From an uncultured Candidatus Saccharibacteria bacterium (GTDB taxonomy: Bacteria > Patescibacteriota > Minisyncoccia > 2-02-FULL-40-12 > GWA2-44-9): a stretch of 64,000 bases of DNA. The position numbers and the translations under genes are program-made. Under the pieces are notes generated by a model, which worked only from the letters and a program-made list of their open reading frames with translations, had not been told where the DNA came from and ran no database searches. Location of the stretch: the NCBI GenBank assembly GCA_964488565.1, contig CAZAUE010000001.1:42687-106686 (forward strand), read 5' to 3'. This document shows, piece by piece, positions 1 through 64,000 of the stretch; the stretch's first letter is position 1; every line of letters begins with the position of its first letter.

Positions 1-341
1 TCCCTACTGGTTAACGCTTCTAAAAAATTAGAAAAAGTATACGCAAAGTGACGCATCTCATAAATATAAGGATTTGTGCGAGACATCACCCTAATTTCTT
101 TTGTTTCAGCGCTTTCTTGTCTAATTAAGACCTGATAGCCACGACGTTTAAACCATCGGTCTAGTTCTACCAGATTACTGTCTTTACCGGCCTTATGAAG
201 ACCCATAAATTCAACAACAATCGGTTTCACGGGCACTTGGCTCTTTTTTCTCGGAGGATCAAGTTTGCCTAAAATATGTTTGGCAATATCACCAGAAACA
301 TCCGCATTCTTAAGATTAATACCACTTATAATGTCCGCCAT
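1..341 (-). CDS. Partial CDS (N-terminal part; C-terminus lies beyond the window start). Hypothetical, with a degenerate P-loop-like motif.
   Basis: Reverse-strand ATG at 339-341 opens a frame that stays open to base 1 (MADIISGINLKNADVSGDIAKHILGKLDPPRKKSQVPVKPIVVEFMGLHKAGKDS...). The VVEFMGLHKAGKD stretch resembles a nucleoside/nucleotide-kinase P-loop. It is absent from the ORF track only because it is truncated. Confidence 0.35.
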   Translation of the reverse strand, partial: MADIISGINLKNADVSGDIAKHILGKLDPPRKKSQVPVKPIVVEFMGLHKAGKDSNLVELDRWFKRRGYQVLIRQESAETKEIRVMSRTNPYIYEMRHFAYTFSNFLEALTSR

Positions 342-425
342 TTCGTCTCTCTTTTTTTAAAAAATCTGACTAGAGTATCTCAAATTTTCTCTTTTTGTCA
401 ATTTAAAAAATGATTAAAAATCAAA

Positions 426-1433
426 CTAAATTCTTTCCCAATGAGAATCAATGTAGGCATTGGCTTCGGATAATTTTAAAGCCGTGGTTCCGTTTCCTGT
501 TCTTATGTAAAACTCTTCTGTATTATTGTCGTTTTTCAAATATGCAGGCTTGTGACTTGATAAAACATTCACCACACAACACTCTTTGCCATCTACATGC
601 GACCAGTTTAATTTCACGAATTGTCTAAATTCAGCTCCTATCATGTTGTGAAAAACTTGAGTAAAATGATTTTCAAAACCATCGGCATCTTTTTTGATGA
701 GGGAGCCATAATCAGAAGCCAAACCCACAATTGTTTTTTTATCGTCTACTCCTATTACCAAATGTCCACCCTGAGAATTAAGAAACGCAGCAATAGTTTT
801 CATTACTGATTTTTCAAGAACTTTATTTACTGTATTTTGTCTCATGTCCCAGCGAAAAGTGCTTTTAAATTCCAAATTCTCGTGTTCGTCTTTATTTAAA
901 AAATCTAAAACACCAGCCTTTGTGTTAATAGCTTCGGCTTCATTTTTGTTGTTAGCTGAAAATCTTTTGAATTTTAAAATTAAATCTACGTATTCTTCAG
1001 GAGTTGGGACATTTTCTAATCTAATCTTTTTATTTACATTGCTGTTTGTTAGTTCTATCGTTCCATATTTAGTAAGTTTTCCAAGAGGACTTTGACGATG
1101 ACTTACTGAAATAACATTATCAAGGGGAATCGCTGTTCTGTGACGATATAAAACACCACGAGTATGCACAATCTCACCTTTGCGGATTTGAAAAGATTCC
1201 CGATACCATCGGAAAAATATAAAAAACACAATCGCCGTTTCAGCTGAAAAGATGAGCAAGGCTTCAGCAATACGAAATGATATCGTGCGAGAAATAAACA
1301 AAGAGGTATAAATTTCTCCATAATCAGCTATCGCTCCGGCAATAAAAAAAGCGACGACTGCCATGCCCTGAAGCAAAATAAAATTTTTGACGATTACTAT
1401 GGGACTTTTTTTGACGATAATAGATTTATCCAT
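426..1433 (-). CDS. Membrane protein with an N-terminal bPH_2 (YdbS/YdbT-like bacterial PH) domain fused to a C-terminal Schlafen/AlbA_2 (divergent AAA-4) domain
   Basis: Two N-terminal TM helices flank RWYRESFQIRKGEIVHTRGVLYRHRTAIPLDNVISV (bPH_2-like). The C-terminal half has EFKSTFRWDMRQN...KTIAAFLNSQGGHLVIGVDD and FYIRTGNGTTALKLSEANAYI, typical of AlbA_2. Confidence 0.55.
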   Translation of the reverse strand: MDKSIIVKKSPIVIVKNFILLQGMAVVAFFIAGAIADYGEIYTSLFISRTISFRIAEALLIFSAETAIVFFIFFRWYRESFQIRKGEIVHTRGVLYRHRTAIPLDNVISVSHRQSPLGKLTKYGTIELTNSNVNKKIRLENVPTPEEYVDLILKFKRFSANNKNEAEAINTKAGVLDFLNKDEHENLEFKSTFRWDMRQNTVNKVLEKSVMKTIAAFLNSQGGHLVIGVDDKKTIVGLASDYGSLIKKDADGFENHFTQVFHNMIGAEFRQFVKLNWSHVDGKECCVVNVLSSHKPAYLKNDNNTEEFYIRTGNGTTALKLSEANAYIDSHWERI

Positions 1434-1462
1434 TAATGACCAATCCTACCACTTTGAATTTT

Positions 1463-1494
1463 GATGGTAAACCCCCACAAAGTGTGGGGGTTTA
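1463..1494 (-). terminator. Intrinsic terminator downstream of copA
   Basis: Perfect ~13-bp stem GGUAAACCCCCAC/GUGGGGGUUUACC with a 4-nt loop, followed on the minus strand by a U/A-rich run. Confidence 0.5.
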
Positions 1495-1513
1495 CCCAGA
1501 CTTTCAGGTGAAA

Positions 1514-3766
1514 TTAATTTGCCCTATATCTCTTTAATAGGAGTGAGTTAGAGACCACTGAAATTGAACTAAAAGCCATAGCAACTGAAGCAAAAATTGG
1601 ATTCAAGAGAAGTCCAAAAAATGGATACAAAACCCCCATCGCAACAGGAATGAGAATTATGTTGTATCCAAAAGCCCAAAACAAATTTAGTCTTATCGTT
1701 CTCATGGTTCTTTTAGACAACTGAATGGCCATGGCCACAGATTTCAAATCTTTGTTTATCAAAGTTATATCCGCAGCCTCAATAGCCACATCAGTTCCAC
1801 TTCCCATGGCTATGCCCACATCAGCCTGAGCTAGTGCTGGTGCGTCATTAACACCATCCCCAACCATGGCAACAAATTTTCCTTCGGCCTGAATTTTTTT
1901 AACCTCTGCTTCTTTTTCTTCTGGCAACACTTCAGCTAAAATTCTTTTGATTCCAACCTGACTCGCAATAGCACGAGCCGTTCTTTCGTTGTCCCCAGTT
2001 AACATAACAGGCTCTATTCCAAGTTTTACAAGAGCCTCAATCCCCTTTTTTGCACTTTCTTTTACGGTATCGGCAACAGCAATTAAACCGACCAGTTTGT
2101 TTTCAAATCCGAGCATCATTACAGTTTTACCACCTTCTTCTAGTCTATTATTTTCGGTCTCATAAGCACTCACTTCAATTCCTTCTTTTTCTGCTAATTT
2201 TTTATTGCCGAATATTATTTTTCTATCATCCACAAAACCCTCAACCCCATGGCCAGGAATTGCTTTAAAGTTTTTAATCGCAACGCTGGAAATGTTTTGC
2301 TTTTCAGCTTCTCGGATAATACTGTCCGCCAAAGAGTGCTCTGATCCTTTTTCAAGAGAAACAGCCAATTCCAATATTTTTTCTTTACTCAAATCAGATG
2401 TGGCAATAACATCTGTAACCTCCGGCTTACCATTAGTCAGTGTGCCAGTTTTGTCAAAAATTACAGTGTTAATTTTATGGGCAATTTCTAAACTCTCTGC
2501 ATCTTTAATCAATATGCCATGCTCTGCCCCCTTACCCGTCCCAACCATAATCGCCGTAGGCGTTGCTAGTCCCATAGCGCACGGGCAAGCAATTATCAAT
2601 ACCGTAACAGCACTTAAGATGGCTCTGAGCAAAACTGGTTCTGGTCCAAAATCGTACCACACGACAAATGTGGCGATAGCCAACATGATAACAATGGGAA
2701 CAAAATAAGAAGAAACTAAATCTGCCAAACGCTGAATAGGAGCCTTACTACCCTGAGCCTCCTGAACCATTTTAATTATCTGGGCCAACATCGTGTCCGA
2801 ACCAACTTTGGTGGCCTTAAAAATAAATGTACCAGTCTTATTAATGGTTGCCCCAACGACAATGTCATCTTTTGTTTTGTCTACAGGAATACTTTCTCCA
2901 GTTATCATTGATTCATCAATAGACGATTCACCTTCAATAATTATTCCGTCTACAGGAACTTTTTCTCCAGGTCGAACTCTTATCAAATCTCCCATAACGA
3001 CTTCGCTGATAAGAATATCTAATTCCTGCCTGCCGGCAGGCAGGTCTTTATTATCTCTTATCACTCGAGCGGTTTTCGCTTGTAAACCAATAAGTTTTTT
3101 AATAGCTTCAGAGGTTCCCGATTTGGCCTTGGCCTCAAAATAGCGACCCAAAAGAATCAATCCAATAATAATCGTGGCCACATCAAAGTATGGCATCGGC
3201 TCAACGCCAATGTTTTCAACAATTTGCGGAAACATGGTTACAAAAACTGAATATCCATAAGCAACCGTAGTTCCAATAACAACAAGGGTGTCCATGTTTG
3301 CGGTCCGATGCTTCAACGCTGGAATGGTTGCCCGATAGAAAATCCATCCCGCCCAAAACTGAACTGGTGTTGCCAAAATTAATTGAATCCAGAAATTTTT
3401 TAAGATTGATGGGGCTGTATCCATCAAAGCAGGAAAGCTTCCCCATAAAACCAAAAAACCTAACCCCAAACTCACAATCACTCTTGTGCGTAAATCATTT
3501 AATTCTTTTTGTTTTTCTACACACTCCTGATCTTCAGAACGAAATTCTTCTTTAATAAATGCCTTATAACCAACATTGGCCACCGCTGAAATTAATTTAT
3601 CATCCGTCGCCTTGTCTGAATCATATACAATCGTGGCTTTTTCGGTTACCAAATTAACATTTGCCTCCGATACGCCTTCAGTATTTTTTAGTGACTTCTC
3701 AATTATCAAAACACACGAGGCACAATGCATCCCTTTAATTGAGAAAGTTTTTTTAATTTTATTCAT
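1514..3766 (-). CDS. copA: Copper-translocating P1B-type ATPase
   Basis: N-terminal HMA domain GMHCASCV (MxCxxC). TM6 CPC motif ([12 protein letters not shown]), DKTGTLT phosphorylation site, and the [10 protein letters not shown] hinge. 750 aa. Confidence 0.93.
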
Positions 3767-3774
3767 GGTTATAT

Positions 3775-4149
3775 TTATTCGGTTACAATAATTTTACCGT
3801 GAAACATGTTCATCCCACAGGTAAAATTAAACTCTCCCGCCTGTTTGGGAGTAATTTCAATTTCAACTTTTTTATTGAGTGGCAAATATTTTCGTATCTT
3901 GAAATCTCCCAACACAACTTCTTCTAAGCAACTCGAGGGGTCTTCGCGAGTAAAGTTAAGTTTCATGGTTTTTCCTTTTGGTATAGAAATTACATCGGGG
4001 ATATATCCACCCTTAACGGTTATGTCTATTGAACCAGAAGCTATAACCTTGTTTTCTTTCTTTAAAAGAAAAAACCAAAACACAAAAATCATACCGACAA
4101 CTCCTGATATTGTAATAATAGTTTCGTTCATCCCGCACTTATCGAGCAT
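3775..4149 (-). CDS. Membrane-anchored cupredoxin-like (Cupredoxin_1-type) protein
   Basis: N-terminal TM helix. The C-terminal [18 protein letters not shown] motif matches the C-terminus of the next gene (FSCSMGMYTGVINVIN). Adjacent to copA. Confidence 0.45.
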
Positions 4150-4282
4150 TGAGCTTTCCTATGCAGCTGAATTAGATGCACAATCCTCGATTATTTAATT
4201 AATTCATTATATCCCGCATCTTTGACGACACCTATCACGCTGCATATGCTCAATAAGTGCGGGATTCATATAATTTGTTTTA

Positions 4283-5620
4283 TTAATTAATTACATTAAT
4301 TACTCCCGTGTACATACCCATTGAGCAACTGAATTTAATTGGGCCTGTATTTGTTGGGGTAAATTCTATTACATTAATTCCCTCTTGTAGGCTGGTAAAA
4401 ATATTGAACTTCGGAATCAGAAAGCTTGCTGAACAAGAATAAAGATTAGTCGCATTCACAAGCAATTTAACAGGAACATTTACTTTTACCGTGACCTTGT
4501 TTGGAGAGTATCCATTACCAAATTGGGTTATTTTTACAACCTGCTTTCCATCTTCAAATATTCCACTTACCTCTTCCTGTTTTGGAGTGCTTGGAAAATT
4601 CAAGACAATTCCGGTTAAATTATAGCCATAGGAAATATTTAGTACCCCCAAAACCATAACTACCAGTCCAGCAAATTTAAAGAAGTATCCCTTGAACCAA
4701 CCTTTTATGACAGAGGTTATTCCTCCTATCCCCAAAAGTCCGGGCATCGTCCCCAAAGCGAACAAGCCCATAATAAGAGCTCCTCTGGTAAAACTACCGG
4801 TACTTACGGCATACAACTGCATTGCTTGAGTAAAACCACAGGGCAAAAAGAAGGTTGCCGCTCCAGATAAAAAAGAATCTCTGTGTCTATATTCTTGATT
4901 TTCACGATTTATGCCAAAAAGTCGACTAAGACCTTTGGGCAAAGTAAAACTTTTTAAGCGTGGAAAAATCTCAATGAGTTTTAGTCCCAAAAACAACATA
5001 ACCACTCCCACTAACACTATCAACGTCCCTAAAACTGGACTTGAGAAACGAAACACTGAACCAACCAGACCAATTACGCCACCTAAAAGAAGATAGGAGG
5101 CCATGCGTCCCGCATTGAAAAACAAATGGGGACGAAATTTTTGAACCGGCGTAGCCTCTGGATGCAAAGCGGCGTGTCGAGCAGAAATACCAAGAACAAT
5201 TCCTCCAACCAAAGCCATGCAAGTAGAAATTCCAGCGGTTAGACCAATCAAGAGAACTACGACCAATCCTGGCGAATCACTAAACCCATAACTCAAATTA
5301 AATAATCCAAATATTTTCATTAGAAAATAAATGAACAACAAAACTCCGCCGGCAAAGAATAATTCTATGTAAGTCATGGAATCTTTGGACAAAAAAGATT
5401 CTTTTAATCCTATCCCCATACTATATCCAGAATCTTCTATCGCCTTTCTAATTTGTCCATCAGAAATGTTTTGCTGATTGTAGTAAACCTTAACAATGCC
5501 TTTGTGATAATTAACATCAACCTTTTTAACTCCTTGAACCTTGGAGACGATATTGTCTTCTACCAATATCTCACAGGAACGACAATGCATGCCTTTTACG
5601 TTATATGTCTTTTTATTCAT
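4283..5620 (-). CDS. Metal-binding membrane protein: HMA domain + DsbD_2/TauE-like transmembrane domain + C-terminal cupredoxin-like domain
   Basis: N-terminal GMHCRSCEIL (HMA), a polytopic core with conserved LPCGF, and C-terminal FSCSMGMYTGVINVIN. Confidence 0.55.
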   Translation of the reverse strand: MNKKTYNVKGMHCRSCEILVEDNIVSKVQGVKKVDVNYHKGIVKVYYNQQNISDGQIRKAIEDSGYSMGIGLKESFLSKDSMTYIELFFAGGVLLFIYFLMKIFGLFNLSYGFSDSPGLVVVLLIGLTAGISTCMALVGGIVLGISARHAALHPEATPVQKFRPHLFFNAGRMASYLLLGGVIGLVGSVFRFSSPVLGTLIVLVGVVMLFLGLKLIEIFPRLKSFTLPKGLSRLFGINRENQEYRHRDSFLSGAATFFLPCGFTQAMQLYAVSTGSFTRGALIMGLFALGTMPGLLGIGGITSVIKGWFKGYFFKFAGLVVMVLGVLNISYGYNLTGIVLNFPSTPKQEEVSGIFEDGKQVVKITQFGNGYSPNKVTVKVNVPVKLLVNATNLYSCSASFLIPKFNIFTSLQEGINVIEFTPTNTGPIKFSCSMGMYTGVINVIN

Positions 5621-5686
5621 TTTGCGTTGAATTGCCCAATTTGGGACAAATAATTAAATCTTACCGAAAAGAGAATCCCCCGATTA

Positions 5687-5926
5687 CTAAAAACGAGGCG
5701 GGAGAAATATTTCTTCATTATAAAAAGTTCCGAGAATAAGTTCCTTGTTGATTATTTGTGTGGTTAAAAATACAACAAACATAACCGACACTGATGTCAT
5801 TATAAAAAGACTGGTCATGAGTATGTGACAGGCTTGTTCAGAACAGCTTTCATGAAAACCCAAAAGAGCCACTAGGGGGATGGCGACAAATAAGGCGACT
5901 AGTAAAATTGTGAGCGATTTAGACAT
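5687..5926 (-). CDS. Small hydrophobic membrane protein, hypothetical
   Basis: 79 aa with two predicted TM helices; sits in its own intergenic slot. Confidence 0.3.
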   Translation of the reverse strand: MSKSLTILLVALFVAIPLVALLGFHESCSEQACHILMTSLFIMTSVSVMFVVFLTTQIINKELILGTFYNEEIFLPPRF

Positions 5927-6006
5927 TTCTTATACCCTATCAATGTTAAACCTAATTATACTCAAAATAGTGCTTAATGCCAATTTTGTGGTAAAGTGGT
6001 GAAGAT

Positions 6007-6684
6007 ATGAAAGACCCCAAATTCCCAATGCGCATAAACCAGTATCTTGCTTGGCAAAAGCACTCTACCCGCAGAGGCGGAGATGAGCTTGTCCAAAAGA
6101 AGCAGGTTCTAATCAACGGAAGATTTGCAGAACTTGGAGACAAGGTTAACGAGAAAGATATTGTGGAAGTATTAAAAAGCAAGAAGCCTACAGGCTATCT
6201 TTATTTTGCTTACAATAAGCCCGTAGGTGAAACAACAGATACTCCAATCTTTCTCAATAAAGACATATTTCCTCTTGGCCGATTAGACAAAGATTCTCAT
6301 GGTCTAATGCTCCTAACAAATGATGGAAGAGTCACCGACAGACTTCTTAACCCTGAATATGCCCATGAAAAAGAATACGTAGTTTCAACTAAAGAAAAAC
6401 TAAGAGCCAACTTCAAACAAAAAATGGAGGCGGGTGTGGACATAGAAGGATATAAGACAAAAAATTGTAAAATTGAAATCGTGAATGACTTTACTTTCAG
6501 AATAACCCTAACCGAGGGCAAGAAACATCAAATCAGAAGAATGTGTGTTGCTCTTCATAACGAAGTTCGAGATCTCAAGAGAACTAGAATAATGAATATT
6601 CGTCTAGAAAAACTACCCCCTGGTAGTCATAGATCTATCGGCGGAGAAGAACTCAAAACCTTTCTAAAAAGTTTAGGACTCTAG
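6007..6684 (+). CDS. RNA pseudouridine synthase, RsuA/RluB family (S4 domain + catalytic domain)
   Basis: S4-like N-terminus (MRINQYLAWQ...VLINGRF), the YFAYNKPVG motif, and the catalytic Asp motif in PLGRLDKDSHGLMLLTNDG. Confidence 0.8.
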   Translation: MKDPKFPMRINQYLAWQKHSTRRGGDELVQKKQVLINGRFAELGDKVNEKDIVEVLKSKKPTGYLYFAYNKPVGETTDTPIFLNKDIFPLGRLDKDSHGLMLLTNDGRVTDRLLNPEYAHEKEYVVSTKEKLRANFKQKMEAGVDIEGYKTKNCKIEIVNDFTFRITLTEGKKHQIRRMCVALHNEVRDLKRTRIMNIRLEKLPPGSHRSIGGEELKTFLKSLGL

Positions 6685-6688
6685 TTGC

Positions 6689-7921
6689 CTATTCGTAACG
6701 CAAAGCCTCGATGGGGCTCTTCATAGATGCTCGACGAGCTGGATATATACCAAAAATAAATCCTATTACAGTAGAGACTCCTACGCCCAACAATGCACCC
6801 GACCAAGGTGAAGAAAAAGGGAAATTCAGTCCGGCAAATTTATTAATTAAAATAGTTCCTGCATAACTTATTAATGAGCCTGAAATAATTCCGATAATAC
6901 CTCCGCTTGCTGTTAAAATTATCGCCTCAACCAAAAACTGGAAAAGAATATCCTTGTTTTTAGCACCCAAAGCTTTTCTGAGTCCTATTTCTCTTGTTCT
7001 CTCAGTTACAGAAACAAGCATTATATTCATTATTCCCACCCCTCCGACAACCAAAGAAATTCCAGCTATTGAAGCAAGGAGAATGGTAAGCATATCGGTT
7101 ATTTGAGTAAAAGTTTTAGCAGCCCCCTCTGGTGTTTGTACATAAAAATCAGCAGTTTGGCCCTCTTCCAGACCATGACTATCTCTTATTGTATTCCTCA
7201 CACTTTCAACCATGTCTGATAAAAGAGAAGAATCTGCGGTTCTGATAATTATTCTTTGAATGTAATCATACCCCAAAATATACTGCTGAGCCGTTGTGTA
7301 AGGAGTTATGACAACTTTGTCGTAATCCAAAAACAAAGACTGTCCCTTAGGCTCAAGAACCCCGATAACACGGTATGACCTGTCTTTTATTTTAACTTTC
7401 TCACCAACAGCATCCGACTCTCCAAAAAGTTCTTCCTTAACTTTTGAACCCAGAACAACAACAGCTGATTTTTGATCCACATCCTCATCATTAATAAATT
7501 CCCCATCTGAAAGTTCTAATTTATCTATAGTCTGATTGCCAGGAGAAGCACCCAAAAGAGATCCATAGAATTCTTCGGACTCAAAAAACACATTTGCTGG
7601 TCCAAAAACAAAAGGCACAATTAAATCAGCTTCTGGGACATTGATCTTGTTGCGAAGAGCAATAACATCTTTATCGTGCAAAGAATCAGTAAGCACACTG
7701 CCCTCACTAAAATCTCCTTCTTTCCCTGGTATTACAAAAATATTATTAGAACCAAAACTTTCAAGCTCTCCAAGAATAAACCCCTGAGCACTTCCACCGA
7801 GGGAGGTAACTATTGTAATAGCGGCGATACCAATAACTATCCCGAGAACAGTAAGCATTGTTCTTGCTTTATGTGTCGTAAGCCCCGATATCGCCATTTT
7901 TAGAATATCTTTAAAATCCAT
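6689..7921 (-). CDS. ABC transporter permease, MacB/FtsX-like
   Basis: N-terminal TM, a large periplasmic domain, and a C-terminal FtsX-type 3-TM bundle. Arranged as an operon with the upstream ATPase and adaptor. Confidence 0.8.
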   Translation of the reverse strand: MDFKDILKMAISGLTTHKARTMLTVLGIVIGIAAITIVTSLGGSAQGFILGELESFGSNNIFVIPGKEGDFSEGSVLTDSLHDKDVIALRNKINVPEADLIVPFVFGPANVFFESEEFYGSLLGASPGNQTIDKLELSDGEFINDEDVDQKSAVVVLGSKVKEELFGESDAVGEKVKIKDRSYRVIGVLEPKGQSLFLDYDKVVITPYTTAQQYILGYDYIQRIIIRTADSSLLSDMVESVRNTIRDSHGLEEGQTADFYVQTPEGAAKTFTQITDMLTILLASIAGISLVVGGVGIMNIMLVSVTERTREIGLRKALGAKNKDILFQFLVEAIILTASGGIIGIISGSLISYAGTILINKFAGLNFPFSSPWSGALLGVGVSTVIGFIFGIYPARRASMKSPIEALRYE

Positions 7922-7924
7922 AAT

Positions 7925-8644
7925 TTATTTCATGAGACCTGAACCAACCAATCTCCTGTTGGTTACAAGCTGATCCAACTCAATTTTTCCATCTTTTACC
8001 CTTATCATTCTTTTAGCAGATTGGGCCACATAGGTTTCATGGGTAACAATAATGATTGTGTGGCCTTGATCATTCAGTTTTTGTAAAAAATCTAATACCA
8101 CTTCACCTGATTTTGAATCCAAGTTGCCAGTTGGCTCATCGGCAAAAATAACTTTAGGGTTATTCACAAGAGCACGAGCAATGGCAACCCTTTGTTTTTG
8201 CCCTCCCGAAAGTTTTGAAGTTTTATAATCGGCTCGATCCTGAAGACCCACTAACTCAACCAAACCAGAAGCAATTCTTGTTCTTTCTGGTTCTCTTATG
8301 CCAGCATAAACGAGAGGCAATTTAATATTTTCTAAAACCGAAATACGAGGAAGAAGGTTAAATGCTTGGAACACAAAACCCATTTTATTATTCCTAAGGT
8401 AAGCAAGCTCATCATCGCTATAGTTGTCCAACAACTTACCCTCAATCAAATACTGACCCGATGTTGGTCTATCTAGACAGCCAAGAATCTGAAGGAGCGT
8501 TGACTTGCCCGATCCTGAAGGACCAACAATCGCAACAAATTCTCCTTCTTCAATACTAATACTGATATCATCAAGACCGACAGTTTCTATTTCATTGTCG
8601 TGATATATCTTAGTTAAATTTTTTATTTCAATAAGAGAGGGCAT
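7925..8644 (-). CDS. ABC transporter ATP-binding protein (MacB/LolD-type)
   Basis: Walker [13 protein letters not shown] signature [15 protein letters not shown], and Walker [11 protein letters not shown]. Confidence 0.9.
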
Positions 8645-8651
8645 CTTTAAA

Positions 8652-10355
8652 TTATTTCACCGAGGATTTATTGACAACGTTATCTCCAATTTTCAAACCA
8701 GACAGTATTTCTGTTTTGCCATCAGAACCTCTTAACCCTGTTTCCACAGGAACCTCAACCACCTTTCCTTCTTTAGTGGATGCCACAACCGCAAGGTTTG
8801 CTAAGTTATATGAAGCATCTTTTTGGGAAACATAAATTCTCACAAATTTCTTTCCATCTTTAGTTATAATATCTCGACTTGAAACGTAGACAACATCATC
8901 CTTTTTATTGGTTTGAATTTCAGCATCGGCAGTGAGACCTGAAAGTAGTTTGGGATTATTTTCATCAAATTCCAAGGTTACCTTGTAGGTTGCAACACTA
9001 TTCATGACTTGTCCTGCTGGATCAATGTGAACAACTTTAGCCTTTAACTTGTAATCTTTTCCATAAGCATCTAATGTCACTGTCGCATTATTTCCAATTT
9101 TAATTTTAGCAATATCGGCCTCTGATATGTTTGTTTCAATTTGAAACTTAGCATCTCCAACAATAGAAGCGACGGGGCTTTGTGGGGAAACAAGCTGACC
9201 AACTTTTACATCTATATTAACCACCATTCCATTAAACGGTGCCCGAATTGAATATTTGGCCAAATTATCAAGAGCATCTCTTACGGCAGATTCGCTCTGC
9301 CTTACAATGTTTTCCTGACTGGCAATATCAAGAGGATTGCTCTGTTGTTCTGTATCCAATAATCTTTGCGAACTTGCCAATGCTTGCTTATTAGAGGTTA
9401 TGGAGTTTTGAATGTTTGTAAGACTCGTTAAATGAGAGTTTAGTTGGTTTATATATCTTACGACCTCAGATTGATATGATGCTATTGGGGATGGTATTGG
9501 TGCAGAAGAATTATTATCTCGTAAATTATCTACGGTGGTATCAAGCACTATCTGCTCATCTCTTGCTACTTGAGACATTTTTTTGACTGTTTCTAGTGTC
9601 TCATTTATAAGTGCTATTAAAGCTTCTGGAGATGATGATCTTGTTGTGTTGTTATAATGCTCAAGATTAACTTCGTAAGACTTATCGGCAACATTATATT
9701 CATCAACCGTTTTTTTCAACAAAAAATCCATGACTTCTTTATCATTGCCAAGTGCTAAGTTTAAATAACCATTAACATTAGAATTGCCTGATTCTATTTT
9801 ATTATTATCGAGAAGCACACCTTTTATGCCTGAAATGGTGGCTGGCAAATCAAGAAAAGAATCGGAAACTTCATTAAACCCATTTTGATAAGCTGTATCA
9901 AGATTGTTTTGAGCAGTAATTATTGTATCCAGAATCTTGGGAATATCGTTTTGATTATTCAATCGGAGTTTGCTCAAAGCTATTTTTGCATTCTCAAGAT
10001 TAAGCTGAGCATCCCTAAGCGTTTTTTGAGCATCGCTGGCATTGAGTTGAGCAATCAGAGCACCAGAATTTACTTTCTGACCATTTATAAAAGCCACGTA
10101 TGACACCTTACCACCTTTTTCAAAAGAAAGATCAACAAACTGAGAGGAGACAACTCTGCCCGACACACTTACCTCCTGAATCACCGAACCTCTTTCAATC
10201 GCCTTTGCTTTATAAACCTCTTTCTCTGTGCGTCCAAAAGAAAACCACCCCAAAAGAAGAATGGCGATGGCAATAGTAATTGAGGTTTTTTTATAAGTTT
10301 TTAGAAATCTCCAAGATTTAATTATTAAGTTTTTCATTTTATTTATCATAGTCAC
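8652..10355 (-). CDS. Periplasmic adaptor / membrane-fusion protein (HlyD/MacA family) with a long coiled coil
   Basis: N-terminal TM, a long heptad-rich central region, and a C-terminal beta-barrel-like segment. It is first in the operon with the ABC ATPase and permease. Confidence 0.7.
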   Translation of the reverse strand: MTMINKMKNLIIKSWRFLKTYKKTSITIAIAILLLGWFSFGRTEKEVYKAKAIERGSVIQEVSVSGRVVSSQFVDLSFEKGGKVSYVAFINGQKVNSGALIAQLNASDAQKTLRDAQLNLENAKIALSKLRLNNQNDIPKILDTIITAQNNLDTAYQNGFNEVSDSFLDLPATISGIKGVLLDNNKIESGNSNVNGYLNLALGNDKEVMDFLLKKTVDEYNVADKSYEVNLEHYNNTTRSSSPEALIALINETLETVKKMSQVARDEQIVLDTTVDNLRDNNSSAPIPSPIASYQSEVVRYINQLNSHLTSLTNIQNSITSNKQALASSQRLLDTEQQSNPLDIASQENIVRQSESAVRDALDNLAKYSIRAPFNGMVVNIDVKVGQLVSPQSPVASIVGDAKFQIETNISEADIAKIKIGNNATVTLDAYGKDYKLKAKVVHIDPAGQVMNSVATYKVTLEFDENNPKLLSGLTADAEIQTNKKDDVVYVSSRDIITKDGKKFVRIYVSQKDASYNLANLAVVASTKEGKVVEVPVETGLRGSDGKTEILSGLKIGDNVVNKSSVK

Positions 10356-10407
10356 TTATTATAACACATTTTAACAAATTTCACAAGCAGGAAGCGCTTA
10401 AATACAG

Positions 10408-10437
10408 AAACGCCCTCAGCCACACAGCTGAGGGCGT
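10408..10437 (-). terminator. Intrinsic terminator after the DsbA-like gene
   Basis: 12-bp perfect stem AACGCCCUCAGC/GCUGAGGGCGUU followed on the minus strand by a U-rich tract. Confidence 0.5.
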
Positions 10438-10456
10438 TTAATGATAGTTTAAAAAT

Positions 10457-11095
10457 TTACTGGAGCTTCTCGTCTATTTTTTTCTTAAATGCATCAAAGC
10501 TTAGTCCCCCTTCAAATTTTTCTCCGTTAATGAAAAATGTCGGTGTTGAGTTAACACCAAGGGCTCGGGCATCGGAAAGATCTTTTTCAATAACATCCTT
10601 AAACTTATTCTGACTAACGGAATCCGCAAATGCCTTAACGTCTAATCCGAGCTCTTTAGCATAGCTGGCAAACATTTCTAATGCTTTTGGGTTTCCAGAC
10701 CACTCGTTCTGGTGCTCATAAAGCATGTTGCCCATTTCCCAAAATTTTCCTTGGGCTCCTGCGGCCTCAGCTGCCTGGGCAGAAATCATACCATTGGCAT
10801 GTTGAGGAAGGGGAAAATTTCTGGAAACAAAATTTACGTTTGGGTTTTCTTTGTAGATGTTTATAATCCTTTGAATAATAGGATTGGCATAAGCACATGC
10901 CGGACATTGATAGTCGGCAAACTCAACAATGTTTACCTTGGCCTCTTTGGTACCAGTCATATGACTTCCTTGACCAATTAGCAAATTGGAATCAGCAATT
11001 GGTTTGGATTCGTTGCTTGTATTGTAAATCAAGAGTGCAAACAAGGCGAAAAATACAATACCGATACTTGAAATAATTTTAGTTTCTTTGGACAT
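10457..11095 (-). CDS. DsbA/BdbD-like thiol-disulfide oxidoreductase (thioredoxin fold, membrane-anchored)
   Basis: N-terminal TM, then a CPAC active-site motif (YQCPACAY) in a thioredoxin-like context. Confidence 0.8.
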   Translation of the reverse strand: MSKETKIISSIGIVFFALFALLIYNTSNESKPIADSNLLIGQGSHMTGTKEAKVNIVEFADYQCPACAYANPIIQRIINIYKENPNVNFVSRNFPLPQHANGMISAQAAEAAGAQGKFWEMGNMLYEHQNEWSGNPKALEMFASYAKELGLDVKAFADSVSQNKFKDVIEKDLSDARALGVNSTPTFFINGEKFEGGLSFDAFKKKIDEKLQ

Positions 11096-11528
11096 GTTTT
11101 TTATGAATTAATAATGTTGCTGTAATTATAATAGAAGCAAAAAGTGCTAAGAGGGGTATATCAATAAAACCCAACAAGCTTATGTACCTTGTAACACATG
11201 ACACACCAAAAGTACAAGGCGTTAAACTTGCTGATATGACACTGTAATACAGTAAATTCTGATATAAAGCCATGGCACCACCTATGACACTCAGCGGTAA
11301 TGCGTAGTCATAAAAATGCCTGTCTTTTTTTATGATTCCCATGCCTATAATCAGTACCAACGGATATAAGACAATTCTTTGATACCAACAAAGAGAACAA
11401 GGAGCAAGGCCTAAAACTTCACTGAAATATAAACTACCAACCATTGAAAGTACGGCTGTAATCCAAGCAATGTATAAAATATTATCCTTAATAAATTTTA
11501 TCATAACGATTATGTTAATATTATACAC
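11079..11528 (-). CDS. DsbB/BdbC-like disulfide bond formation protein B
   Basis: 4-TM protein with the CSLCWYQRI motif (as in BdbC CxxCWYQR) and a second Cys pair (CTFGVSC). Immediately upstream of the DsbA-like gene, which it overlaps by 17 nt. Confidence 0.75.
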   Translation of the reverse strand: MYNINIIVMIKFIKDNILYIAWITAVLSMVGSLYFSEVLGLAPCSLCWYQRIVLYPLVLIIGMGIIKKDRHFYDYALPLSVIGGAMALYQNLLYYSVISASLTPCTFGVSCVTRYISLLGFIDIPLLALFASIIITATLLIHKKHVQRN

Positions 11529-11596
11529 TTTTTAAATATTTTTTCCACAAAACAAAAAGCATCTCTGTGTAGAAATGCTTTTTGTTTTAAGTGTCC

Positions 11597-11755
11597 TATT
11601 TGAATGGGTTTTTGCCTTGAATAACTCTCCACAGAACCATAATGACAGCCGCAACCAACAAAAGATGGATGAGCGCCCCAAGTACTGGAAAAATAATGAA
11701 TCCCAAAAACCATACTGCCACCAAAACAATTAGGATAGTCATGATCATATTCATA
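11597..11755 (-). CDS. Small (~52 aa) two-TM membrane protein (Lmo0937-like family)
   Basis: My own translation gives MNMIMTILIVLVAVWFLGFIIFPVLGALIHLLLVAAVIMVLWRVIQGKNPFK. It falls below the ORF-track size cutoff, and the coordinates are approximate (±3). Confidence 0.4.
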
Positions 11756-11778
11756 TGTTTACTATTTAAATAATTAAT

Positions 11779-12327
11779 TTATTTATTAAACCGTTTAACA
11801 AACCAGCCCAAGAAACTAAACTGACCTTCATGATCTTTAGCAAAAGTCTCAGTTTTTGTTAAGGTTGCCTTAAGTGCATCTATTTGCTTCTGAAGGTCGG
11901 CTTTAACATTAAGATCGGTAGTTCGTTCTATGGCCTTAGTGAGTCGGTCAATTACATTTTGGGTTTTAACAAGCTCACTTCTAAGAGCACCCAAATTTTT
12001 GTAATCTGTTCCTATGAATACTGTCCTGAATTTACCAACCGTATCTACCTTGTCCATTGCCTCTTCAATTTTCTTTGATGAATCTTCCTGTTCTTTGGCA
12101 ATTTTACTAACCTCCTGACCGATATTGCTATCTCGACCAGCAACCTTTTTTAATTCAAGAACAATTTTGGAAACTTCACTAACACGCTCCTTGCCCTGTC
12201 CCCTTGAGGCGCTATCTGCAAAAACAACAGAAGAAGCCAAGAAAACTAAGGCAAAAACGACCGCAAATACTGAGTATTTGCCATACTGACCATACTGACC
12301 ATACTGACCATATTGTGGTTTATTCAT
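11779..12327 (-). CDS. Secreted/membrane-anchored coiled-coil protein with an N-terminal QYG tandem repeat
   Basis: MNKPQYGQYGQYGQYGKY, then a hydrophobic anchor, then a heptad-rich body. The DNA has a (ccatactga)x3 tandem repeat at ~12281-12315. Confidence 0.5.
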   Translation of the reverse strand: MNKPQYGQYGQYGQYGKYSVFAVVFALVFLASSVVFADSASRGQGKERVSEVSKIVLELKKVAGRDSNIGQEVSKIAKEQEDSSKKIEEAMDKVDTVGKFRTVFIGTDYKNLGALRSELVKTQNVIDRLTKAIERTTDLNVKADLQKQIDALKATLTKTETFAKDHEGQFSFLGWFVKRFNK

Positions 12328-12382
12328 ATGTCCATTATACCCCTTTATTCACAAGATAGACAATCAGGTTTTATTAAATTAA

Positions 12383-12407
12383 ATCCCAAAAAATCCCACC
12401 TAAGGGT
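12383..12407 (-). terminator. Intrinsic terminator after the metallopeptidase gene
   Basis: Stem AAUCCCACC/GGUGGGAUU with a 4-nt loop, followed by a U-run on the minus strand. Confidence 0.5.
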
Positions 12408-12419
12408 GGGATTTACTTT

Positions 12420-14246
12420 TTAATCAACTTGCTTGTGTAGCCATTCTTTATATTTCTGGACCATATCTTCAAAACTTATGGAATTGTCGGCAACCAACTC
12501 CTTCCCATGAACCATCCTTATCTCAGCGTTGAGGTTCACTGGACCAGTTCGGCCTAAAACTAGTTTCAATCTTTCGGTTCTTTTTTTTGCTCTCGCAATA
12601 TAATCGTCAATATTCATAGTGACATCTTCAATAAATGCCTCCGGAGAAAGCTTCTTGCCAGTAGCTATCCTGACAAATTCAGGGAAAAGTTTTGAGGAAC
12701 CAAGCTTCCAGACATTAGCCATTTCATCACCCACGCTGGGATTGTCTACAACATACCCATACTTTTTGTAGAAATACTGTCTCCACTGACTAAGCGCTAA
12801 TATTGCTAAGCCATATGAGTGATAGTAGGCCGAACTTTCCCAATCATAGATGTGAGGAACGGAGAGAATCAACAAAGTATCCTCGCTATAATCTGTATAC
12901 TTCCGACTCACTTCTTTGGCTATTTCTATCACTTTTTCAGAAGTAAGGTCCGTTTCTTCATAAACCCTCTTTTCAAATTCAGACACCATCATAATGTGAT
13001 TAAGACCAAGTGGTGACAATATTCTAACTTGTCTGGCTTTCCTCTCAAACAATTCAAACGGATAAGAATCTCCGTCTTTATTTTTTAAGTATCTAATCTT
13101 CCACTCAATGCTTGAAAACATGGTGTCCAAAAATTGACTATGAGTTTCTGCCCATGCAATAGATGCGGGTGGCCATTCTGTGTTAAGGCATACATCTACC
13201 TGTTCACTTGCAAGACGATCAGCCGCGTGTCCTCCCTCATGAAACAAGGTTTCCATTCCCTGCGAACCTGCTCCAGGCTGACCATAAACAACATTACAAG
13301 TAAAATTAGCAGCACCAGGGTTACGTTTTCCGTCATTGAAATTTACGATACTTGGGTAATGACAAAAACCATTATTATACTTGCCTTGTCTGTCTAGTAA
13401 ATCAAGCTGAAGTTTTCCGCCCCTATAGTTAATTCCGAGAGACGCAAAGGACCTGCCCCAAAGCATTAATGCTTCATCGAAATTAAAATAGGGATCTTCT
13501 TCAAGAGTAAAACTACCACTCATCATGAAACCAAAATTCCATGGTTTTCTTAATCCGGGCTTAGTTGCCTCCAATTCTCTTAGGTCTTCAAGGGCGTATT
13601 TAGTTCTTTCGTAAATCTCTCCAAAGACGTCAAACACGTCATTCTTGGTCATTCCTTCACTTAAATAAAGCTTGTAGGCATAAAAATCGTCATAGCCTAA
13701 TGCCTTGGCAAATTGATTGCGCATATTCACCAACTCAACATATTCCTGAACAGCATCAAGAGACATGTTTTCCAAAGCACCAAAGCACGCCTTTCTTACG
13801 TCCTCATCAGAATTAGTTCTCATTATCATCCTCATTTTTCCCTTTGAAGCGGGAATAAATTCACCAGTCTTGGGATCTTTATAGCCCTCAACTCTTGTGG
13901 CAAATTTCTTGGCAACCTCTCCCTCAAGAGTTGCAATTTTGTCCCTCAATGAAGTTAATCCCGGTGGTGTTTGATACATCTGAAAGAAGTTTTGCCAAAC
14001 TTTTAATCGTTCGCGCTCCTGAATAGTAAGACTGGAAGTGGTTAAAACCTCTTTTACGAGGTTCAGATTCCCCGCGTCAGATCTAAAAAGATCTCTCGCC
14101 TTTTCCGCTTCGTTCATTGCTTCTTCTACTGAATGGTCGCCCATCTTGAAAGTCCAAAACAACTCTTCAAATTTTTGATGGAGTTCGGTGTAAGTTGAAT
14201 TTAAGTTTTGTAGTAGACCTTGAGGATTAGAAGACATGGAACACAC
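12420..14246 (-). CDS. Zinc metallopeptidase, probably M3 (oligoendopeptidase F-like) family
   Basis: 608 aa with the HExxH zinc motif (LFHEGGHAAD). Its size and all-alpha composition fit M3/M32; the family assignment is not certain. Confidence 0.5.
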   Translation of the reverse strand: MCSMSSNPQGLLQNLNSTYTELHQKFEELFWTFKMGDHSVEEAMNEAEKARDLFRSDAGNLNLVKEVLTTSSLTIQERERLKVWQNFFQMYQTPPGLTSLRDKIATLEGEVAKKFATRVEGYKDPKTGEFIPASKGKMRMIMRTNSDEDVRKACFGALENMSLDAVQEYVELVNMRNQFAKALGYDDFYAYKLYLSEGMTKNDVFDVFGEIYERTKYALEDLRELEATKPGLRKPWNFGFMMSGSFTLEEDPYFNFDEALMLWGRSFASLGINYRGGKLQLDLLDRQGKYNNGFCHYPSIVNFNDGKRNPGAANFTCNVVYGQPGAGSQGMETLFHEGGHAADRLASEQVDVCLNTEWPPASIAWAETHSQFLDTMFSSIEWKIRYLKNKDGDSYPFELFERKARQVRILSPLGLNHIMMVSEFEKRVYEETDLTSEKVIEIAKEVSRKYTDYSEDTLLILSVPHIYDWESSAYYHSYGLAILALSQWRQYFYKKYGYVVDNPSVGDEMANVWKLGSSKLFPEFVRIATGKKLSPEAFIEDVTMNIDDYIARAKKRTERLKLVLGRTGPVNLNAEIRMVHGKELVADNSISFEDMVQKYKEWLHKQVD

Positions 14247-14361
14247 TTCTTTTCTTATTAAAATACTGAAAAATATTATATATCATTACACCAAATCCAC
14301 AAGCCAGCAGCGTACTCAAGAGTTCTTAATCCAATCTTTCTGTTGATTGTGAAAGGCTAAA

Positions 14362-14385
14362 ACAAGGCAGGCCTCTCGGCCTGTT
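14362..14385. terminator. Bidirectional intrinsic terminator
   Basis: Stem CAGGCC-GAGA-GGCCUG flanked by an A-run upstream and a U-run downstream (AAAACAAGGCAGGCCUCUCGGCCUGUUUUGUUUU). Confidence 0.5.
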
Positions 14386-14425
14386 TTGTTTTAGCTAAAC
14401 ATTAACCAAATTCGTCTTTTAAAAC

Positions 14426-14710
14426 TTAATCCTTAAGAAATCCCTCCAAAAATGCCACGATAGAATATTCACCATCAAAATCACCCTCGATCATTTCATG
14501 GCCCTCACGAGGAGTACTGCCTTTAAGTTGATGATAGCATCGATATTGCTGATAGTCGGGATTATTTTCCTTTATTTTTTCTGCAAAGGGAACCATTTCC
14601 TCATGAAAATCTAACACATCCATGCGTTCTTTTATTTCTCTCAGCAAGCGAGTTATTTTGTCTTGTGTTGATTCTGGAGAAGGAGGACTTTGTTGTAATT
14701 TTTCATTCAT
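14426..14710 (-). CDS. Hypothetical protein (94 aa)
   Basis: A clean ORF in its own slot with a terminator downstream. No recognisable motif. Confidence 0.35.
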   Translation of the reverse strand: MNEKLQQSPPSPESTQDKITRLLREIKERMDVLDFHEEMVPFAEKIKENNPDYQQYRCYHQLKGSTPREGHEMIEGDFDGEYSIVAFLEGFLKD

Positions 14711-14736
14711 GTTTTTCTTCTTACTTAAAAATCTAT

Positions 14737-15750
14737 CTACAAATATAATATCATATTTAACAACATGGCACTACCAAGTGGAACTAAGATGTTGTCGTCT
14801 AGTATGAAAGAAAAATGATCTAATATTGCCACAAATAGTGCTCCCATGAGCAAGGTGTTAAGTGGCAAAACGAGTGATGTCAGAGATTGAATGAACAAGC
14901 CAGCCACCAGGGAAATGGTAAAAATAACAATGGCTCCGGCAATGGTTTTGTGCCCAAGAATGGGTTGTTGTGGCAAGAAACTAATCATTTTACTGAACGG
15001 GGCAAAAGTATCGCTCAATATAAAAAACGTTAAACTTATTACGGCAATTTCTTTGGGAAATAAACTAATTACCACAAGCGCACTAAACAAGAAGATACTA
15101 TATCCCGACAATCGCCTTTCCTCTTTTGTCCGCGCAAATGTTTTTAATTCTAAGTATTTTTTATTAAGAGTTGGAATTGTTAATCTGACCACATCAACCA
15201 AAACAGCGACCCCAAGAAAAATAACTACCACCTTGGTGACGATAGTGGTTGAAATTACAATTAGACCCAAAGGGAATATCAAGGCGCCAAGTTTTAACAA
15301 ATGCCTCATTGGCAATATCATTTTAACGGTAGCGACCTTAATAGAATAAACAATAAACCCAATAACCAATAATAATGCGTAAATTGATTGCGTAAAGAAA
15401 AGAGTGACAAAACATAGTCCCGCCAATGAAGCCACGCCCTTTCCTCCTCTGAATCCAATATAAGACGGTGCAATATGCCCAACCACTCCAGCCAATCCAA
15501 CAAGAATAGCCATGTCTGGGCTAAGCCAACTTAGGCTTAAATAATAAACAACGGGTGTTTTTAAAAAATCAAAAATTCCGGCAAAAATTCCATAGACTGG
15601 TCCGATAACAAAATACGTATTAGTGGCTCCGGTGTTGTGGTTTCCGTAATTCCTAATATCAATTCCCTTGACCACACTGCCAAAAAAATAACCCGGCGAT
15701 AGTGAGCCGACTAGATATCCTAAAATAATAAGAGAATAAAATGTTAACAC
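14737..15750 (-). CDS. plsY: Glycerol-3-phosphate acyltransferase PlsY with a ~140-aa C-terminal membrane extension (possible CTP-transferase-1/CdsA-like remnant)
   Basis: PlsY motifs GNHNTGATN and HIAPSYIGFRGGKGVA lie in the first ~190 aa. An extra 4-5 TM C-terminal segment carries SDTFAP...GHKTIAG. Confidence 0.7.
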   Translation of the reverse strand: MLTFYSLIILGYLVGSLSPGYFFGSVVKGIDIRNYGNHNTGATNTYFVIGPVYGIFAGIFDFLKTPVVYYLSLSWLSPDMAILVGLAGVVGHIAPSYIGFRGGKGVASLAGLCFVTLFFTQSIYALLLVIGFIVYSIKVATVKMILPMRHLLKLGALIFPLGLIVISTTIVTKVVVIFLGVAVLVDVVRLTIPTLNKKYLELKTFARTKEERRLSGYSIFLFSALVVISLFPKEIAVISLTFFILSDTFAPFSKMISFLPQQPILGHKTIAGAIVIFTISLVAGLFIQSLTSLVLPLNTLLMGALFVAILDHFSFILDDNILVPLGSAMLLNMILYL

Positions 15751-15802
15751 GATATGTTCTTATTCTAATTTTTACTACAAATTAACGCAAGCAAAATGCC
15801 AA

Positions 15803-15826
15803 CATTTAAAAACCCCCTTTCTCGGG
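15803..15826 (-). terminator. Intrinsic terminator after the DEAD-box helicase
   Basis: AAACCCCC-UUUCUC-GGGGGUUU hairpin with a flanking U-run. Confidence 0.45.
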
Positions 15827-15836
15827 GGTTTTTAAA

Positions 15837-17078
15837 TTAGTCTAGGAAGGTGAGAGCTTTGCCTCGCTTATCAGCTCGGCCGGTTCGGCCTATGCGATGG
15901 ACGTAATCGTCATATGTTGCAGGTAAGTCAAAATTTATTACATGACTAACATCAGCGATATCAAGACCTCGAGCAGCGACATCGGTTGCGACTAGAATCT
16001 GAATGAGACTAGACTTAAACAAACTAAGCGCTTTTTGGCGTTGAGATTGATTTTTGTTGCCATGAATAGACTCGGCCTTAAATCCTCGTCTGGAAAGAGT
16101 CTGTGAAAGACGTTCTACGCCATGTTTAGTTCTTCCAAATATAAGCACCTTGCTGAAATCTGAGTGAGCCAATAATTCATGAAGAATTTCTACTTTATCT
16201 TTTCCATCTGCACGAATAACATCCTGCTCCACATTTTTTGAAGTGTCTCTTGTTTTTACTGAAATTCTAATAGGCTGACGTAAAAATTCAGCAATAAGTC
16301 TATCAATATCGCGTGAAAGAGTAGCCAAAAAGAATAGTTTTTGTCTTTTTTTTGGCATTCCCGCCATTACAAAACGCATGTCATTGATGAATCCCATATC
16401 AAGCATTCTGTCTGCTTCATCCAAAACAATGGTTTTGAAATCAGAGAGACGAATAAATCTGCGCTCAATAAGATCTTTCAATCGTCCTGGAGTACCGATT
16501 ATAAAGTTATAATTACTTCTTAAATGTGAAATCTGGCGACCAATACTGGCCCCTCCCACGCAGCAAACTGAAAAGATTCTCATTCCTTTTGTAAAACCCT
16601 GCAGTTCATCTTCTATCTGCAACGCAAGTTCTCTGGTAGGAACCACGACTAAAACCATTTCTCTGCGATTTAAAACAACTTTGTTTATTAACGGTATTAA
16701 GAATGCCGCTGTTTTTCCTGTACCAGTATTGGCAATTCCAACGACATCAGAACCGCTCAAAATGTGAGTGATAGCTCTATCCTGAATAGGAGTTGGGGTA
16801 ATATAACCCTTTGAAGCAATGGCTTTCTTTACGGTTAAATCAACATTAAAATCCTGAAAATTATGCTCAGGAACGAAATGCTCAATTTCTTCGGTAATTA
16901 CCGCTTTGTTTATGAATAGTGCTGGATTTATATAGTCTCCAGTATTCTTTTTGCGACCACCAAAACCGGAAGAGTTTCCCCCTCTTTTAAATGTTGGCCT
17001 GCCAGAAGATGTTGTTTTAAATCTTCTATTACTAAAATTTCTTGTAGACATACTTGTTTTTAACATTGGAAAACCCAA
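15837..17078 (-). CDS. DEAD-box ATP-dependent RNA helicase
   Basis: Motif Ia PTRELA, motif II IVLDEADRMLDMGF (DEAD), motif III LATLS-type region, VATDVAARGLDI, and HRIGRTGRA. Confidence 0.9.
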   Translation of the reverse strand: MGFPMLKTSMSTRNFSNRRFKTTSSGRPTFKRGGNSSGFGGRKKNTGDYINPALFINKAVITEEIEHFVPEHNFQDFNVDLTVKKAIASKGYITPTPIQDRAITHILSGSDVVGIANTGTGKTAAFLIPLINKVVLNRREMVLVVVPTRELALQIEDELQGFTKGMRIFSVCCVGGASIGRQISHLRSNYNFIIGTPGRLKDLIERRFIRLSDFKTIVLDEADRMLDMGFINDMRFVMAGMPKKRQKLFFLATLSRDIDRLIAEFLRQPIRISVKTRDTSKNVEQDVIRADGKDKVEILHELLAHSDFSKVLIFGRTKHGVERLSQTLSRRGFKAESIHGNKNQSQRQKALSLFKSSLIQILVATDVAARGLDIADVSHVINFDLPATYDDYVHRIGRTGRADKRGKALTFLD

Positions 17079-17233
17079 CTACGGTCAAAATTAAAATACG
17101 GACCGTATTGTCTCATGAGTTTCCAGATAAAGTTTTGAGGACTTTGCCGTAGGGTACAAATACCCTATAAAACCCGAAGAGATTTAGTTATATATAGAGT
17201 ATATATCAAAACCCCCTTTTTGTCAACTAGAAC

Positions 17234-17716
17234 CTACTCTGTGGTCTGACCGTCAAAGTGTTCCGTCATACGGCGACTGCTCCTTTCGCTTTGCTCAAGG
17301 GTTGCTTCACTGGCTTCTGCCTCTGCTTTGGTGACGTGGATAGTGCCGTCTTTATGATTGGGTGGAGAATAGACGGTATAGAGTTTCATCTCTTCTGTTT
17401 CAGAAGTATTGATGATATTGTGCTTAGTCCCAGCTGGAACTACAACACAAAAACCATCAGATAGTTCGTACTCAACGTCATTCAAAACAGTTTTACCTTG
17501 TCCTTTCTCTACTCTTATAAATTGATCTAATTGATGAATCTCCTCACCTATTTCTTCTTTGGGCAACAAAGACATCACCACCAACTGACTGTTCTTGGTG
17601 GTATACAAAACTTTTCTAAAGTTTTTATTGTCCAATGAATCCTTTTCAATATTTGTTACAAATCCCATATTTTTGTTGTCACATTTAAAAATCCGACAAA
17701 TTAACTGGCCAACCAA
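17234..17716 (-). CDS. Cupin-domain protein (true start probably MGFVTN..., ~17668)
   Basis: Cupin beta-barrel motif VVVPAGTKHNIINTSETEEMKLYTVYSPPNH. The last ~35 codons are markedly GC-richer than the rest of the gene. Confidence 0.6.
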   Translation of the reverse strand: MVGQLICRIFKCDNKNMGFVTNIEKDSLDNKNFRKVLYTTKNSQLVVMSLLPKEEIGEEIHQLDQFIRVEKGQGKTVLNDVEYELSDGFCVVVPAGTKHNIINTSETEEMKLYTVYSPPNHKDGTIHVTKAEAEASEATLEQSERSSRRMTEHFDGQTTE

Positions 17717-18468
17717 CCGCCGTCTACATAGAAAGTGGCACCGGTTACATAACTCGCTTCTTCTGATGCCAAAAATACAACCATTGCAGAAACCTCTTCG
17801 GGTTTTCCAATCCTCTTAAGTGGAATACTTTTTGATAACAACTCACTATCTTCTTTTGGTAATTCTTTTCCTGGCTCGCGAACCATTGGAGTATCAATCA
17901 TGCCTGGTCCGATAGCGTTTACATTTATACCATAGTCAGCCAACTCAATCGCTAACGCCTCAGTCATTCCTATTATTCCCCCTTTTGAAGCGACGTAGTG
18001 CGTACTGCCAGGAAACCCTATTCCGGTACCGCCAGATGCTATTGAGGCAATATTAATAATTCTTCCCCATTTGTTTTTTAACATTTCTTTAGCTGCACGT
18101 TGAGCACAAAGAAACTGACCCTTAAGATTCACATCGATTGTTTGTGTCCACTCCTCTTCAGTCATTTCCAACACTGGCTTTGGAACAAATATCCCCGCAT
18201 TGTTTACAAGAATATCCAGTCGGCCATATTTTTTAATAACCTCATCAAAAACTTGGTCAACCTCAACCTTACTGGTAACATCCATTCCAAAACACACTGC
18301 CTCGCCTCCTTTTGAAGTTATCTCATCAACAACAGCCTGACATCCTTCAATTGTTCTGTTAGTAACCACGACCTTTGCCCCCTGTCCTGCTAATGCTAAC
18401 GCGTGAGCCTTGCCCATTCCTTGACGTGCACCTGTAACCAAAGCGACTTTGCCATTGAGTTCAAACAT
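17701..18468 (-). CDS. SDR-family oxidoreductase (FabG-like)
   Basis: TGARQGMGKAHA Rossmann motif, NNAG, and the catalytic YVASK. 255 aa. Confidence 0.85.
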   Translation of the reverse strand: MFELNGKVALVTGARQGMGKAHALALAGQGAKVVVTNRTIEGCQAVVDEITSKGGEAVCFGMDVTSKVEVDQVFDEVIKKYGRLDILVNNAGIFVPKPVLEMTEEEWTQTIDVNLKGQFLCAQRAAKEMLKNKWGRIINIASIASGGTGIGFPGSTHYVASKGGIIGMTEALAIELADYGINVNAIGPGMIDTPMVREPGKELPKEDSELLSKSIPLKRIGKPEEVSAMVVFLASEEASYVTGATFYVDGGWLAS

Positions 18469-18500
18469 AATTTTAATAAATTAACTAATTATTATTTTAA

Positions 18501-20357
18501 TTATATACCCTTTTTCTTGTCTCTGAAAAGACGAGCGGAATTAATCAATGGCAGGAAATCTGAAGCAAAATTATAAAACGCAGCCAACGCCGGACCAATA
18601 AATCCCATAAAGACCAAAGCAAATCCTATGACATTGGATAAGACCCAAATTATCATATCTCCACGAATCACTGACATTGTTTTTCTGCCCAACAAAATCG
18701 TCTCTGGCAACAAATCAAGTTTGTCTGTGAGAATAATCACATCAGCAGCCTCAATCGTCACTGCCGCGCCAGCTCCTCCCATACCTATTCCAACATCGGC
18801 TCTTGCAAGAGATGGGGCATCATTGATTCCATCTCCAACCATGGCAACAATTTTATTTTGACCAAGTAATTTTTCCAATTCTTTCTCCTTTGTTTCTGGT
18901 TTCATTTCAGACACTACTTCTGAAATTCCCATTTCTTGGCCAACATTGTTAGCAATATTTTTCGCATCTCCAGTAAACATTGATATCCGATTTATTCCGA
19001 TTTCTTTAAGTTTAGCAATGCTTTCTTTTGCCTCAATCCTTGGCATGTCTCGCACTAAAATATAACCCATAACCACTGTCCCATTAATTACAACGTTAGC
19101 AGGCATGACTTCTTGTTTGGTCAAATTATCCATTTCTTCTTTGATAATTTCCGGATTGGCTACTTTGCTTTTCAAAAGAATATCCGAATTACCAATAAAA
19201 ATATCTTGGGATTGATATGTGGCTGAAACACCCATGCCCTGAATAGAAGAAAACGAATCGGGGTCAGGAATGTGTCCAATGCGAATAATCGCTTCTTTGA
19301 AAATCGCCCGTCCAGCTGGATGGTCTGATAATTTTTCTGCGATACCAGCCAAGTTCCAAAACTCCTTTTCCGGAATATTATTTTTAATAACAACCTTTCC
19401 AATACGCAAATCCCCATAAGTAAGAGTGCCCGTTTTATCAAGAACAACAGTGTCTACTTTAGAAAGCACATCCAACCATTCACCGCCCTTTATGATTACC
19501 CCTCTTTTAGCAGCCCTTCCAATAGCCGCTGTCATAGCTAGTGGTATTGCCACCGCCATATCATCAGCGCACGCGACCAAAAACAATGAGGCAGTGAGTA
19601 TAATGTTACGAGTAACAAAATAAGTAACGATTCCCAAAACAAGAATAATGGGCAGAAAAATTTTAGCAAATTTATCTGCCGTCTTTTCAGAACGAGATTT
19701 ATGTTTTGTTGCTTCTTGAATAAGAGAGGCGATACGCTCAATCGTAGAGTCCTTGCCCACCCTCGTGGCTCTTATCTTTATAGTTCCTGTTAAATTTAAA
19801 GTTGAACCCAAAACATCATCTCCCACACCTTTTTTAACTGGTAAAGATTCGCCAGTAACAAGTGATTCGTTTATTGTCGCCTCACCAAAAATAATAATTC
19901 CGTCTGTGGGAATTTGTAATCCTTCCCTAACAATCAAAACATCACCCGCCCTTATATCTTCCACTCGAACCTCTTCCGTGTTTTCTCCAATTTCTCTGAA
20001 CGCTTTAATTGGTTTAAGACGCATTAACTCCTCTACTGCCCGATTTTTTCTGGAAACAAGTTGCCAATCAAGAACATAAGCAAAAAGAAGCATTAGAATT
20101 ATAAACGCGGAAGAACGAATTTCGCCGGCAGCAAAAGAAACAACTAAAGCAAATGCATTAAATGTGTTTATGGTAATTCTCCCTTTCAGTAAAGGGTAGA
20201 TACCATTAGCTATTGGTATGAGTGCTCCAATGGCGGCAACACTAAGCAATAAATCATGAAAACCCCAAAAATAATCCAGCACCAATCCAAACAAAACAAA
20301 CCCTGCTAAAACATATTCTCTGATGGGGGCCTGAAATATTTTTTTAAACGCAATCAC
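18501..20357 (-). CDS. P-type cation ATPase (P1B-like topology, no N-terminal metal-binding domain, atypical TM6 motif)
   Basis: DKTGTLT, TGDAKN, and GDGINDAPSL. The TM6 region reads VACADDMAVAIP rather than CPC/SPC. Confidence 0.7.
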   Translation of the reverse strand: MIAFKKIFQAPIREYVLAGFVLFGLVLDYFWGFHDLLLSVAAIGALIPIANGIYPLLKGRITINTFNAFALVVSFAAGEIRSSAFIILMLLFAYVLDWQLVSRKNRAVEELMRLKPIKAFREIGENTEEVRVEDIRAGDVLIVREGLQIPTDGIIIFGEATINESLVTGESLPVKKGVGDDVLGSTLNLTGTIKIRATRVGKDSTIERIASLIQEATKHKSRSEKTADKFAKIFLPIILVLGIVTYFVTRNIILTASLFLVACADDMAVAIPLAMTAAIGRAAKRGVIIKGGEWLDVLSKVDTVVLDKTGTLTYGDLRIGKVVIKNNIPEKEFWNLAGIAEKLSDHPAGRAIFKEAIIRIGHIPDPDSFSSIQGMGVSATYQSQDIFIGNSDILLKSKVANPEIIKEEMDNLTKQEVMPANVVINGTVVMGYILVRDMPRIEAKESIAKLKEIGINRISMFTGDAKNIANNVGQEMGISEVVSEMKPETKEKELEKLLGQNKIVAMVGDGINDAPSLARADVGIGMGGAGAAVTIEAADVIILTDKLDLLPETILLGRKTMSVIRGDMIIWVLSNVIGFALVFMGFIGPALAAFYNFASDFLPLINSARLFRDKKKGI

Positions 20358-20440
20358 TGTATTTTTTTATTAAAATATAATAAACACGTGAAGATAGTTT
20401 CACGTGTTTATTATAACTCTTTATCTAATTATGAGCGATA

Positions 20441-20917
20441 CTATTTCCAGAACCTTCTAACTTTTGAATCCAATCCCCAGAAAGTGCCCGCATTTGAAGC
20501 AATGAGAGTAAGGAAAACTGTTATAAATATTATGTGCTCATCTACCAACCATGAATTGGCTCCCACATAAGGAAACTGCATGATGGGGAAATAATATAAA
20601 GCCATAAGAAGTATACCTCCCAAAGACGCCCATCTTACCAATAAACCAGTAATAAGTGCCAAACCAACAAGAGTAAGTCCCCATTCGTTCATAAAATTAA
20701 CCCAGCCAATATTATTTGCACTCGCAAACCACTGGAAAAGATCCGGAAATGTCTTTGCGTTATTTAAATATCCCGCAGCAGACCAGTTCGGATTCATGAC
20801 CTTTGTTATTCCGGCATAAAAAAACATTATGCCCAAACCGACCCTAGACAAGAACACCGCCATCTTGAGTTGATTATTCATCTCGTTTGAAGTGCTACTG
20901 ACTATCCACGGTATCAA
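20441..20917 (-). CDS. DoxX-family membrane protein
   Basis: 4 TM helices with LSRVGLGIMFFYAGITK characteristic of DoxX. Confidence 0.55.
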   Translation of the reverse strand: MIPWIVSSTSNEMNNQLKMAVFLSRVGLGIMFFYAGITKVMNPNWSAAGYLNNAKTFPDLFQWFASANNIGWVNFMNEWGLTLVGLALITGLLVRWASLGGILLMALYYFPIMQFPYVGANSWLVDEHIIFITVFLTLIASNAGTFWGLDSKVRRFWK

Positions 20918-21011
20918 AACAGTGGCAGGCGTTAGTCACTTTATTAATACCCCAATTTTAACACAAAAAAACAGGCAAAAAATGTGCCTGTGGACAAATT
21001 GAAAGTAAAAA

Positions 21012-21045
21012 AAGAGGAGGCGCCATAGCGCCTCCTTGATGGTTC
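21012..21045 (-). terminator. Intrinsic terminator of GC-rich cassette A
   Basis: Perfect 8-bp stem GGAGGCGC-CAUA-GCGCCUCC, followed on the minus strand by CUCUUUUUUUAC. Confidence 0.6.
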
Positions 21046-21056
21046 GGGGTCGGTTC

Positions 21057-21605
21057 TTAGAAATTGAACCTGACTCCGGCGACCCCGCGACCATCGCCGA
21101 TGGCATAGGTTCCCCAGAGGGCAACCTTACCAACCGACACTTGGACGTAGGGACCGGTTCCGATGAACCGCTGGCTGTTCACGCCGACGGCGACGGTCTT
21201 GGTCATCTGGAACGTTCCCAGATAGCGATACCAATAACCGCTTCCGCCGTGTTCGTGGAGGGAAAGGAGCGACCATCGCCCCGAGCCGAGCCACACGCTA
21301 CCGCCACCACGAAGCGGGTTGTCGGCAGTCTCCAGTCCAAGACTAGCAGACACCTCCACCCACTCGGCGGGAGCGTACGTGAGGCCGGCGTAGCCCTCAC
21401 TCCACTCCTCAGATGTCAGCGTCCAAGCCGACCATCCAAGTTTGCCCTTGAGTGGGCCGTGGACGTAGACGTTGAGCTGAGGCGTAACACCTTCCTCGCT
21501 CACCGTGTTGAACGACTCAACGTACCCAGAGGCCTGCTGAGCCTGAGCAGTCACGACCGTGAGGGTCATGATGATCGTCACGAGAACGAGTTTTGTCAGC
21601 TTCAC
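21057..21605 (-). CDS. GC-rich (~60%+) ORF encoding a signal-peptide-bearing outer-membrane beta-barrel-like protein (GTG start). Foreign or anomalous cassette A.
   Basis: Signal peptide MKLTKLVLVTIIMTLTVVTAQA. Alternating aromatic/Gly beta-strand pattern and a C-terminal ...GVRFNF ending in Phe, as in Gram-negative OMPs. A SD sequence AAGGAGAGAG lies 6 nt upstream, with its own promoter and terminator. Confidence 0.55.
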   Translation of the reverse strand: MKLTKLVLVTIIMTLTVVTAQAQQASGYVESFNTVSEEGVTPQLNVYVHGPLKGKLGWSAWTLTSEEWSEGYAGLTYAPAEWVEVSASLGLETADNPLRGGGSVWLGSGRWSLLSLHEHGGSGYWYRYLGTFQMTKTVAVGVNSQRFIGTGPYVQVSVGKVALWGTYAIGDGRGVAGVRFNF

Positions 21606-21663
21606 TGTCTCTCTCCTTGCCCCTGAATGGGGCGGTTTTCAAACATCTAACCTTAATACCTAT

Positions 21664-21692
21664 ATTATAACAGATTTTAGTGAAAATTGCAA
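21664..21692 (-). promoter_or_regulatory. Sigma70-like promoter for cassette A (TTGCAA-N17-TATAAT)
   Basis: On the minus strand: TTGCAAttttcactaaaatctgtTATAAT, ~55 nt upstream of the GTG start. Confidence 0.45.
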
Positions 21693-21824
21693 GTGGCTAA
21701 ATTACTCAGTTTTTAGAGATTTTAGACAAATATTTTTGTAATTCTTATGTAGCAAAAACTGCTTTTGTGATTATTCATATTCAAACCAAAACTGGAGTAA
21801 TTTTTTTGATATTAAAAAAATTAG

Positions 21825-22595
21825 TTACCACTCCCTTCTCTTTTCTTCTATATCGCTCGGCAAATAACTTTTAGTAGCATCCTTACCCACTTCTCGTCTC
21901 ATGATATAAAGTCTTCGGTTATCATTATCAAAAAACACGTCATCCTGACCACCTTTTCCCATTTCAGTTTTTGGACCGGTCATGACGACTGGCTCAAAGC
22001 CCAAAACATTTTTCACTTCTTTTGATAACAATTCAATCGATTGGATATAATTCTCCTGAAATTTTGTTTTATTTTCAAAATAATTCCCACCAACTATGAC
22101 CGCATCAATCGTCCCACCTTCACACCTTTTCTTTAATTCTTCCAACTGTGTTCTCAGGTCATCGGTAAGCTTGTTTTTAAACTTTCTAAAATTTAAAAAA
22201 TACTCTGGGTCTTGATGAGTTAAAAACGATATGTTTTTACCTGTTTCTTTATCTGTGCCTGTCACTATCAATCCTGTGCAATTTTTAAATGATTTAGAAA
22301 ATTTGCTTAAATCATCAATCGAAGACATGACGTATGAGTAAGCGCCAGCATTTTTAATTTTTTGCTTGTTTAATTCCTCTGGATCTCCATACCAATCAAT
22401 GTTTCTATTAGAGTTTTCTTCCGAAGATGAGTCCAAAAGAACTTCTTCTGGTTCTATTCCATTAAGCTCATCTCTAAACTGTTCAGGTGTTCCTATACAA
22501 GCTATTATTGGTCTCACACCTTCCCTGAGATGCTCAGATTTGAGAGGATTCTTCTGTTCTTCTTTTTTTGGTGTAAATCTTTCAAAAAATTTCAT
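21825..22595 (-). CDS. Hypothetical protein (256 aa)
   Basis: A clean ORF with no motif I can assign. Confidence 0.4.
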   Translation of the reverse strand: MKFFERFTPKKEEQKNPLKSEHLREGVRPIIACIGTPEQFRDELNGIEPEEVLLDSSSEENSNRNIDWYGDPEELNKQKIKNAGAYSYVMSSIDDLSKFSKSFKNCTGLIVTGTDKETGKNISFLTHQDPEYFLNFRKFKNKLTDDLRTQLEELKKRCEGGTIDAVIVGGNYFENKTKFQENYIQSIELLSKEVKNVLGFEPVVMTGPKTEMGKGGQDDVFFDNDNRRLYIMRREVGKDATKSYLPSDIEEKRREW

Positions 22596-22629
22596 GGATA
22601 ATATTTGTTAAAATGGTTTAAATTATTAT

Positions 22630-22659
22630 TTACTAACGAAAGAAAATTGGAACCTCAAA
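22630..22659. repeat. 30-bp direct repeat, copy 1 (partner at 25920..25949). A remnant copy of the 3' end of the Gmad2-like gene.
   Basis: ttactaacgaaagaaaattggaacctcaaa versus ttactaccgaaagaaaattggaacctcaaa (29/30 identical). The minus-strand reading ...EVPIFFR* equals the C-terminus of ORF 25923..26342. Confidence 0.6.
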
Positions 22660-22727
22660 CTGACTTAAAGCCTAACATTTTTACTTCTAAAAACATATCA
22701 TTCAATTTCAAATCCAAGAAAGTTCCT

Positions 22728-25340
22728 CTAGCTTATCCTTTTCATTAATCTTTTACGAATAAAAATCCATTTCCCAAATTCAACTGCTAAAATATTTATT
22801 AGGCCTATCAAGGCAACTCCTAAAAGCCAGTAGAAAGGCAACGAGGTTGTTTTTAACAAAGACTGCATAAATGGAACATAAATGGCTATGGCCATAAGAA
22901 AAATTCCAATTCCAACACCTGCAACTAAATAATCGTTTGAAAAAACCGGATATTTGAAGATGCTTTTTTCTAAACTTCTTAAGGAAAATGCCAAAAATAA
23001 AGTATAACTTCCAAAACTGGCAAAAATAAATGTTCTCACAAGATCCTCCGCAAAACCTGCCTGTAGCAAGAACCAGTACAACACGAACAGGAGGGCGCTC
23101 GTGGAAAGGCCAATGAATAAAATTAAGAATCTCATCACAGGATCAAAAAGGCCCACTTTTGTACTCTGGGGACGGAAAGCTAAACCGTCAATATTCTTTT
23201 CAAAAGCGAATGCGACAGCCGGAAAACTATCAGAGAAAAAATTAACATATAAAATCTGAAGCGCGTTCAGTGGAAGAGCTAAGCCAACCAACAAAGCCCC
23301 GCCAATTAAAAAAAGCTCGTCAGCAGTATTAGAAAGAAGGTACACTAGAACTTTACGGATATTATGCATAATTTGCCGACCTTCTTCCACTGCCACAGCA
23401 ATGGTTTCAAAATTATCATCCAACAATACAAGGTCTGCGACATCTCGGGCCACTTCTGTCCCCGAGCCCATGGCAATACCAATATCTGCCTGCTTGATAC
23501 TCGGTGCGTCATTTACACCGTCGCCAGTCATTGCCACAACTTCTCCAGTCTCTTGAAATGCTTTTACCATTCTCATCTTATCAAGCGGGGATACACGGGA
23601 AATAACTCCTAAGTATGGCAAACGTTTTTTGAGATCCACATCCGAAAGAAGTTTAAGTTCTGAAGAATCAAGAATGCTTTCTTTATCAATTTCAAGGCCG
23701 ACTTCTTTGGCTACAGCTTCAGCGGTACCGCGATGATCACCGGTCATTACAATTATTCTTATCCCCGATTCTTGCACTTTACGAACTGCCTCCTTAACTT
23801 TTGGCCTGATCGGATCGTGCATGGTAATTAATCCTTGAAATACAAGATTCGTTAATTCTAAGTCCTTTGAGAAAGTAAAATCTTCTTTTTTTTCAATTTC
23901 TTTTATCGCCACACCAACAACAAGTTCACCGGATTCAGCAAGAGAGCCAATTTCTTTTAAAGCAAAATCTCGATCAGTAGGGCTTAGTGTCGAATGTTCA
24001 ATAAAAATATCCGGTGCGCCGAAGAATAAAAGAAAATGTTTTTCCCCGTCATGTATCAATGAAGAGGAAAATTTATTCGCCGCATTAAACGGAAGTGAGT
24101 TTAAGATTGAGGTTCTTTTTTTAACATCTTCCACAAATATGTCTCGTAGAGCAGCCGACCTCACTAACGCCATCTCCAATATTCGTCCGCTGATCCGCCA
24201 CTCTTTTGGCGAATCGGTGGGATTCTCTATCAAAACATTGGTATTGACCAGGGCTAGTTCAAGCAGTCTTTTTTCTTCCACACCTTCAACCGGAATCACC
24301 TTGCTTAATTCCATTTTTGCCATTGTTAATGTTCCTGTTTTGTCGGTGAGAATTACACTGGTATCCCCCAGTGTTTCAGCCGCAATTAATTTTCTAATAA
24401 CGCCTTTGCGCCGTGCCATACGCTGAACTCCTATTGCCAAAATAACCGTCATGGCTATTGGCAAACCTTCTGGAACGGCCGAAACGGCTATTGCCACAGA
24501 TGTTAGAAACATGTCTACGCGTGAATATCCCAAAGCAAGTCCTGTGACAAAGATAATAAGCGTAAGGATGCACAAAAAAATTCCCGCTTTTACACTAAAG
24601 CGTCTTATTGCATCTTGCAACGGAGTTTCTTCCCTCTGTGAGTCCGCAACTAAAGACGCAATTTTCCCCAGTTCTGTCGAAAAACCAGTGCGACATATCA
24701 CCGCGGTACCAATGCCTTGTGCGACAAGAGTTCCAGCAAAAACCATCGGGCACTGATCGCCAACGGACACATCTTCATTCACAAGGTCAATTGATTTTGA
24801 TGTCGGCAGAGATTCTCCTGTAAGAATTGCTTCATCAATCTGCAAATCGTTAACAAATATGAGTCGCCCATCAGCGGGAATGCGGTCTCCTTGGGCGAGA
24901 TGAATAATATCTCCTGGTACCAACTCTGTGGCATCTATTTCGCGTTCGATATCGCTACGAATAACCCTAGCCCTCTGCTTAAGATAAGTTTTAAGTTCGG
25001 CTAAAGCTTTCACAGCTTTATACTCCTGATAAAAACCCAACACAGCATTGGCAATTATAGCTGCAAAAATAAAAAGCGCATCGCGATAATGAGCAATAAA
25101 TAAAGTGACGATCCCAGCAAACAACAGAATCAAAATCAGCGGACTCTTGAATTGGTTTAATAAAATAAAAAAACCTGGAGCTCGCTGGGTCTTTTCAATG
25201 ATATTGGGCCCAAAAACTTTTATTCTTCTTTCTGCCTCACTTTCTGCAAGACCACTACGATCATTAGTTTCTAACACCTCAACAACTTTTGAAGGTGACA
25301 GAGACCAAAATGGTTGTACCTCTATGGTTTTCTGAATCAT
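22728..25340 (-). CDS. P-type cation-transporting ATPase, type IIA/IIB (Ca2+/Mg2+-type)
   Basis: 870 aa with 10-TM topology. DKTGTLT, TGDHRGTAEAVAKEVG, and [20 protein letters not shown]. Confidence 0.88.
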   Translation of the reverse strand: MIQKTIEVQPFWSLSPSKVVEVLETNDRSGLAESEAERRIKVFGPNIIEKTQRAPGFFILLNQFKSPLILILLFAGIVTLFIAHYRDALFIFAAIIANAVLGFYQEYKAVKALAELKTYLKQRARVIRSDIEREIDATELVPGDIIHLAQGDRIPADGRLIFVNDLQIDEAILTGESLPTSKSIDLVNEDVSVGDQCPMVFAGTLVAQGIGTAVICRTGFSTELGKIASLVADSQREETPLQDAIRRFSVKAGIFLCILTLIIFVTGLALGYSRVDMFLTSVAIAVSAVPEGLPIAMTVILAIGVQRMARRKGVIRKLIAAETLGDTSVILTDKTGTLTMAKMELSKVIPVEGVEEKRLLELALVNTNVLIENPTDSPKEWRISGRILEMALVRSAALRDIFVEDVKKRTSILNSLPFNAANKFSSSLIHDGEKHFLLFFGAPDIFIEHSTLSPTDRDFALKEIGSLAESGELVVGVAIKEIEKKEDFTFSKDLELTNLVFQGLITMHDPIRPKVKEAVRKVQESGIRIIVMTGDHRGTAEAVAKEVGLEIDKESILDSSELKLLSDVDLKKRLPYLGVISRVSPLDKMRMVKAFQETGEVVAMTGDGVNDAPSIKQADIGIAMGSGTEVARDVADLVLLDDNFETIAVAVEEGRQIMHNIRKVLVYLLSNTADELFLIGGALLVGLALPLNALQILYVNFFSDSFPAVAFAFEKNIDGLAFRPQSTKVGLFDPVMRFLILFIGLSTSALLFVLYWFLLQAGFAEDLVRTFIFASFGSYTLFLAFSLRSLEKSIFKYPVFSNDYLVAGVGIGIFLMAIAIYVPFMQSLLKTTSLPFYWLLGVALIGLINILAVEFGKWIFIRKRLMKRIS

Positions 25341-25888
25341 AAGGATTTAGCAATTAAACCGATTATCAATATTCCTGCAGAATTTAAAACAAATGACAGT
25401 AAAATAAAATATGAATTTTTCACCTTTGATAAGCCGAGCATTGTTACCCCAATTTCATCTGGCAATGGCGAGGCTATTATCAAAGCTCCAACAAGAGGAA
25501 TAATCCACCTAAAAAGATTTAATTTAAAAATTGAGAATAATCTTTCTGATTTTGATATCTTAATCAAGTAGTAAAAATGTTCGAAAACCCTATCTTTTAC
25601 AAAACGAAAAATTATCAAATCTCCAATCAAGGCGCCAAAACCGCCCAATATGGCCATCGTGATAACAGAATTTGATTGGGCTATTTCTCCAAGAGCCACT
25701 GTTGCCGGAGCAGCAGTAAAAACAGAAACAAATAAAATACCGGCAATAAAACTGCCAATGAATCTCATTTCCTGAGTTGATGTAATCAAATCTTGAAGAG
25801 CTCCGGTTTTGGCGAGAATAATGGCTATGAAAACGCTGAATGTGACGAGTGCCAAGTCTCTAACTAAGTTGTTTGCATAGTTATTCAT
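25337..25888 (-). CDS. Hypothetical polytopic membrane protein (183 aa)
   Basis: 5-6 TM helices; overlaps the ATPase start by 4 nt (operon). Confidence 0.4.
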   Translation of the reverse strand: MNNYANNLVRDLALVTFSVFIAIILAKTGALQDLITSTQEMRFIGSFIAGILFVSVFTAAPATVALGEIAQSNSVITMAILGGFGALIGDLIIFRFVKDRVFEHFYYLIKISKSERLFSIFKLNLFRWIIPLVGALIIASPLPDEIGVTMLGLSKVKNSYFILLSFVLNSAGILIIGLIAKSL

Positions 25889-25919
25889 ATTGAAACCAAA
25901 TATAGTTTAATGTTTTTAG

Positions 25920-25949
25920 TTACTACCGAAAGAAAATTGGAACCTCAAA
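25920..25949. repeat. 30-bp direct repeat, copy 2 (3' end of the Gmad2-like gene)
   Basis: See copy 1. The two copies are 3290 bp apart. Confidence 0.6.
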
Positions 25950-26342
25950 GGCGTCGTCATGTTCAGGTAATCCTGAGGGGTTATCTTTTTTTAAAATAAT
26001 CCAACCGTTGTTTTTGACCACCGATTTTGTAAATGAGATTTCAGCTCGGAAAGGCACGTAGTCTGTAGTCATCCATTCACCTTCGGCTTGAGCGATACCT
26101 TGTCCAATAATTAAACCGTCCCAATCTACAACAAATACTGGAAATGATGCTTCAAAAAACCAATTTCCCCGTGCCTTGCCCTCAATCACGACAGGGGAAG
26201 AAATGTATTCACCAGCTGTCGGACTAGTTAACATAACAAGGTCTTTGTATTGGCTCGGCTCACCTTTCTGATAATTTTGCCAAAACCAAAAGCATTCGCC
26301 TGAAATAATTAGTACCAAAAGAATAATAAGTAGTTTTTTCAT
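25923..26342 (-). CDS. Secreted Gmad2-like immunoglobulin-like domain protein
   Basis: Signal/anchor MKKLLIILLVLIISG, then a beta-rich domain (SSPVVIEGKARGNWFFEASFPVFVVDWDG) resembling Gmad2. Confidence 0.4.
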   Translation of the reverse strand: MKKLLIILLVLIISGECFWFWQNYQKGEPSQYKDLVMLTSPTAGEYISSPVVIEGKARGNWFFEASFPVFVVDWDGLIIGQGIAQAEGEWMTTDYVPFRAEISFTKSVVKNNGWIILKKDNPSGLPEHDDAFEVPIFFR

Positions 26343-26426
26343 ATTGTTTGAAACTTACCATAACAATAACACGACTCTAAAAAACGATGAAGCCCACGAA
26401 GACCTCTTGGGTTCATCGTGGGCAGT

Positions 26427-26627
26427 CTATAAACGGAAAGGCTTTTCCTTGAGAAAACCAATTTGTTCTCGAAGCCGTTTAGCTCTTTCTCTCATCGGTC
26501 TCACCTGGTGAGTTGACCAACCACCCGACAGGCTTTCGTCAGCCCATCGTTCCATCTGAATCACATCTTCCTCCAGCAATCTGATCGCTTCGCGCGTCCT
26601 CATCGCTTCCCGTTCTTTTTCTGTCAT
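26427..26627 (-). CDS. Small charged hypothetical protein (66 aa)
   Basis: An ORF in its own slot, helical and charged. Confidence 0.3.
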   Translation of the reverse strand: MTEKEREAMRTREAIRLLEEDVIQMERWADESLSGGWSTHQVRPMRERAKRLREQIGFLKEKPFRL

Positions 26628-26740
26628 TGCAGACTCCTTGTCCTGATAGTATTTCCAATATAATACGCTATTTTATATTTTTGACAAGTGATGGACATTG
26701 GTGTCTGGTACTGGATACGGTGATAAGTGGTTTTTTATAT

Positions 26741-27301
26741 TTACTTTTTAAAACATTTATTCATGTGATCATTAACCATGCCGACCGCCTGCATGTGAGC
26801 ATAAAGAGTGATTGGTCCGAGAAATTTAAAACCGCGTTTCTTTAAATCTTTAGCCCAAATTTCGGCTTCACGACTGACCGGTTTATAATCTCTGACCTTT
26901 ATTATTTTATTAACTATGGGCTTGTTGCCGACAAATTGCCACATATATTTGGAAAATGTGCCGAACTCTTTTTTTACTTCCAAAAACTTTTTGGCATTAT
27001 TTATTGCCGCTTCTATCTTTGCCCCGTTTCTGACGATACCCTTATCTTTCAAAAGCCGATTCAAATCTTTTTTAGAAAATTTTGAAACTTTCATCGGCTC
27101 AAAATTGGCAAAAGCTTTTTCAAAATTAACTCTTTTATTCAAAATTGTCCGCCAACTTAATCCTGCCTGAAAACTTTCAAGCGTCAAAAATTCAAATATT
27201 TTTCTGTCGTTGTGCAAAGGAACTCCCCACTCTTGGTCATGATAATCCTCCATGAGTTTATCACCCTCTTTAACCCATGCACATCGTTTAAGATGTTTCA
27301 T
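26741..27301 (-). CDS. tag: DNA-3-methyladenine glycosylase I (Tag)
   Basis: RCAWV...DYHDQEWGVPLHNDRKIFEFLTLESFQAGLSWRTIL matches the Tag signature. The start is trimmed to MKHLKRC. Confidence 0.85.
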   Translation of the reverse strand: MKHLKRCAWVKEGDKLMEDYHDQEWGVPLHNDRKIFEFLTLESFQAGLSWRTILNKRVNFEKAFANFEPMKVSKFSKKDLNRLLKDKGIVRNGAKIEAAINNAKKFLEVKKEFGTFSKYMWQFVGNKPIVNKIIKVRDYKPVSREAEIWAKDLKKRGFKFLGPITLYAHMQAVGMVNDHMNKCFKK

Positions 27302-27623
27302 AAATTTTAGCGATGAGTGCATCCAGCCCAACAACAAGGCCGACGCATTCCCCCTTTAAGCTTTGAGATTGCCTTCTTAAGGCGGATATTCCTCGTCTCC
27401 GCTTTTTTGCCGGATGTAACCCAGCAAACCCATTCATTCCGTGCGAGTGGAGTAATATCCTCCCAGACCGTTCGTACTGCTGGCGTTGAGTTAACAACTT
27501 TTTTTAAGTCTCCTGGAACTTTATGCATTGTAGAGTCATTATTAATATTTTTATTTTATTGCTACCCAGCAAGGTGTTTTTAGCTATCCTGAATTTTACC
27601 ACAACGACAGGTCTCGAGCAGGT

Positions 27624-28511
27624 TTAAATTTTTACTTTTCTAATTGCAGAGTTCCAAAATATCGACTGCAATGATTTTAAAACTTCCTTTAAGTTTATTG
27701 GGCTAAAAAGTATCGGTAAGAAAGTGTTGGCTAATCCCAAAGAAACAATTCCATACATAAATGTCAAAAAATCTACCTTAAATATTGTCATCAACCATAT
27801 TGGCCCATAATTATAGTGATAAAGAACAGAATATCCAAAAAGATGCAAAAAAGCGTAAGTGCCTGCAATCCATGGTTTTACTTTATACCCCCACAAATCA
27901 ATGAGTTCGCTTTGCTTAACCTCAATAGACTGATACCGATAAGAATGTGGGTCTGATAAGCGGTCAAAAATTTTAATTTTTTCTCCAGAAACTAAATACT
28001 GGAGAGCTGCTACTATCTGAAAAATAAACTTCCAAAATCCAGCTTGAATTGTATGAAACCATAAAAGTTTAAACCTTATCCAAAACCCTCTAATAGGTTT
28101 CGTTGTTTTTACATGCCAATCATATACTATTTCTAATAACCTTCTACCATCAATTTCTTTGTCTTTATGGTAAAGTTTATTGTTTTCAATATTGTAAAAA
28201 AAATCTCCTTCTGAAATAAGGTCTATGGGCCAGTTCGATTTTCTTTTATATTCGTTGGGCGAAAGAACTATTCCATCTCCATCAGGCGCCTCTTTACCGT
28301 AACTTGCGGTTGCAATAACCGATTTTAATGAGTTTTGATTATTAAACTCTTCATTTTTAATATATACACGAAAAAGAGATTTAAACTCAGCTGCGTCGCT
28401 AGTTCTGTATACACTAAAGCCGACTGCCACATCAATCAAGTCAATAGGTCCTAAGAATCTTCCCCACGGTAGACTAAAGAGTGATTTAAATTTTTCTTTC
28501 ATAACCATGAC
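27624..28511 (-). CDS. Hypothetical protein with C-terminal TM helices (start taken at MVMKEKF)
   Basis: The upstream 27 codons of the track ORF overlap tRNA-derived repeats, so the start was moved to an internal Met. No assignable motif. Confidence 0.4.
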   Translation of the reverse strand, partial: VMVMKEKFKSLFSLPWGRFLGPIDLIDVAVGFSVYRTSDAAEFKSLFRVYIKNEEFNNQNSLKSVIATASYGKEAPDGDGIVLSPNEYKRKSNWPIDLISEGDFFYNIENNKLYHKDKEIDGRRLLEIVYDWHVKTTKPIRGFWIRFKLLWFHTIQAGFWKFIFQIVAALQYLVSGEKIKIFDRLSDPHSYRYQSIEVKQSELIDLWGYKVKPWIAGTYAFLHLFGYSVLYHYNYGPIWLMTIFKVDFLTFMYGIVSLGLANTFLPILFSPINLKEVLKSLQSIFWNSAIRKVKI

Positions 28512-28593
28512 TAGCAACTTAAATTTATTGACGTTCCTTAGGTGCGTAGAACTATGCTCAAATGGTACCCGCCACCTACTGGCACTGGGCACT

Positions 28594-28626
28594 ACACTCG
28601 TTTCACTTGTGCTGCGGGACTTGGGA
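28594..28626. repeat. Decayed copy of the tRNA-Gln 3' end plus 18 nt of its 3' flank (copy A)
   Basis: cactcgtttcacttgtgctgcgggacttggga versus the genuine 3' end cactcgtttcactcgtgctgcgggacttggatt at 28793-28825. A third partial copy (gagctgcgggacttggaatc) lies at ~28642-28660. Confidence 0.6.
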
Positions 28627-28808
28627 TCAATTTCGGTTTGAGCTGCGGGACTTGGAATCTCACGTCGTGAGTAAAATGACTCGCAAGGCCTAGCATTTTA
28701 CTCACTCCTTGAAACCCCTCGGTTTCAATACTTCCGCCACGGGAGACCCATAGTTCTCCCGACCCCTCTCCATTCGAATCCAAGCCCCTTGCACTCGTTT
28801 CACTCGTG

Positions 28809-28880
28809 CTGCGGGACTTGGATTCGAACCAAGATACTGGGCTTCAAAGGCCCATGTCCTACCATTAGACGATCCCGCAA
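28809..28880 (-). tRNA. tRNA-Gln (anticodon UUG)
   Basis: Manual fold: acceptor UGCGGGA/UCCCGCA with U1-A72 and discriminator G73 (as in bacterial tRNA-Gln); D-arm GUCU/AAUGGUA/GGAC; anticodon stem UGGGC/GCCCA with loop CUUUGAA; T-arm CUUGG-UUCGAAU-CCAAG. CCA is not encoded. Confidence 0.8.
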
Positions 28881-28948
28881 ATATTAGTTATGATAAACCA
28901 AAATTAAGACTTTTTCAATAATAATCAGGACTTTTAGGAACCCGCCAC

Positions 28949-29518
28949 ATGAAACACAATAGTCTACTTGAACAATTAAATTTTCTAAAAATCGCACTAT
29001 TGGATTATAAAATAGGCGCTCTTTCCAGAAGCTCAAAATATGTAGTGAATGCTGTGGTGCGTGACTTTGATAATCAATCCCTACAAAAAGTTGTTGAGTT
29101 TGGACCCGGTGATGGTGTTATGACCAAAGAATTGTTGCATCGAATGCCTTCGCATGGACAACTAATTATCATCGAATCAAGTCCCCGATTCATAGAAGTT
29201 TTGAAAAAAATAGAAGATCCACGACTGAAAATTATTGAGGGAACAATTCAAGACGCATTAAAAGAACTAGAAAAAAACCAATTATCAAACATTGACCTTG
29301 TGGTATCAAGTATCCCCTTTTCAATGCTTAAACCAGACGAACGAGATAAAGTCGTTCATGACACGTTCAACATACTCCACAACAACGGCGAATTTGTTAT
29401 TTTTCATCAATATTCCAGACTAATGCTCACTCCGCTTAAAAAATATTTCAATAATGTGACCTCGCATTTTGAACCTCGCAATTTTTTGCCGTGTTTTATT
29501 ATGTACGCTAAAAAATAG
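28949..29518 (+). CDS. Class I SAM-dependent methyltransferase (rRNA adenine dimethylase/Erm-KsgA-like, short form)
   Basis: VEFGPGDGVMT glycine-rich SAM motif, ESSPRF, and SSIPFSM (NxPY-like region). Confidence 0.55.
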   Translation: MKHNSLLEQLNFLKIALLDYKIGALSRSSKYVVNAVVRDFDNQSLQKVVEFGPGDGVMTKELLHRMPSHGQLIIIESSPRFIEVLKKIEDPRLKIIEGTIQDALKELEKNQLSNIDLVVSSIPFSMLKPDERDKVVHDTFNILHNNGEFVIFHQYSRLMLTPLKKYFNNVTSHFEPRNFLPCFIMYAKK

Positions 29519-29555
29519 ATTATTAATCTATTGAGTTTTTAGAGTTCTCAAAAAG

Positions 29556-30623
29556 TTAATTATTTGCCAATAACTCAAGTACTGCCAGTTCTAGTGGTAG
29601 TTGAACTACCGGAGAAGTTTTAATTTCATTTCTAGCTGAAGTGAAAACGTTTATCATTTGAATCATTCTGACTCCATCAATCTGCCAAGCTTGCCCAGCC
29701 TGATTTAGTGCTGGTTCTTCACCAACTGATGCCAGGGTCGCGGGATTAACTTTGGACATCAAAACCTTTCTAAGGTATTCAATAAAGTCTTTAGTAAAAT
29801 GTTCTAAATCTACTCCCGATTCATGAATCCTTTGAATAAACTGAAGGGCTGATACCTTGTCATTATTTACCAGATAGCCAAAAAATTCTGGATGATACTT
29901 AAAAGAAACCAATCCAAGGGCGCTGGTCACTTCATCGGCACTTATTTTGCCTTGATATGAAAGAAACTTGGAAAGCAAAACCTCGGCATCACGAAGTGCA
30001 CCATCAGAAGCAATAGCAATCGCTCTCAAACCTTCATCTTCCACATTAATTTTTTCAGCTTTAGCTACTTCTTTTAGTTTCACGGAAATCTGGCTTGGGG
30101 TCAGACGCCTAAAATCAAATCTCTGAACACGAGAAAGGACTGTCGGTAAAATTTTGTGTGGTTCAGTGGTAGCAAGAATAAAAATTACATGACTTGGTGG
30201 TTCTTCGAGTGTTTTCAATAAAGCATTGAACGCAGATTTGGAAAGCATGTGCACCTCGTCAATAATAAAGACCTTATAGCCCCCACTAGGGGCGGCGACG
30301 GTTGAAGATTCAGTCAATTCGCGAATATTCTCAACTCCTGTCTGAGATGCAGCATCTACCTCAATCATGTCCATGAGGTTGCCGTGATTAACACTGAGGC
30401 ACGAATCACACTCATTACATGGCTCTCCGTTTTTTATCTTCTTGCAATTAAGAGCTTTGGCAAAAATTCTTGCTAAAGTAGTTTTTCCTGTTCCCCTTGG
30501 TCCGGTAAACAAATAAGCATGACCTATTCGGCCGGTCGTTAATGCTCCTTTTAGTGTTTTAACCACATGCTCCTGCCCGACTACTTCGGCAAATGTCTGT
30601 GGTCTATATTTTCTATACAACAT
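29556..30623 (-). CDS. dnaX: DNA polymerase III subunit gamma/tau (short form, N-terminal domains)
   Basis: Walker A GPRGTGKTT, zinc module CNECDSC, Walker B IIDEVHML, and SRVQRF. Confidence 0.88.
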   Translation of the reverse strand: MLYRKYRPQTFAEVVGQEHVVKTLKGALTTGRIGHAYLFTGPRGTGKTTLARIFAKALNCKKIKNGEPCNECDSCLSVNHGNLMDMIEVDAASQTGVENIRELTESSTVAAPSGGYKVFIIDEVHMLSKSAFNALLKTLEEPPSHVIFILATTEPHKILPTVLSRVQRFDFRRLTPSQISVKLKEVAKAEKINVEDEGLRAIAIASDGALRDAEVLLSKFLSYQGKISADEVTSALGLVSFKYHPEFFGYLVNNDKVSALQFIQRIHESGVDLEHFTKDFIEYLRKVLMSKVNPATLASVGEEPALNQAGQAWQIDGVRMIQMINVFTSARNEIKTSPVVQLPLELAVLELLANN

Positions 30624-30674
30624 GTAAATAGATTACCGTAATTTTAAAAAATAAAAAAGCCCACAATAAGTGAG

Positions 30675-30914
30675 CTACTCCAACCAATCAAGATCCTTCA
30701 GTGCCTGACACTCGTCACACAGTTGCTTGGGAGGATTAACATAACATTCCGGCTTGGTATCGGCCAACCCATTACAACTATTACAGTAAAAGTACATAGG
30801 CGAACCGGCAGGAAGATCTGAATTTTTAATTTGCTTTTTCTTAGCATTCTCCTTGCGTCTTTTGGCAAGAGCTTTCAAGGCAAAATCTTTTCCCTTTACG
30901 GTTGCCAGTGGCAT
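30675..30914 (-). CDS. Small zinc-ribbon protein (79 aa), hypothetical
   Basis: Basic N-terminus; CNSCNG and CDEC cysteine pairs. Confidence 0.4.
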   Translation of the reverse strand: MPLATVKGKDFALKALAKRRKENAKKKQIKNSDLPAGSPMYFYCNSCNGLADTKPECYVNPPKQLCDECQALKDLDWLE

Positions 30915-30993
30915 CTTTTTTCCCTCGTCTGATTTTTAAGCTAAATAAAGATACCACACATCGTAGAATTGTAAATAGTTAATACCGAGTAGT

Positions 30994-31707
30994 TTATTTT
31001 TTGAAAACCACCGTCTTGAACCCAACAAAACCAAACATCAGAGCAACTGCTGAACCCGCTACGGCTCCAACATTAGCCCAAACCTGAGGGGTTAATCCAC
31101 CCATTGGATCAACGTAATTAACAACAAATGATGCTGTTCCAGTATTTATGAATATGGCAACAATAGCCACGCTCATGAATTTTGCAAATTCAAATTTAGA
31201 GCTTTCACCGCCTACAGTGATTCCATCGCCATCGCGTGTCCCCTTAGGGGAACCCTCGCGGGCGATTGAACCTTCACCGAGACCAAATGTCCAATATTTA
31301 TTCCAAAAATAACTCGGAACAGCAGACGCCGCGAAAGATATCATCTTGAAAGCTGAATACCACCCTCCCGATGATATGTCTGTGTTAGCAATTAAAATAT
31401 TCAAGACCCCAAAATCAACGGCCGCATTGGTAAAACCTATGGCAGCGAATTTTCCGAACTGATTAAAAAATCCCATCCACTTGCCCAAAAAATAGCCGAG
31501 ATTTACACCTAAAATCCATAAAATTGGTACCACAAAAACCAGACATGCCCATGGAATACCACCAATCGGAGGGCATGGAGCTTTTATGCAATACACCACA
31601 GTTCCCCCAATTTCTGGTATATCCAAATACTCGAAAATTCTCCAGGCAGAAAATCCAGTAATTAAACCCGTAACCACGCTGAAGTAAAAATCTCTTTTAG
31701 TAAACAT
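30994..31707 (-). CDS. GtrA-like polytopic membrane protein
   Basis: The central region FAAIGFTNAAVDFGVLNILIAN...SYFWNKYWTF matches the GtrA-family pattern. Confidence 0.5.
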   Translation of the reverse strand: MFTKRDFYFSVVTGLITGFSAWRIFEYLDIPEIGGTVVYCIKAPCPPIGGIPWACLVFVVPILWILGVNLGYFLGKWMGFFNQFGKFAAIGFTNAAVDFGVLNILIANTDISSGGWYSAFKMISFAASAVPSYFWNKYWTFGLGEGSIAREGSPKGTRDGDGITVGGESSKFEFAKFMSVAIVAIFINTGTASFVVNYVDPMGGLTPQVWANVGAVAGSAVALMFGFVGFKTVVFKK

Positions 31708-31712
31708 ATTTT

Positions 31713-34088
31713 TTATAAACCTGCGCCAATTCCATATTTTTGGCGCGAAGCTTCTTTAAGTTGCAATACTAATTCTGGATTTGATGCGGGTGGTGGATCA
31801 ATTTTAATATTAAACGGTCTTGCTGTTTGATTATTAATCAACAACTTGGCATAGCAATTGAAGTTATCAATGTTCAAAAGATCTTGCGGACTAAATACTG
31901 GTTCAAATTGATTTTTTAGGAATTCAGCATCATCAGCACCAACTCTGAATACGGCCATTGAGCCAACATTGCCAAATACGGCATCGCGAATCTTATCAAC
32001 CAATTGTTTTATAAATTGATTAGCGATGATTAGATTTAATCTATATTTACGTGCTTCAGCTAAAATCGTTGAGATACTGTCAGTGGTAAAGTTATGGAAC
32101 TCATCAACATATAGATAGAAGTCTGCTCGCTGTTCCTCCGGAGTGTTTACACGAGACAAAGCAGCAATCAAGATTTTACCGACAATAATCATGCCCAACA
32201 AACTAGCATTAATGTCCCCAATTCTCCCTTTAGATAAATTAACCAATAAAATCTTTCTCTGATCCATCAATTCTCGGAAATTGAATGCGCTTTTCTTCTG
32301 AGAAAGAATCGGCCTCAAAAATTCATTGGCAATGAAACCGTTAATCTTGGAAGTAATATAAGGGGCCATATTGGCCAAGGCCGCTTCGCCTCCGGCTTTC
32401 TCAGCTTCCAATTCCCAAAAGTTTTTAACGATCGGGTTTGTTTCTCTGGATAATTTATCGCGCCTGTAAGCATCGTCGGTCAAAACACGAGGAATATTTA
32501 CCAGAGTCGGAACTTCATTTGCGTAATCGTCCATCAAAAGAAGCATCGCGTTTCTGAAGTATTGATCAAACATGGGACCCATTGTTTCCGCTAAAAACAA
32601 CTTCTGGAAAATACTTAATATCTCATTCACTATAAATGTTTTTTGTTCTGGGAAATTGGGATCAAATTCAAGCATGTTTAAACCCAAAGGTTTTGCCATA
32701 TCAGCAGGATCAAAAATTATGACATCATCCATTCTCTCAGGAGGTATGAATCCCAAAATTCTTTCAATGGCAGTACCGTGAGGATCAACAAAAGCCACCC
32801 CGTCACCATTCAAAATGTCTTGATAAATCATGTTCTCCATCAAGGTTGATTTACCAGTTCCAGTTTGTCCCAATAGATAAAAATGTCTTCTTCTATCACT
32901 CTTAGTCATTCTTATCGGGCTCTCTACTCCCCTGAAAATGTTTTTACCCAAGATAATTCCTTCTTGCGGTAAGTTGGATGGCGGTTCAGAAGGTTTTGAT
33001 TTCAAAAACTTTATTCTAGGTGAAAGTGTTGTTCCTAACGGAAAATGAAACAGACTAGTCACTTCTTCGCTGGATAATAATGCTGTTTGGGAATTATCAA
33101 AAAGACGGAAAGAGTAATTAAACAAAAGTTTTTCAAGAGAACCTCCTGTAAGTTTTGAAAGTTGAAAACTATTCATTTCATTAGACGAGAACTGGACAAA
33201 GGCTCCTGATAGTTCATTAAGCAATTGACCCGCCCGAGCTTCATTATCAGCAGAGACAATAATTCTTATGTTTGTATCAAACAAAGGTTTTGAGGCCTTA
33301 TCTTGAATTCCCTTAACTACTTCCGCCTCAAAAGGTGTTATGGCTTTAGGTCGTTCCAGTTCTTGTTCTCCAGTTTTAGATTTTTTAGGAGAATTTTTAG
33401 CTAAAGATAATGCTTTGGAAAAATTAAATCCTGACTGCATTTCTTTGGCAGTCTTCTGAGCTAATTTTCTCAAACCATCTTGATGGGTGGGCCTGATAAG
33501 TATCTGAATCGCCGCACCCTCACCTTCCTTTTGAAGCTTGGAAAATGCTGTTGCTAATCCCCCAAGAGGATCTGCCTGAAGCATTTGATATGTTTTAAAT
33601 GGAAGAATTGGATTATTTTTTAGTCTGAAAATTCCCGCCAAAGAAACCCCCTGCGGATTAAAAATATTGTAATCTTTTATTCTCTCAACTTGAGCGGTCG
33701 GGAAAAAACTATTTACCTGTTTTTCAAAAATTTGCTCATAGCTTCTGGGCACTGCCATGTAAAAGTGTATTTCTTCTCCGATATGGTGAACTCCAATTTC
33801 TAATGAAAGATATGGTTCACCATATAAAAACTTGTTCCATCCTTTGGCATGAAGATTCGTAAATGAAGAATAAAGCTGTTCCATTACCGAAATAATGTCT
33901 TTTTCGGATTGTTGGGGTTGTCCAGAACCAGTCTGAGAGCTCTCTCTTGGAACACTAATCAAAAACAGGGACATGTTCAAAGCTCTAGCAATACTGCCCT
34001 TGGTTCTAAATGATCCAACTAAAACTAAACCGGCAATAAATATTATTGCCAAAACTACAAGATAGATTATCAGAAGAAATAGTGACAA
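31713..34088 (-). CDS. Membrane-anchored P-loop ATPase of the type IV secretion coupling-protein (VirD4/TraD/TraG) / FtsK-HerA superfamily
   Basis: N-terminal TM helix; Walker A HFYLLGQTGTGKST; Walker B YLYVDEFHNF; arginine-finger-like ARKYRLNLIIANQ. 791 aa. Confidence 0.6.
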   Translation of the reverse strand: MSLFLLIIYLVVLAIIFIAGLVLVGSFRTKGSIARALNMSLFLISVPRESSQTGSGQPQQSEKDIISVMEQLYSSFTNLHAKGWNKFLYGEPYLSLEIGVHHIGEEIHFYMAVPRSYEQIFEKQVNSFFPTAQVERIKDYNIFNPQGVSLAGIFRLKNNPILPFKTYQMLQADPLGGLATAFSKLQKEGEGAAIQILIRPTHQDGLRKLAQKTAKEMQSGFNFSKALSLAKNSPKKSKTGEQELERPKAITPFEAEVVKGIQDKASKPLFDTNIRIIVSADNEARAGQLLNELSGAFVQFSSNEMNSFQLSKLTGGSLEKLLFNYSFRLFDNSQTALLSSEEVTSLFHFPLGTTLSPRIKFLKSKPSEPPSNLPQEGIILGKNIFRGVESPIRMTKSDRRRHFYLLGQTGTGKSTLMENMIYQDILNGDGVAFVDPHGTAIERILGFIPPERMDDVIIFDPADMAKPLGLNMLEFDPNFPEQKTFIVNEILSIFQKLFLAETMGPMFDQYFRNAMLLLMDDYANEVPTLVNIPRVLTDDAYRRDKLSRETNPIVKNFWELEAEKAGGEAALANMAPYITSKINGFIANEFLRPILSQKKSAFNFRELMDQRKILLVNLSKGRIGDINASLLGMIIVGKILIAALSRVNTPEEQRADFYLYVDEFHNFTTDSISTILAEARKYRLNLIIANQFIKQLVDKIRDAVFGNVGSMAVFRVGADDAEFLKNQFEPVFSPQDLLNIDNFNCYAKLLINNQTARPFNIKIDPPPASNPELVLQLKEASRQKYGIGAGL

Positions 34089-34094
34089 GTTTCT

Positions 34095-34502
34095 TTATGT
34101 AATAGGGTCAACTTTTTTTCTCTCTAAAAGCGCATCGTATAACTGATCAACTAAAACATCATGAAAGGCATCTATCAAGGCAGGATTATTTGATTTAACA
34201 GCCTCTTTTATTCCCTGATCTAAACTATTTTGAAAAACATGATTAACAAGTTCCTGAATCTTTTCCTTCATTTCTTCAGCGAGATAGCTGACACTGTTAT
34301 CAGTTTGTGTTTGCGGCGCTGGTTTAGGAATATACGCAGGAGCGTTTTGCTGAATCTTCTCACCAACAACTTCTCTCAAAACTTCTTTATCGGGCGGTAA
34401 TTCTTTTTGTTCCGGTTGTTGCTCCAAATTCGCCTTCTTTTCTTGAAGTTGTTTCTCTAGTTGAGCTATTTCCTGTTCAATTGTAACTCCAGTTTCTGAC
34501 AT
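34095..34502 (-). CDS. Coiled-coil hypothetical protein, co-transcribed with the T4CP-like ATPase
   Basis: Heptad-rich N-terminus (IAQLEKQLQEKKANLEQQ); 6-nt gap to the downstream gene. Confidence 0.4.
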   Translation of the reverse strand: MSETGVTIEQEIAQLEKQLQEKKANLEQQPEQKELPPDKEVLREVVGEKIQQNAPAYIPKPAPQTQTDNSVSYLAEEMKEKIQELVNHVFQNSLDQGIKEAVKSNNPALIDAFHDVLVDQLYDALLERKKVDPIT

Positions 34503-34546
34503 GTATAAAGTATATCATAAATATTAAAAAACCGCCTCCGGAGAGC

Positions 34547-34590
34547 GGGAACCAAGATATCTGGTTCCGCCCTCCGTGGCGATCATGCGC
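34547..34590 (-). terminator. Intrinsic terminator of cassette B
   Basis: Long GC hairpin (core GGAACCA-N8-UGGUUCC with extended outer pairing), followed on the minus strand by UUUUUUAAUAUU. Confidence 0.45.
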
Positions 34591-34609
34591 GACGCGATGT
34601 CCGTCGGCG

Positions 34610-35029
34610 CTACTTTCTCGGCGTGACGGTCGGAACCACACTCTGTTCCGACTTCACGCTGAGGTGGTACTGCCACACCACGTAGGTGTAGCCGGGGTAG
34701 GTCACGTCTTCCACCACGCGGGTGGGGACGGTGGCGACGACCTTCCGAACCGTGCTCGGAGGCAGGCTGTCGACCTCTTCGATCAACGGCATGCCTCGGT
34801 CGTCACGAACCGGGACCACCACGGACGTCCGCGGAAGCGAGCGGTCCGCGAAGTCGAACACGCGAGCGTCGCCTCCGCCCTTGATCGTGGCCTTGTAGGT
34901 GAACGCCAAGGCGTACACCTTGTTGGTCTCGATGCCGTCGCCCCGCCCGAAATTGGCAAAGGCGATAATGGACACGACGGCCACGACAAAGATGGTGGCG
35001 ATGAAAACGAGAACGCGGGTCCGATTCAT
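34610..35029 (-). CDS. GC-rich (~65%) ORF encoding a 139-aa N-terminally membrane-anchored hypothetical protein (cassette B)
   Basis: SD AAGAGG 7 nt upstream; N-terminal TM (VLVFIATIFVVAVVSIIAF). Composition (R/V/T/P-rich) and codon GC are unlike host genes. Confidence 0.5.
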   Translation of the reverse strand: MNRTRVLVFIATIFVVAVVSIIAFANFGRGDGIETNKVYALAFTYKATIKGGGDARVFDFADRSLPRTSVVVPVRDDRGMPLIEEVDSLPPSTVRKVVATVPTRVVEDVTYPGYTYVVWQYHLSVKSEQSVVPTVTPRK

Positions 35030-35094
35030 TTCTGCCTCTTTCTGTTATGCCCCCTAAGGAGCGGTTGGTAAGGGTCTAAATCAACTCTGTAATT

Positions 35095-35131
35095 ACATTA
35101 TAGCACAAAATAACACCGTTTGTCAACCCAA
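35095..35131 (-). promoter_or_regulatory. Sigma70-like promoter for cassette B (TTGACA-N19-AATAAT), with a leader sharing the AGGGGGCATAAC motif with cassette C
   Basis: On the minus strand: TTGACAaacggtgttattttgtgcTAATAAT. The leader ...CCTTAGGGGGCATAACAGAAAGAGGCAGAA precedes the ATG. Confidence 0.4.
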
Positions 35132-35210
35132 CCCCTATGTACGCGGGGGCAGAGCAAAAGTTGTTTAATGTACATTTGTTGATAAAACCCCAGTAAATAT
35201 CTGTTAAACT

Positions 35211-36329
35211 ATGGGTATGAATAAATCTAAAAAACAAGAACTCATAATCTTTTTAATTATTGTCGGTGTCGCCTCTTTTTTCCGTTTGTATCAACTAAAC
35301 GTTCTTCCTCCTGATTTTCAAAATTATCTTTTATCCTTAAGACTGTTCTCTGCAATATTGGGAATCCTGACCGTTGTTGGTGTTTATCTTTTAACCAAAG
35401 AGTTGTTTGAATGGCGTATTGCCTCAATTGCTGCATATCTTACAGCAATTTCTTTCTGGCATGTTAATTTTTCACGAACGGAATCCGTGGTGACAATTGT
35501 TCCGTTTGTTACTGTTTATGCTTTATATTTCATTTGGAAAGGATTAAAGCATGGTCACATAACCCATTTTATTGTAGCTGGAATTTTTGGCGGACTTGGG
35601 TTTTATACTTACCCTTCCTTTTATGTGGCCCCAATCATAGTCCTCGCTCTATTCATTAATTATTGGTGGTATCTAAAAAAGGATTTTGATCATACTAAGT
35701 ATGAATTCGCCAGAACCAAACTACTTCAAGGATTCGTCGCTCTTCTCCTGACAGCATTTATAGTTGCCTTGCCTCTTGTTATATATTCATGGCAACACCC
35801 AGACAATTTTTTCTCTTCTATCAAAATATCCGCCCCAAGTGTGATGAAAACCCTTGGCATGTTTAATTTTTCTGGAGATTTAAACCAAAGACACAATATC
35901 CCCGGCTCCCCAATACTGCCGTGGCCAATAGGAGTATTTTTTGCGGTTGGTATTATAAACGAACTCATTCATTGGCTAAGACGCAAACATGGACACTTCT
36001 CAACCACCCACACACTCTTACTTGTTTGGTTTTTCGTAATGCTTATTCCCGGATTTTTATTCACAGGAGCACCAAACTCTTTAATGGTTATAGGGGCCAT
36101 GCCAGTAGTCATGATTCTTACTGCCCGAGGAATCTGGTGGTTCTTTGATAAATTAAATTCATGGTACAAAGCCCACGATCCTCATTCACGACACGAAGCT
36201 CATGTTGTGACCGCTCTGGTTGTAATTATCTTCTTGTTTTCTATCGGATTCATGGAATACTGGAGATATTTCAATGTCTGGGGACCATCCACGGAGACAA
36301 TAAATGCTTTTAAAATTTTTACCAACTAA
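35211..36329 (+). CDS. GT-C fold glycosyltransferase, ArnT/PMT (GT39/GT83)-like, membrane domain
   Basis: About 10 TM helices with conserved loop motifs (FWHVNFSRTESVV, FYTYPSFY). Separated from the next GT-C gene by 6 nt. Confidence 0.6.
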   Translation: MGMNKSKKQELIIFLIIVGVASFFRLYQLNVLPPDFQNYLLSLRLFSAILGILTVVGVYLLTKELFEWRIASIAAYLTAISFWHVNFSRTESVVTIVPFVTVYALYFIWKGLKHGHITHFIVAGIFGGLGFYTYPSFYVAPIIVLALFINYWWYLKKDFDHTKYEFARTKLLQGFVALLLTAFIVALPLVIYSWQHPDNFFSSIKISAPSVMKTLGMFNFSGDLNQRHNIPGSPILPWPIGVFFAVGIINELIHWLRRKHGHFSTTHTLLLVWFFVMLIPGFLFTGAPNSLMVIGAMPVVMILTARGIWWFFDKLNSWYKAHDPHSRHEAHVVTALVVIIFLFSIGFMEYWRYFNVWGPSTETINAFKIFTN

Positions 36330-36335
36330 AAATCA

Positions 36336-38078
36336 ATGAAAACAAAACTCATCGCAGTCGCCATAATCACTTCGGCTACAATTTTAGCAATTGCCAGCGT
36401 CTGGAATGATTCTCCTGTTGTTGATGAAATTCCTCACATCGGTGCAGGATATTCTTATGTCGTTGAACGTAGCTACAAATTTAATCCAGAACATCCACCA
36501 TTGGTCAAAGACCTTGCTGGACTGGCCATGTTAACACTAAACCTTGATCGTTCAGCATTTGGTAAAACTTATCAAAAAAATTGGCCCACTGATGTTAATG
36601 GTGAATGGAATTTCGGACGAACTTTAATTTTTAATTCTGGTAATGATGCCTTAACCTTGGTTCGTGTTGCCAAGATGCCAATGCTATTATTCTTTATCAT
36701 CTCCGGCTGGTTAATATTTCTTTGGACAAAAAAGATTTATGGCCCTCGAGCTGGTCTCTTAGCTTTATTTTTGTTTTCATTTACACCAACAATTCTTGCA
36801 CACAGCCGACTAGTCACAACTGACATGGCAGCTCTTTTGGGAATTATTCTTTCAACTTATTTCTTTGTTCGCTATCTTAAAGATCAGACAAACTACAATT
36901 TCTGGTTAGCAGCTATTACTTTTGGAATCGCTGAACTAGCTAAATTCTCAACTTTCTTTCTCGTTCCTTATTTTGTTTTGGTAGGTATTATTTGGGGATA
37001 TGCACACCACCATAGCTTACGATATGTAGTTCTCGGGGCATGGAAAAGCATTCTTGTAATTGTTGTTGGTTTTATTTTTGTTGTCGGGCCTGTTTACCAA
37101 CTACACCTCCTTGGCGATACTCCTGAAAAACAACAATCGGATTCTGAGATTATTCTTGCAACTTATGGCAACCGAATTCTTGCTGACCCAATAATCTGGG
37201 CCTCCGACAAACCTTTCTTGCGACCTTTCGCTCAATATGGCTTAGGGCTACTAATGGTTGTCCAGAGAAATGTTGGTGGCAACCAAACATATTTCCTTGG
37301 AGAACTCTACCAACACGGAGTAAAACCGTATTTCCCAGTAGTGTATTTCATAAAAGAACCACTACCATTTTGGGGATTGTTTCTAATTGCAATTATTGGT
37401 TTTCTCGCATACGCACGACCAAGAGAACGCAAACTGCATGAATGGGTAAAAAATCATTTCACCGAGGTCACACTTCTCTTGTGGCTACTTATTTATTGGG
37501 CTCTTAGCATTACCGCCAACGTTAATATTGGTATCAGACACTTAATTCCTGTTTACGGTTTTACTTATATCCTTTTGGCCGGACTACTGGTTTTTGTATA
37601 TGAAAAAATTAAAACCAAAAAATTATACCTGACTGTTGTGAGTCTGATGTGTGCTTGGTTTCTCATTGAAACTATCATGATATTCCCCTATTACCTGACT
37701 TATTTTAATCAAGCCGTTGGTGGGCCAGCTGGTGGTCACAAATACGTTGTTGATTCAAATCTTGATTGGGGTCAGGACTTAAAACGTCTTGCTGATTGGG
37801 TTGAAACTAATAATGTACAAAAAATCAGCCTCGATTATTTCGGTTGGGCTGATCAATATTACTATTTGGGCAACAAATTTTATTGGGTCAATCAAGGAAA
37901 ATACACAACCAAAGGTCAATTTATTTCTGATAATCCATTTGGTGGGTACTTGGCCGTATCTGGTACTTACTACACAGAATCCCAGGTTAAACCAACACGC
38001 CCCTATGCATGGCTCAAAGATCATAAGCCAATAGCTGTAATCGGAAATTCAATCTTTGTCTGGTACATTCCTCAGTAA
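36336..38078 (+). CDS. GT-C fold glycosyltransferase, ArnT/PMT (dolichyl/undecaprenyl-phosphate-sugar dependent)-like
   Basis: The first periplasmic loop carries the DE motif (VVDEIPHIGAGYSY). Multiple TM helices plus a large C-terminal soluble domain. Confidence 0.65.
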   Translation: MKTKLIAVAIITSATILAIASVWNDSPVVDEIPHIGAGYSYVVERSYKFNPEHPPLVKDLAGLAMLTLNLDRSAFGKTYQKNWPTDVNGEWNFGRTLIFNSGNDALTLVRVAKMPMLLFFIISGWLIFLWTKKIYGPRAGLLALFLFSFTPTILAHSRLVTTDMAALLGIILSTYFFVRYLKDQTNYNFWLAAITFGIAELAKFSTFFLVPYFVLVGIIWGYAHHHSLRYVVLGAWKSILVIVVGFIFVVGPVYQLHLLGDTPEKQQSDSEIILATYGNRILADPIIWASDKPFLRPFAQYGLGLLMVVQRNVGGNQTYFLGELYQHGVKPYFPVVYFIKEPLPFWGLFLIAIIGFLAYARPRERKLHEWVKNHFTEVTLLLWLLIYWALSITANVNIGIRHLIPVYGFTYILLAGLLVFVYEKIKTKKLYLTVVSLMCAWFLIETIMIFPYYLTYFNQAVGGPAGGHKYVVDSNLDWGQDLKRLADWVETNNVQKISLDYFGWADQYYYLGNKFYWVNQGKYTTKGQFISDNPFGGYLAVSGTYYTESQVKPTRPYAWLKDHKPIAVIGNSIFVWYIPQ

Positions 38079-38087
38079 AACAAATTA

Positions 38088-38600
38088 AAGCGCCCCGCCA
38101 GATTTCTCCAGCGGGGCGGTCGTGCCGTCTTCTTCCGTGCCTGTTGCGCGTCTGTGCGGTATCTTTGTCGATGGCTTACAGAGGCCTCGGCTCTGGGCCA
38201 TAGGAGCGCCACTTGCATGTGCCTCCTAAACGCGGGTTGCAGATTGCCTGTGTGGTTGGTTCCGGTGCCAGCTTACAGGACCTTCTTTCCTGTGCTGGGT
38301 GCCGTATCGCGACGACGTACTCTCATGTTCCCCCTTCTGAGGAGGGTGGTGGAAGGGGCGCGCACCGCCCCTTCCAAGTGGTTGTGAATCCCTCGCCGTT
38401 TAGCGGCGGGAGACCGGGTTATCCACCATTCCCCGTGGGTTAACAGAACGTAGGTGCGAAGACTCGTCCGCCACCGTCCCGTTCTGTGCACAGTCCAGCG
38501 TGGCGATAGGTTCACAAGAGGCTTATCGCGAGATTGCTCTCGGACCTCCTTGTCCCTTGTCGCCACGCCGGACCGTCTTGTTGGCTCTCTAACTTAGAGC
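38088..38600. other. ~500-nt GC-rich (~62%) non-coding block with dense hairpin potential. Possible structured RNA or foreign DNA; identity unresolved.
   Basis: Only overlapping composition-driven ORFs on both strands, none protein-like. Perfect hairpins include CGCCCCGC...GCGGGGCG (38091-38118) and GGAAGGGGCG-CGCA-CGCCCCUUCC (38352-38375). A long-range ACAGAACG...CGUUCUGU pairing is possible. Confidence 0.35.
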
Positions 38601-38831
38601 CCGAAAAAAACCAGCAAATTACGACTACCGAACTACCTTAGAGCGACTATGGATGTCCTTACCCCTATTCCTTCAGGCCAATTATTATTACTTGAATGCC
38701 TGGATATTGAGATATTTACGAGGTGTTTGCTGGCTTTTTTCGAGCCCTTTTTAGGAGCCCGATATGTAAAGAACTTAGTGTTTTTAAAGTATAGCAGATA
38801 GCCATAACAATGTCAAGTACTAAGATTTAAT

Positions 38832-38863
38832 AATTAAATAGGGCCATGCGCTTCGCGCGCATG
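38832..38863 (-). terminator. Intrinsic terminator of cassette C
   Basis: Perfect palindrome AGGGCCAUGCGC-UUCG-GCGCAUGGCCCU, 13 nt after the stop codon, with an A/U-rich tail on the minus strand. Confidence 0.55.
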
Positions 38864-38875
38864 GCCCTCACTTCC

Positions 38876-39226
38876 TTACTCGTCTTCGTCGACGACGTCG
38901 TCTTGGACCTGGAAATCGGTCCTTGAATCGACGATGTCTTCGAGGGGGACGAATGGCTCGTTCAAAGCCCACTCGTCGCGGGTCTCGACGACACGTCGCA
39001 CGTGACCCCAATAGCTCTCGCTGACGATTGCCTTGGACTTGAAGGTCTTGCCGATGCGCCGAGTGCGGAGGCGATCATTGCGAACAATCCGCGCCTCCTC
39101 GTCAACGACTTCGGGCGTGAACGTCGCCGTTGCGAAACAACCGGACTGACTGCGGTTCTCAGGAACGAACGTCCCTTCGAATTCGCGCGTCATCTCGGCT
39201 GCCATCCTCTGGGCTCGTGAACTCAT
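38876..39226 (-). CDS. GC-rich (~62%) ORF encoding a 116-aa acidic hypothetical protein (cassette C)
   Basis: SD GGGGGT upstream; the start overlaps a 1-codon minimal ORF (ATGTAATGA). Acidic C-terminus (QVQDDVVDEDE). Confidence 0.45.
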   Translation of the reverse strand: MSSRAQRMAAEMTREFEGTFVPENRSQSGCFATATFTPEVVDEEARIVRNDRLRTRRIGKTFKSKAIVSESYWGHVRRVVETRDEWALNEPFVPLEDIVDSRTDFQVQDDVVDEDE

Positions 39227-39271
39227 TACATACCCCCGTCGTTATGCCCCCTTGGGCTTGATTGAAAACAA

Positions 39272-39300
39272 CTATTCCACAATAATACACCAAAAATGCC
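39272..39300 (-). promoter_or_regulatory. Sigma70-like promoter for cassette C (TTGACA-N17-TATTAT)
   Basis: On the minus strand: TTGACAaaatggcatttttggtgTATTAT. The leader contains AGGGGGCATAAC, as in cassette B. Confidence 0.45.
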
Positions 39301-39332
39301 ATTTTGTCAATCTTGGTGTTTAGGTCTCGCTA

Positions 39333-40145
39333 TTATTTGTAATAAACTCTCCCATCAATCCTTAAGTCTATATATTGTGGATGGAAGTCGAGGTCTTTTT
39401 CCTTATCATCCAAGAATATCCTCAAAACATCTAGCTGATTCTTAATATCAAATTCCGTTGTAAAAATAATGTAATAATCAGAGGTAAAAACACGAAACTC
39501 ACCAAATGATTTTTCTGGAATTATTATGCTCTTTATTTCTCCGGCCCTATTCTTTGCAACCTCCATTATTGGTTCAAAAAAATCATTATCAATTTGTCTG
39601 TGATTTGTTTCCCTTCGATCTTCAATTGTCAGAAATATGAAACCGGAAGTTTTAGATGATTCACCCCAAAGAACTCTATCCTCATCAAAATAGGAACAAC
39701 TTGTGGTAAGTGAGACGGAATCACTATCTCTAAAACACCAGATACCTGATGGCTTTCTTTCAATAAAATTTAGAGCCAGTCCGTGAGGTAGTTTCTTTTT
39801 AACGGTCACAGATTTAAACACTGAATAACCTGAAGAAAATTTTTCTTCAATAGCATCAGTGTCCACGGATAAAACATTATTTCTTCGTGGTAGAAACTTG
39901 AATATCTTTTGATCTAACTGTTCATTTATTTTTCCCTGAAGCATGTTTGAATTAATTGTATCCAAACCATTAAAACTCACCTCTCTTACATCAAAAAGTC
40001 TTGAAAAGAAAAAAATATAAATCAAACCCGCCACAACAAAAATTGTCCCTGCTATTATTGCTACAGTTTTAAAAACAAAAACCCGGCGATGCCGGCGCGC
40101 GACTTCATCGCGATGATTTAACTTTTTTACATTTACCGGTCGCAT
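39333..40145 (-). CDS. FtsQ/DivIB-like cell division protein (POTRA domain)
   Basis: Basic cytoplasmic N-terminus, one TM helix, then a POTRA-like stretch FDVREVSFNGLDTINSNML. Confidence 0.5.
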   Translation of the reverse strand: MRPVNVKKLNHRDEVARRHRRVFVFKTVAIIAGTIFVVAGLIYIFFFSRLFDVREVSFNGLDTINSNMLQGKINEQLDQKIFKFLPRRNNVLSVDTDAIEEKFSSGYSVFKSVTVKKKLPHGLALNFIERKPSGIWCFRDSDSVSLTTSCSYFDEDRVLWGESSKTSGFIFLTIEDRRETNHRQIDNDFFEPIMEVAKNRAGEIKSIIIPEKSFGEFRVFTSDYYIIFTTEFDIKNQLDVLRIFLDDKEKDLDFHPQYIDLRIDGRVYYK

Positions 40146-40148
40146 GGA

Positions 40149-41435
40149 CTATTTAATTTCTTTTATCCCACCCATGTACTTGCGGAGAATCTTAGGAACC
40201 TCAATCGTACCCTTCTTTGTTTGATAGTTCTCAATAATAGCGATAATGGTTCTTCCAATTGCCAAAGCGGTGGCATCGTTCATGTGTACGAACTCGGAAC
40301 CATTTTGTCTTTTTACTTTAGTTCCCAATCTTCGTGATTGATAATCTGTCATTAAGTCCGCAGTATGTGTTTCTCTGTATCTATCCTGGCCAGGCATCCA
40401 CATTTCCAAATCTATCTGTCTAGCATCAGGACCACCCATATCACCGGTACAAATTGCCACCACCTGATAAGGTATGTTTAATGACTGAACCAAATGCTCT
40501 TGCATAGCTACAAACAAATTCTGTTCATTTATTGAGTCCTCTGGCAAGCAAAATGATTCCATTTCTAATTTATCAAACTGGTGAACTCTTAATATGCCTT
40601 TCATGTCTTTACCATAGGAACCGGCCTCTCGTCTAAAAGCGGTTGAATAACCAATATACCTGATTGGTAAATCTTTCTCATCAACGGTTTCATCCATATG
40701 CATGGCACCAAGAGTGTGCTCAGCACTACCAACAAGATACATGTCATCAGCTGGCATATAATATCTTTCTTCTTTGGGCTCAAGACGAGCCATTCTCTGC
40801 ATAGAGTCCGGTCTTATCAATACGGGAGGAATAACGGGCACAAACGGAGTTGTCTTTAGGTTTAATTTATTGTTTTTGATTATTTTCTTAATAAGTTTCT
40901 CGTCCGTAAAAACAGACATGGCATACTGAACAAGAGCGAACTGCATTAAAACCAACCCTCTCTTTAAATATGTAAATCTCGCACCTGAAACCTTTGATGC
41001 CCTCTCGTTATCAATCAAATCCAAAGTCTCGCCAATTTCCCAGTGCTCTTTGGGTTTAAAATCAAATTCTCTCATCTTCCCCCATTTTCTAATAACCTTG
41101 TTTTCGGATTCATCTTTTCCGATTGGTGTGTCCTCGGTGGGAATGTTCGGAGCCATCATCATCATCTTTTCGTAATCTTCCTCAACGCATTTCAATTCGC
41201 TTTCTATCAATTTAATTTTTTCTTTCAACGCCTTCAATTCCTCTAAATCAACTGGAGATTGTGGGCCCTTAGAACGTTTATTCTGCTCCGATTTCAATAA
41301 TTCTGATTCGCTCAATAGGTGTCGACGTCTTTCATCTAAAGCCAACAATTTATCCAAATCCAAAGGAGACTTTTTGTTTTTGATAGCCTCTCTGACTTTC
41401 TCTATATTGTTTCTGATGAATTTGATATCTAACAT
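40149..41435 (-). CDS. serS: Seryl-tRNA synthetase
   Basis: N-terminal coiled-coil arm (MLDIKFIRNNIEKV), class II motif 2 FRREAGSYGKDMKGILRVHQF, and motif 3 region. Confidence 0.9.
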   Translation of the reverse strand: MLDIKFIRNNIEKVREAIKNKKSPLDLDKLLALDERRRHLLSESELLKSEQNKRSKGPQSPVDLEELKALKEKIKLIESELKCVEEDYEKMMMMAPNIPTEDTPIGKDESENKVIRKWGKMREFDFKPKEHWEIGETLDLIDNERASKVSGARFTYLKRGLVLMQFALVQYAMSVFTDEKLIKKIIKNNKLNLKTTPFVPVIPPVLIRPDSMQRMARLEPKEERYYMPADDMYLVGSAEHTLGAMHMDETVDEKDLPIRYIGYSTAFRREAGSYGKDMKGILRVHQFDKLEMESFCLPEDSINEQNLFVAMQEHLVQSLNIPYQVVAICTGDMGGPDARQIDLEMWMPGQDRYRETHTADLMTDYQSRRLGTKVKRQNGSEFVHMNDATALAIGRTIIAIIENYQTKKGTIEVPKILRKYMGGIKEIK

Positions 41436-41453
41436 AATTTAAAAATTAGTTAA

Positions 41454-42911
41454 TTATTCTTTTGGTTTCATTAGTGGGAAAAATACAATTTCTCTCACGG
41501 GCCTATTCATCAAGAATGCGAAAAATCTTTCAGACATTCCAAATCCTGCTGTAGGTGGCATTCCATATTCCAATGTTTCCACAAAGTCTTCGTCCATTCT
41601 TTGAGCTTCTTTATCTCCGGCTTCGCCAAGTTTCGCCTGTTCCTCAAATCGTTGACGCTGATCAATCGGATCGTTTAATTCAGAAAATCCTTTGCCCAAT
41701 TCTGTGCCTCCGGCCACAACCTGAAATCTTTCAACTCGATTTAAATCTTTCGGATATCTTTTAGCGAGAGGCTCAATCTCAATAGGCGGTAAGACCAAAA
41801 ATCCCACATCATTCAAATGAGGTCTAACTTTCTTTTTGAAAACTACATCAATAAGCCGACCTTTTCCAAGATGTTTATCGGCATCTATTCCACTATCTTT
41901 TGCGTAGTTTACCAAATCCTCTTCTTTAACCTCTTCAAGTTTAAGACCTGTATATTTTTCAAATTCTTCATAGTAATCATAACGCTTCCAAGAAGAACCC
42001 CAGTTAATAGTCTTCTCTTGATACTGATGTTCGGATGTTCCCAAAGTTTCTTCCACCACGTGTTTAAACAATCTTTCAATAAGTTCCATTAACTTTTCGT
42101 AATCATAATAAGCCCAATACATTTCCATCTGGGTATAATCCTGCAAATGTTCCCTATCAATTCCCTCGTTCCTGAAAATCCTTCCAATCTCAAAAACCTT
42201 CTCATATCCAGCTGTTATCAATTTCTTCAAATTAAGTTCTGGCGAAATTCTCAAAAATAAATCTATATCCAGAGCGTTCATGTGAGTTTTAAAAGGTTCG
42301 GCATCAGCTCCTCCTGGAATTTGTTCCAAAATCGGAGTATCAACTTCAAGTCCACCTTCTTTTAACAAAAACCCTCTGGTCGCTTGCCAAAATTTAGATT
42401 TTTTTACAAACAATTCTTTCTCTTCAGGATTCATTATTAAATCAAGGTATCTTTTGCGAAGTTTTTCTTCTACATCCTGAAGACCTTCCCATTTTTCAGG
42501 AAGAGGCAGGAGTGCTTTTGTAAGCAAGGAAAAAGATTTAGCTTCAATCGTTTTTTCTTCTCGTTTTGTTTTAAATAATAAACCCGTAACTTCAATAAAA
42601 TCTCCAATATCTATAAGTCTGCCAAATTTATCAAATTCCTCTTTGCCGACAGTTTCTTCTTTTACTAATACCTGAATTTTGCCCGAACCATCATTTAAAT
42701 CTAAAAAGGCCATGGCGCCCATATTTCTTAAAGCTCTAATGCGACCAGCGAGAATGAGTTCTTTCTGAGATTCACTCCAAGAATCAAAATTATTAAGTGT
42801 TTCTTCAATAGAATGAGTACGCAAAGAAATCGCAGGATATGGATCTGTTCCAGATTTCTTTAGTTCCTCAACTTTATCAATTTTTATATTACGAATTTCA
42901 TCTAACGCCAT
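41454..42911 (-). CDS. lysS: Lysyl-tRNA synthetase (class II)
   Basis: OB-fold N-domain (GRIRALRNMGAMAFLDLND...IQV), motif 2 FEIGRIFRNEGID, motif 3 GLGMS region. 485 aa. Confidence 0.85.
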   Translation of the reverse strand: MALDEIRNIKIDKVEELKKSGTDPYPAISLRTHSIEETLNNFDSWSESQKELILAGRIRALRNMGAMAFLDLNDGSGKIQVLVKEETVGKEEFDKFGRLIDIGDFIEVTGLLFKTKREEKTIEAKSFSLLTKALLPLPEKWEGLQDVEEKLRKRYLDLIMNPEEKELFVKKSKFWQATRGFLLKEGGLEVDTPILEQIPGGADAEPFKTHMNALDIDLFLRISPELNLKKLITAGYEKVFEIGRIFRNEGIDREHLQDYTQMEMYWAYYDYEKLMELIERLFKHVVEETLGTSEHQYQEKTINWGSSWKRYDYYEEFEKYTGLKLEEVKEEDLVNYAKDSGIDADKHLGKGRLIDVVFKKKVRPHLNDVGFLVLPPIEIEPLAKRYPKDLNRVERFQVVAGGTELGKGFSELNDPIDQRQRFEEQAKLGEAGDKEAQRMDEDFVETLEYGMPPTAGFGMSERFFAFLMNRPVREIVFFPLMKPKE

Positions 42912-42969
42912 GGATTAATAATATCAGAAATAAACGAAAATGCCACAAATAATTAGTGTTTTATTGAAC

Positions 42970-42999
42970 TTGACAAATCGGTATTTTATATGCTATAAT
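42970..42999 (+). promoter_or_regulatory. Consensus sigma70 promoter (TTGACA-N18-TATAAT) upstream of cassette D
   Basis: cTTGACAaatcggtattttatatgcTATAATac; the GC-rich leader begins ~40 nt downstream. Confidence 0.5.
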
Positions 43000-43080
43000 A
43001 CAAGTACGTTCAGTGACAGGTCGTTAACAAGCAAGTCTGTAAACCCCCGCCAGTCAGGCGAGGGGAAGAAGGAGTCAGTC

Positions 43081-43530
43081 ATGAAGATTCAGGCCAGCCT
43101 CGTCTCGATGTCGAAGAACCAGAAGCGCGCCATGGTCACCGTGACCACGGGCGAGGGCGCCCACCGCCGGTCCACCACCCGCCACATCGGCTTCACGGAT
43201 GGTGCATGGTTCGGTCACAACCCCGACGAGCGAGCAGTTCCGCTCAACCGGCGCTACACCGCCGAGCTCCTCGCCGCCAAAGGCGACCTCGCCGGCGAGC
43301 AGGCGACGCTCACCCAGCTCGAGGAAGAACTCCTCAAGCTGGAAACGACCGAGCCGACGACGGAAATGGACACGGCCATGATCGCCGGCTACAAGGCCGA
43401 GCTGGCCGAGGCCATCAGCGAGGCCAAGGCCCTGGTCAACTTCGCCGAGGCATCCGTCGCCGAAGCCGAGCTCAAGCTCCACATCGTCGAGAAGGAAGTG
43501 CCGCTCGAAGTCGAGTTCGGCATCTTCTAG
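43081..43530 (+). CDS. GC-rich (~64%) ORF encoding a 149-aa hypothetical protein with a C-terminal coiled-coil/alanine-rich helix (cassette D)
   Basis: Strong SD GAAGGAG 9 nt upstream of ATG. Protein MKIQASLVSMSKNQKRAMVTVTTGEGAHRR...AELAEAISEAKALVNFAEASVAEAELK. Composition unlike the host. Confidence 0.5.
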   Translation: MKIQASLVSMSKNQKRAMVTVTTGEGAHRRSTTRHIGFTDGAWFGHNPDERAVPLNRRYTAELLAAKGDLAGEQATLTQLEEELLKLETTEPTTEMDTAMIAGYKAELAEAISEAKALVNFAEASVAEAELKLHIVEKEVPLEVEFGIF

Positions 43531-43549
43531 ACATCGTCGACACCTACCA

Positions 43550-43610
43550 AGCCCGCCCTTTCCCACATTCTTGATTGAATCACTGGGAAAGAGCGGGCTC
43601 TTTCATTTTC
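43550..43610 (+). terminator. Intrinsic terminator of cassette D
   Basis: 16-bp stem AGCCCGCCCUUUCCCA...UGGGAAAGAGCGGGCU (one bulge), followed by CUUUCAUUUUC. Confidence 0.55.
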
Positions 43611-43636
43611 AAAAACCCTGTCAGCAGACAAGCAAA

Positions 43637-43660
43637 GGGCCCCACAATGGGGCCCTTTTA
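43637..43660. terminator. Bidirectional intrinsic terminator (serves greA on the minus strand)
   Basis: GGGCCCC-ACAAU-GGGGCCC flanked by AAA and UUUUAAAAUU. Confidence 0.6.
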
Positions 43661-43680
43661 AAATTCAAGAATATTTAGAT

Positions 43681-44139
43681 TTAGCTAATCTCAACGATCT
43701 CATATGCCACAATTCCTTTAGGAGCTCTGACTTCAACCTTATCCCCTTTTTTGTGTCCGAGAAATGCTTGACCCATTGGAGATTCATTGGATATAAATCC
43801 TTTGGCTGGATCTGATTCGGCTGCTCCGACAATCACAAATGAACGTACACCATCCTTAGATTCAACTTTTATTCCGGAACCAACACCAACAGTCCCACTA
43901 AGATTGTTTCCGGTTATTATGACAGCACTTTCTAGTGTGCTTTTTATATCTTCAATTCTGCCTTCATTCAGAGCTTGAGCTTCTTTGGCCGAATCGTATT
44001 CTGCATTTTCAGACAAATCTCCCAATTCTTTAGCTTCTTTAATGCGCTGAGCTATTTCAGGACGCATAACATTAAGCCTGTCTTCCAGCTCTCTTTTTAA
44101 CTTTTCCAGTCCTTCTTTTGAAAAATATTGATTATCCAT
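43681..44139 (-). CDS. greA: Transcription elongation factor GreA
   Basis: N-terminal coiled coil with GDLSENAEYDSAKEAQ, plus a C-terminal FKBP-like domain. 152 aa. Confidence 0.9.
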   Translation of the reverse strand: MDNQYFSKEGLEKLKRELEDRLNVMRPEIAQRIKEAKELGDLSENAEYDSAKEAQALNEGRIEDIKSTLESAVIITGNNLSGTVGVGSGIKVESKDGVRSFVIVGAAESDPAKGFISNESPMGQAFLGHKKGDKVEVRAPKGIVAYEIVEIS

Positions 44140-44218
44140 ATTCTGTATAATTAGCGTAATTTAATTAATGTATAATACACCTTTTAACGTAAAAGTAAAG
44201 GGGTGTGTTGATAAAATA

Positions 44219-46144
44219 CTACAGACTAGCTGGTACAGGCATATCTGGTGAAGTCATAATTTTACCCTTATCAAAATACCATTTTAAAACATTATGAGCT
44301 GTCCGAATCGCTAAGCCCTGATTTGATGCAGAGCCTTCTATCAAAACTGTAATGTTGAGTTCGGGATGATCAAAAGGAGCAAAGGCGGTAAATAAAGAAT
44401 TAATACTCTTACCCTTTACCACCTCAGATGTACCAGTTTTTGCTCCACTTCTAACCGGTAAATCTCGCAGTATTCCAGCTGTGCCAGAAATTACTGTTTC
44501 CTCCATATCGCTCTTCATTTCCCTGATAACATCATCGCTAAATGGCAACTTCGTTATTGGCTGTTCTTTGAATATCTCCAAATCGCTATTTTTTTCATTA
44601 GTTATTCTTTGAGCAACCATTGGTTTGTAAATAGTTCCCGCATTGTCTTGTCCGGCTAATGATACTGCCGAAATATAAGAATTCAACCATAACGGCGTCA
44701 CCAAAAGATCACCCTGACCTATGGAGATATTGTAAGTGTCTCCTTGATACCAATTCTCACCCCTTGTCTGAAGTTTCCAATCTGGACTTGGAACAAAACC
44801 CTGCTCTTCTCCGGGTAAATCAATTCCCAATTTTACATTAGCTAAACTAGCAGTAAGATATTTAACAATTCTATCAGCGCCTAAGCCTGGTATGTTTCCG
44901 AATCCACCACCCACAGTGAAAAAGAAAACATTGCACGACTGAGCAATGGCTCGCCTTAGATTAAAAAGACCGAAGTCTTGTCTCCAGTTTTTAAACACAT
45001 AAGGAGAACTCGCATCAGAAGGATTAGGAATAATCAAACTAACACAATCGCGAATTGTGTCTTGTGGGGTTATTATTTTTTCTTGAAGAGCCGTCATTCC
45101 CATAAACGGCTTAATGGTTGAACCAGGATTATATAATCCACTTATCACCCTATTAAAAAGAGGCTTGGTTCTGCTTTCAAACAAATTTTTAAACTGATTT
45201 TCTGATAATCCCTTGATGAAAAGATTACTGTCAAAAGAAGGAAAACTCACCATTGCCATAACAGCGCCGTTTTGAGGATTTTGAATTATTGCCGAACCAC
45301 GAGACAAGCCAGCAGAGGCAAGAACCACGCGCATTTCTTCATATAGTTTTTTCTGTAAGTCATAATCAATATTCAAAACCAAGTTCTTTCCCTGAATTGA
45401 TTCTTTGTTTAAGTTTTCATCCTTCCCCTTACTGAAAAATATTCTTCCGTGTTCCCCTCTTAAAATTTCTTCATATTGAGCTTCCACTCCCAAGCGTCCA
45501 ATGGTGTCAGTTGTATAATAATACTCATTTTCTAGGTCTGTTTTATTAACCTTGCCGATGTAGCCAGTAATCTGGGAAAATTGTTGACCATCAATATAGT
45601 AACGCTTTGTGTTTGGGACAATATAATACCCATCAAGATTAAGATACTTAACAGCCAAAACCTGATCCTTATTCAAATCCGTCGCGGCAAAAAAAACTGA
45701 ATTTGTTTTAACACTATCAGAAACAAAAGATTTAAATTCTTCTGGCTTAATTTTTAAAATCCCAGCAATCTTGTTCCTATTATCTTCTGATGGATTCTCT
45801 CTGATTTCTCTGGAAATAACCAAGAGATCAAAGCTAGGTAAATTTTTTACCAAAGGCTCACCAAGTCGGTCCATTATAATTCCCCTTGGAGGAGGAATGA
45901 GAAAATTAACCGACTTGTTTTGAGAGGCTAATTTTGCAAAAGAATCATGGTCAACAACTCCGATTTTAAAAGTAAATGACATTATTGTGGCAAGCAAAAT
46001 AATAGCCACCACGAAAGTCAATCTGAAAACATCAGCTGAAATTGGAGTTTCAATATCTGAATATTCACTGCCAGAATCCAAAAGAGTCTCTTCTGGGGCA
46101 ACCCAATCTTCATTGACTGAAATTCTGTAATCTTTTTTGAACAT
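44219..46144 (-). CDS. Penicillin-binding protein 2 / class B transpeptidase
   Basis: N-terminal TM, dimerisation domain, and SxxK (GSTIKPF), SCN (SCNVFF), and KTG (AKTGTSE) motifs. Confidence 0.88.
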   Translation of the reverse strand: MFKKDYRISVNEDWVAPEETLLDSGSEYSDIETPISADVFRLTFVVAIILLATIMSFTFKIGVVDHDSFAKLASQNKSVNFLIPPPRGIIMDRLGEPLVKNLPSFDLLVISREIRENPSEDNRNKIAGILKIKPEEFKSFVSDSVKTNSVFFAATDLNKDQVLAVKYLNLDGYYIVPNTKRYYIDGQQFSQITGYIGKVNKTDLENEYYYTTDTIGRLGVEAQYEEILRGEHGRIFFSKGKDENLNKESIQGKNLVLNIDYDLQKKLYEEMRVVLASAGLSRGSAIIQNPQNGAVMAMVSFPSFDSNLFIKGLSENQFKNLFESRTKPLFNRVISGLYNPGSTIKPFMGMTALQEKIITPQDTIRDCVSLIIPNPSDASSPYVFKNWRQDFGLFNLRRAIAQSCNVFFFTVGGGFGNIPGLGADRIVKYLTASLANVKLGIDLPGEEQGFVPSPDWKLQTRGENWYQGDTYNISIGQGDLLVTPLWLNSYISAVSLAGQDNAGTIYKPMVAQRITNEKNSDLEIFKEQPITKLPFSDDVIREMKSDMEETVISGTAGILRDLPVRSGAKTGTSEVVKGKSINSLFTAFAPFDHPELNITVLIEGSASNQGLAIRTAHNVLKWYFDKGKIMTSPDMPVPASL

Positions 46145-46164
46145 GAAGTGTGCGTTTAATTAAT

Positions 46165-46527
46165 CTATAATATTTTAACTATTAAAGCAGATGACCACCA
46201 AAAAACAATAAACATGATAGCGCCTGAAATAGTCATGAAAACCCTACTTCTAATATTAAAAAATGTGTTTAGTAGGAAAAAAGCTCCCACTGATACCAAT
46301 AATGGCAATATCAAAATCCCAAGTCTTAAGCCCCAATAAAATTCCGCTATGCCCGCAAAAACTATCGCAAGGGCCACGTTCGGAAGACTAACTTCACGAC
46401 ATAAAAGCAAAACGATAATAAATAGTACCGTTAAAAAACCTTCTCTAAAACCAAAAAGGGCTGGCAAAATTACACCGTCAAGAAACATGCTAACCAGAAA
46501 CAGAGTTAATATTAAAAACCTGTTCAT
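46165..46527 (-). CDS. mreD: Rod shape-determining protein MreD-like small membrane protein
   Basis: 120 aa with 4 TM helices, positioned between mreC and pbp2. Confidence 0.5.
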   Translation of the reverse strand: MNRFLILTLFLVSMFLDGVILPALFGFREGFLTVLFIIVLLLCREVSLPNVALAIVFAGIAEFYWGLRLGILILPLLVSVGAFFLLNTFFNIRSRVFMTISGAIMFIVFWWSSALIVKIL

Positions 46528-47318
46528 TATTTCATTTTTACAACCAATACTCTACCCAAGTGGACATCTTCAACCGCAGGACGAATACGAACTTTTTTAA
46601 ACATTTGAGTAGCATTAATTTCAACATGGTCTATGGAACCAATAATCAAAGCTGGTGGGAACAAATCACTGCCAGTTGATATCAATACATCTTCCTCTTT
46701 TATCTCATCTCCCTGAACTATAAAATCCAAATACATTCCCTCCCTTAAAGCACCACGTGCGATGCCAGAAGTATCAAAGCCAACCACTTTTGCTGTAATT
46801 TTGAATTCAGGGTCAGAAACAAAAAGAACTCTTGAAAAATTTTGCATAACTTTTTCAATCTTACCCACCAAAACTCCTTCTGCTGTAATAACCACATCCC
46901 CCTCGGAAATGCCGTCCTGAGCTCCCTTATTAAGCAACACGTTATATCCTGTGGGGGCAAGGTTAACGTTAAAAATACCAGCATAAATAATTGAGTAATC
47001 TAATCTTGAAGAAATGCGACTTGCACGTCTTAGGAAATTATTCTCACTCTCCAAATCATCAATCTTAGCTTCTAAGTTATTGATGATTTTTTGTTCCTGT
47101 TTTAGTTTATCATTCTCGCTTGCAAGGTTATTAAAATTTTTTATTTTCCCAACAAAACCACCAAAATTTTCCATCCTAATAAACAAGCTACTGCCGAAAT
47201 TTATAAAAGATTTTGGATAAATAGTCATTCTGTCTTTTATGAAATACTTATTTAAAAAAACAGCGCCAATGACGGCTACTAATATAATCACTCCAAATTT
47301 TATTGGTGTTTTTTTCAT
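46527..47318 (-). CDS. mreC: Rod shape-determining protein MreC
   Basis: N-terminal TM, coiled coil, then a beta domain with GDVVITAEGVLVGKI and DVLISTGSDLFPPALIIGSI. Confidence 0.8.
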   Translation of the reverse strand: MKKTPIKFGVIILVAVIGAVFLNKYFIKDRMTIYPKSFINFGSSLFIRMENFGGFVGKIKNFNNLASENDKLKQEQKIINNLEAKIDDLESENNFLRRASRISSRLDYSIIYAGIFNVNLAPTGYNVLLNKGAQDGISEGDVVITAEGVLVGKIEKVMQNFSRVLFVSDPEFKITAKVVGFDTSGIARGALREGMYLDFIVQGDEIKEEDVLISTGSDLFPPALIIGSIDHVEINATQMFKKVRIRPAVEDVHLGRVLVVKMK

Positions 47319-47321
47319 GAA

Positions 47322-48371
47322 TTAAAAGTAGTCATCTTTTTGAGTTGGAACCAAAACGTTTTTCAACTGCTCAACATTTTCAAGTATAAAACCACACCCT
47401 CTTGCTACGGCTGTTAAGGGGTCATCTACCACTTTTACAAAAAGCTTGGTTTCGTGAGCTATTGCCTTATCTAAACCTTTTAACAAAGCCCCTCCGCCAG
47501 CAAGAAATATATACTTATTTATTAAGTCAGCTGTTAGCTCAGGTGGAGTCTCTTCAATGGTATTTTTAACAGCAAGAACAATACTTTTCACAGAACGTTG
47601 CATTGCCTCTCTAATTTCTTCTGAAGTTATGTCGATCTCCTTTGGCAATCCGGAAACCAAATCTCTACCCCTTACACGGCCCTCTATTTCTTCTTCGGAA
47701 GGATATGCTGATCCTAAAGTTAATTTTAAGTTTTCGGCCGTAGCTTCTCCAACCAGAAGATTCCTTTCCTCTCTTAAATATCTGATTATGTCTTCATCAA
47801 GTTTGTCTCCGGCAATTCTCAAAGAACGAGAAGCAATAACACCGCCCATAGAAATCACGGCCACCTCTGTTGTGCCTCCACCCATATCGACAATTACATT
47901 AGCTACTGCCTCATGAACAGGAAGACGCGCTCCAATGGCAGCTGCCATCGGCTCTTCAATTAAATAGACTTCTCTTGCTCCGGCGTTGTAGGTGGCATCT
48001 TCAACAGCTCTCTTTTCTACTTCTGTAACTCCGGAAGGAATTCCAACCACCACTCTTGGGCGTGGCAACAAAGTAAAACCATCTTGATGGACTTTATCTA
48101 TAAAATATTTGAGCATCTGTTCGGTCACCTCAAAGTCTGAAACGACACCATTTACCAAGGGCTTAGAAACTGTAATATATCCAGGCGTTCTACCAACCAT
48201 TGTTCTTGCCTCTTTGCCGATAGCTAGTATTTTTCCGGTTTTTTGATTAACAGCAACAATTGAGGGTTCATTAATAACAATTCCTTTTCCTCGAACATAA
48301 ACAAGGGTATTTGCTGTACCCAGGTCAATGCCGATATCTTTTGACCAGTAGCCAAAAAGTTTATTGAACAT
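47322..48371 (-). CDS. mreB: Rod shape-determining protein MreB (actin homolog)
   Basis: IGIDLGTANTLVYV phosphate-1 motif and DMGGGTTEVAVIS phosphate-2 motif. 349 aa. Confidence 0.92.
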   Translation of the reverse strand: MFNKLFGYWSKDIGIDLGTANTLVYVRGKGIVINEPSIVAVNQKTGKILAIGKEARTMVGRTPGYITVSKPLVNGVVSDFEVTEQMLKYFIDKVHQDGFTLLPRPRVVVGIPSGVTEVEKRAVEDATYNAGAREVYLIEEPMAAAIGARLPVHEAVANVIVDMGGGTTEVAVISMGGVIASRSLRIAGDKLDEDIIRYLREERNLLVGEATAENLKLTLGSAYPSEEEIEGRVRGRDLVSGLPKEIDITSEEIREAMQRSVKSIVLAVKNTIEETPPELTADLINKYIFLAGGGALLKGLDKAIAHETKLFVKVVDDPLTAVARGCGFILENVEQLKNVLVPTQKDDYF

Positions 48372-48581
48372 GTTATAACTTGCTGGCCGCTCTCGCCCTT
48401 ACTGTGGCGAGCACGCTCTTGGTTGATTCCTTCGTTAAAAGCTCCGCTTCTCCTTCGTCATAGATATCTATGTCTCAGTCGAATGCTCGCTTTTGCCTCG
48501 GACTCACCCAAGCCAGCTGCGTTCTAAAAATTACCACCAATCTTTATTAATACATTACCATAACAAAATCATTATAAACAA

Positions 48582-48607
48582 TCAAAAAGCCGTCATGATT
48601 GACGGCT
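48582..48607 (-). terminator. Intrinsic terminator after proS
   Basis: AAAAAGCCGUCA-AUCA-UGACGGCUUUUU palindrome. Confidence 0.55.
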
Positions 48608-48623
48608 TTTTGATTTGTCTTAA

Positions 48624-49853
48624 TTATGTGGATTTAGAAATTTCACTCAACTTAACGAGTTTAAAATCTTTTTCACTGCGAAGCTTGAGTTCCACACTTT
48701 CTTTTTCAAGAGTTTTTTTGCTTACAACAATTCTTATTGGGCAACCAATCAAATCAGCATCGGCAAATTTTTCTCCTGCAGTTTTGCCTTCTCTGTCATC
48801 ATATAAAACTTCCACACCAGATTTTTGTAAATCATTATAAATCTTATCTGCGCTTTCGTTTTGTTCCAAAGAAATCAAATGAACTTTGTATGGGGCAATA
48901 TTTTCTGGCCAAAGAATGCCTCGCTCATCATTATGAGTTTCCACAATGGTGGCCATAAGACGACCTATTCCTATTCCGTAAGAACCCATCACCACTGGAT
49001 TTTTATCTCCCTTCTCATCTACAAAATCTAAACCGAGAGCCGAAGAATATTTAGTGCCCAAAGGAAAAATATTTCCAACCTCAATAGATTTATTTTCAGT
49101 TATCTTACCGCCACATTTTGGACAATCATCTCCCTCTTTAAGTTTAGTTATTTCTTTATTTTCTGCATAATTGCATTTTGAACACACATATATAGTGTCC
49201 TCTCCAACATCTGACAAAACCTGAAACTCGTGAGTATTGCTAATAGTGAAAGCTCCTCCCGCTGCTAAAGTATAGATAGACTTTAGACCACAACGATCAA
49301 AAAGCTTAAAATAGGCATCGCGAACCTTGTCATAATAAACCATCAAATCCTCTTCTGAGGTGTGGAAGCTGTACAAATCTTTCATCATAAATTCTCGTCC
49401 TCTTAACAATCCGGATTTTGCGCGAGCTTCGTTTCTGAACTTGGTTTGTATTTGATAGGCCGCAAAAGGTAAATCTTTATATGAATTTATATACTTGGAA
49501 GCAATTGCCGTAAGTACCTCCTCGTGACTCCAGCCTAAAACATAATTGGATTCTTTTTCGTTTAACCCTTTTGCAAAAAAACCAACATCAAGATTCCATC
49601 GGCCAGTCGGTTCCATGAATTTTCTTTCTACCAATGCTGGCATAAACATTTCTTGACCATCAACAGCATTCATTTCTTCTCTGACAATACTCATTATTTT
49701 CTGAGCAACTTTCCATCCAAGAGGAAGGAATGAATATATTCCCGCAGAATTTTTGTAAATAAATCCACCCCTAATTAAAAGTTGAGCATTTTTTGCCTCT
49801 TCATCTGCCGGTGCTTCTCTTAACGTTTTTGTAAATAATTTAGATAAACGCAT
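48624..49853 (-). CDS. proS: Prolyl-tRNA synthetase (short form lacking the editing insertion)
   Basis: N-terminus MRLSKLFTKTLREAPADEEAKNAQLLIRGGFI...FLPLGWKV is typical of ProS, with class II motifs. 409 aa. Confidence 0.8.
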   Translation of the reverse strand: MRLSKLFTKTLREAPADEEAKNAQLLIRGGFIYKNSAGIYSFLPLGWKVAQKIMSIVREEMNAVDGQEMFMPALVERKFMEPTGRWNLDVGFFAKGLNEKESNYVLGWSHEEVLTAIASKYINSYKDLPFAAYQIQTKFRNEARAKSGLLRGREFMMKDLYSFHTSEEDLMVYYDKVRDAYFKLFDRCGLKSIYTLAAGGAFTISNTHEFQVLSDVGEDTIYVCSKCNYAENKEITKLKEGDDCPKCGGKITENKSIEVGNIFPLGTKYSSALGLDFVDEKGDKNPVVMGSYGIGIGRLMATIVETHNDERGILWPENIAPYKVHLISLEQNESADKIYNDLQKSGVEVLYDDREGKTAGEKFADADLIGCPIRIVVSKKTLEKESVELKLRSEKDFKLVKLSEISKST

Positions 49854-49856
49854 ATT

Positions 49857-50939
49857 TTAGAAAAATCGAATTATATCCTTAGTTGTTACATATACCATTA
49901 ATGCTATCAGGAATACAAAACCGATAGTGTTAATGGCCATTTCCACTTTTTTGTTTACAGGTGAGCCTTTAAGCTTTTCTACGATTATGAGCAATGCCCT
50001 GCCTCCATCCAATGCCGGAAATGGAATGATGTTTAAAACTGCCAAGTTAATTGAAATCATCGCAACAAACTGCATCAGATAATTCATTCCCATTCTTGCG
50101 GCTTGGCCGGTAAGGGTAGCTATTCCAACAGGACCGGAAACATCTGCAATCATCTTCCCCTCAAACAATAGAGTCTTAAACAACACATAAAATCCAATAA
50201 CAGTATTCATTGTTAGTACAACAGCATCGTATACACCTCGCCAGATTGCTTCATACCACGGATAAGAAACCACTCCAGTAAGAGCTAAAGAAACACCTAA
50301 TGCCCCTTGACCCTCTGGCGGATTTACTCTCGGTACAATTTCTTTTTCCAAGGTTTCGTTATTTCTTTTTATTACCATCACTACAGATTGTCCAGTATTT
50401 TTTTGTATAAAAGACTGAACATCCTCCGCACTGGAAACAATTTGAAGTGAACCATTTAATTTGAAACCACTAACCTCGTCGAGAAGTTTTAATCCGGCTT
50501 TGTCCGCTGGACTGTCTTGAGAAATTTCAATAATCTGAACCGCCTTATCTCTGGCAACGGATGCGGTCTTGTCATCAATCAAACCAATTCTTAAACCAAA
50601 AAAATTGGTAATCATCAAAAGCACGACCGCCAAAAAGAAGTTCATCGTTACTCCAGCAATTATTACCTTGAGTCGGGGTCCGGCTGGTTTAGAAGAAAAA
50701 CTTCTAGGGTTTGATGCCTCATCCCCATCTTCTCCAAGAATTTTAACAAACCCACCAAAAGGAATCATGTTTATTGAATAAAATGTCTCCCCCTTTTTAA
50801 TGCCCCAAATCCTCGGAGGAAAACCCAGACCAAATTCTTCAACCTTCATTCCGGCTTTTTTAGCAAAAATAAAATGCCCAAACTCGTGGACAAAAACTAG
50901 TACTCCCAGAACAATTATAAATATTATCGCGGTTATCAT
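49857..50939 (-). CDS. rseP: RIP metalloprotease RseP (site-2 protease, M50)
   Basis: HEFGHFIFAKKAG (HExxH), a PDZ domain, and NLAVLNIIPFPALDGG (LDG motif). Confidence 0.88.
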   Translation of the reverse strand: MITAIIFIIVLGVLVFVHEFGHFIFAKKAGMKVEEFGLGFPPRIWGIKKGETFYSINMIPFGGFVKILGEDGDEASNPRSFSSKPAGPRLKVIIAGVTMNFFLAVVLLMITNFFGLRIGLIDDKTASVARDKAVQIIEISQDSPADKAGLKLLDEVSGFKLNGSLQIVSSAEDVQSFIQKNTGQSVVMVIKRNNETLEKEIVPRVNPPEGQGALGVSLALTGVVSYPWYEAIWRGVYDAVVLTMNTVIGFYVLFKTLLFEGKMIADVSGPVGIATLTGQAARMGMNYLMQFVAMISINLAVLNIIPFPALDGGRALLIIVEKLKGSPVNKKVEMAINTIGFVFLIALMVYVTTKDIIRFF

Positions 50940-51496
50940 TAGTTTGTCATCAATTCTTGTTCCTTTTTCTTTGCCATATCATCAAACTTCAAATTCAAGT
51001 CATTCATTAATTTTTGAAGCTCTTCTTTTGCTTTGAACATGTCGTCTTCGCGAGCTTTTTTCTCTTTTACCTCAACTTGAACCTTTTTTATAATATCTTC
51101 TCGTATTTGTCTTACTCTGACTTTGCCCCATTCTATCTTCTGATGAAGCAATTTAATGAACTCGAGTCTGCGTTCTTCGGTTAATGGTGGAATATTTAAT
51201 CTTATGCCAGTAGCATCGTCTATGGGATTTAAACCCAAAGAACTTTCTTTGATGCTTTTTACAATATTAGGTATGGCCTGTTTGTCCCAAGGCTGAATAA
51301 GAATGGTTCGTGATTCTGGAGTATTAATGGTTGCTAATTCTTTAATCCTAAACTTTGAATCCATGTAATCCACGACAATATCTTCCACCATAGAAGCATG
51401 GGCCCGACCGGTTCTTATGCCAGCTATCTCGTTTTTGACATGCTCAATAGCACCGTCGAAATCCTTTTTCTTTTGAGTTATATGATCTTTATACAT
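50939..51496 (-). CDS. frr: Ribosome recycling factor
   Basis: 185 aa; IAGIRTGRAHASMVEDIVVDYM and the C-terminal coiled coil are typical of RRF. Confidence 0.88.
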   Translation of the reverse strand: MYKDHITQKKKDFDGAIEHVKNEIAGIRTGRAHASMVEDIVVDYMDSKFRIKELATINTPESRTILIQPWDKQAIPNIVKSIKESSLGLNPIDDATGIRLNIPPLTEERRLEFIKLLHQKIEWGKVRVRQIREDIIKKVQVEVKEKKAREDDMFKAKEELQKLMNDLNLKFDDMAKKKEQELMTN

Positions 51497-51517
51497 TAAA
51501 AAAATATACCATTTAAA

Positions 51518-52267
51518 TTACAGATTTACCAGAAAATTCTCCAGTGCTAGGCGGTGGTTGAATTGAGGCTGAGAAAGTAAAGAATTGAGCTTGAGAAGAT
51601 TTTTTAAAACTTTGTGATTTGGATTTTCATGAGAACGTAAGGTATGTATCAAGCCAACAACAAGATTCTGATAATCCTTACTGGCAAACAACTTCTCAGC
51701 ATATTGCATGCGTTCACAGACCCCCTCTTTGCAGATTTTCATAAACCCATCTATCGCTTTAATCGTTTCTCTATCAATTTCTTTTTTATCATCAGACAAA
51801 AATTGCACTTTATCACACCTAGACAACACTGTTGGAAGAATTAACTTTGGTTTTGAACTTATTAAAATAAAAATCGTGAATGGAGATGGCTCTTCTAGTA
51901 TTTTTAACAGAGAATTCGCAGCAGCCGGAACTAGCATGTCGGCATCATTAATCACAACAAATTTATATGGCCCATAATAAGGCTTTAGAGTTAAGTATGC
52001 TTTTAGATCACGAACATCTTCAACATATATCTTAGTTTCGTCTTCCTCTAACCGTGGCGTGAGTATCTTAAAATCAGGATCTCCTTCAGGTTCCCTCTGA
52101 TTTATTAAGCGAAAAATATCATAGGCAAACCCCTTCTTGCCTATTCCTTCTGGTCCTGAGAAAAGATAGGCGTGCGACAAAACACCTTTCCTTATGACAC
52201 TTTCAAAATAGGTCTTATTATTGTTGTGGCCCGTTGTTGTCCAATTCATTTTGTACTGGTGATTCAC
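51518..52267 (-). CDS. holB: DNA polymerase III delta-prime subunit (HolB-like clamp-loader subunit)
   Basis: GPEGIGKKGFAYDIF P-loop-like motif and PTVLSRCD (SRC motif). 249 aa. Confidence 0.7.
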   Translation of the reverse strand: MNHQYKMNWTTTGHNNNKTYFESVIRKGVLSHAYLFSGPEGIGKKGFAYDIFRLINQREPEGDPDFKILTPRLEEDETKIYVEDVRDLKAYLTLKPYYGPYKFVVINDADMLVPAAANSLLKILEEPSPFTIFILISSKPKLILPTVLSRCDKVQFLSDDKKEIDRETIKAIDGFMKICKEGVCERMQYAEKLFASKDYQNLVVGLIHTLRSHENPNHKVLKNLLKLNSLLSQPQFNHRLALENFLVNL

Positions 52268-52430
52268 TTTGACTTACCACTGGCGGATTTGATTGATTTA
52301 CTGTTGGAAGGTTAACATCTTCAGACACCGCTGGTAAGTTAGACTCCTCATGTCCTTTTGTTCTTTTTAAATAAACGAACAAGACAATCAACACAATGAC
52401 GACCGACCCGATTATTAATTGAAGTTGCAT
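52218..52430 (-). CDS. Small single-TM hypothetical protein (70 aa)
   Basis: An ORF sitting between murG and holB with an N-terminal TM helix. Low-complexity P/Q/S-rich tail. Confidence 0.3.
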   Translation of the reverse strand: MQLQLIIGSVVIVLIVLFVYLKRTKGHEESNLPAVSEDVNLPTVNQSNPPVVSQSESPVQNELDNNGPQQ

Positions 52431-52433
52431 ATA

Positions 52434-53570
52434 TTAACTCTGCGGTACCAATAATACGGAGGCGATTTTTTCCGCCGCATCAGGAACAGCAAAAGTTTTT
52501 AATTTTTCGCTAATGGAATTATATTTATCTGGCTCAAGAAGGGACTGAATCTGATTAATCAATATGTGGGGCGTAAGGTTTTCTTCTTCAATATAAACTC
52601 CTCCGAATTTTGACAATTCCTGAGCATTAAATAATTGCTCCCCACGACTGCCATGAAAAAGTGGTATTAATATCACCGGCTTACCAAGCATGGATATCTC
52701 TGAAATATTACTGGCTCCGGCGCGAGAAATAATAATGTCTGCTGCCGCATAAGCCAAGGCCATATCGTTCGCGTCAAAAAACGGAAATAATTTATAATTA
52801 ACACTAACAGCATCTGCGTACTCACCCTCACCTTCTTTAATTATTTTTTCCGACTCAGCCCTTACTGTCTGGAGCTGACTCTCGCCACATTGATGAATTA
52901 CCTGATAATCCTTTACCAACAAAACGAGCGAGTCCAAAATTATTCTATTTATTTTTTGAGCCCCCTGACTACCTCCCGCCACCAATATCGTTTTGCGATT
53001 TGAACTCAAACCAAATCTTTCTGTAGCCATCACTCTATCACCCATTACCAACTCTTTTCTAACAGGATTTCCTGTTAGAACCGTTTTGCCAGACTTAAAA
53101 TATTTTTGACTTGAATCAAATGATACAAAAACCGTCTTTGCCAATTTACCCAAAACCTTATTGGCAAGACCCGGAACAGAATCGGACTCGTGAATAAATA
53201 ACGGGATAAAATATAATTTACTCACAAAAGCTCCTGGTAAAGACGCATATCCACCCTTGGCAAAGACAACGTCGGGCATGAACCAAAAAATATACCACAA
53301 CGATTGCAGGAATCCGATTGGGATCTTAAAAACATCAAGAATTGTCAGCAGACTGAAGTATCTCCTTAATTTTCCGGCAAAAATTGGTTTAAAACTTAAT
53401 TCATTCTCTTGTACTGCTTGTTTCAAAAACTTACCCTCACCCAAAACCAATAACTCCAAAGGAACCCCCATTTGTTTGGATTTTTCTTTTAAAGCGTTGG
53501 CGACAGCAACAAGAGGAAAAACATGTCCTCCGCTACCGCCCCCGAGAAGTAAGACTCTGTAATTCGCCAC
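52434..53570 (-). CDS. murG: UDP-N-acetylglucosamine--N-acetylmuramyl-(pentapeptide) pyrophosphoryl-undecaprenol N-acetylglucosamine transferase MurG
   Basis: G-loop LLLGGGSGGHVFP and the GGSQGA motif; 378 aa with GT28 architecture. Confidence 0.88.
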   Translation of the reverse strand: MANYRVLLLGGGSGGHVFPLVAVANALKEKSKQMGVPLELLVLGEGKFLKQAVQENELSFKPIFAGKLRRYFSLLTILDVFKIPIGFLQSLWYIFWFMPDVVFAKGGYASLPGAFVSKLYFIPLFIHESDSVPGLANKVLGKLAKTVFVSFDSSQKYFKSGKTVLTGNPVRKELVMGDRVMATERFGLSSNRKTILVAGGSQGAQKINRIILDSLVLLVKDYQVIHQCGESQLQTVRAESEKIIKEGEGEYADAVSVNYKLFPFFDANDMALAYAAADIIISRAGASNISEISMLGKPVILIPLFHGSRGEQLFNAQELSKFGGVYIEEENLTPHILINQIQSLLEPDKYNSISEKLKTFAVPDAAEKIASVLLVPQS

Positions 53571-53808
53571 GTAGTAATTTTACCTTTTTTAAGTGCCCTA
53601 ACGCAAATCCCCCAATATCTCCATTTGTTCTAATAACCCTATGACATGGCACAATGGGTGCAAATGGGTTCTTGTTTAATGCATTCCCAACTGCTCGATA
53701 TGCTTTAGGCCGACCAATAGCAATCGCTACCTCTTTGTACGTTGCAGTCTTTCCCTTTGGGATAGTTTTAACAAAATCATAAACTTTTTTCTGAAATTCT
53801 GTAATCAT
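53533..53808 (-). CDS. Methylated-DNA--protein-cysteine methyltransferase C-terminal (Ogt/MGMT) domain protein
   Basis: VPCHRV active-site motif in TYKEVAIAIGRPKAYRAVGNALNKNPFAPIVPCHRVI. Only 91 aa, and its 3' end overlaps the murG start by 38 nt. Confidence 0.75.
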   Translation of the reverse strand: MITEFQKKVYDFVKTIPKGKTATYKEVAIAIGRPKAYRAVGNALNKNPFAPIVPCHRVIRTNGDIGGFALGHLKKVKLLRGELQSLTSRGR

Positions 53809-53846
53809 TGTTTAATTTTATAATAAAAAACCGTTTTTAGTAACGG

Positions 53847-54380
53847 TTATGGAATTTGACAAACTTGAAGATTTTTTTCAAAGGCTGGGGTTAGGTCATA
53901 TCCACTAAGGATTATGATGCCATCCTCTTCTTTTTCAGATGTCCAGACATTGCCCAGAAATTTTCCTTGAACCAACTTTTTACACCTAGCACAAACCCCT
54001 CCAACAAACAAAGCTCCCTGGCTTTCAAAAGCGCAGTTATCGAGCAAAGCGTGACCAAGAAACAAACAAGTGATCCTGTCGGTCCATTTTGGCCTAAAAA
54101 CAGGTTTATAAAAAATCCGCTCTCCTTCTTTGTGGCACCAAATTTTTCCCTCTACACGATTTTCTCTAGAAAGTTCTGATAGTGCTGGTCCAATATCTCG
54201 AGGAACAAGTTTGTCATCTTTAAGGCTGGATTCTAATCTTGCTTCTTCCCACAAACTATCAATTGAGATTCCTCTCCAATTATTTTTTATTTGAGTCAGT
54301 AAAAAATTCTTTATTCTTTGCTCTCTTGTACCGAAAAATTCAGTCTCGCAACCAATTTCGTAAGGCATGTTTCCTCTCAA
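53847..54380 (-). CDS. Hypothetical Cys-rich protein (177 aa)
   Basis: A clean ORF with no assignable domain; contains a CARCKK motif. Confidence 0.35.
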   Translation of the reverse strand: MRGNMPYEIGCETEFFGTREQRIKNFLLTQIKNNWRGISIDSLWEEARLESSLKDDKLVPRDIGPALSELSRENRVEGKIWCHKEGERIFYKPVFRPKWTDRITCLFLGHALLDNCAFESQGALFVGGVCARCKKLVQGKFLGNVWTSEKEEDGIIILSGYDLTPAFEKNLQVCQIP

Positions 54381-54427
54381 ATTGTAAACAAATTCTGCTT
54401 GTAGACTACAAAACTAGTTCACAACTG

Positions 54428-54640
54428 TCAATTTATCTCAACGATCTTATTTCTAGAAATACGACCGGAAACAATTCTAACATTTGGAGTGTGGAAATAC
54501 TCTGAGAGTAGTTTAATTATCGCCCTATTTGCCCGTCCCTCTACGGGCGGATCCTTAACAGACACAACAAAGTTGAGGTCGTCTATCTTTTCAACCTTGT
54601 TCTCGTTTGAGTCTGGTTTTGCTTTGACATTAATACGCAT
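54428..54640 (-). CDS. DUF167/YggU-family small protein
   Basis: VKAKP...VKDPPVEGRANRAIIKLLSEYF...VRIVSGRISRNKIVEI matches the YggU pattern. Confidence 0.6.
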   Translation of the reverse strand: MRINVKAKPDSNENKVEKIDDLNFVVSVKDPPVEGRANRAIIKLLSEYFHTPNVRIVSGRISRNKIVEIN

Positions 54641-54675
54641 AAATTAAGAATACCACAAAAAACAAAAGGCCGGGT

Positions 54676-55095
54676 CTAAAACCCGGCCATACTTAAAATC
54701 TCAGCGACACGCTCTTTGCGCATCTGGTCTGTCCATCCAGGAGCTGTGGCTGCGGCCTTCATTTCCAAAAGAGCTAGTTCCACCATCGGCTTAAACTTGC
54801 ATACGAAGACATGTTCACTTATCTGATCATAGTCCAACGCTTTGCTATAATCAGACAACGCAGGAACAATAACCCGATCATGAAATTGCTGAACTTCCTC
54901 AACAAGATTAGCCTCACGAAAAGAATCAATAACCGAGGCAAATATTTCTTGTAACTCTCTTTGGCCCGTTAAAACCTTAACGAGAACAACTTCAGAATTA
55001 CCCCCATCTCCGCCGATTGGAACATTCATTGTCCTGTCCTTTTTAAGAATCTTAAGGCCATGATAATCCTTTTGGTGACCCTTTACAACACACAC
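54676..55095 (-). CDS. Hypothetical protein (139 aa)
   Basis: An ORF with no assignable motif. Confidence 0.3.
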   Translation of the reverse strand: MCVVKGHQKDYHGLKILKKDRTMNVPIGGDGGNSEVVLVKVLTGQRELQEIFASVIDSFREANLVEEVQQFHDRVIVPALSDYSKALDYDQISEHVFVCKFKPMVELALLEMKAAATAPGWTDQMRKERVAEILSMAGF

Positions 55096-55124
55096 CTAGA
55101 ATATGTATCCGAACATTATTGTTT

Positions 55125-55505
55125 TTAGTTTAATGTCGGTTTCATTTTTTCAACAACCACCACGAGGGCCTGCCGATGTTGCTCAACAGAGTGTCCACAA
55201 GAAAGATCCTCGTTATTTTCTTCTTGCTCTTCCATTCTCTTCAATTCAGTTTTGGCTATTTGACCATAAACAGTTCGCATTTCTTCAGAGGGAACAAATT
55301 TCATCTCTTCAGTGCTTGGAAGTATTCCGGAAAATGTTTTAATGTTTTTTTCTCCCACAACTTCTTTCAATTGTTCTACGGCTTCCGGATTAAGATTAAA
55401 AGCACGCTCAAGAGCGCAACAGGTCTCCTTATCAAACTTAACCGTTCCCTCTATCGAACCTTTGTATTCTTTAGATTCTCTAAACATATCGTCATTATAA
55501 GCCAT
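55125..55505 (-). CDS. Hypothetical protein (126 aa), divergent from lexA
   Basis: An ORF whose start lies 85 nt from the lexA start and shares the promoter/operator region. Confidence 0.35.
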   Translation of the reverse strand: MAYNDDMFRESKEYKGSIEGTVKFDKETCCALERAFNLNPEAVEQLKEVVGEKNIKTFSGILPSTEEMKFVPSEEMRTVYGQIAKTELKRMEEQEENNEDLSCGHSVEQHRQALVVVVEKMKPTLN

Positions 55506-55547
55506 AGTTAATTAAGAGTAAAATTGTCTATCCGTCAACTCTGTCAA

Positions 55548-55585
55548 GTTATCATTTGACTGTTGATAAACTCCTTTGCTATAAT
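55548..55585 (+). promoter_or_regulatory. lexA promoter (TTGACT-N18-TATAAT) with an overlapping inverted-repeat operator candidate
   Basis: GTTATCAtttgactgtTGATAAA inverted repeat overlaps the -35. The TATAAT ends 6 nt before the ATG, implying a leaderless or very short-leader transcript. Confidence 0.4.
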
Positions 55586-55591
55586 TCTTCT

Positions 55592-56275
55592 ATGCACAAA
55601 ATTCAAAAACAAATTTTAAAACTTTCTACTGACAAAAATCTTGGAGAACTAAGTCTGCGCGAAATCGGTAAGTTGATTGGCGAAGACAATTCTCCTCAAA
55701 AAATTAAGCATCACCTACTCCAGCTTGAGAAGAATGGTTTAATTAAAATAAATCGTTTAGATAAAGAAATAGAAAAAACAAAACCAGGCACCTCTTACAA
55801 CAGCAAATTGGTTTCGGTTCCCATTTTTGGTTCTGCTAACTGCGGTCCCGCTATGATTTATGCCGAAAACAACATTGAGGGCTATCTGACTATTTCAGGA
55901 AAACTACTCACCAGGAAAAAAGACATTTTTGCCATTAAAGCTTCTGGATACTCAATGAATAAGGCAAACGTGAACGGTGCATCAATTGAAGATGGTGATT
56001 ACGTTATTGTTGATTCTAAATGCAGAAGCATAAGAAATGGTGATTACGTTCTTTCTGTTATTAATGAGGTGGCTAACATCAAAAGATACTTTGCCGACAA
56101 AGAAAATAAGAGAATAATTTTACTTTCCGAATCCAGTGCTAGTCTTCCGCCAATTATCATCCATCAAAACGAAATGGATGATTACATAGTAAATGGAAAA
56201 ATTATTCAAGTCATCAAGCGACCGAAAACTACATTCTCCAAACTCAAAAATCTTATTTACAGAAGAGAAGTTTAA
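55592..56275 (+). CDS. lexA: LexA-family transcriptional repressor (wHTH + S24 peptidase domain)
   Basis: N-terminal wHTH (SLREIGKLIGEDNSPQKIKHHLLQLEKNGLI). The C-terminal S24 domain carries the Ser (AIKASGYSM) and Lys (IKRY) dyad context. The start is trimmed to MHKIQ. Confidence 0.7.
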   Translation: MHKIQKQILKLSTDKNLGELSLREIGKLIGEDNSPQKIKHHLLQLEKNGLIKINRLDKEIEKTKPGTSYNSKLVSVPIFGSANCGPAMIYAENNIEGYLTISGKLLTRKKDIFAIKASGYSMNKANVNGASIEDGDYVIVDSKCRSIRNGDYVLSVINEVANIKRYFADKENKRIILLSESSASLPPIIIHQNEMDDYIVNGKIIQVIKRPKTTFSKLKNLIYRREV

Positions 56276-56899
56276 TTACGAAGTAGCTCTATCGGGCAGT
56301 GGTTGAACAACACCCCTTGGAACCTTACCTTTCAAATCTCTATAGATCCTAAGCTGTTGAATTCCGCCAAAAATAGCTAATATGCCACCAATTACAAACA
56401 CTAATTGGAAGCCAAATTTTTGAGCCAAAATTCCTCCAATAGCTGCTGCTCCAGCAGCACCAATACCTATAGCAATAGAGTCCATAGACCATTCAACATT
56501 TTCTCGCATCTTATCCAGATGTCTTGAAAATATTGCATACCAAGGAGGAATGGTGAATGCTGCTCCAATACCATAGACCGCCTGTATTATATAGATATGA
56601 TTTGCTGTAGAAGCAAAAAGATAAGCAAACGGAACCAAAACAATCAAAGAAGTCCCGAGTATCATGGAATAAAAGTCATCATACTCGCCATGATTTTTAT
56701 CCAAGTATCTTGCAATCGGTATTTGTAATGCCGATTTAAATATTTGAAATATGGCAGTAGCAAAACCTATTACCTCTAAAGATCCCCCGCCGATTTGTTT
56801 TGTGACGAAAACAGCAAACACGGGTCCGAATATGCTAAATCCGGAATTAATAAAAAAATCTGAAATAACTAAAGTGCGAATTACGTGATTTATTTTCAT
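56276..56899 (-). CDS. 6-TM transporter-like membrane protein (MFS half-size-like)
   Basis: 207 aa with six TM helices and Gly-rich helices typical of MFS. Confidence 0.4.
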   Translation of the reverse strand: MKINHVIRTLVISDFFINSGFSIFGPVFAVFVTKQIGGGSLEVIGFATAIFQIFKSALQIPIARYLDKNHGEYDDFYSMILGTSLIVLVPFAYLFASTANHIYIIQAVYGIGAAFTIPPWYAIFSRHLDKMRENVEWSMDSIAIGIGAAGAAAIGGILAQKFGFQLVFVIGGILAIFGGIQQLRIYRDLKGKVPRGVVQPLPDRATS

Positions 56900-57034
56900 A
56901 AGAATAGGATTGATTAATTAACTGAACCTAATTCTAACAAATTAAAAAACCCCTGCAACTCTCGGAGAAGTTTCTAAGCGGTGCTTTAGCCCGCTAAAGA
57001 ATCTCTGTAGGCAGAGGTTTTTTTAATTTTAATT

Positions 57035-58213
57035 TTAGAAGTGTGGGAATCCAAATCCTGAATCGTCATCATCGCCATCAGGCAATAAATCGGTGGTAAG
57101 TTTATGAAGAATATCTCTGGTCTCTGATGCTGGGTTTAAAGAATCTTTTTGCCATAATTTGGCAGCCAATCCTGCAACATGTGGAGAGGCCATAGATGTT
57201 CCAGATAAAATAGCATAGCCACCATCCTTCCACGCTGATTCAATGTTGTTACCAGGGGCAACAAGCTCTATGTCTTGTGTCTCCACAATATAAGGTTTGG
57301 TGGTCAGATTAATTCCCCTAGAACTCCAATCAGGGATTAAGGTGTTTTTATTTACAGCTCCAACAGAAACAACATCGGCGTCGGCTCCAGGAAAATCAAT
57401 ACTTCCAGCATAGGGACCATCATTGCCAGCGGCAGCAACAATCAAAACATTTTTAGAAACAACGTAGTCCGTGGCGTCAGTTATTAATTGACTAGGATTA
57501 TCAGAGCCCAAGCTCATGTTTATAATATTTGCACCATCGTCAGCAGCAGTCATTAAGGCAACAGCAATGTCGTCTGCCCAGCAGGTGCCGTTATTAGAGC
57601 AAACTTTATACACAAAAAGATTAGCTTCTGGCGCCATTCCATACAAACCAAGACCATCAGAACCACCATCAGCGGCAATTATTCCCGCGACATGAGTTCC
57701 GTGTCCATTTTTGTCATCACATTTTCCATCAACAAAAACAGCACCCGAAAAATCTTTACATGCTTTAATTCTGTTTTTTAAGTCAGGGTGAGTTTTTAAG
57801 ATTCCAGTATCCAACACAGCAACACTAACATTGGAACCACCAGATGTTTCCGATAGAAATGAATCGTTGTAAACCTTCTTTATGCCCCAAGGAATTTGCT
57901 CAGCGGGCTTAACTCTCTTAGCCTGAACCCTTCCACTTGTTATTGGTGCCTGTGATAAATCGGGTAATACATTTAACTTCTTAACGGGCTCAACCTCTAC
58001 ACCAAAAACCTTCGCAACCCAAAGTTGTTTTTCTGACAAATCTGCCGTAAAACCATTATCAAAATTGTGTCTAACCCCAAAGGACTTCTTCCACCAACCA
58101 GAGGTGGATTTAACGAAATAGCGAGTATCATCTGAGGCGGCGTAAGATGAGTGGGCCGTGAATAAAAGTGTTAAAATTATGACTAAATATGCGGTCTTTT
58201 TGATTGTAATCAT
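57035..58213 (-). CDS. Secreted subtilisin-like serine protease (S8 family)
   Basis: Signal peptide, then the Asp (VAVLDTGI), His (HGTHVAGIIAA), and Ser (GTSMASPHVAGLAA) catalytic triad motifs. Confidence 0.88.
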   Translation of the reverse strand: MITIKKTAYLVIILTLLFTAHSSYAASDDTRYFVKSTSGWWKKSFGVRHNFDNGFTADLSEKQLWVAKVFGVEVEPVKKLNVLPDLSQAPITSGRVQAKRVKPAEQIPWGIKKVYNDSFLSETSGGSNVSVAVLDTGILKTHPDLKNRIKACKDFSGAVFVDGKCDDKNGHGTHVAGIIAADGGSDGLGLYGMAPEANLFVYKVCSNNGTCWADDIAVALMTAADDGANIINMSLGSDNPSQLITDATDYVVSKNVLIVAAAGNDGPYAGSIDFPGADADVVSVGAVNKNTLIPDWSSRGINLTTKPYIVETQDIELVAPGNNIESAWKDGGYAILSGTSMASPHVAGLAAKLWQKDSLNPASETRDILHKLTTDLLPDGDDDDSGFGFPHF

Positions 58214-58302
58214 GTAGGGTTAATAATAGCAAATTTAGGCCAAATTGGCAATCCACAGGCAAAAATTTTTAAAGCTCCAGAACCCAGCCACCTGAAGACA
58301 CG

Positions 58303-58402
58303 CCTCCGATAAAACCGCTCCTCCGTGAGCGGTTTTATCTCGGCTATAATCGCATTGTCTAATCGCCGACTGATGGACTCCGTCCAATATTTTATCAGTC
58401 GG
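58303..58402. other. Two strong palindromic hairpins in the S8-protease/cassette-F intergenic region
   Basis: GAUAAAACCGCUC-CUCCGU-GAGCGGUUUUAUC (13 bp) at 58303-58334, and GCCGACUGAU-N19-AUCAGUCGGC (10 bp) at 58364-58402. Confidence 0.4.
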
Positions 58403-58461
58403 CTTTGCCAACGTCTCAAATGTCTTCAGATGGCTGGGTTCCTCCATTTAAATGTTTTCAT

Positions 58462-58500
58462 AAAAACAGAAAAACCTCGCACCAGACGAAGCACGAGGCT
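58462..58500. terminator. Bidirectional terminator after the cassette F ORF
   Basis: CCUCG...CGAGG stem with a U-rich flank on both strands (GCACGAGGCUUCUGUUUUG on the plus strand). Confidence 0.35.
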
Positions 58501-58517
58501 TCTGTTTTGATACGAGG

Positions 58518-59168
58518 CTATACCAATAGCCAAGCGATAGTGGCGACCACCCAACTAAGTTCATTGGCCATCTCACTTATTGCAAGCCAAATGCGGTTGC
58601 GGTCCCAACCCGCCTCCCTAACCATGAAGTAAATCTGGCCAAGGCGAATCAGAATCGTAAGGTGCCCCACTACTACCGACAAGCCAGGCGTACCAGAAGC
58701 ACCTTCGGCCAGAAACTTCCAGGCCAGAAGCACTTGAGGTACCGACTTGTAAGCTATAGCGAAAGACGCTTTCGCTATAGGATCGCTCAATGATAAACGG
58801 CGAATAGTGCTTATGAAAATCACCACCGCCGTCAGGACGACTCCTGTTGCAAGTGTTGTTGTGTCCTTATCATTCCATTGATACGCCGGATTCGTTCCGG
58901 CCGCGACCAAAACACAAGAACCAAGAACAAACCAAACAACATAAGTCGCAATGGCTTGTCGAGTGACGCGACTAGGAGCGGTGCGATGAGCACCAATACC
59001 CAATGCCAAGTGAAACACCAGGTATGCAGTAGCCAGACCAAACTGAGCTAAGCTGAATCCTGTCACATCTGTTACCAACCGCAGAACATACGCTCCGCAA
59101 AATATAACCGCACCGATGATCTGGACCCAAAAGAGCAGGTCCGCAACCATCCTTTTCTTTCCTGACAT
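58518..59168 (-). CDS. Moderately GC-rich (~50%) ORF encoding a 216-aa polytopic membrane protein, hypothetical (cassette F)
   Basis: SD AAAGGAGG 5 nt upstream; ~6 TM helices. Its GC is clearly above that of neighbouring genes. Confidence 0.5.
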   Translation of the reverse strand: MSGKKRMVADLLFWVQIIGAVIFCGAYVLRLVTDVTGFSLAQFGLATAYLVFHLALGIGAHRTAPSRVTRQAIATYVVWFVLGSCVLVAAGTNPAYQWNDKDTTTLATGVVLTAVVIFISTIRRLSLSDPIAKASFAIAYKSVPQVLLAWKFLAEGASGTPGLSVVVGHLTILIRLGQIYFMVREAGWDRNRIWLAISEMANELSWVVATIAWLLV

Positions 59169-59234
59169 GCGAACCTCCTTTGCCCTTTACTGAGCCAGAA
59201 AATGTTGGATTTAAGGTACTACTAGAACACAATA

Positions 59235-59263
59235 ATTATACCACACTTTTACAATATTTGCAA
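59235..59263 (-). promoter_or_regulatory. Sigma70-like promoter for cassette F (TTGCAA-N17-TATAAT)
   Basis: On the minus strand: TTGCAAatattgtaaaagtgtggTATAAT. Confidence 0.45.
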
Positions 59264-59298
59264 ATTACCATTTTTCGAGCCAAAACCCTAAGCGATAG

Positions 59299-59498
59299 CC
59301 CGTCTCTGATTTTGGCCACTTCCGCAGTCAAGAAAATACATGAAAGCGAATTAAGGATTTATCCAAAATAACGAGGTCGAACGCCAAGCTGAAAGCTTGG
59401 AGGCAAGAGAGGGTTACCTGTTATTTTGGCTTAAATCCCAAATGAGCTAAGTATATTTTTGAAGACGAGGACTGGTGGCCAAAATTAGAGATGGGCTG
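59299..59498. mobile_element. MITE-like ~200-bp element bounded by 23-bp terminal inverted repeats
   Basis: agcccgtctctgattttggccac (59299-59321) and the reverse complement of gtggccaaaattagagatgggct (59476-59498) match at 21/23 positions. It is non-coding and intergenic. Confidence 0.4.
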
Positions 59499-59507
59499 GA
59501 AGCCCAC

Positions 59508-60185
59508 CTACTCCTTATCCGATAGTAATTTATCTATCCCATCTTTGATTTTATCCCCCAACTCTTTAATCCTTTCAGTCATAAAAAGGGTCTTGATATA
59601 AGCGGAACTAAATATGGTTTTAATTAGATAACCGATAGCAAGAGCCCCACCCAAGAAAACAAGAACCAAAACAAAGTTTTTAAGATAATCAAATAAATAC
59701 TTGTAACTCTCTCCGAAAAAGAATCCTACAAAAAATACCATCCCTATCCAAAGCGCTGATCCCAAAACATTGTACATGGCAAACTTCTTAAGACTATATT
59801 TAAAAGATCCGGCAGTAATCATGGTCGCAATGGTAAGAGACCACGTAACCTTTGCGAATAAAATCGCTCGCCCACTATAGCGCTGGAAATATTCTTCAAC
59901 CTTTTCAATAATTTTTCTACTATTCTTATCCTTACGTCCCCATCTATCTATTGGTTTAGATCCGGCATAATACCCAACGGTATACCAAGCAAATCCACTA
60001 AAAACTTCTCCGGCAAGACAAACAAAAAACGCGGGCCAAAGAGATATGCTTGCAACAGAGGCAAGAAATCCAGCAAGAATAGTTGTATTCATCCCCTCAA
60101 CAGCAGCGCCAACAAATATAAAGAGATATTTGTATTCAACCAAAAACGGGAGATGGTTTTCTATGTATAAAAAGGCGTTTTCCAT
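59508..60185 (-). CDS. DedA/TVP38-family membrane protein
   Basis: The FIFVGAAVEGMNTTILAGFLAS...YYAG pattern is typical of DedA. 225 aa. Confidence 0.6.
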   Translation of the reverse strand: MENAFLYIENHLPFLVEYKYLFIFVGAAVEGMNTTILAGFLASVASISLWPAFFVCLAGEVFSGFAWYTVGYYAGSKPIDRWGRKDKNSRKIIEKVEEYFQRYSGRAILFAKVTWSLTIATMITAGSFKYSLKKFAMYNVLGSALWIGMVFFVGFFFGESYKYLFDYLKNFVLVLVFLGGALAIGYLIKTIFSSAYIKTLFMTERIKELGDKIKDGIDKLLSDKE

Positions 60186-60190
60186 ATTAA

Positions 60191-60832
60191 TTATCTGACC
60201 TTATTTAAAACTTTAAAGTCTTTTTTGAGAACACCCATGGTGGTTCTGTTGTATATAGCCACAGCAGGGTGATAGAGAGGCACAATCCTGATTTTACCAT
60301 AATTAGTCTTGGTATCAAAAGTCTTTCCGTGTATCTGACTAATGGGTTTTAGCTGATTTTCCAATCCGAATTTTCTCATAATATAGTCCATTGAAAAACG
60401 CCCGAGAGTAGCTATCACTTTAGGCTTAATTATTTCTATCTGCTTATCAAGATATGGTCCGTAAATCTTTATCTCCAAAGGAAGTGGATCCCTATTAAGG
60501 GGTGGCCTGTCTTTGACAATGTTTGTTATATAAACATTTTTTCTGTTTATTCCTACTGAAACAAGCAACTCATCAAGAATTTTCCCAGATGCTCCACAAA
60601 ACGGTTTTCCAGTTTTAGCTTCATTTCTACCAGGAGCTTCTCCTATAAACAAAATCTTGGCACGATGACTTCCTTCTCCAATTACGGGAAAAGCTTTGTT
60701 TTTAATTCTTTCTTTATAAAGTGGGGACTTTTTTAAATTCACCACCTCATCCTCAATTTCGTTTAATAATTTAATTCGTTTATCTGAAGTTGGCATATCG
60801 ATTAGTGTAAGTAAAATTAAAAAACAGAGCAA
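60191..60832 (-). CDS. Uracil-DNA glycosylase, family 4
   Basis: GEGSHRAKILFIGEAPGRNEAKTGKPFCGASGKILDELL (GEAPG...PFVG-type motif) and the HPA (YHPAVAIY) motif. Confidence 0.8.
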   Translation of the reverse strand: MLCFLILLTLIDMPTSDKRIKLLNEIEDEVVNLKKSPLYKERIKNKAFPVIGEGSHRAKILFIGEAPGRNEAKTGKPFCGASGKILDELLVSVGINRKNVYITNIVKDRPPLNRDPLPLEIKIYGPYLDKQIEIIKPKVIATLGRFSMDYIMRKFGLENQLKPISQIHGKTFDTKTNYGKIRIVPLYHPAVAIYNRTTMGVLKKDFKVLNKVR

Positions 60833-60917
60833 ACCCAGTAGTGAGTTTTCCGAAAGTTTTTAGCGACCTTGTCGCAATCGAAAAATCTACTACTGGGCAA
60901 ATGCTCTGTTAAAAAAG

Positions 60918-60943
60918 AGGGGGCGACTTCGTGTCGCCCCTTA
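60918..60943 (-). terminator. Intrinsic terminator of cassette E
   Basis: GUCGCCCC...GGGGCGAC stem, followed on the minus strand by CUCUUUUUUAAC. Confidence 0.6.
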
Positions 60944-60953
60944 AGTCTGGTCG

Positions 60954-61106
60954 CTACAGTGTGTGGCCAGATTTCTCGGACTTCCGTCGGCGGTTCGCCC
61001 GCCGAGCGGCCTGCTTCCGAGCCCAGCTCATGCCACCCTGGCTGGACTGGCCGTACTTGTGAAGCTTGTGCAGGTGTCGTTTCACCCGCATTTCACGTTT
61101 GGTCAT
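60954..61106 (-). CDS. GC-rich ORF encoding a 50-aa highly basic protein (cassette E, gene 2)
   Basis: My own translation gives MTKREMRVKRHLHKLHKYGQSSQGGMSWARKQAARRANRRRKSEKSGHTL. SD GGAAGGGGG lies 6 nt upstream. It is below the ORF-track cutoff. Confidence 0.45.
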   Translation of the reverse strand: MTKREMRVKRHLHKLHKYGQSSQGGMSWARKQAARRANRRRKSEKSGHTL

Positions 61107-61124
61107 TTCTATCCCCCTTCCTAG

Positions 61125-61373
61125 CTAGTCGTTGACGGCGTCGACGGCGACAGCGCCCGCCCAAGTCGCTTCTCCAGCGATCTTGCGCAAAACAGCCATC
61201 AAGCCGTACTTCTGCGCATAGGCCTTCGCGGCCACCGAATCGCCACGCTTCAGGATACGACGAAGCTTGCGCTCCGACGTCCTGGCGAAAGCCGGCGCAA
61301 ATTTTCCGTTCCGGCGTCCGGCCGAACCGGGCTTGCCCTTCTTGCCTTCCTGACCCTTCTTCTCGGTCCCCAT
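61125..61373 (-). CDS. GC-rich ORF encoding an 82-aa basic protein (cassette E, gene 1)
   Basis: SD AGGAGGG 6 nt before the ATG (MGTEKKGQEGKKGKPGSAGRRNGKF...). It begins 19 nt after the stop of the upstream host membrane-protein gene. Confidence 0.45.
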   Translation of the reverse strand: MGTEKKGQEGKKGKPGSAGRRNGKFAPAFARTSERKLRRILKRGDSVAAKAYAQKYGLMAVLRKIAGEATWAGAVAVDAVND

Positions 61374-61392
61374 CTGACCCTCCTCATGAATA

Positions 61393-62778
61393 CTAACGTT
61401 GTCCCAAGATTGTATCACTAAATTTTAGTGATGTCAACCCAAAGCTCAACAAAGACAGCGTGAGCCAAAAGATGAATCTTCCCTGCTGAAGTGTCCACAA
61501 GAAGTGGTCAAATAAACCAAAGAATAGAAAAGATAGAACTATGAGCAAAAAAGAATAATGGTATAACTTACTCATTTTTGTTCTCAAGATGAAATCCTTA
61601 ATAAGGAGAAGCAGAAAAATGGCAAACACAGTGATGCCCAATATTCCATTCTCTGAGTAAATCAGGAGATAAATATTGTGTACTGGCTGATAAAGATTAC
61701 GCGATAAATTTTGATCTTTAGTCATTAGCCAATCAACAAAATTACCGGAACCAACTCCAAACCAGTTCAAGGACTTTAATGATTCTTTGTTGTAAAAAAT
61801 TCTCAGTTGAACAGCCTCCTCCCCAGAAGATATCTTTACCCGACTAATCGCTTCGGGCCAATAAAACACCGAGAAACCAGAAGTAACAATGAGTGTTGTT
61901 ATAAATATTAGAGCTAATTTTTTATTCCAATACTCTTTCCCGAACTTTAAGCGCACGAGGATAATTCTTATCAAAAAATTAATAAACAGAATAAATATTG
62001 CTACTCGTGCAAAGGTAAAAAAGAAGGCTAAAAGAGTTAATCCGAACACGAACAGGTAAAATTTGCTTATATTCTTGTAGATCCATAGATAATAAAAAGC
62101 AAAAATTGCCAAAAATAAATACGCGGCCAGAATATTCGGATGGGGCGTGGTGCCATAAGCACGAATAATCTTTTCTCCTGCCATGTTGTAAAAAGATGCG
62201 ATACCAGACATGTTGAGCCCAATAACACTTTCCCCGAGTAACCTGAGACCCAAATCCGATTGTTTAAAAAATTGAAGCACTGCGATTATTGCCTGAAATA
62301 ATCCCCCAGCAATAATAACCATCAGTGAATTGCCAAAACCAAATCTCGTCACAGCATAATTCTTAATATAAAGATAAAATAAAATAAATTCCAAAAGTTT
62401 TATCCAATTATAGAAGGCAAGTTGAGGACTAATAGCGTTTCTGATTGAAACCGCCGAGATAATAATGAATAAGGCCAGAAAAAAATCTGGTTTTTGGATT
62501 AGGTGTTTGGTGTTAGATATTGAGGGTTTAAAAAAATTAGCATAATACTTGATATTGAATATTTGATACGTCTTCGGAGAATTCCCAAGCCAAAACAAAA
62601 ACAAGATCAAAAGCAGTAGGTCTGTTGCGTACAAAGACGCCGACTGCCATTCATTAAAATTCCAGCTCTGATGCCACAAAATTTTCCGTACCTGAAACGG
62701 AATAGCAAATAACAGAAAATAAAATAAAAATTGTTCTGACCTATTTAACAAATAGTGCATAGACAATACCCGCCCCAA
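61393..62778 (-). CDS. Polytopic membrane protein, O-antigen ligase/Wzy-like
   Basis: 461 aa with at least 10 TM helices and a large loop. The family assignment is tentative. Confidence 0.4.
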   Translation of the reverse strand: MGRVLSMHYLLNRSEQFLFYFLLFAIPFQVRKILWHQSWNFNEWQSASLYATDLLLLILFLFWLGNSPKTYQIFNIKYYANFFKPSISNTKHLIQKPDFFLALFIIISAVSIRNAISPQLAFYNWIKLLEFILFYLYIKNYAVTRFGFGNSLMVIIAGGLFQAIIAVLQFFKQSDLGLRLLGESVIGLNMSGIASFYNMAGEKIIRAYGTTPHPNILAAYLFLAIFAFYYLWIYKNISKFYLFVFGLTLLAFFFTFARVAIFILFINFLIRIILVRLKFGKEYWNKKLALIFITTLIVTSGFSVFYWPEAISRVKISSGEEAVQLRIFYNKESLKSLNWFGVGSGNFVDWLMTKDQNLSRNLYQPVHNIYLLIYSENGILGITVFAIFLLLLIKDFILRTKMSKLYHYSFLLIVLSFLFFGLFDHFLWTLQQGRFIFWLTLSLLSFGLTSLKFSDTILGQR

Positions 62779-63916
62779 ACACGAAAATAAGTAGATAATA
62801 CAAAAACCTAGGTAATTCTAAACTGTACTCCGGCACCCTGTCCCCTTTTGATTTGGCCTTGATGTAAACAAAAGTAAGGACTATTCCCTCAAGTCCGATA
62901 GCAACCGAACCCGCCAAGCTAATAATATCAATGAAAGTTCGCAGTCCTCCTAAAAACAAAACTAGAGGTGGAGCGAGAACCAAGAGCCACGCCCCCTTCC
63001 TTGGAACATCATAATCCAAATGAAACATGTCCAAAAATGCTGAGCCCAACATCAGAAACGATGTGCTCACAGCCAAAATACCAAAAAGTGAACCCAGAAA
63101 TATTATTTTACCTCCCAAAAATTCATACAGCCCCGAGATGGCATCAGGAGTAGTTATGCTTCCAGATACGCCCACAACCGTAAAAGCAAAAATTAAATAC
63201 AACATACTCACCAAAAAGACGGCCAACCAAATAGATTTCTTTAGGTATTTTTCTTGACCCCTTAAAATATCTCTCTGAATTGGAATTGCTGAAAATCCAG
63301 CAAGAGCAAACAATAAAACCCCATATGGCAGAAACCAAAATTCACTTTGGATACCACCGAAATTAGACAAACCAATCTTGTTAATACCAACACCAAAAAT
63401 AAGCAATATTACCACCGCATATAAGCCAACCAGAAACAATTCCACCCAGGAAATTCTTTTAATACCCAATAAAACCAAGACAGATATTACTAAAAAAAAT
63501 AACAAACTATATGTGGTCGGAGATGCATAGAAAACAGAAGAAAAAATATTATTTAAAAAATCTCCAGCAAGAACCACATATACAAGCAATGCCGAATATA
63601 GGGCAAGAGCTATTGAAAAAAATATTGCCCTTTTGAACCAAGGGCCGAGATATTTTTCAGTATAACCGGTTATTTGATGCTCATCGTGAGTTCTCAAAAC
63701 TATTTCACCATACATGAGGTTTAACAGAAGCGTAGTAAAACTAATAAATATCAAGAACGAAAAACCGACCCAAAAGCCGGCTTTAGCAAAAGCGAATGGA
63801 ATTCCAAAAACCCCCACACCTACCATAGTTCCGATAAGAACAGCTGTGGCGGAGAGGAAGCTTTTATTTTTGAGTATATTCAGGTCCAGGATTTTCACTT
63901 TGTTTGAGTTCGCCAA
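62741..63916 (-). CDS. Amino-acid permease-like transporter (Trp/Tyr permease-type)
   Basis: 11 TM helices; the N-terminal VLIGTMVGVGVFGIPFAFAKAG motif is typical of the HAAAP/amino-acid permease family. Confidence 0.5.
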   Translation of the reverse strand: MANSNKVKILDLNILKNKSFLSATAVLIGTMVGVGVFGIPFAFAKAGFWVGFSFLIFISFTTLLLNLMYGEIVLRTHDEHQITGYTEKYLGPWFKRAIFFSIALALYSALLVYVVLAGDFLNNIFSSVFYASPTTYSLLFFLVISVLVLLGIKRISWVELFLVGLYAVVILLIFGVGINKIGLSNFGGIQSEFWFLPYGVLLFALAGFSAIPIQRDILRGQEKYLKKSIWLAVFLVSMLYLIFAFTVVGVSGSITTPDAISGLYEFLGGKIIFLGSLFGILAVSTSFLMLGSAFLDMFHLDYDVPRKGAWLLVLAPPLVLFLGGLRTFIDIISLAGSVAIGLEGIVLTFVYIKAKSKGDRVPEYSLELPRFLYYLLIFVFGAGIVYALFVK

Positions 63917-63964
63917 AAATTCCCTGACTCTTATAGCGTATATCTCGGGTTAGATATTTTTCCA

Positions 63965-64000
63965 CTAGCCAAAGACCGGCCAAAATAACATATACAACAA
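63965..64000 (-). CDS. 3' end of a minus-strand CDS continuing beyond the window
   Basis: The open frame ends ...LYMLFWPVFG* near 63965. Confidence 0.3.
   Translation of the reverse strand: MLYMLFWPVFG

Follow-up and report, generated by a model that had tools for sequence, protein, structure and literature searches.

A GC-rich single-gene transcription unit between lysS and greA in Candidatus Yanofskybacteria

Introduction

Morons of the lambdoid phages are autonomous promoter-gene-terminator units that lie between conserved genes and have a composition unlike that of their neighbours. Atypical GC content is routinely taken as a mark of recent transfer, and in symbionts with small genomes the usual assumption is that synonymous sites follow the mutation bias by drift. 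Another group of related systems is formed by the mRNA stabilisers, which include the ompA 5' UTR, the ermC and aprE leaders, the STAB-SD of cryIIIA and terminator hairpins. The classical 5' stabilisers act at the 5' end of the transcript.

The subject of this study, cassette D, is a transcription unit with a single gene on the chromosome of an uncultured bacterium from Rifle groundwater, a Candidatus Yanofskybacteria (Paceibacteria; candidate phyla radiation, CPR), and it was analysed within a window of 64,000 nucleotides (the whole stretch of DNA studied, to which all positions refer). It resembles a phage moron in having its own putative promoter and terminator around a single ORF, in lying between two genes that are adjacent in the relatives L011 and L014 and in its GC content of 0.65 against 0.39 for the window. 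However, cassette D sits among housekeeping genes and is not a phage or prophage element; it is inherited vertically over long distances and its odd composition is maintained rather than decaying. With a horizontally acquired islet it shares atypical GC content and codon usage and a patchy occurrence among relatives, but it is without a donor lineage, mobility genes or flanking repeats, its dS and phylogeny agree with those of the flanking genes and its composition is conserved family-wide, including at other loci. In the manner of the mRNA stabilisers, a candidate leader stem-loop beside a strong ribosome-binding site (RBS) and a very stable 3' hairpin after the gene are predicted, and both show compensatory changes among the orthologs. 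Cassette D differs from those systems in that some 38 nt separate the leader hairpin from the predicted 5' end and in that the whole coding body is GC-recoded. Set against the routine interpretation of atypical GC, cassette D is a vertically inherited counter-case, and the GC content of its third codon positions (GC3) is about 0.85 in a genome whose genes otherwise lie at about 0.3.

Results and Discussion

Layout of the transcription unit

The interval between lysS and greA was found to hold a promoter, a 75-nt leader, an RBS, an ORF of 149 codons and a terminator hairpin with 16-nt arms. The promoter is of the sigma-70 type (42970-42999, plus strand) and consists of TTGACA at 42970-42975, an 18-nt spacer and the extended -10 element TGcTATAAT, with TG at 42991-42992 and TATAAT at 42994-42999. 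It scores 12/12 and was the top site in a scan of 41-46 kb. Only two sites with this score occur in the whole 64-kb window, where about 0.1 was estimated by chance, and both stand ahead of GC-rich islands. The promoter pattern TTGACAAA..GGT...TGCTATAAT is kept in the orthologs L007, L093, L012, L009 and L089, and transcription is predicted to start near 43006. Since lysS starts at 42911 on the minus strand, lysS and the cassette D gene are divergent. An earlier sequence-only reading had described a self-contained unit, divergent from lysS, with a TTGACA-N18-TATAAT consensus promoter, a strong Shine-Dalgarno sequence, a 149-aa ORF, a terminator with a 16-bp stem and a switch to high GC about 40 nt downstream of the promoter. 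This anatomy proved right throughout, with the GC switch located near 43040 by the GC profile.

The 5' leader (about 75 nt, 43006-43080, plus strand) is conserved and comprises a 5' block, GTAAAC, a hairpin and the RBS. A total of 34 columns are invariant among eight orthologs despite near-saturated synonymous sites, including the block ACGTTCAsTGAC at the 5' end and GTAAAC at 43039-43044. The leader stem-loop (CCCCCGCC-AGUCA-GGCGAGGGG, 43044-43065, plus strand) is predicted in the single-sequence fold and abuts the RBS. Using RNAalifold, the CCC/GGG base of this stem was observed to be invariant while the inner pairs vary on both sides (CG, GC and AU), and in L009 matching insertions of about 11 bp in each arm are complementary, apart from one bulge, and lengthen the stem. 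The Shine-Dalgarno region (GAAGAAGGAG, 43065-43074, plus strand) has its core AAGGAG at 43069-43074, as read from the sequence, 6 nt ahead of the ATG at 43081. GA(A/C)GAAGGAG is invariant among the orthologs, where the RBS and the start codon are both conserved, and the distant family members L096-L099 share the order GTAAA(C), hairpin and GAAGGAG. Over its first 38 nt, the leader of cassette D has a GC content of only about 42%.

The 5' block is found once per locus, solely upstream of the cassette D gene; it was searched for as a candidate regulon motif and this role was rejected on the same distribution. No enrichment of CGTAAACCC was found within the 64-kb window. The leader, the coding region and the 3' hairpin gave no Rfam match at the gathering score and nothing relevant was found at E<=5 in 37950-43750, while the gathering-score scan of the window returned one tRNA and nothing else.

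At the 3' end, the long terminator stem-loop (43550-43611, plus strand) is formed by inverted repeat I1, whose 16-nt arms at 43550-43565 and 43584-43599 are 94% complementary. Its interior contains an inner ATTC/GAAT stem with an UUGAUU apical loop, and the stem is followed by the U-rich tail CUUUCAUUUUC (the run directly after the arms is CTTTCATTTTC). The folding energy is -30.2 kcal/mol (z = -6.2). This terminator is conserved in L007, L089, L092 and L093 and missing in L006, L009 and L012. Compensatory changes were observed in the outer stem, and in L092 ATTC/GAAT is replaced by ACTC/GAGT with the apical loop kept. A second hairpin (AAAGGGCCCCA-CAA-TGGGGCCCTTT, 43634-43663, no strand assigned) corresponds to inverted repeat I5, is 100% complementary and has A and T runs on either side. 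This hairpin probably terminates transcription in both directions, serving greA on the minus strand as well, and in L006, L009 and L012 it is the sole terminator after the gene.

The coding gene

The protein-coding gene (43081-43530, plus strand) has 149 codons followed by TAG, with a GC content of 0.65 and GC3 of 0.89. Where gene callers place the start at ATG 42940, which would give 196 aa, this start precedes the promoter and is therefore an artefact. Between the window and L007, dN is 0.092 and dS 0.415 (dN/dS about 0.22), and the differences at the three codon positions are 0.108, 0.068 and 0.25, respectively. Among the variants of the gene a serine codon switches from TCG to AGC. All gaps in the protein alignment are whole residues and the frame is open in every ortholog. 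This pattern of substitution shows a real protein-coding gene under purifying selection. Other long ORFs at the locus are one of 163 aa on the antisense strand and one of 122 aa in another frame. The antisense ORF, a gene call in one assembly, was rejected since the substitutions are out of keeping with its frame, in which codon position 1 would be the most variable.

Some synonymous sites of the coding region are also conserved. Codons 47-56 are mostly invariant at such sites, and over the whole alignment family codon usage predicts 2.9 columns with an invariant codon where 10 were counted. A predicted hairpin of the form GAGCG(G)G-loop-C(C)CGCTC (43228-43245, plus strand) overlaps the invariant DERAIPL motif. 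Its five predicted pairs are all invariant in the eight orthologs (8/8), which is weak evidence as none covaries and the sequences are related.

The AlphaFold2 model of the protein has a pLDDT of 90.2, built from only 12 sequences. In the predicted fold a basic sheet of five strands at the N-terminus is followed by two antiparallel helices that form a hairpin of about 88 residues, and a further strand lies at the C-terminus. A long helical C-terminus had been anticipated from the letters and agrees with the predicted helices 52-89 and 95-139. The tip of the hairpin (residues 88-96) has no invariant column in the 12- and 34-sequence alignments and contains indels. No N-terminal hydrophobic segment, signal peptide or lipobox is present in the 149-aa sequence.

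Profile scans of Pfam, PHROGs, NCBIfam and PADLOC gave nothing above threshold and only coiled-coil noise, and the sequence-profile search of PDB gave only tropomyosin- and prefoldin-type noise of the same kind. Foldseek against PDB and BFVD found no match at E<=1e-3, only helical hairpins. With no Pfam, PHROG, NCBIfam, PADLOC or PDB-sequence family match, the earlier reading, which assigned no function, still holds. An exhaustive profile search recovered 97 cluster representatives at E<=1e-3, which are exclusively small unnamed proteins of about 150 aa, and a scan of metagenome contigs gave a single locus, a duplicate of L009. The protein belongs to an uncharacterised family with members of about 150 aa, which has so far been encountered in genomes of the CPR type alone.

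Several known proteins with helical hairpins were compared. In the predicted model, the hairpin of about 88 residues superposes on that of AcrA and MacA with a TM-score on the query of 0.42-0.49. However, the Foldseek E-values are 0.03 or higher and cover the hairpin only, and the features of AcrA, MacA and HlyD beyond the hairpin (signal peptide, lipobox and the other adaptor domains) are absent from the protein. A periplasmic adaptor identity was rejected, as the MdtA/MuxA profile scored 18.4 bits against a cut-off of 391 bits. FliJ/YscO was rejected likewise (Pfam FliJ at 13.5 bits against a 28.4-bit cut-off, with weak matches in 4 of the 34 family members), and no flagellar or type III secretion genes were found near cassette D. 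The plan of a globular domain with a coiled-coil finger is also that of GreA, which is encoded next door, and this adjacency prompted us to consider a Gre-like role. The acidic tips of Gre and DksA are invariant whereas the tip of the cassette D protein is variable with indels, and we rejected the role because the hairpin tip is not conserved. No GreA_GreB or DksA match was found in Pfam or NCBIfam, and a secondary-channel factor of this type was dismissed.

Orthologs and inheritance

The window is 100% identical to the Rifle groundwater contig k127_491562. Three independent assemblies from different samples cover both junctions of the unit near 43040 and 43600, L002 with 100% identity and L003 and L008 with more than 99.9% (at most three differences). 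Some contigs do not cover the whole unit, with L001 beginning at 43059 and both L004 and L005 running out at 43169-43175. Public assemblies were frequently observed to break in or near these GC-rich genes.

The slot between lysS and greA is occupied by orthologs in at least eight related genomes (L006, L007, L009, L012, L089-L094 and L098); in L092 the gene adjoins lysS and the contig stops short of greA. The gene is absent from some close relatives, where the gap between greA and lysS is 67 bp (L011) or 59 bp (L014). Diverged orthologs with 30-88% identity were recovered from JGI 3300027835, JGI 3300025150, PRJEB22302 and Logan runs, and a family member with about 30% identity (L099) occupies another locus, beside rplU, in another genome. 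A search for homologs had been suggested as a check on whether this is a housekeeping gene, and the outcome was mixed: orthologs do exist at the same locus in related genomes, but they belong to no known housekeeping family.

Between the window and L007, the dS of the gene (0.415) is similar to that of greA (0.508). Pairwise identities of the gene product and of GreA correlate with a Spearman coefficient of 0.75, with the gene product evolving fast (39-59% protein identity where GreA has 86-93%). These locus comparisons show that the gene has been inherited vertically with lysS and greA. The neighbouring genes are housekeeping genes (lysS, serS, greA, PBP2 and mreBCD) and no integrase or transposase genes were found in the neighbourhood. 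No matches were found among 50,697 phage records, plasmids, IMG/VR and PHROGs, and no direct or inverted repeats were found bracketing 42970-43610. No GC-rich donor lineage was found, and all recovered loci are in CPR-type genomes that are AT-rich or of moderate GC. The term cassette, together with the proposal to check read coverage across the junctions, had implied a recent, foreign or artefactual insert, and this part of the earlier reading fails against the three assemblies across the junctions, the orthologs in the slot, a dS close to that of greA and a divergence that tracks GreA.

Base composition and codon usage

The GC profile rises from 0.29 (42800-42999) to 0.61-0.69 (43000-43499) and is back to 0.40 by 43600. 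The promoter region itself has a GC content of 0.29, and lysS and greA show no GC gradient towards the gene. In eight orthologs GC3 lies in the range 0.79-0.89, whereas their whole loci have a GC content of 0.37-0.43 and host genes a GC3 of 0.26-0.43. Between the window and L006, for example, the host dS is 1.3-1.8 and the GC3 of the gene is 0.89 and 0.86. The pattern was also observed in L098 (0.73 against 0.31-0.38 for its neighbours) and in L099, where GC3 is 0.79 and the neighbours have 0.29-0.37 except for one 63-aa ORF at 0.55. The amino-acid make-up follows family-wide, with GARP at 0.29 and FYMINK at 0.23 compared to 0.22 and 0.32 in host proteins.

Codon usage is inverted relative to the host. 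Of 137 leucine codons, 119 are CTC or CTG, whereas the host favours TTG, TTA and CTT, and arginine is encoded mainly by CGC or CGG where the host favours AGA. Of the third-position differences between the window and L007, 17/37 are G<->C changes. Polarised substitution counts were set aside for direction because the outgroup is saturated. As GC3 of 0.8-0.9 is kept in all lineages despite saturated neighbours at about 0.3, the composition is actively maintained. From the sequences compared, the gene family as a whole conserves its high GC content, which is not a remnant of transfer.

Folding of the mRNA was compared with shuffles of synonymous codons, a control that does not preserve dinucleotides across codon boundaries, and the z-score of the minimum free energy (MFE) was negative in nine of nine orthologs with a mean of about -2.2. 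It is weak in two of them (-0.5 and -0.9). Three host genes gave -0.6, -1.4 and +0.7, and the sister cassettes A and B gave -4.4 and -4.6. The folding energy is about -0.43 kcal/mol per nt compared to about -0.2 for host genes. One specific RNA architecture in the coding region was considered and rejected, since RNAalifold gave no global fold and the covariation term was positive. Structural selection, if any, would be generic rather than for one architecture.

Explanation of the conserved composition

The best overall explanation, which we consider on balance probable, is an inherited gene with an expression module whose GC content is kept by selection on the transcript. The family's own module comprises an extended -10 promoter close to consensus, the leader of about 75 nt, a GC-rich body of the host's rarest codons and one or two strong terminator hairpins. 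The long persistence of the high GC content points to selection on RNA or DNA and not to a recent foreign insert, and the maintaining force may be selection on the transcript. A structured, U-poor coding body between 5' and 3' stem-loops could give a long-lived, nuclease-resistant mRNA, and such an mRNA together with a maximal promoter and RBS would be expected to support a high output of a small soluble protein. The leader is probably also bound by a trans-acting factor, possibly the basic β-domain of the protein itself. The conserved basic β-sheet domain is probably the functional part of the protein and would bind either nucleic acid or a partner protein, while the helical hairpin, variable and acidic, extends outwards from this domain in the predicted model. 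Against stability, the leader hairpin is not located at the predicted 5' end, and against high output, the rarest codons of the host should slow translation. The UTRs are not GC-rich and the enrichment is centred on the coding region, so a translation-linked cause fits equally well.

Such a cause has been formulated as selection of GC-rich codons for translation control, in which the rarest host codons would make the output dependent on rare tRNAs or slow it, as an inverted counterpart of the Streptomyces bldA/TTA system. The leucine and arginine codons are in keeping with it, as are the strongest GC enrichment being in the coding region and the same pattern recurring in several unrelated small genes. 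We nevertheless consider it unlikely. A consensus promoter, a strong RBS and a start region richer in A/T suit high expression and not throttling, and the excess mRNA structure and the GC-rich non-coding island R would be left unexplained; the window holds one tRNA, and the tRNA gene set is not visible from it. Quite unlikely, in our view, is an ancient transfer from a GC-rich donor whose composition has not yet drifted. The atypical composition and codon usage, the autonomous layout with its own promoter and terminator and the short gaps in place of the gene in L011 and L014 would all fit such a relic. However, genomes whose copies of this gene both have GC3 of 0.86-0.89 are saturated with respect to each other at host synonymous sites, and members with about 30% identity in other genomes and loci are equally GC-rich. 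The profile search yields no GC-rich donor and the examined loci are all CPR-type, there are no phage, plasmid or IMG/VR matches or flanking repeats, and the AT-rich promoter and leader are conserved with the gene, which means that they would have arrived together.

GC-biased gene conversion at a recombination hot spot, where exchange between strains would raise GC without selection, could account for the fast divergence of the protein and for the assembly breaks noted above, and several of the few differences between near-identical strains lie inside GC islands (43043, 43117-43118 and 38234). That count is tiny and may reflect assembly error. The boundaries of the GC-rich region are sharp (about 40 nt) and match the predicted transcript in every lineage with no gradient into lysS or greA, the promoter within the unit stays AT-rich and dS is similar to that of the flanking gene and not inflated. 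The known effect of GC-biased gene conversion in bacteria is a few percent of GC3, too small for a shift from 0.3 to 0.87, and we regard this process as a very unlikely cause. It is highly improbable that the functional product is a structured RNA with the 149-codon ORF as a by-product of GC-richness. GC-rich DNA has few stop codons and long ORFs do occur on both strands, some synonymous sites are conserved and the neighbouring GC island R looks non-coding, but the dN/dS of 0.22, variation mostly at third positions with the TCG to AGC serine switch, whole-residue gaps in an open frame, the confident AlphaFold2 model and the conserved RBS and start codon argue for a protein, and no conserved RNA fold was found. 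A recent insertion, an assembly chimera or a synthetic construct might be suspected from the textbook promoter and terminator, the abrupt break in composition and the contigs that begin or end within the unit (L001, L004 and L005). This origin is effectively refuted by the three independent assemblies that span both junctions with no difference or two to three differences, and by the diverged orthologs from unrelated projects.

Sister GC-rich islands in the window

At least five further GC-rich islands were found in the window, at 20999-21641, 34510-35075, 38053-38618, 38833-39273 and 60892-61419, which makes cassette D one of at least six such units with strong predicted promoters. No account of GC-rich gene islands in CPR genomes was found in the literature searched. 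It is conceivable, though we hold it doubtful, that Paceibacteria have a dedicated class of GC-recoded mini-genes each equipped with a promoter close to consensus, a hairpin in the leader and strong terminators, and that RNA-level selection holds their composition. In the window this class would include the cassette D protein with its β-sheet and coiled coil, a β-barrel of 12 strands that resembles a porin, a β-rich protein anchored in the membrane and a structured RNA of about 700 nt. Its composition would be held even though such symbionts are expected to have small populations and a mutation bias towards AT. The transcripts may need to outlast ribonucleases directed at AU, for instance when bulk mRNA decay is induced by stress or toxins or when RNA scavenged from the host is digested; alternatively, they may have to function in a GC-rich partner cell.

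If general, these features would imply strong gene-specific selection on nucleotide composition in CPR bacteria. A consensus promoter ahead of a GC3 island could then serve as a signature for what are probably the most expressed lineage-specific genes, which would be candidates for host interaction, and caution would be needed before such islands are called foreign DNA or assembly artefacts. Within the window, five of the nine best promoter matches stand directly ahead of GC-rich islands, and the ortholog of cassette B has the same promoter and the same high GC3.

Anatomy and natural origin of cassette D

Cassette D (42970-43610, + strand) is an autonomous compositional islet between lysS and greA. 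In its + strand promoter, TTGACA (42970-42975) and TATAAT (42994-42999) are separated by 18 nt, the last three of which are TGc; this was the sole 12/12 match in a promoter scan of 41-46 kb. Two 12/12 matches and nine of at least 11/12 were observed when both strands of the 64-kb window were scanned, where about 0.1 perfect sites are expected by chance (an estimate). The ribosome-binding site AAGGAG (43069-43074) is located 6 nt upstream of ATG 43081, the start of gene X, a 149-aa ORF on the + strand which ends with TAG at 43528-43530. GC content rises from 0.29 to 0.61-0.69 near 43040 and is back to ~0.40 by 43600. The terminator consists of two 16-nt arms in inverted repeat (43550-43565 and 43584-43599; 94% complementary) and a U-rich tail after them, and its hairpin has a folding energy of -30.2 kcal/mol (z = -6.2). 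A second, perfect hairpin lies downstream at 43634-43658 and probably serves greA as well. The start of lysS is at 42911 on the opposite strand. The sequence-only reading had described a consensus promoter, a strong Shine-Dalgarno sequence, a 149-aa ORF, a terminator with a 16-bp stem, a GC-rich turn downstream of the promoter and divergence from lysS, all of which were recovered here. A 196-aa call of gene X starting at 42940 is an artefact because this start precedes the promoter.

By exact-protein look-up the window belongs to Rifle aquifer groundwater metagenomes: a 113-kb contig was observed to be 100% identical to it over 37681-50139 and several further assemblies match at 99.9-100% identity. 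Three near-identical strain contigs (L002, L003 and L008) cross both composition junctions of the cassette; the junctions are therefore not chimeric, and an artefact or synthetic insert is excluded. Some short contigs end or start within the cassette (L001 at 43059; L004 and L005 at 43169-43175), and public contigs with GC-island genes are mostly 1-5 kb and often broken in or beside the islands. The strain contigs show few differences, several of them inside GC islands (43043, 43117-43118 and 38234). One turns the invariant leader GTAAAC into GTAACC, and another, an adjacent double change, produces N13G in the gene X product. These differences and breaks could reflect microdiversity or an assembly or coverage effect.

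Inheritance and coding signal of gene X

Gene X is a real, vertically inherited and lineage-restricted gene. Retrieval by GreA among species-representative genomes assigns the window to Candidatus Yanofskybacteria (Parcubacteria/Paceibacteria, candidate phyla radiation). All close homologs that could be placed lie between lysS and greA in an identical gene order (…PMT, ftsQ, serS, lysS, X, greA, PBP2, mreD, mreC, mreB…). Orthologs at this slot in related genomes, one part of what the sequence-only reading had raised against its own interpretation, were thus found; the other part, a housekeeping family, was not. Homolog searches returned solely unnamed proteins of ~150 aa. Amino acid identity to the window is 88% in L007, 55% in L006, ~50% in L009 and ~39% in L012. 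The lysS/greA slot also holds X in L089-L091, L093-L094 and L098, while in L092 X adjoins lysS on a contig that stops before greA. Gene X is absent from the relatives L011 and L014, where the greA-lysS gap is 59-67 bp, and from more distant relatives.

Between the window and L007, differences in X amount to 0.108, 0.068 and 0.25 at the three codon positions, with dN of 0.092, dS of 0.415 and dN/dS of ~0.22. The dS of greA in the same pair is 0.508, near that of X, and the two genes therefore have a common history. Pairwise identities of X and GreA are correlated across eight genomes (Spearman 0.75), with X diverging much faster (39-59% vs 86-93% identity). The coding signal disfavours the alternative that cassette D is an RNA-only gene. 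A 163-aa antisense ORF was rejected as a by-product of high GC3, since its register is that of the sense codons reversed, which would make codon position 1 its most variable.

Maintained GC-rich composition

Coding GC is 0.61-0.66 and GC3 0.79-0.89 in eight X orthologs, and the remainder of each locus has a GC of 0.37-0.43. Host genes in the window, including frr and mreB, have a GC3 of 0.22-0.43, which does not overlap with the distribution of the islands. At the third positions of X, C makes up 0.41-0.54, G 0.29-0.42, A 0.06-0.16 and T 0.03-0.10. The window and L007 differ at 37 third positions, at 17 of them by a G<->C exchange. Codon choice was observed to be the inverse of the host's: leucine is CTC or CTG in 119 of 137 X codons (TTG, TTA and CTT in the host) and arginine is CGC or CGG (AGA in the host). 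The amino acids are also of the GC-rich type (GARP 0.29 and FYMINK 0.23 in 89 family proteins, compared with 0.22 and 0.32 in host proteins). An exhaustive profile search gave 97 cluster representatives at E<=1e-3, and the distant members that could be placed are GC-rich relative to their surroundings. GC3 is 0.79 in L099, located beside rplU in another genome with neighbours of 0.29-0.37 (one 63-aa ORF has 0.55), 0.73 in L098 at the lysS/greA slot (neighbours 0.31-0.38), 0.72 in L096 at another locus (neighbours 0.51) and 0.64 in L097, a short contig.

The compositional anomaly is thus maintained and not residual. If it were a residue of ancient transfer, it should have faded, whereas between the window and L006 host-gene dS is saturated (1.3-1.8) while X retains a GC3 of 0.89 and 0.86, and the pattern is family-wide; this explanation is disfavoured. 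Biased gene conversion is likewise disfavoured as the boundaries are sharp and follow the transcript: the GC-rich stretch extends from the leader hairpin to the terminator, the promoter is AT-rich, and no GC gradient towards X was seen in lysS or greA. Selection on the GC-rich composition together with the expression module is best supported. From its sequence, the transcript would be selected as structured, U-poor and long-lived, with the promoter and ribosome-binding site driving high expression. Two weak points of this stability explanation are that the leader hairpin is off the 5' end and that GC enrichment is centred on the coding region. That X is written in the host's rarest codons agrees equally well with translational control.

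Cassette D resembles a phage moron in having a promoter, gene and terminator of odd composition between conserved genes, but it has no phage context, which defines morons, and it is anciently vertical. It does not qualify as a recent transfer islet or as a member of any Rfam family, nor does X qualify as a Gre/DksA factor, a periplasmic adaptor or FliJ. Literature searches turned up no account of candidate-phyla-radiation genomes with GC3 islands that are maintained, which is weak evidence because the literature searched is incomplete. It is surprising that a reduced symbiont genome has kept an inverted codon usage over the long term.

Structure of the transcript and its conserved elements

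Folding energies were compared with those of synonymous codons shuffled within each gene, which keeps both protein and codon usage. The z score was negative in 9/9 X orthologs (-0.5 to -3.4, mean ~-2.2), compared with -0.6, -1.4 and +0.7 for three host genes, and per nucleotide the folding energy of X is about double the host-gene value. RNAalifold gave no conserved global fold for the X coding regions, so any selection for structure would act on folding in general rather than on a single shape. Synonymous sites hardly vary in codons 47-56 (NPDERAIPLN), which form GAGCGGG-loop-CCCGCTC; over X as a whole, 10 codon-invariant columns were observed vs 2.9 expected. This is only suggestive of a conserved hairpin.

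In all orthologs the promoter joins TTGACA(AA) to TGCTATAAT-like hexamers across a spacer of 17-18 nt. Across eight sequences, 34 columns of the leader are invariant; its order is a 5' block (TACGTTCAsTGAC…), the invariant GTAAAC, a stem-loop and GA(A/C)GAAGGAG. The CCC/GGG base of the stem-loop is fixed and its inner pairs vary on both sides; L009 has a longer stem, through a complementary insertion that adds ~11 bp to each arm and includes one bulge. The 5' block was found solely upstream of gene X, the GTAAA(C)-hairpin-GAAGGAG order is kept even in ~30%-identical family members, and no Rfam match was obtained for the leader.

Five lineages keep the 3' hairpin; its outer stem shows compensatory changes and its UUGAUU apical loop is conserved. 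The inner stem is ACTC/GAGT in L092 instead of ATTC/GAAT. In L006, L009 and L012 the sole terminator after X is one common to greA. We noticed that TCACTG occurs in most orthologs both in the leader 5' block (TTCACTGACAA) and on the 3' side of the terminator loop (AATCACTGGGAAA), the corresponding window regions being 43006-43019 and 43584-43599. The window and L007 carry the leader copy in inverted form, CAGTGA, which could pair with the 3' copy. The two copies may represent a shared binding site, end-to-end pairing or coincidence.

Predicted protein

The AlphaFold2 model (12 sequences, pLDDT 90.2) predicts strands within residues 2-46, helices 52-89 and 95-139 as an antiparallel hairpin and a last strand at 143-147, in agreement with the long helical C-terminus proposed earlier. 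In a 34-sequence alignment P141 is invariant and V19, G24, S31, T33, H35, G45, N47, D49, A129 and F146 are nearly so; most conserved positions fall within the β-domain or at the hairpin base, whereas the hairpin tip is variable with insertions and deletions. Of the 34 members, 33 have a basic N-terminal domain (+1 to +9), and close relatives have an acidic hairpin. The sequence shows no evident signal peptide or membrane segment, and no significant structural neighbour was found, just helical hairpins of AcrA, MacA, FliJ and YscO (E>=0.01). X is likely to be a soluble protein whose modelled basic β-domain would bind nucleic acid or a partner. The target could conceivably be its own leader, as this is conserved and gene-specific.

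Other GC-rich islands of the window

At least six GC-rich islands are present in the window, and five of the nine best promoter matches, including both perfect ones, are directly upstream of such islands. From these shared traits, cassette D belongs to a coherent group of GC-rich units that are autonomous and strongly promoted. Cassette A (21057-21605, - strand; island 20999-21641) encodes 182 aa at a GC of ~0.6, with a predicted signal peptide and 12-strand β-barrel (AlphaFold2 pLDDT 90.3) whose best Foldseek PDB matches are the outer-membrane porins KdgM and NanC (E ~1e-5). Such a barrel is unexpected in a lineage generally considered to have no outer membrane. The family is confined to Paceibacteria-type genomes; most of 38 matches are unnamed and the two lineage-labelled nearest homologs belong to Paceibacterota and Liptonbacteria.

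Cassette B (34510-35126, - strand) encodes 139 aa with a membrane anchor at the N terminus and a β-rich domain (GC3 0.85) and carries the second perfect promoter and a leader hairpin. Its ortholog in L006 (1-420) has 62% amino acid identity, a kept promoter, a leader hairpin and a GC3 of 0.79. The same shuffle test gave z = -4.6 for the coding region of cassette B, which has far more structure than its synonymous shuffles, and -4.4 and -1.6 for cassettes A and C. Cassettes C (38833-39310, - strand; a 116-aa acidic-tailed ORF) and E (60892-61437, - strand; two short, strongly basic ORFs with 82 and 50 aa) are GC-rich with 11/12 promoters and matched no family. Cassette C is not in L006, and L011 has just a fragment-like match.

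Island R (38075-38830, - strand; ~700 nt) looks like a structured non-coding RNA. It has its own promoter (TTGACA-17-TATACT, 38816-38788) and a terminator hairpin; its 5' part is AT-rich and conserved, and its body is GC-rich. The MFE is -236 kcal/mol (z = -7.7), and island R is conserved in L006 (3190-3935). No Rfam match was obtained, and ARAGORN gives no tmRNA or tRNA.

Related Yanofskybacteria have GC-rich or long intergenic stretches elsewhere (L009 10183-10863, L012 10300-10830 and L011 10192-11853), for instance between serS and ftsQ, genes that adjoin each other in the window; occupied slots therefore differ between genomes. Upstream of lysS (42911-42946, - strand), TG followed by a -10-like TATTAT ends 6 nt before the ATG with no Shine-Dalgarno sequence, and lysS seems to be leaderless or nearly so. 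The AAAATnCCACAAAT block upstream of lysS was observed to be conserved at the orthologous loci.

Follow-up and report, generated by a model that had tools for sequence, protein, structure and literature searches.

An apparently old, GC-rich two-gene unit for small basic proteins in the Wzy-UDG slot of an AT-rich Paceibacteria chromosome

Among described systems, the phage 'morons', a concept reportedly introduced by Hendrix and Juhala, come close to the locus presented here. Like a moron, the pair of genes which we term E1 and E2 forms a small block of deviant base composition that carries its own promoter and intrinsic terminator and is wedged between two resident genes, and relatives of the E1 family are found on phage-like contigs. 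Unlike a moron, E1-E2 is part of a bacterial chromosome and lacks phage genes in its vicinity, has long been fixed, with synteny throughout an entire clade, and has its promoter inside the upstream host gene, in DNA of host-like, AT-rich composition. With moderate confidence, we interpret E1-E2 as a conserved, autonomously transcribed unit for two small basic proteins, which is old and owes its maintained GC content to selection on the mRNA.

The locus was analysed within a stretch of 64 kb, referred to as the window. Sequence inspection confirmed every feature of the E1-E2 locus at the position given in the preliminary description, all on the minus strand (Table 1). The start codon of E1 follows the stop codon of the Wzy-like gene by 19 nt, and each of the two genes is preceded by its own Shine-Dalgarno sequence; AAGGAGG/GGAGG in front of E1 is kept in the orthologs. 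In 200-nt windows, the GC content of positions 60900-61399 is 0.59-0.62 versus 0.32-0.35 on either side, the block thus being ~59-62% GC versus ~34% in its flanks, and the island as a whole (60891-61420) has a GC content of 0.587 versus a window average of 0.391. The neighbouring genes, Wzy_C, UDG, VTT, MgtC and Lon, are housekeeping genes of the chromosome, and the GC-rich cassettes are scattered singly across the 64 kb. Another GC island, at 38080-38640, appears to be non-coding.

Table 1. Positions of the features of the E1-E2 locus within the window.
Feature	Position	Strand	Details
Gene for Wzy_C/O-antigen-ligase-like membrane protein (upstream host gene)	61393..62778	-	Pfam PF04932, E=8e-9; stop TAG 61395-61393; syntenic in all relatives
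Sigma70-type promoter, TTGACA, 17-nt spacer, TACAAT	61409..61437	-	scores 11/12; TG extended -10; TTGACA 61437-61432, TACAAT 61414-61409
Perfect 9+9 palindrome ATCACTAAA-N-TTTAGTGAT	61414..61432		forms the promoter spacer; inverted-repeat search
Shine-Dalgarno sequence of E1, GAGGAGGG	61378..61385	-	4 nt ahead of ATG; read from sequence
E1, 82-aa basic protein	61125..61373	-	ATG 61373; stop 61127-61125
Shine-Dalgarno sequence of E2, GGAAGGGGGA	61112..61121	-	within the 18-nt E1-E2 spacer; read from sequence
E2, 50-aa very basic protein	60954..61106	-	ATG 61106; stop 60956-60954
Intrinsic terminator of the unit, GGGGCGAC-ACGAA-GTCGCCCC followed by CTCTTTTTT	60910..60940	-	8-bp GC stem at 60940-60920
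Second, AT-type terminator hairpin, arms AACAGAGCA / TGCTCTGTT	60823..60910	-	inverted-repeat search

The promoter of E1-E2 is encoded within the 3' end of the Wzy-like gene, both boxes being located inside its last 15 codons. It is one of nine promoters in the 64 kb with a score of at least 11/12, five of which precede GC-rich islands, and it is conserved in relatives: TTGAC(A/T)-N16-17-TGATA(C/T)AAT precedes E1 or E2 in every relative having upstream sequence. The spacer is indeed palindromic, as noted earlier; however, the suggestion that the palindrome might recur as an operator did not hold, as there is no second copy within the 64-kb window and its sequence is kept in no orthologous promoter. 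The palindrome is probably lineage-specific and fortuitous. At its 3' end the unit is closed by the GC-stem terminator that had been predicted, and a similar GC hairpin is found 3' of the unit in L007, L009, L010, L014 and L023. The second, AT-type hairpin is split in the window by a MITE-like insert of 63-64 nt (60834-60897) and is unbroken in L007, L009 and L014. Such a pair of tandem terminators fits an ancient insertion event ahead of the terminator of Wzy.

Both genes display clear codon periodicity (GC1/2/3 of 0.61/0.52/0.75 for E1 and 0.59/0.49/0.75 for E2), dN/dS ratios of 0.17-0.26 (E1) and 0.13 (E2), and length differences between orthologs that amount to whole codons. Amino acids are kept despite many synonymous changes, e.g. 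those of E2 in L010 and L023, and protein motifs are retained at 43-56% identity. From these sequence comparisons, E1 and E2 are shown to be protein-coding genes under purifying selection. Thus, the view of the preliminary description that two true genes for small basic proteins lie in tandem stands, with orthologs in many related metagenomic genomes, and its caveat that the ORFs might be artefacts of GC-rich composition is countered by the periodicity, the dN/dS values and the whole-codon length differences. A mechanical ORF list gave E1 as a 97-aa version with a GTG start; the Shine-Dalgarno sequence, the gene callers and the orthologs support the ATG of the 82-aa protein as the correct start. 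E2 has been left unannotated in the assemblies of this genome, and in L001 no gene is called between E1 and UDG.

E1 is a protein of 8.7 kDa with a net charge of +11.5 and a pI of 10.7, and E2, at 6.0 kDa, has a net charge of +13.8 and a pI of 12.0; the pI above 11 that had been stated for both therefore applies to E2 and not to E1. In the AlphaFold2 (AF2) model (pLDDT 80.6), residues 1-25 of E1 form a disordered tail with KKGKPGSAGRRNGKF and residues 26-81 a four-helix domain, whereas E2 is predicted to be a helix-loop-helix protein (helices 3-19 and 28-46). A paralogous relationship of E1 and E2 was rejected by hhalign. The exact E1 is present on 13 contigs, and at E<=1e-3 there are 39 distant homologs which share the tail motif of the family, KKG(K/R)PxSAGRRxGKF. 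Long C-terminal tails rich in Lys, Ala and Arg are present in two of the syntenic orthologs, P0021 and P0008. One homolog, P0024, resides on a 70-kb contig of 59% GC together with phrog_10440, exonuclease and Sak4-like genes, and another relative on an IMG/VR contig of 62% GC; the phage-like contigs concerned are logan SRR17477667_8479 and IMGVR_UViG_3300037484_001226. Orthologs of E2 (P0004 and P0045-P0049) place this gene, among the lineages compared, in a narrower group within the same Paceibacteria clade as E1.

Searches of Pfam, PHROGs, NCBIfam and PADLOC gave no match for E1, E2 or the other cassette proteins, E1 and E2 profiles found nothing relevant among all PDB sequences, and every Foldseek row obtained with the E1 and E2 models had E>4. 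The proposed membership in a known ribosomal or histone-like family was thus not borne out, and neither sequence nor fold linked E1 or E2 to a characterised DNA- or RNA-binding protein. Member-by-member scans of the E1 family yielded scattered single matches only, one member reaching just E=0.025 against the PHROG 'Lsr2-like' model. The E1 helices also gave a weak profile match to the NACHT-HEAT repeat protein P0034, which we do not take as homology. Nothing usable emerged when the E1 and E2 alignments were run against GTDB genome contigs, when viral contigs were scanned with the E1 core alignment, when deposited phages were searched by tblastn or when viral sequences were scanned for cassettes A and D. 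In the literature searched, we found neither the E1 family nor GC-rich cassettes of CPR bacteria described. Judged from its members, the E1 family, with ~40 representatives, is uncharacterised and previously undescribed.

The charge of the two proteins, the conserved basic tail motif and the Lys/Ala/Arg-rich C-terminal tails of some orthologs indicate that E1 and E2 probably function in nucleic-acid binding. It might also be speculated that they are ribosome-associated, i.e. highly expressed, lineage-specific ribosomal or hibernation-type proteins. CPR ribosomes have an unusual protein complement, both proteins are tiny (8.7 and 6.0 kDa) and of extreme positive charge, promoter, Shine-Dalgarno sequences and terminator are strong, and the best Foldseek rows of E1, non-significant as they are, are ribosomal proteins. 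We nevertheless regard this as rather improbable: Pfam and NCBIfam gave no ribosomal family at E<=1-5, the PDB sequences, which include many ribosomes, gave no match, all Foldseek rows stayed at E>4, the genes are patchily spread (E1 only, E2 only, replacement by a DksA-like gene), and phage-like contigs harbour relatives of E1 in their early regions.

The order Wzy, E1 and/or E2, UDG is repeated throughout a Paceibacteria clade, where it is embedded in the series MgtC, Aa_trans, Wzy_C, E1 and/or E2 (or E1 and a DksA-like gene), UDG, VTT, Peptidase_S8 and MFS. The suggested search for the pair in other genomes recovered orthologs of both genes, but E1 and E2 also occur separately, the slot being occupied by E1 only in L009, by E2 only in L010 and L023, and by E1 with a DksA-like gene in L011, L013 and L016. 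Identity of E1 to the window's protein (43-86%) runs parallel to the identity of the flanking proteins (44-85%), with the exception of L014: this lineage is closely related and its flanks are close to those of the window, yet its E1 is only 43% identical and the tail motif is lost, so that E1 may be dispensable in some lineages. At the level of conserved gene order and sequence, the E1-E2 unit and its promoter are shown to be old and vertically inherited. The insertion event itself is putative, as an empty Wzy-UDG slot was found in none of the lineages.

The preliminary description had regarded the block as an inserted cassette. A recent arrival, in the form of a moron-like or otherwise horizontally transferred block from a GC-rich donor placed behind the Wzy stop, the GC content being an unameliorated relic, would account for the sharp compositional boundary, for codon usage as in a genome of ~60% GC, for a terminator of its own followed by a second, host-type terminator, and for distant family members on GC-rich phage-like contigs. 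We consider it unlikely, as the slot, the embedded promoter and the genes are the same across lineages whose flanking proteins are 44-85% identical, the four-fold sites are saturated and still GC-rich, and no close homolog was found in GC-rich genomes, GTDB representatives or deposited phages. As the GC-rich codon usage has persisted for a long evolutionary time, E1-E2 is probably not a fresh insertion; a 'recent' origin of the block is largely refuted.

The composition itself supports an old unit. E1 orthologs have a GC content of 54-66% and GC3 values of 0.59-0.82, versus 0.28-0.47 for GC3 of the neighbouring genes. The four-fold sites of E1 consist of C 0.40, G 0.29, T 0.23 and A 0.09, those of UDG of A 0.22, C 0.20, G 0.21 and T 0.37, and the four-fold sites of E1 differ between lineages at 0.65 versus 0.70 expected at random, i.e. 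they are saturated. As far as these lineages reveal, the GC-rich synonymous composition of E1 is shown to be stationary, not decaying. Against composition-matched shuffles, the fold z of the E1 coding sequence averages -2.42 in nine lineages, that of UDG being -0.39; the window's own E1 coding sequence folds weakly (z = -0.95), and its entire E1-E2 transcript reaches z = -3.48. Since the four-fold sites are saturated but GC-rich and the mRNA folds are stabler than shuffled ones, these data point to selection acting on the composition of E1. Because no conserved RNA structure was found in E1 (RNAalifold gave a weak consensus of -13.5 kcal/mol, the covariation term of which is positive, i.e. a penalty), it is the z-scores only that speak for selection on mRNA structure. 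Biased gene conversion at a recombination hot spot was considered as a cause of the GC content and is disfavoured, as the DksA-like gene that occupies the same slot is AT-rich and not GC-rich.

For the Minisyncoccota/Patescibacteria it is reported in a 2026 preprint that host RNA is taken up and that codon usage is complementary to that of GC-rich hosts (bioRxiv 10.64898/2026.06.21.733656). It might hence be hypothesized that the codon usage of the GC-rich cassettes is 'host-like' and couples them to the GC-rich host of an episymbiont, by use of host tRNAs or NTPs or by action within the host. The GC3 values of five cassettes (0.71-0.89 versus a window median of 0.34) and a composition held by selection would agree with such a coupling, which we nevertheless judge very unlikely, as the case for it is wholly circumstantial, there is no known mechanism of transfer and mRNA stability is the simpler explanation.

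Two further readings deserve hardly any credence. A toxin-antitoxin or other obligate two-component module, as had been proposed and as two small adjoining genes with a short spacer in one operon might suggest, is contradicted because the two genes occur independently, in the slot variants listed above; in addition, both proteins are strongly basic and unrelated to each other, and Pfam, NCBIfam and PADLOC gave no toxin-antitoxin or defence family. Equally, a structured non-coding RNA or compositional artefact with incidental ORFs might be considered, given that GC-rich DNA gives rise to long ORFs in several frames, that the transcript has a fold z of -3.5 and that the other GC island nearby does seem non-coding, but it conflicts with the codon periodicity, dN/dS well under 1, whole-codon indels, motifs retained in divergent E1 proteins, and the absence of both conserved RNA structure and an Rfam match, the sole match in the whole window at the gathering score being tRNA-Gln.

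E1-E2 sits on the chromosome of a Candidatus Yanofskybacteria member (Paceibacteria, CPR), an AT-rich groundwater bacterium. Under the interpretation of an old, autonomously transcribed unit, the strong promoter in the last Wzy-like codons would give rise to a short, highly structured, GC-rich mRNA which encodes two unrelated small basic proteins and stops at its own intrinsic terminator. E1 and E2 would be polyanion-binding proteins, with chromosomal DNA as their target, as for nucleoid or chromatin proteins, or else RNA/ribosomes. The E1 family is common to the Wzy-UDG slot of the Paceibacteria clade and to GC-rich phage-like contigs, and E1 would have been acquired anciently from a GC-rich pool of phages or mobile elements as a moron-like block between Wzy and its original terminator. 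Selection on the stability or structure of the mRNA, and not recent transfer, would hold the GC-rich codon choice. A bolder and decidedly doubtful extension is that E1-E2 and the other cassettes constitute a distinct gene class of AT-rich Patescibacteria, small, with the strongest promoters and with 'foreign' GC-rich codons long kept by selection, which would serve to provide nuclease-resistant structured mRNAs in an RNA-degrading organism or to tie translation to the resources of a GC-rich host; in that case E1 would derive from a phage, have a novel fold as well as an AT-hook-like tail, and act as a chromatin protein or bind RNA.

E1 adds an undescribed family of small proteins common to CPR chromosomes and GC-rich phages, and E2 a second, unannotated gene of 50 aa, in genome parts that are almost entirely 'hypothetical' in CPR bacteria. 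The locus also illustrates that a sharp compositional island need not signal recent horizontal transfer, as the GC-rich synonymous composition here is stationary over saturated divergence and gene-specific, which bears on the use of genomic-island detectors and on amelioration arguments. If this is true for other cassettes, the episymbiotic lifestyle of Patescibacteria would be linked, in a testable way, to very strong promoters and to the composition of codons or mRNA.

Further known systems resemble the locus in part. Integron gene cassettes are likewise short single-ORF units of atypical composition encoding orphan proteins; the units described here, however, are isolated, occur without an array and have a promoter each, and their 3' hairpin is a plain terminator of GC stem and T-run rather than an attC site, the only inverted repeat at the 3' end of E1-E2 being a perfect 8-bp GC stem with a T-run. 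Small basic ribosomal proteins, including phage-encoded ones of the bS21 type, share the tiny size, the high basicity, the helical structure and the strong expression signals, as well as the occurrence in CPR and phage contexts, whereas E1 and E2 match no ribosomal family and have a patchy, narrow distribution. With regard to HU/IHF, H-NS, Lsr2 and other described nucleoid-associated families, E1 and E2 gave no match in Pfam, NCBIfam or the PDB and Foldseek rows all at E>4; E1 has no sequence or fold similarity to Lsr2/H-NS, HU/MDP1 or Hc1, and its helical domain is unmatched. The canonical AT-hook core is RGRP, the first Arg of which is Lys in the E1 family (KGKP/KGRP), with no match to Pfam AT_hook; the corresponding segment, KKGKPGS in E1 and KKGRP(S/G/R)SAG(R/K)R in homologs, has a pLDDT of 52-66. 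The likeness to the AT-hook-like motifs of Lsr2 and H-NS, the Lys-Ala tails of mycobacterial HU/MDP1 and chlamydial Hc1 consists in the size and charge of E1 and its disordered Lys/Arg/Gly tail with a G-(K/R)-P core, and it extends to the H1-like Lys/Ala/Arg C-terminal tails of some E1 orthologs.

E1 and E2, which encode small basic proteins of 82 and 50 amino acids, form a genuine, conserved two-gene unit that has so far remained uncharacterised; it is located in the interval between a Wzy-like gene and UDG (the slot). The preliminary description of two tandem genes of this type following the Wzy-like gene was right, and the SD preceding each gene, the sigma70-like promoter with its palindromic spacer and the terminator were all found as described. 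A pI above 11, predicted for both proteins, was computed for E2 (12.0) but not for E1 (10.7). The GC content is 0.59-0.62 over 60900-61399 versus 0.32-0.35 on both flanks.

Features of the E1-E2 unit and of other loci in the window
Feature	Position	Strand	Details
Promoter, TTGACA / TACAAT	61437-61432 / 61414-61409	minus	motif score 11/12; TG before TACAAT; 17-nt spacer, a perfect 9+9 palindrome
Wzy_C-family ORF, TAG stop	61395-61393	minus	Pfam E=8e-9
E1	ATG 61373	minus	82 codons; SD GAGGAGGG; ATG 19 nt past Wzy TAG
E2	ATG 61106	minus	50 codons; 18-nt spacer with GGAAGGGGGA between E1 and E2
Terminator closing the unit		minus	hairpin GGGGCGAC-ACGAA-GTCGCCCC and T-run
MITE-like insert	60834-60897		63-64 nt; terminal inverted repeats CCCAGTAGT/ACTACTGGG
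Target duplication of the insert	60829-60833 and 60897-60901		GCAAA, 5 nt
Multi-pass membrane ORF	58518-59168	minus	216 aa; GC 0.50 (intermediate)
Single-gene GC-rich cassettes	21057-21605, 34610-35029, 38876-39226	minus	GC3 0.71-0.89 over all four cassettes
Single-gene GC-rich cassette	43081-43530	plus	
GC-rich stretch without codon periodicity	38080-38816	minus	~560-700 nt; promoter TTGACA-17-TATACT 38816-38788; terminator hairpin near 38085-38110

Because GC-rich DNA yields ORFs in many frames, and several overlapping ORFs do occur here, coding was tested directly. Both frames display the coding-type order GC3 > GC1 > GC2 (0.75/0.61/0.52 for E1 and 0.75/0.59/0.49 for E2), which is absent from a nearby GC island at 38273-38566. 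An identical E1 protein occurs in the same context on 13 independently assembled groundwater contigs, and orthologs were found at 86% and 71% identity; those of E2 range from 57 to 96%. The dN/dS values are 0.17-0.26 for E1 and 0.13 for E2, and in the E2 genes on two relatives' contigs, L010 and L023, the amino acids are kept while most third positions have changed. Codon pattern, orthologs and dN/dS thus rule against artefacts of GC-rich composition. As E2 is not called in the assemblies of this genome, it represents an unannotated gene.

The organism belongs to the CPR/Patescibacteria, with a genome GC of ~39%; a 90%-identity cluster carrying the name Candidatus Yanofskybacteria includes its GreA, and a Candidatus Paceibacterota MAG is the annotated source of one member of the E1 family. 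In every relative recovered the genes run in the order MgtC, amino-acid transporter, Wzy_C, slot, UDG, VTT, Peptidase_S8, MFS, with four alternative contents of the slot: E1 and E2 together, as in the window, in L007/8 and L014; E1 alone in L009, L017 and L019; E2 alone in L010 and L023; and E1 with a DksA/TraR-type zinc-finger gene in L011, L013 and L016. Since E1 and E2 are distributed independently, the earlier idea of a toxin-antitoxin pair is ruled out. Similarly, a recent insertion of the unit is not supported, as slot and promoter are shared across diverged relatives (identity to the window 44-85% for flanking proteins and 43-86% for E1). The promoter at the Wzy 3' end, TTGAC(A/T)-N16-17-TGATA(C/T)AAT, is kept in all relatives with upstream sequence, among which the spacer is otherwise not conserved; since the palindrome also has no further copy within the 64-kb window, it provides no evidence for the proposed operator. 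A second, AT-type terminator hairpin located 3' of the GC-rich one is conserved in L007, L009 and L014, and these tandem terminators are consistent with an ancient event in which the block would have come to separate Wzy from its original terminator. In the window, the MITE-like insert interrupts the AT-type terminator (AACAGAGCA/TGCTCTGTT) within its loop, whereas the hairpin is intact in the three relatives. The window has no second copy of the insert, which is fixed throughout the assemblies of this strain.

A comparison of L014 (6272-6424) with the window (60954-61106) revealed E2 proteins 96% identical, with nearly identical DNA over the central ~100 nt, whereas identity is 43% for E1 and 56-84% for the flanking proteins; this contrast suggests recombination or a nucleotide-level constraint on E2. 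L014, a close relative, also carries an extra GC-rich non-coding element of ~170-200 nt between the E2 terminators and UDG (about 6480-6690), with no significant Rfam family. The multi-pass membrane ORF of the window occupies a variable slot between VTT and Peptidase_S8, in which relatives have different genes or none.

The most unusual aspect of the unit is a GC-rich synonymous composition that has been kept long-term within an AT-rich genome. E1 orthologs of every lineage have a GC content of 54-66% and a GC3 of 0.59-0.82, compared with 0.28-0.47 in adjacent genes. At their four-fold degenerate sites 65% of comparisons differ, close to the 70% expected at random, so these sites are saturated; despite this, they retain C 0.40, G 0.29, T 0.23 and A 0.09, while the UDG genes at these loci have A 0.22, C 0.20, G 0.21 and T 0.37. 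Thus, the GC richness of E1 is a stationary property rather than a relic that has yet to ameliorate. It is, moreover, gene-specific: the DksA-like gene that occupies this slot in some relatives is of AT type (GC3 0.30-0.41), evidence against a process acting on the whole locus, for instance biased gene conversion. In each of the nine lineages, the RNA of the E1 coding region has a more stable fold than its dinucleotide-shuffled versions (mean z -2.42 versus -0.39 for UDG), and the transcript of the window's whole unit folds with a z of -3.48. No conserved RNA structure was found in E1, RNAalifold yielding a weak consensus with a covariation penalty. We infer, as the simplest reading, selection for a generally compact and stable E1 mRNA.

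Within this genome, the unit thus belongs to a class of small, GC-rich units with strong promoters: five of the nine promoters scoring at least 11/12 in the 64 kb precede GC-rich islands, and a GC3 above 0.5 (window median 0.34) is restricted to island ORFs and a single 70-aa ORF at 58235-58447 (0.53). Four further single-gene cassettes each have a near-consensus promoter 5' and a hairpin terminator 3', and none could be placed in a family of Pfam, NCBIfam or PHROG. The N-termini of two resemble signal peptides or TM segments, and one has the C-terminal sequence ...RFNF, as in an outer-membrane barrel. Cassettes B and C2 have in their 5'UTRs (minus strand; ~35050-35062 and ~39232-39245) a common GGGGGCATAAC just 5' of the ribosome-binding site, which may be a shared leader element. 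The GC-rich stretch lacking codon periodicity (fold z -5.3; no Rfam match at E<=1) is a candidate for a large, undescribed structured RNA.

E2, with the consensus MKKRExRIKRHLHxLHKYGQSSxGGMSWARKQASRRANRRKKTxKSGYTM and two predicted helices, is unrelated to E1, and searches including GTDB genome contigs, PDB sequences and Foldseek returned no relatives beyond the window's clade. E1 likewise has no match in Pfam, NCBIfam, PHROGs, PADLOC or PDB sequences. AlphaFold predicts a disordered tail (residues 1-25) and four helices with pLDDT >90, for which Foldseek returned nothing below E=4 in PDB and BFVD. A nucleic-acid-binding role of E1 and E2 appears plausible. A profile built from three close E1 sequences and run against 1.84 billion representatives matched 39 proteins at E<=1e-3, nine of them at E<=1e-10, with the family motif KKG(K/R)PxSAG(R/K)RxGKF ... 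ERKLRRVLKRNG..AA..(Y/W)A...G....LRKIAGE; some syntenic orthologs, P0021 and P0008 among them, carry long Lys/Ala/Arg tails. A distant subfamily is encoded on a 70-kb contig of 59% GC together with the phage early-type genes phrog_10440, an exonuclease and a Sak4-like gene, and also on an IMG/VR contig of 62% GC. The E1 family thus extends to GC-rich phage-like elements.
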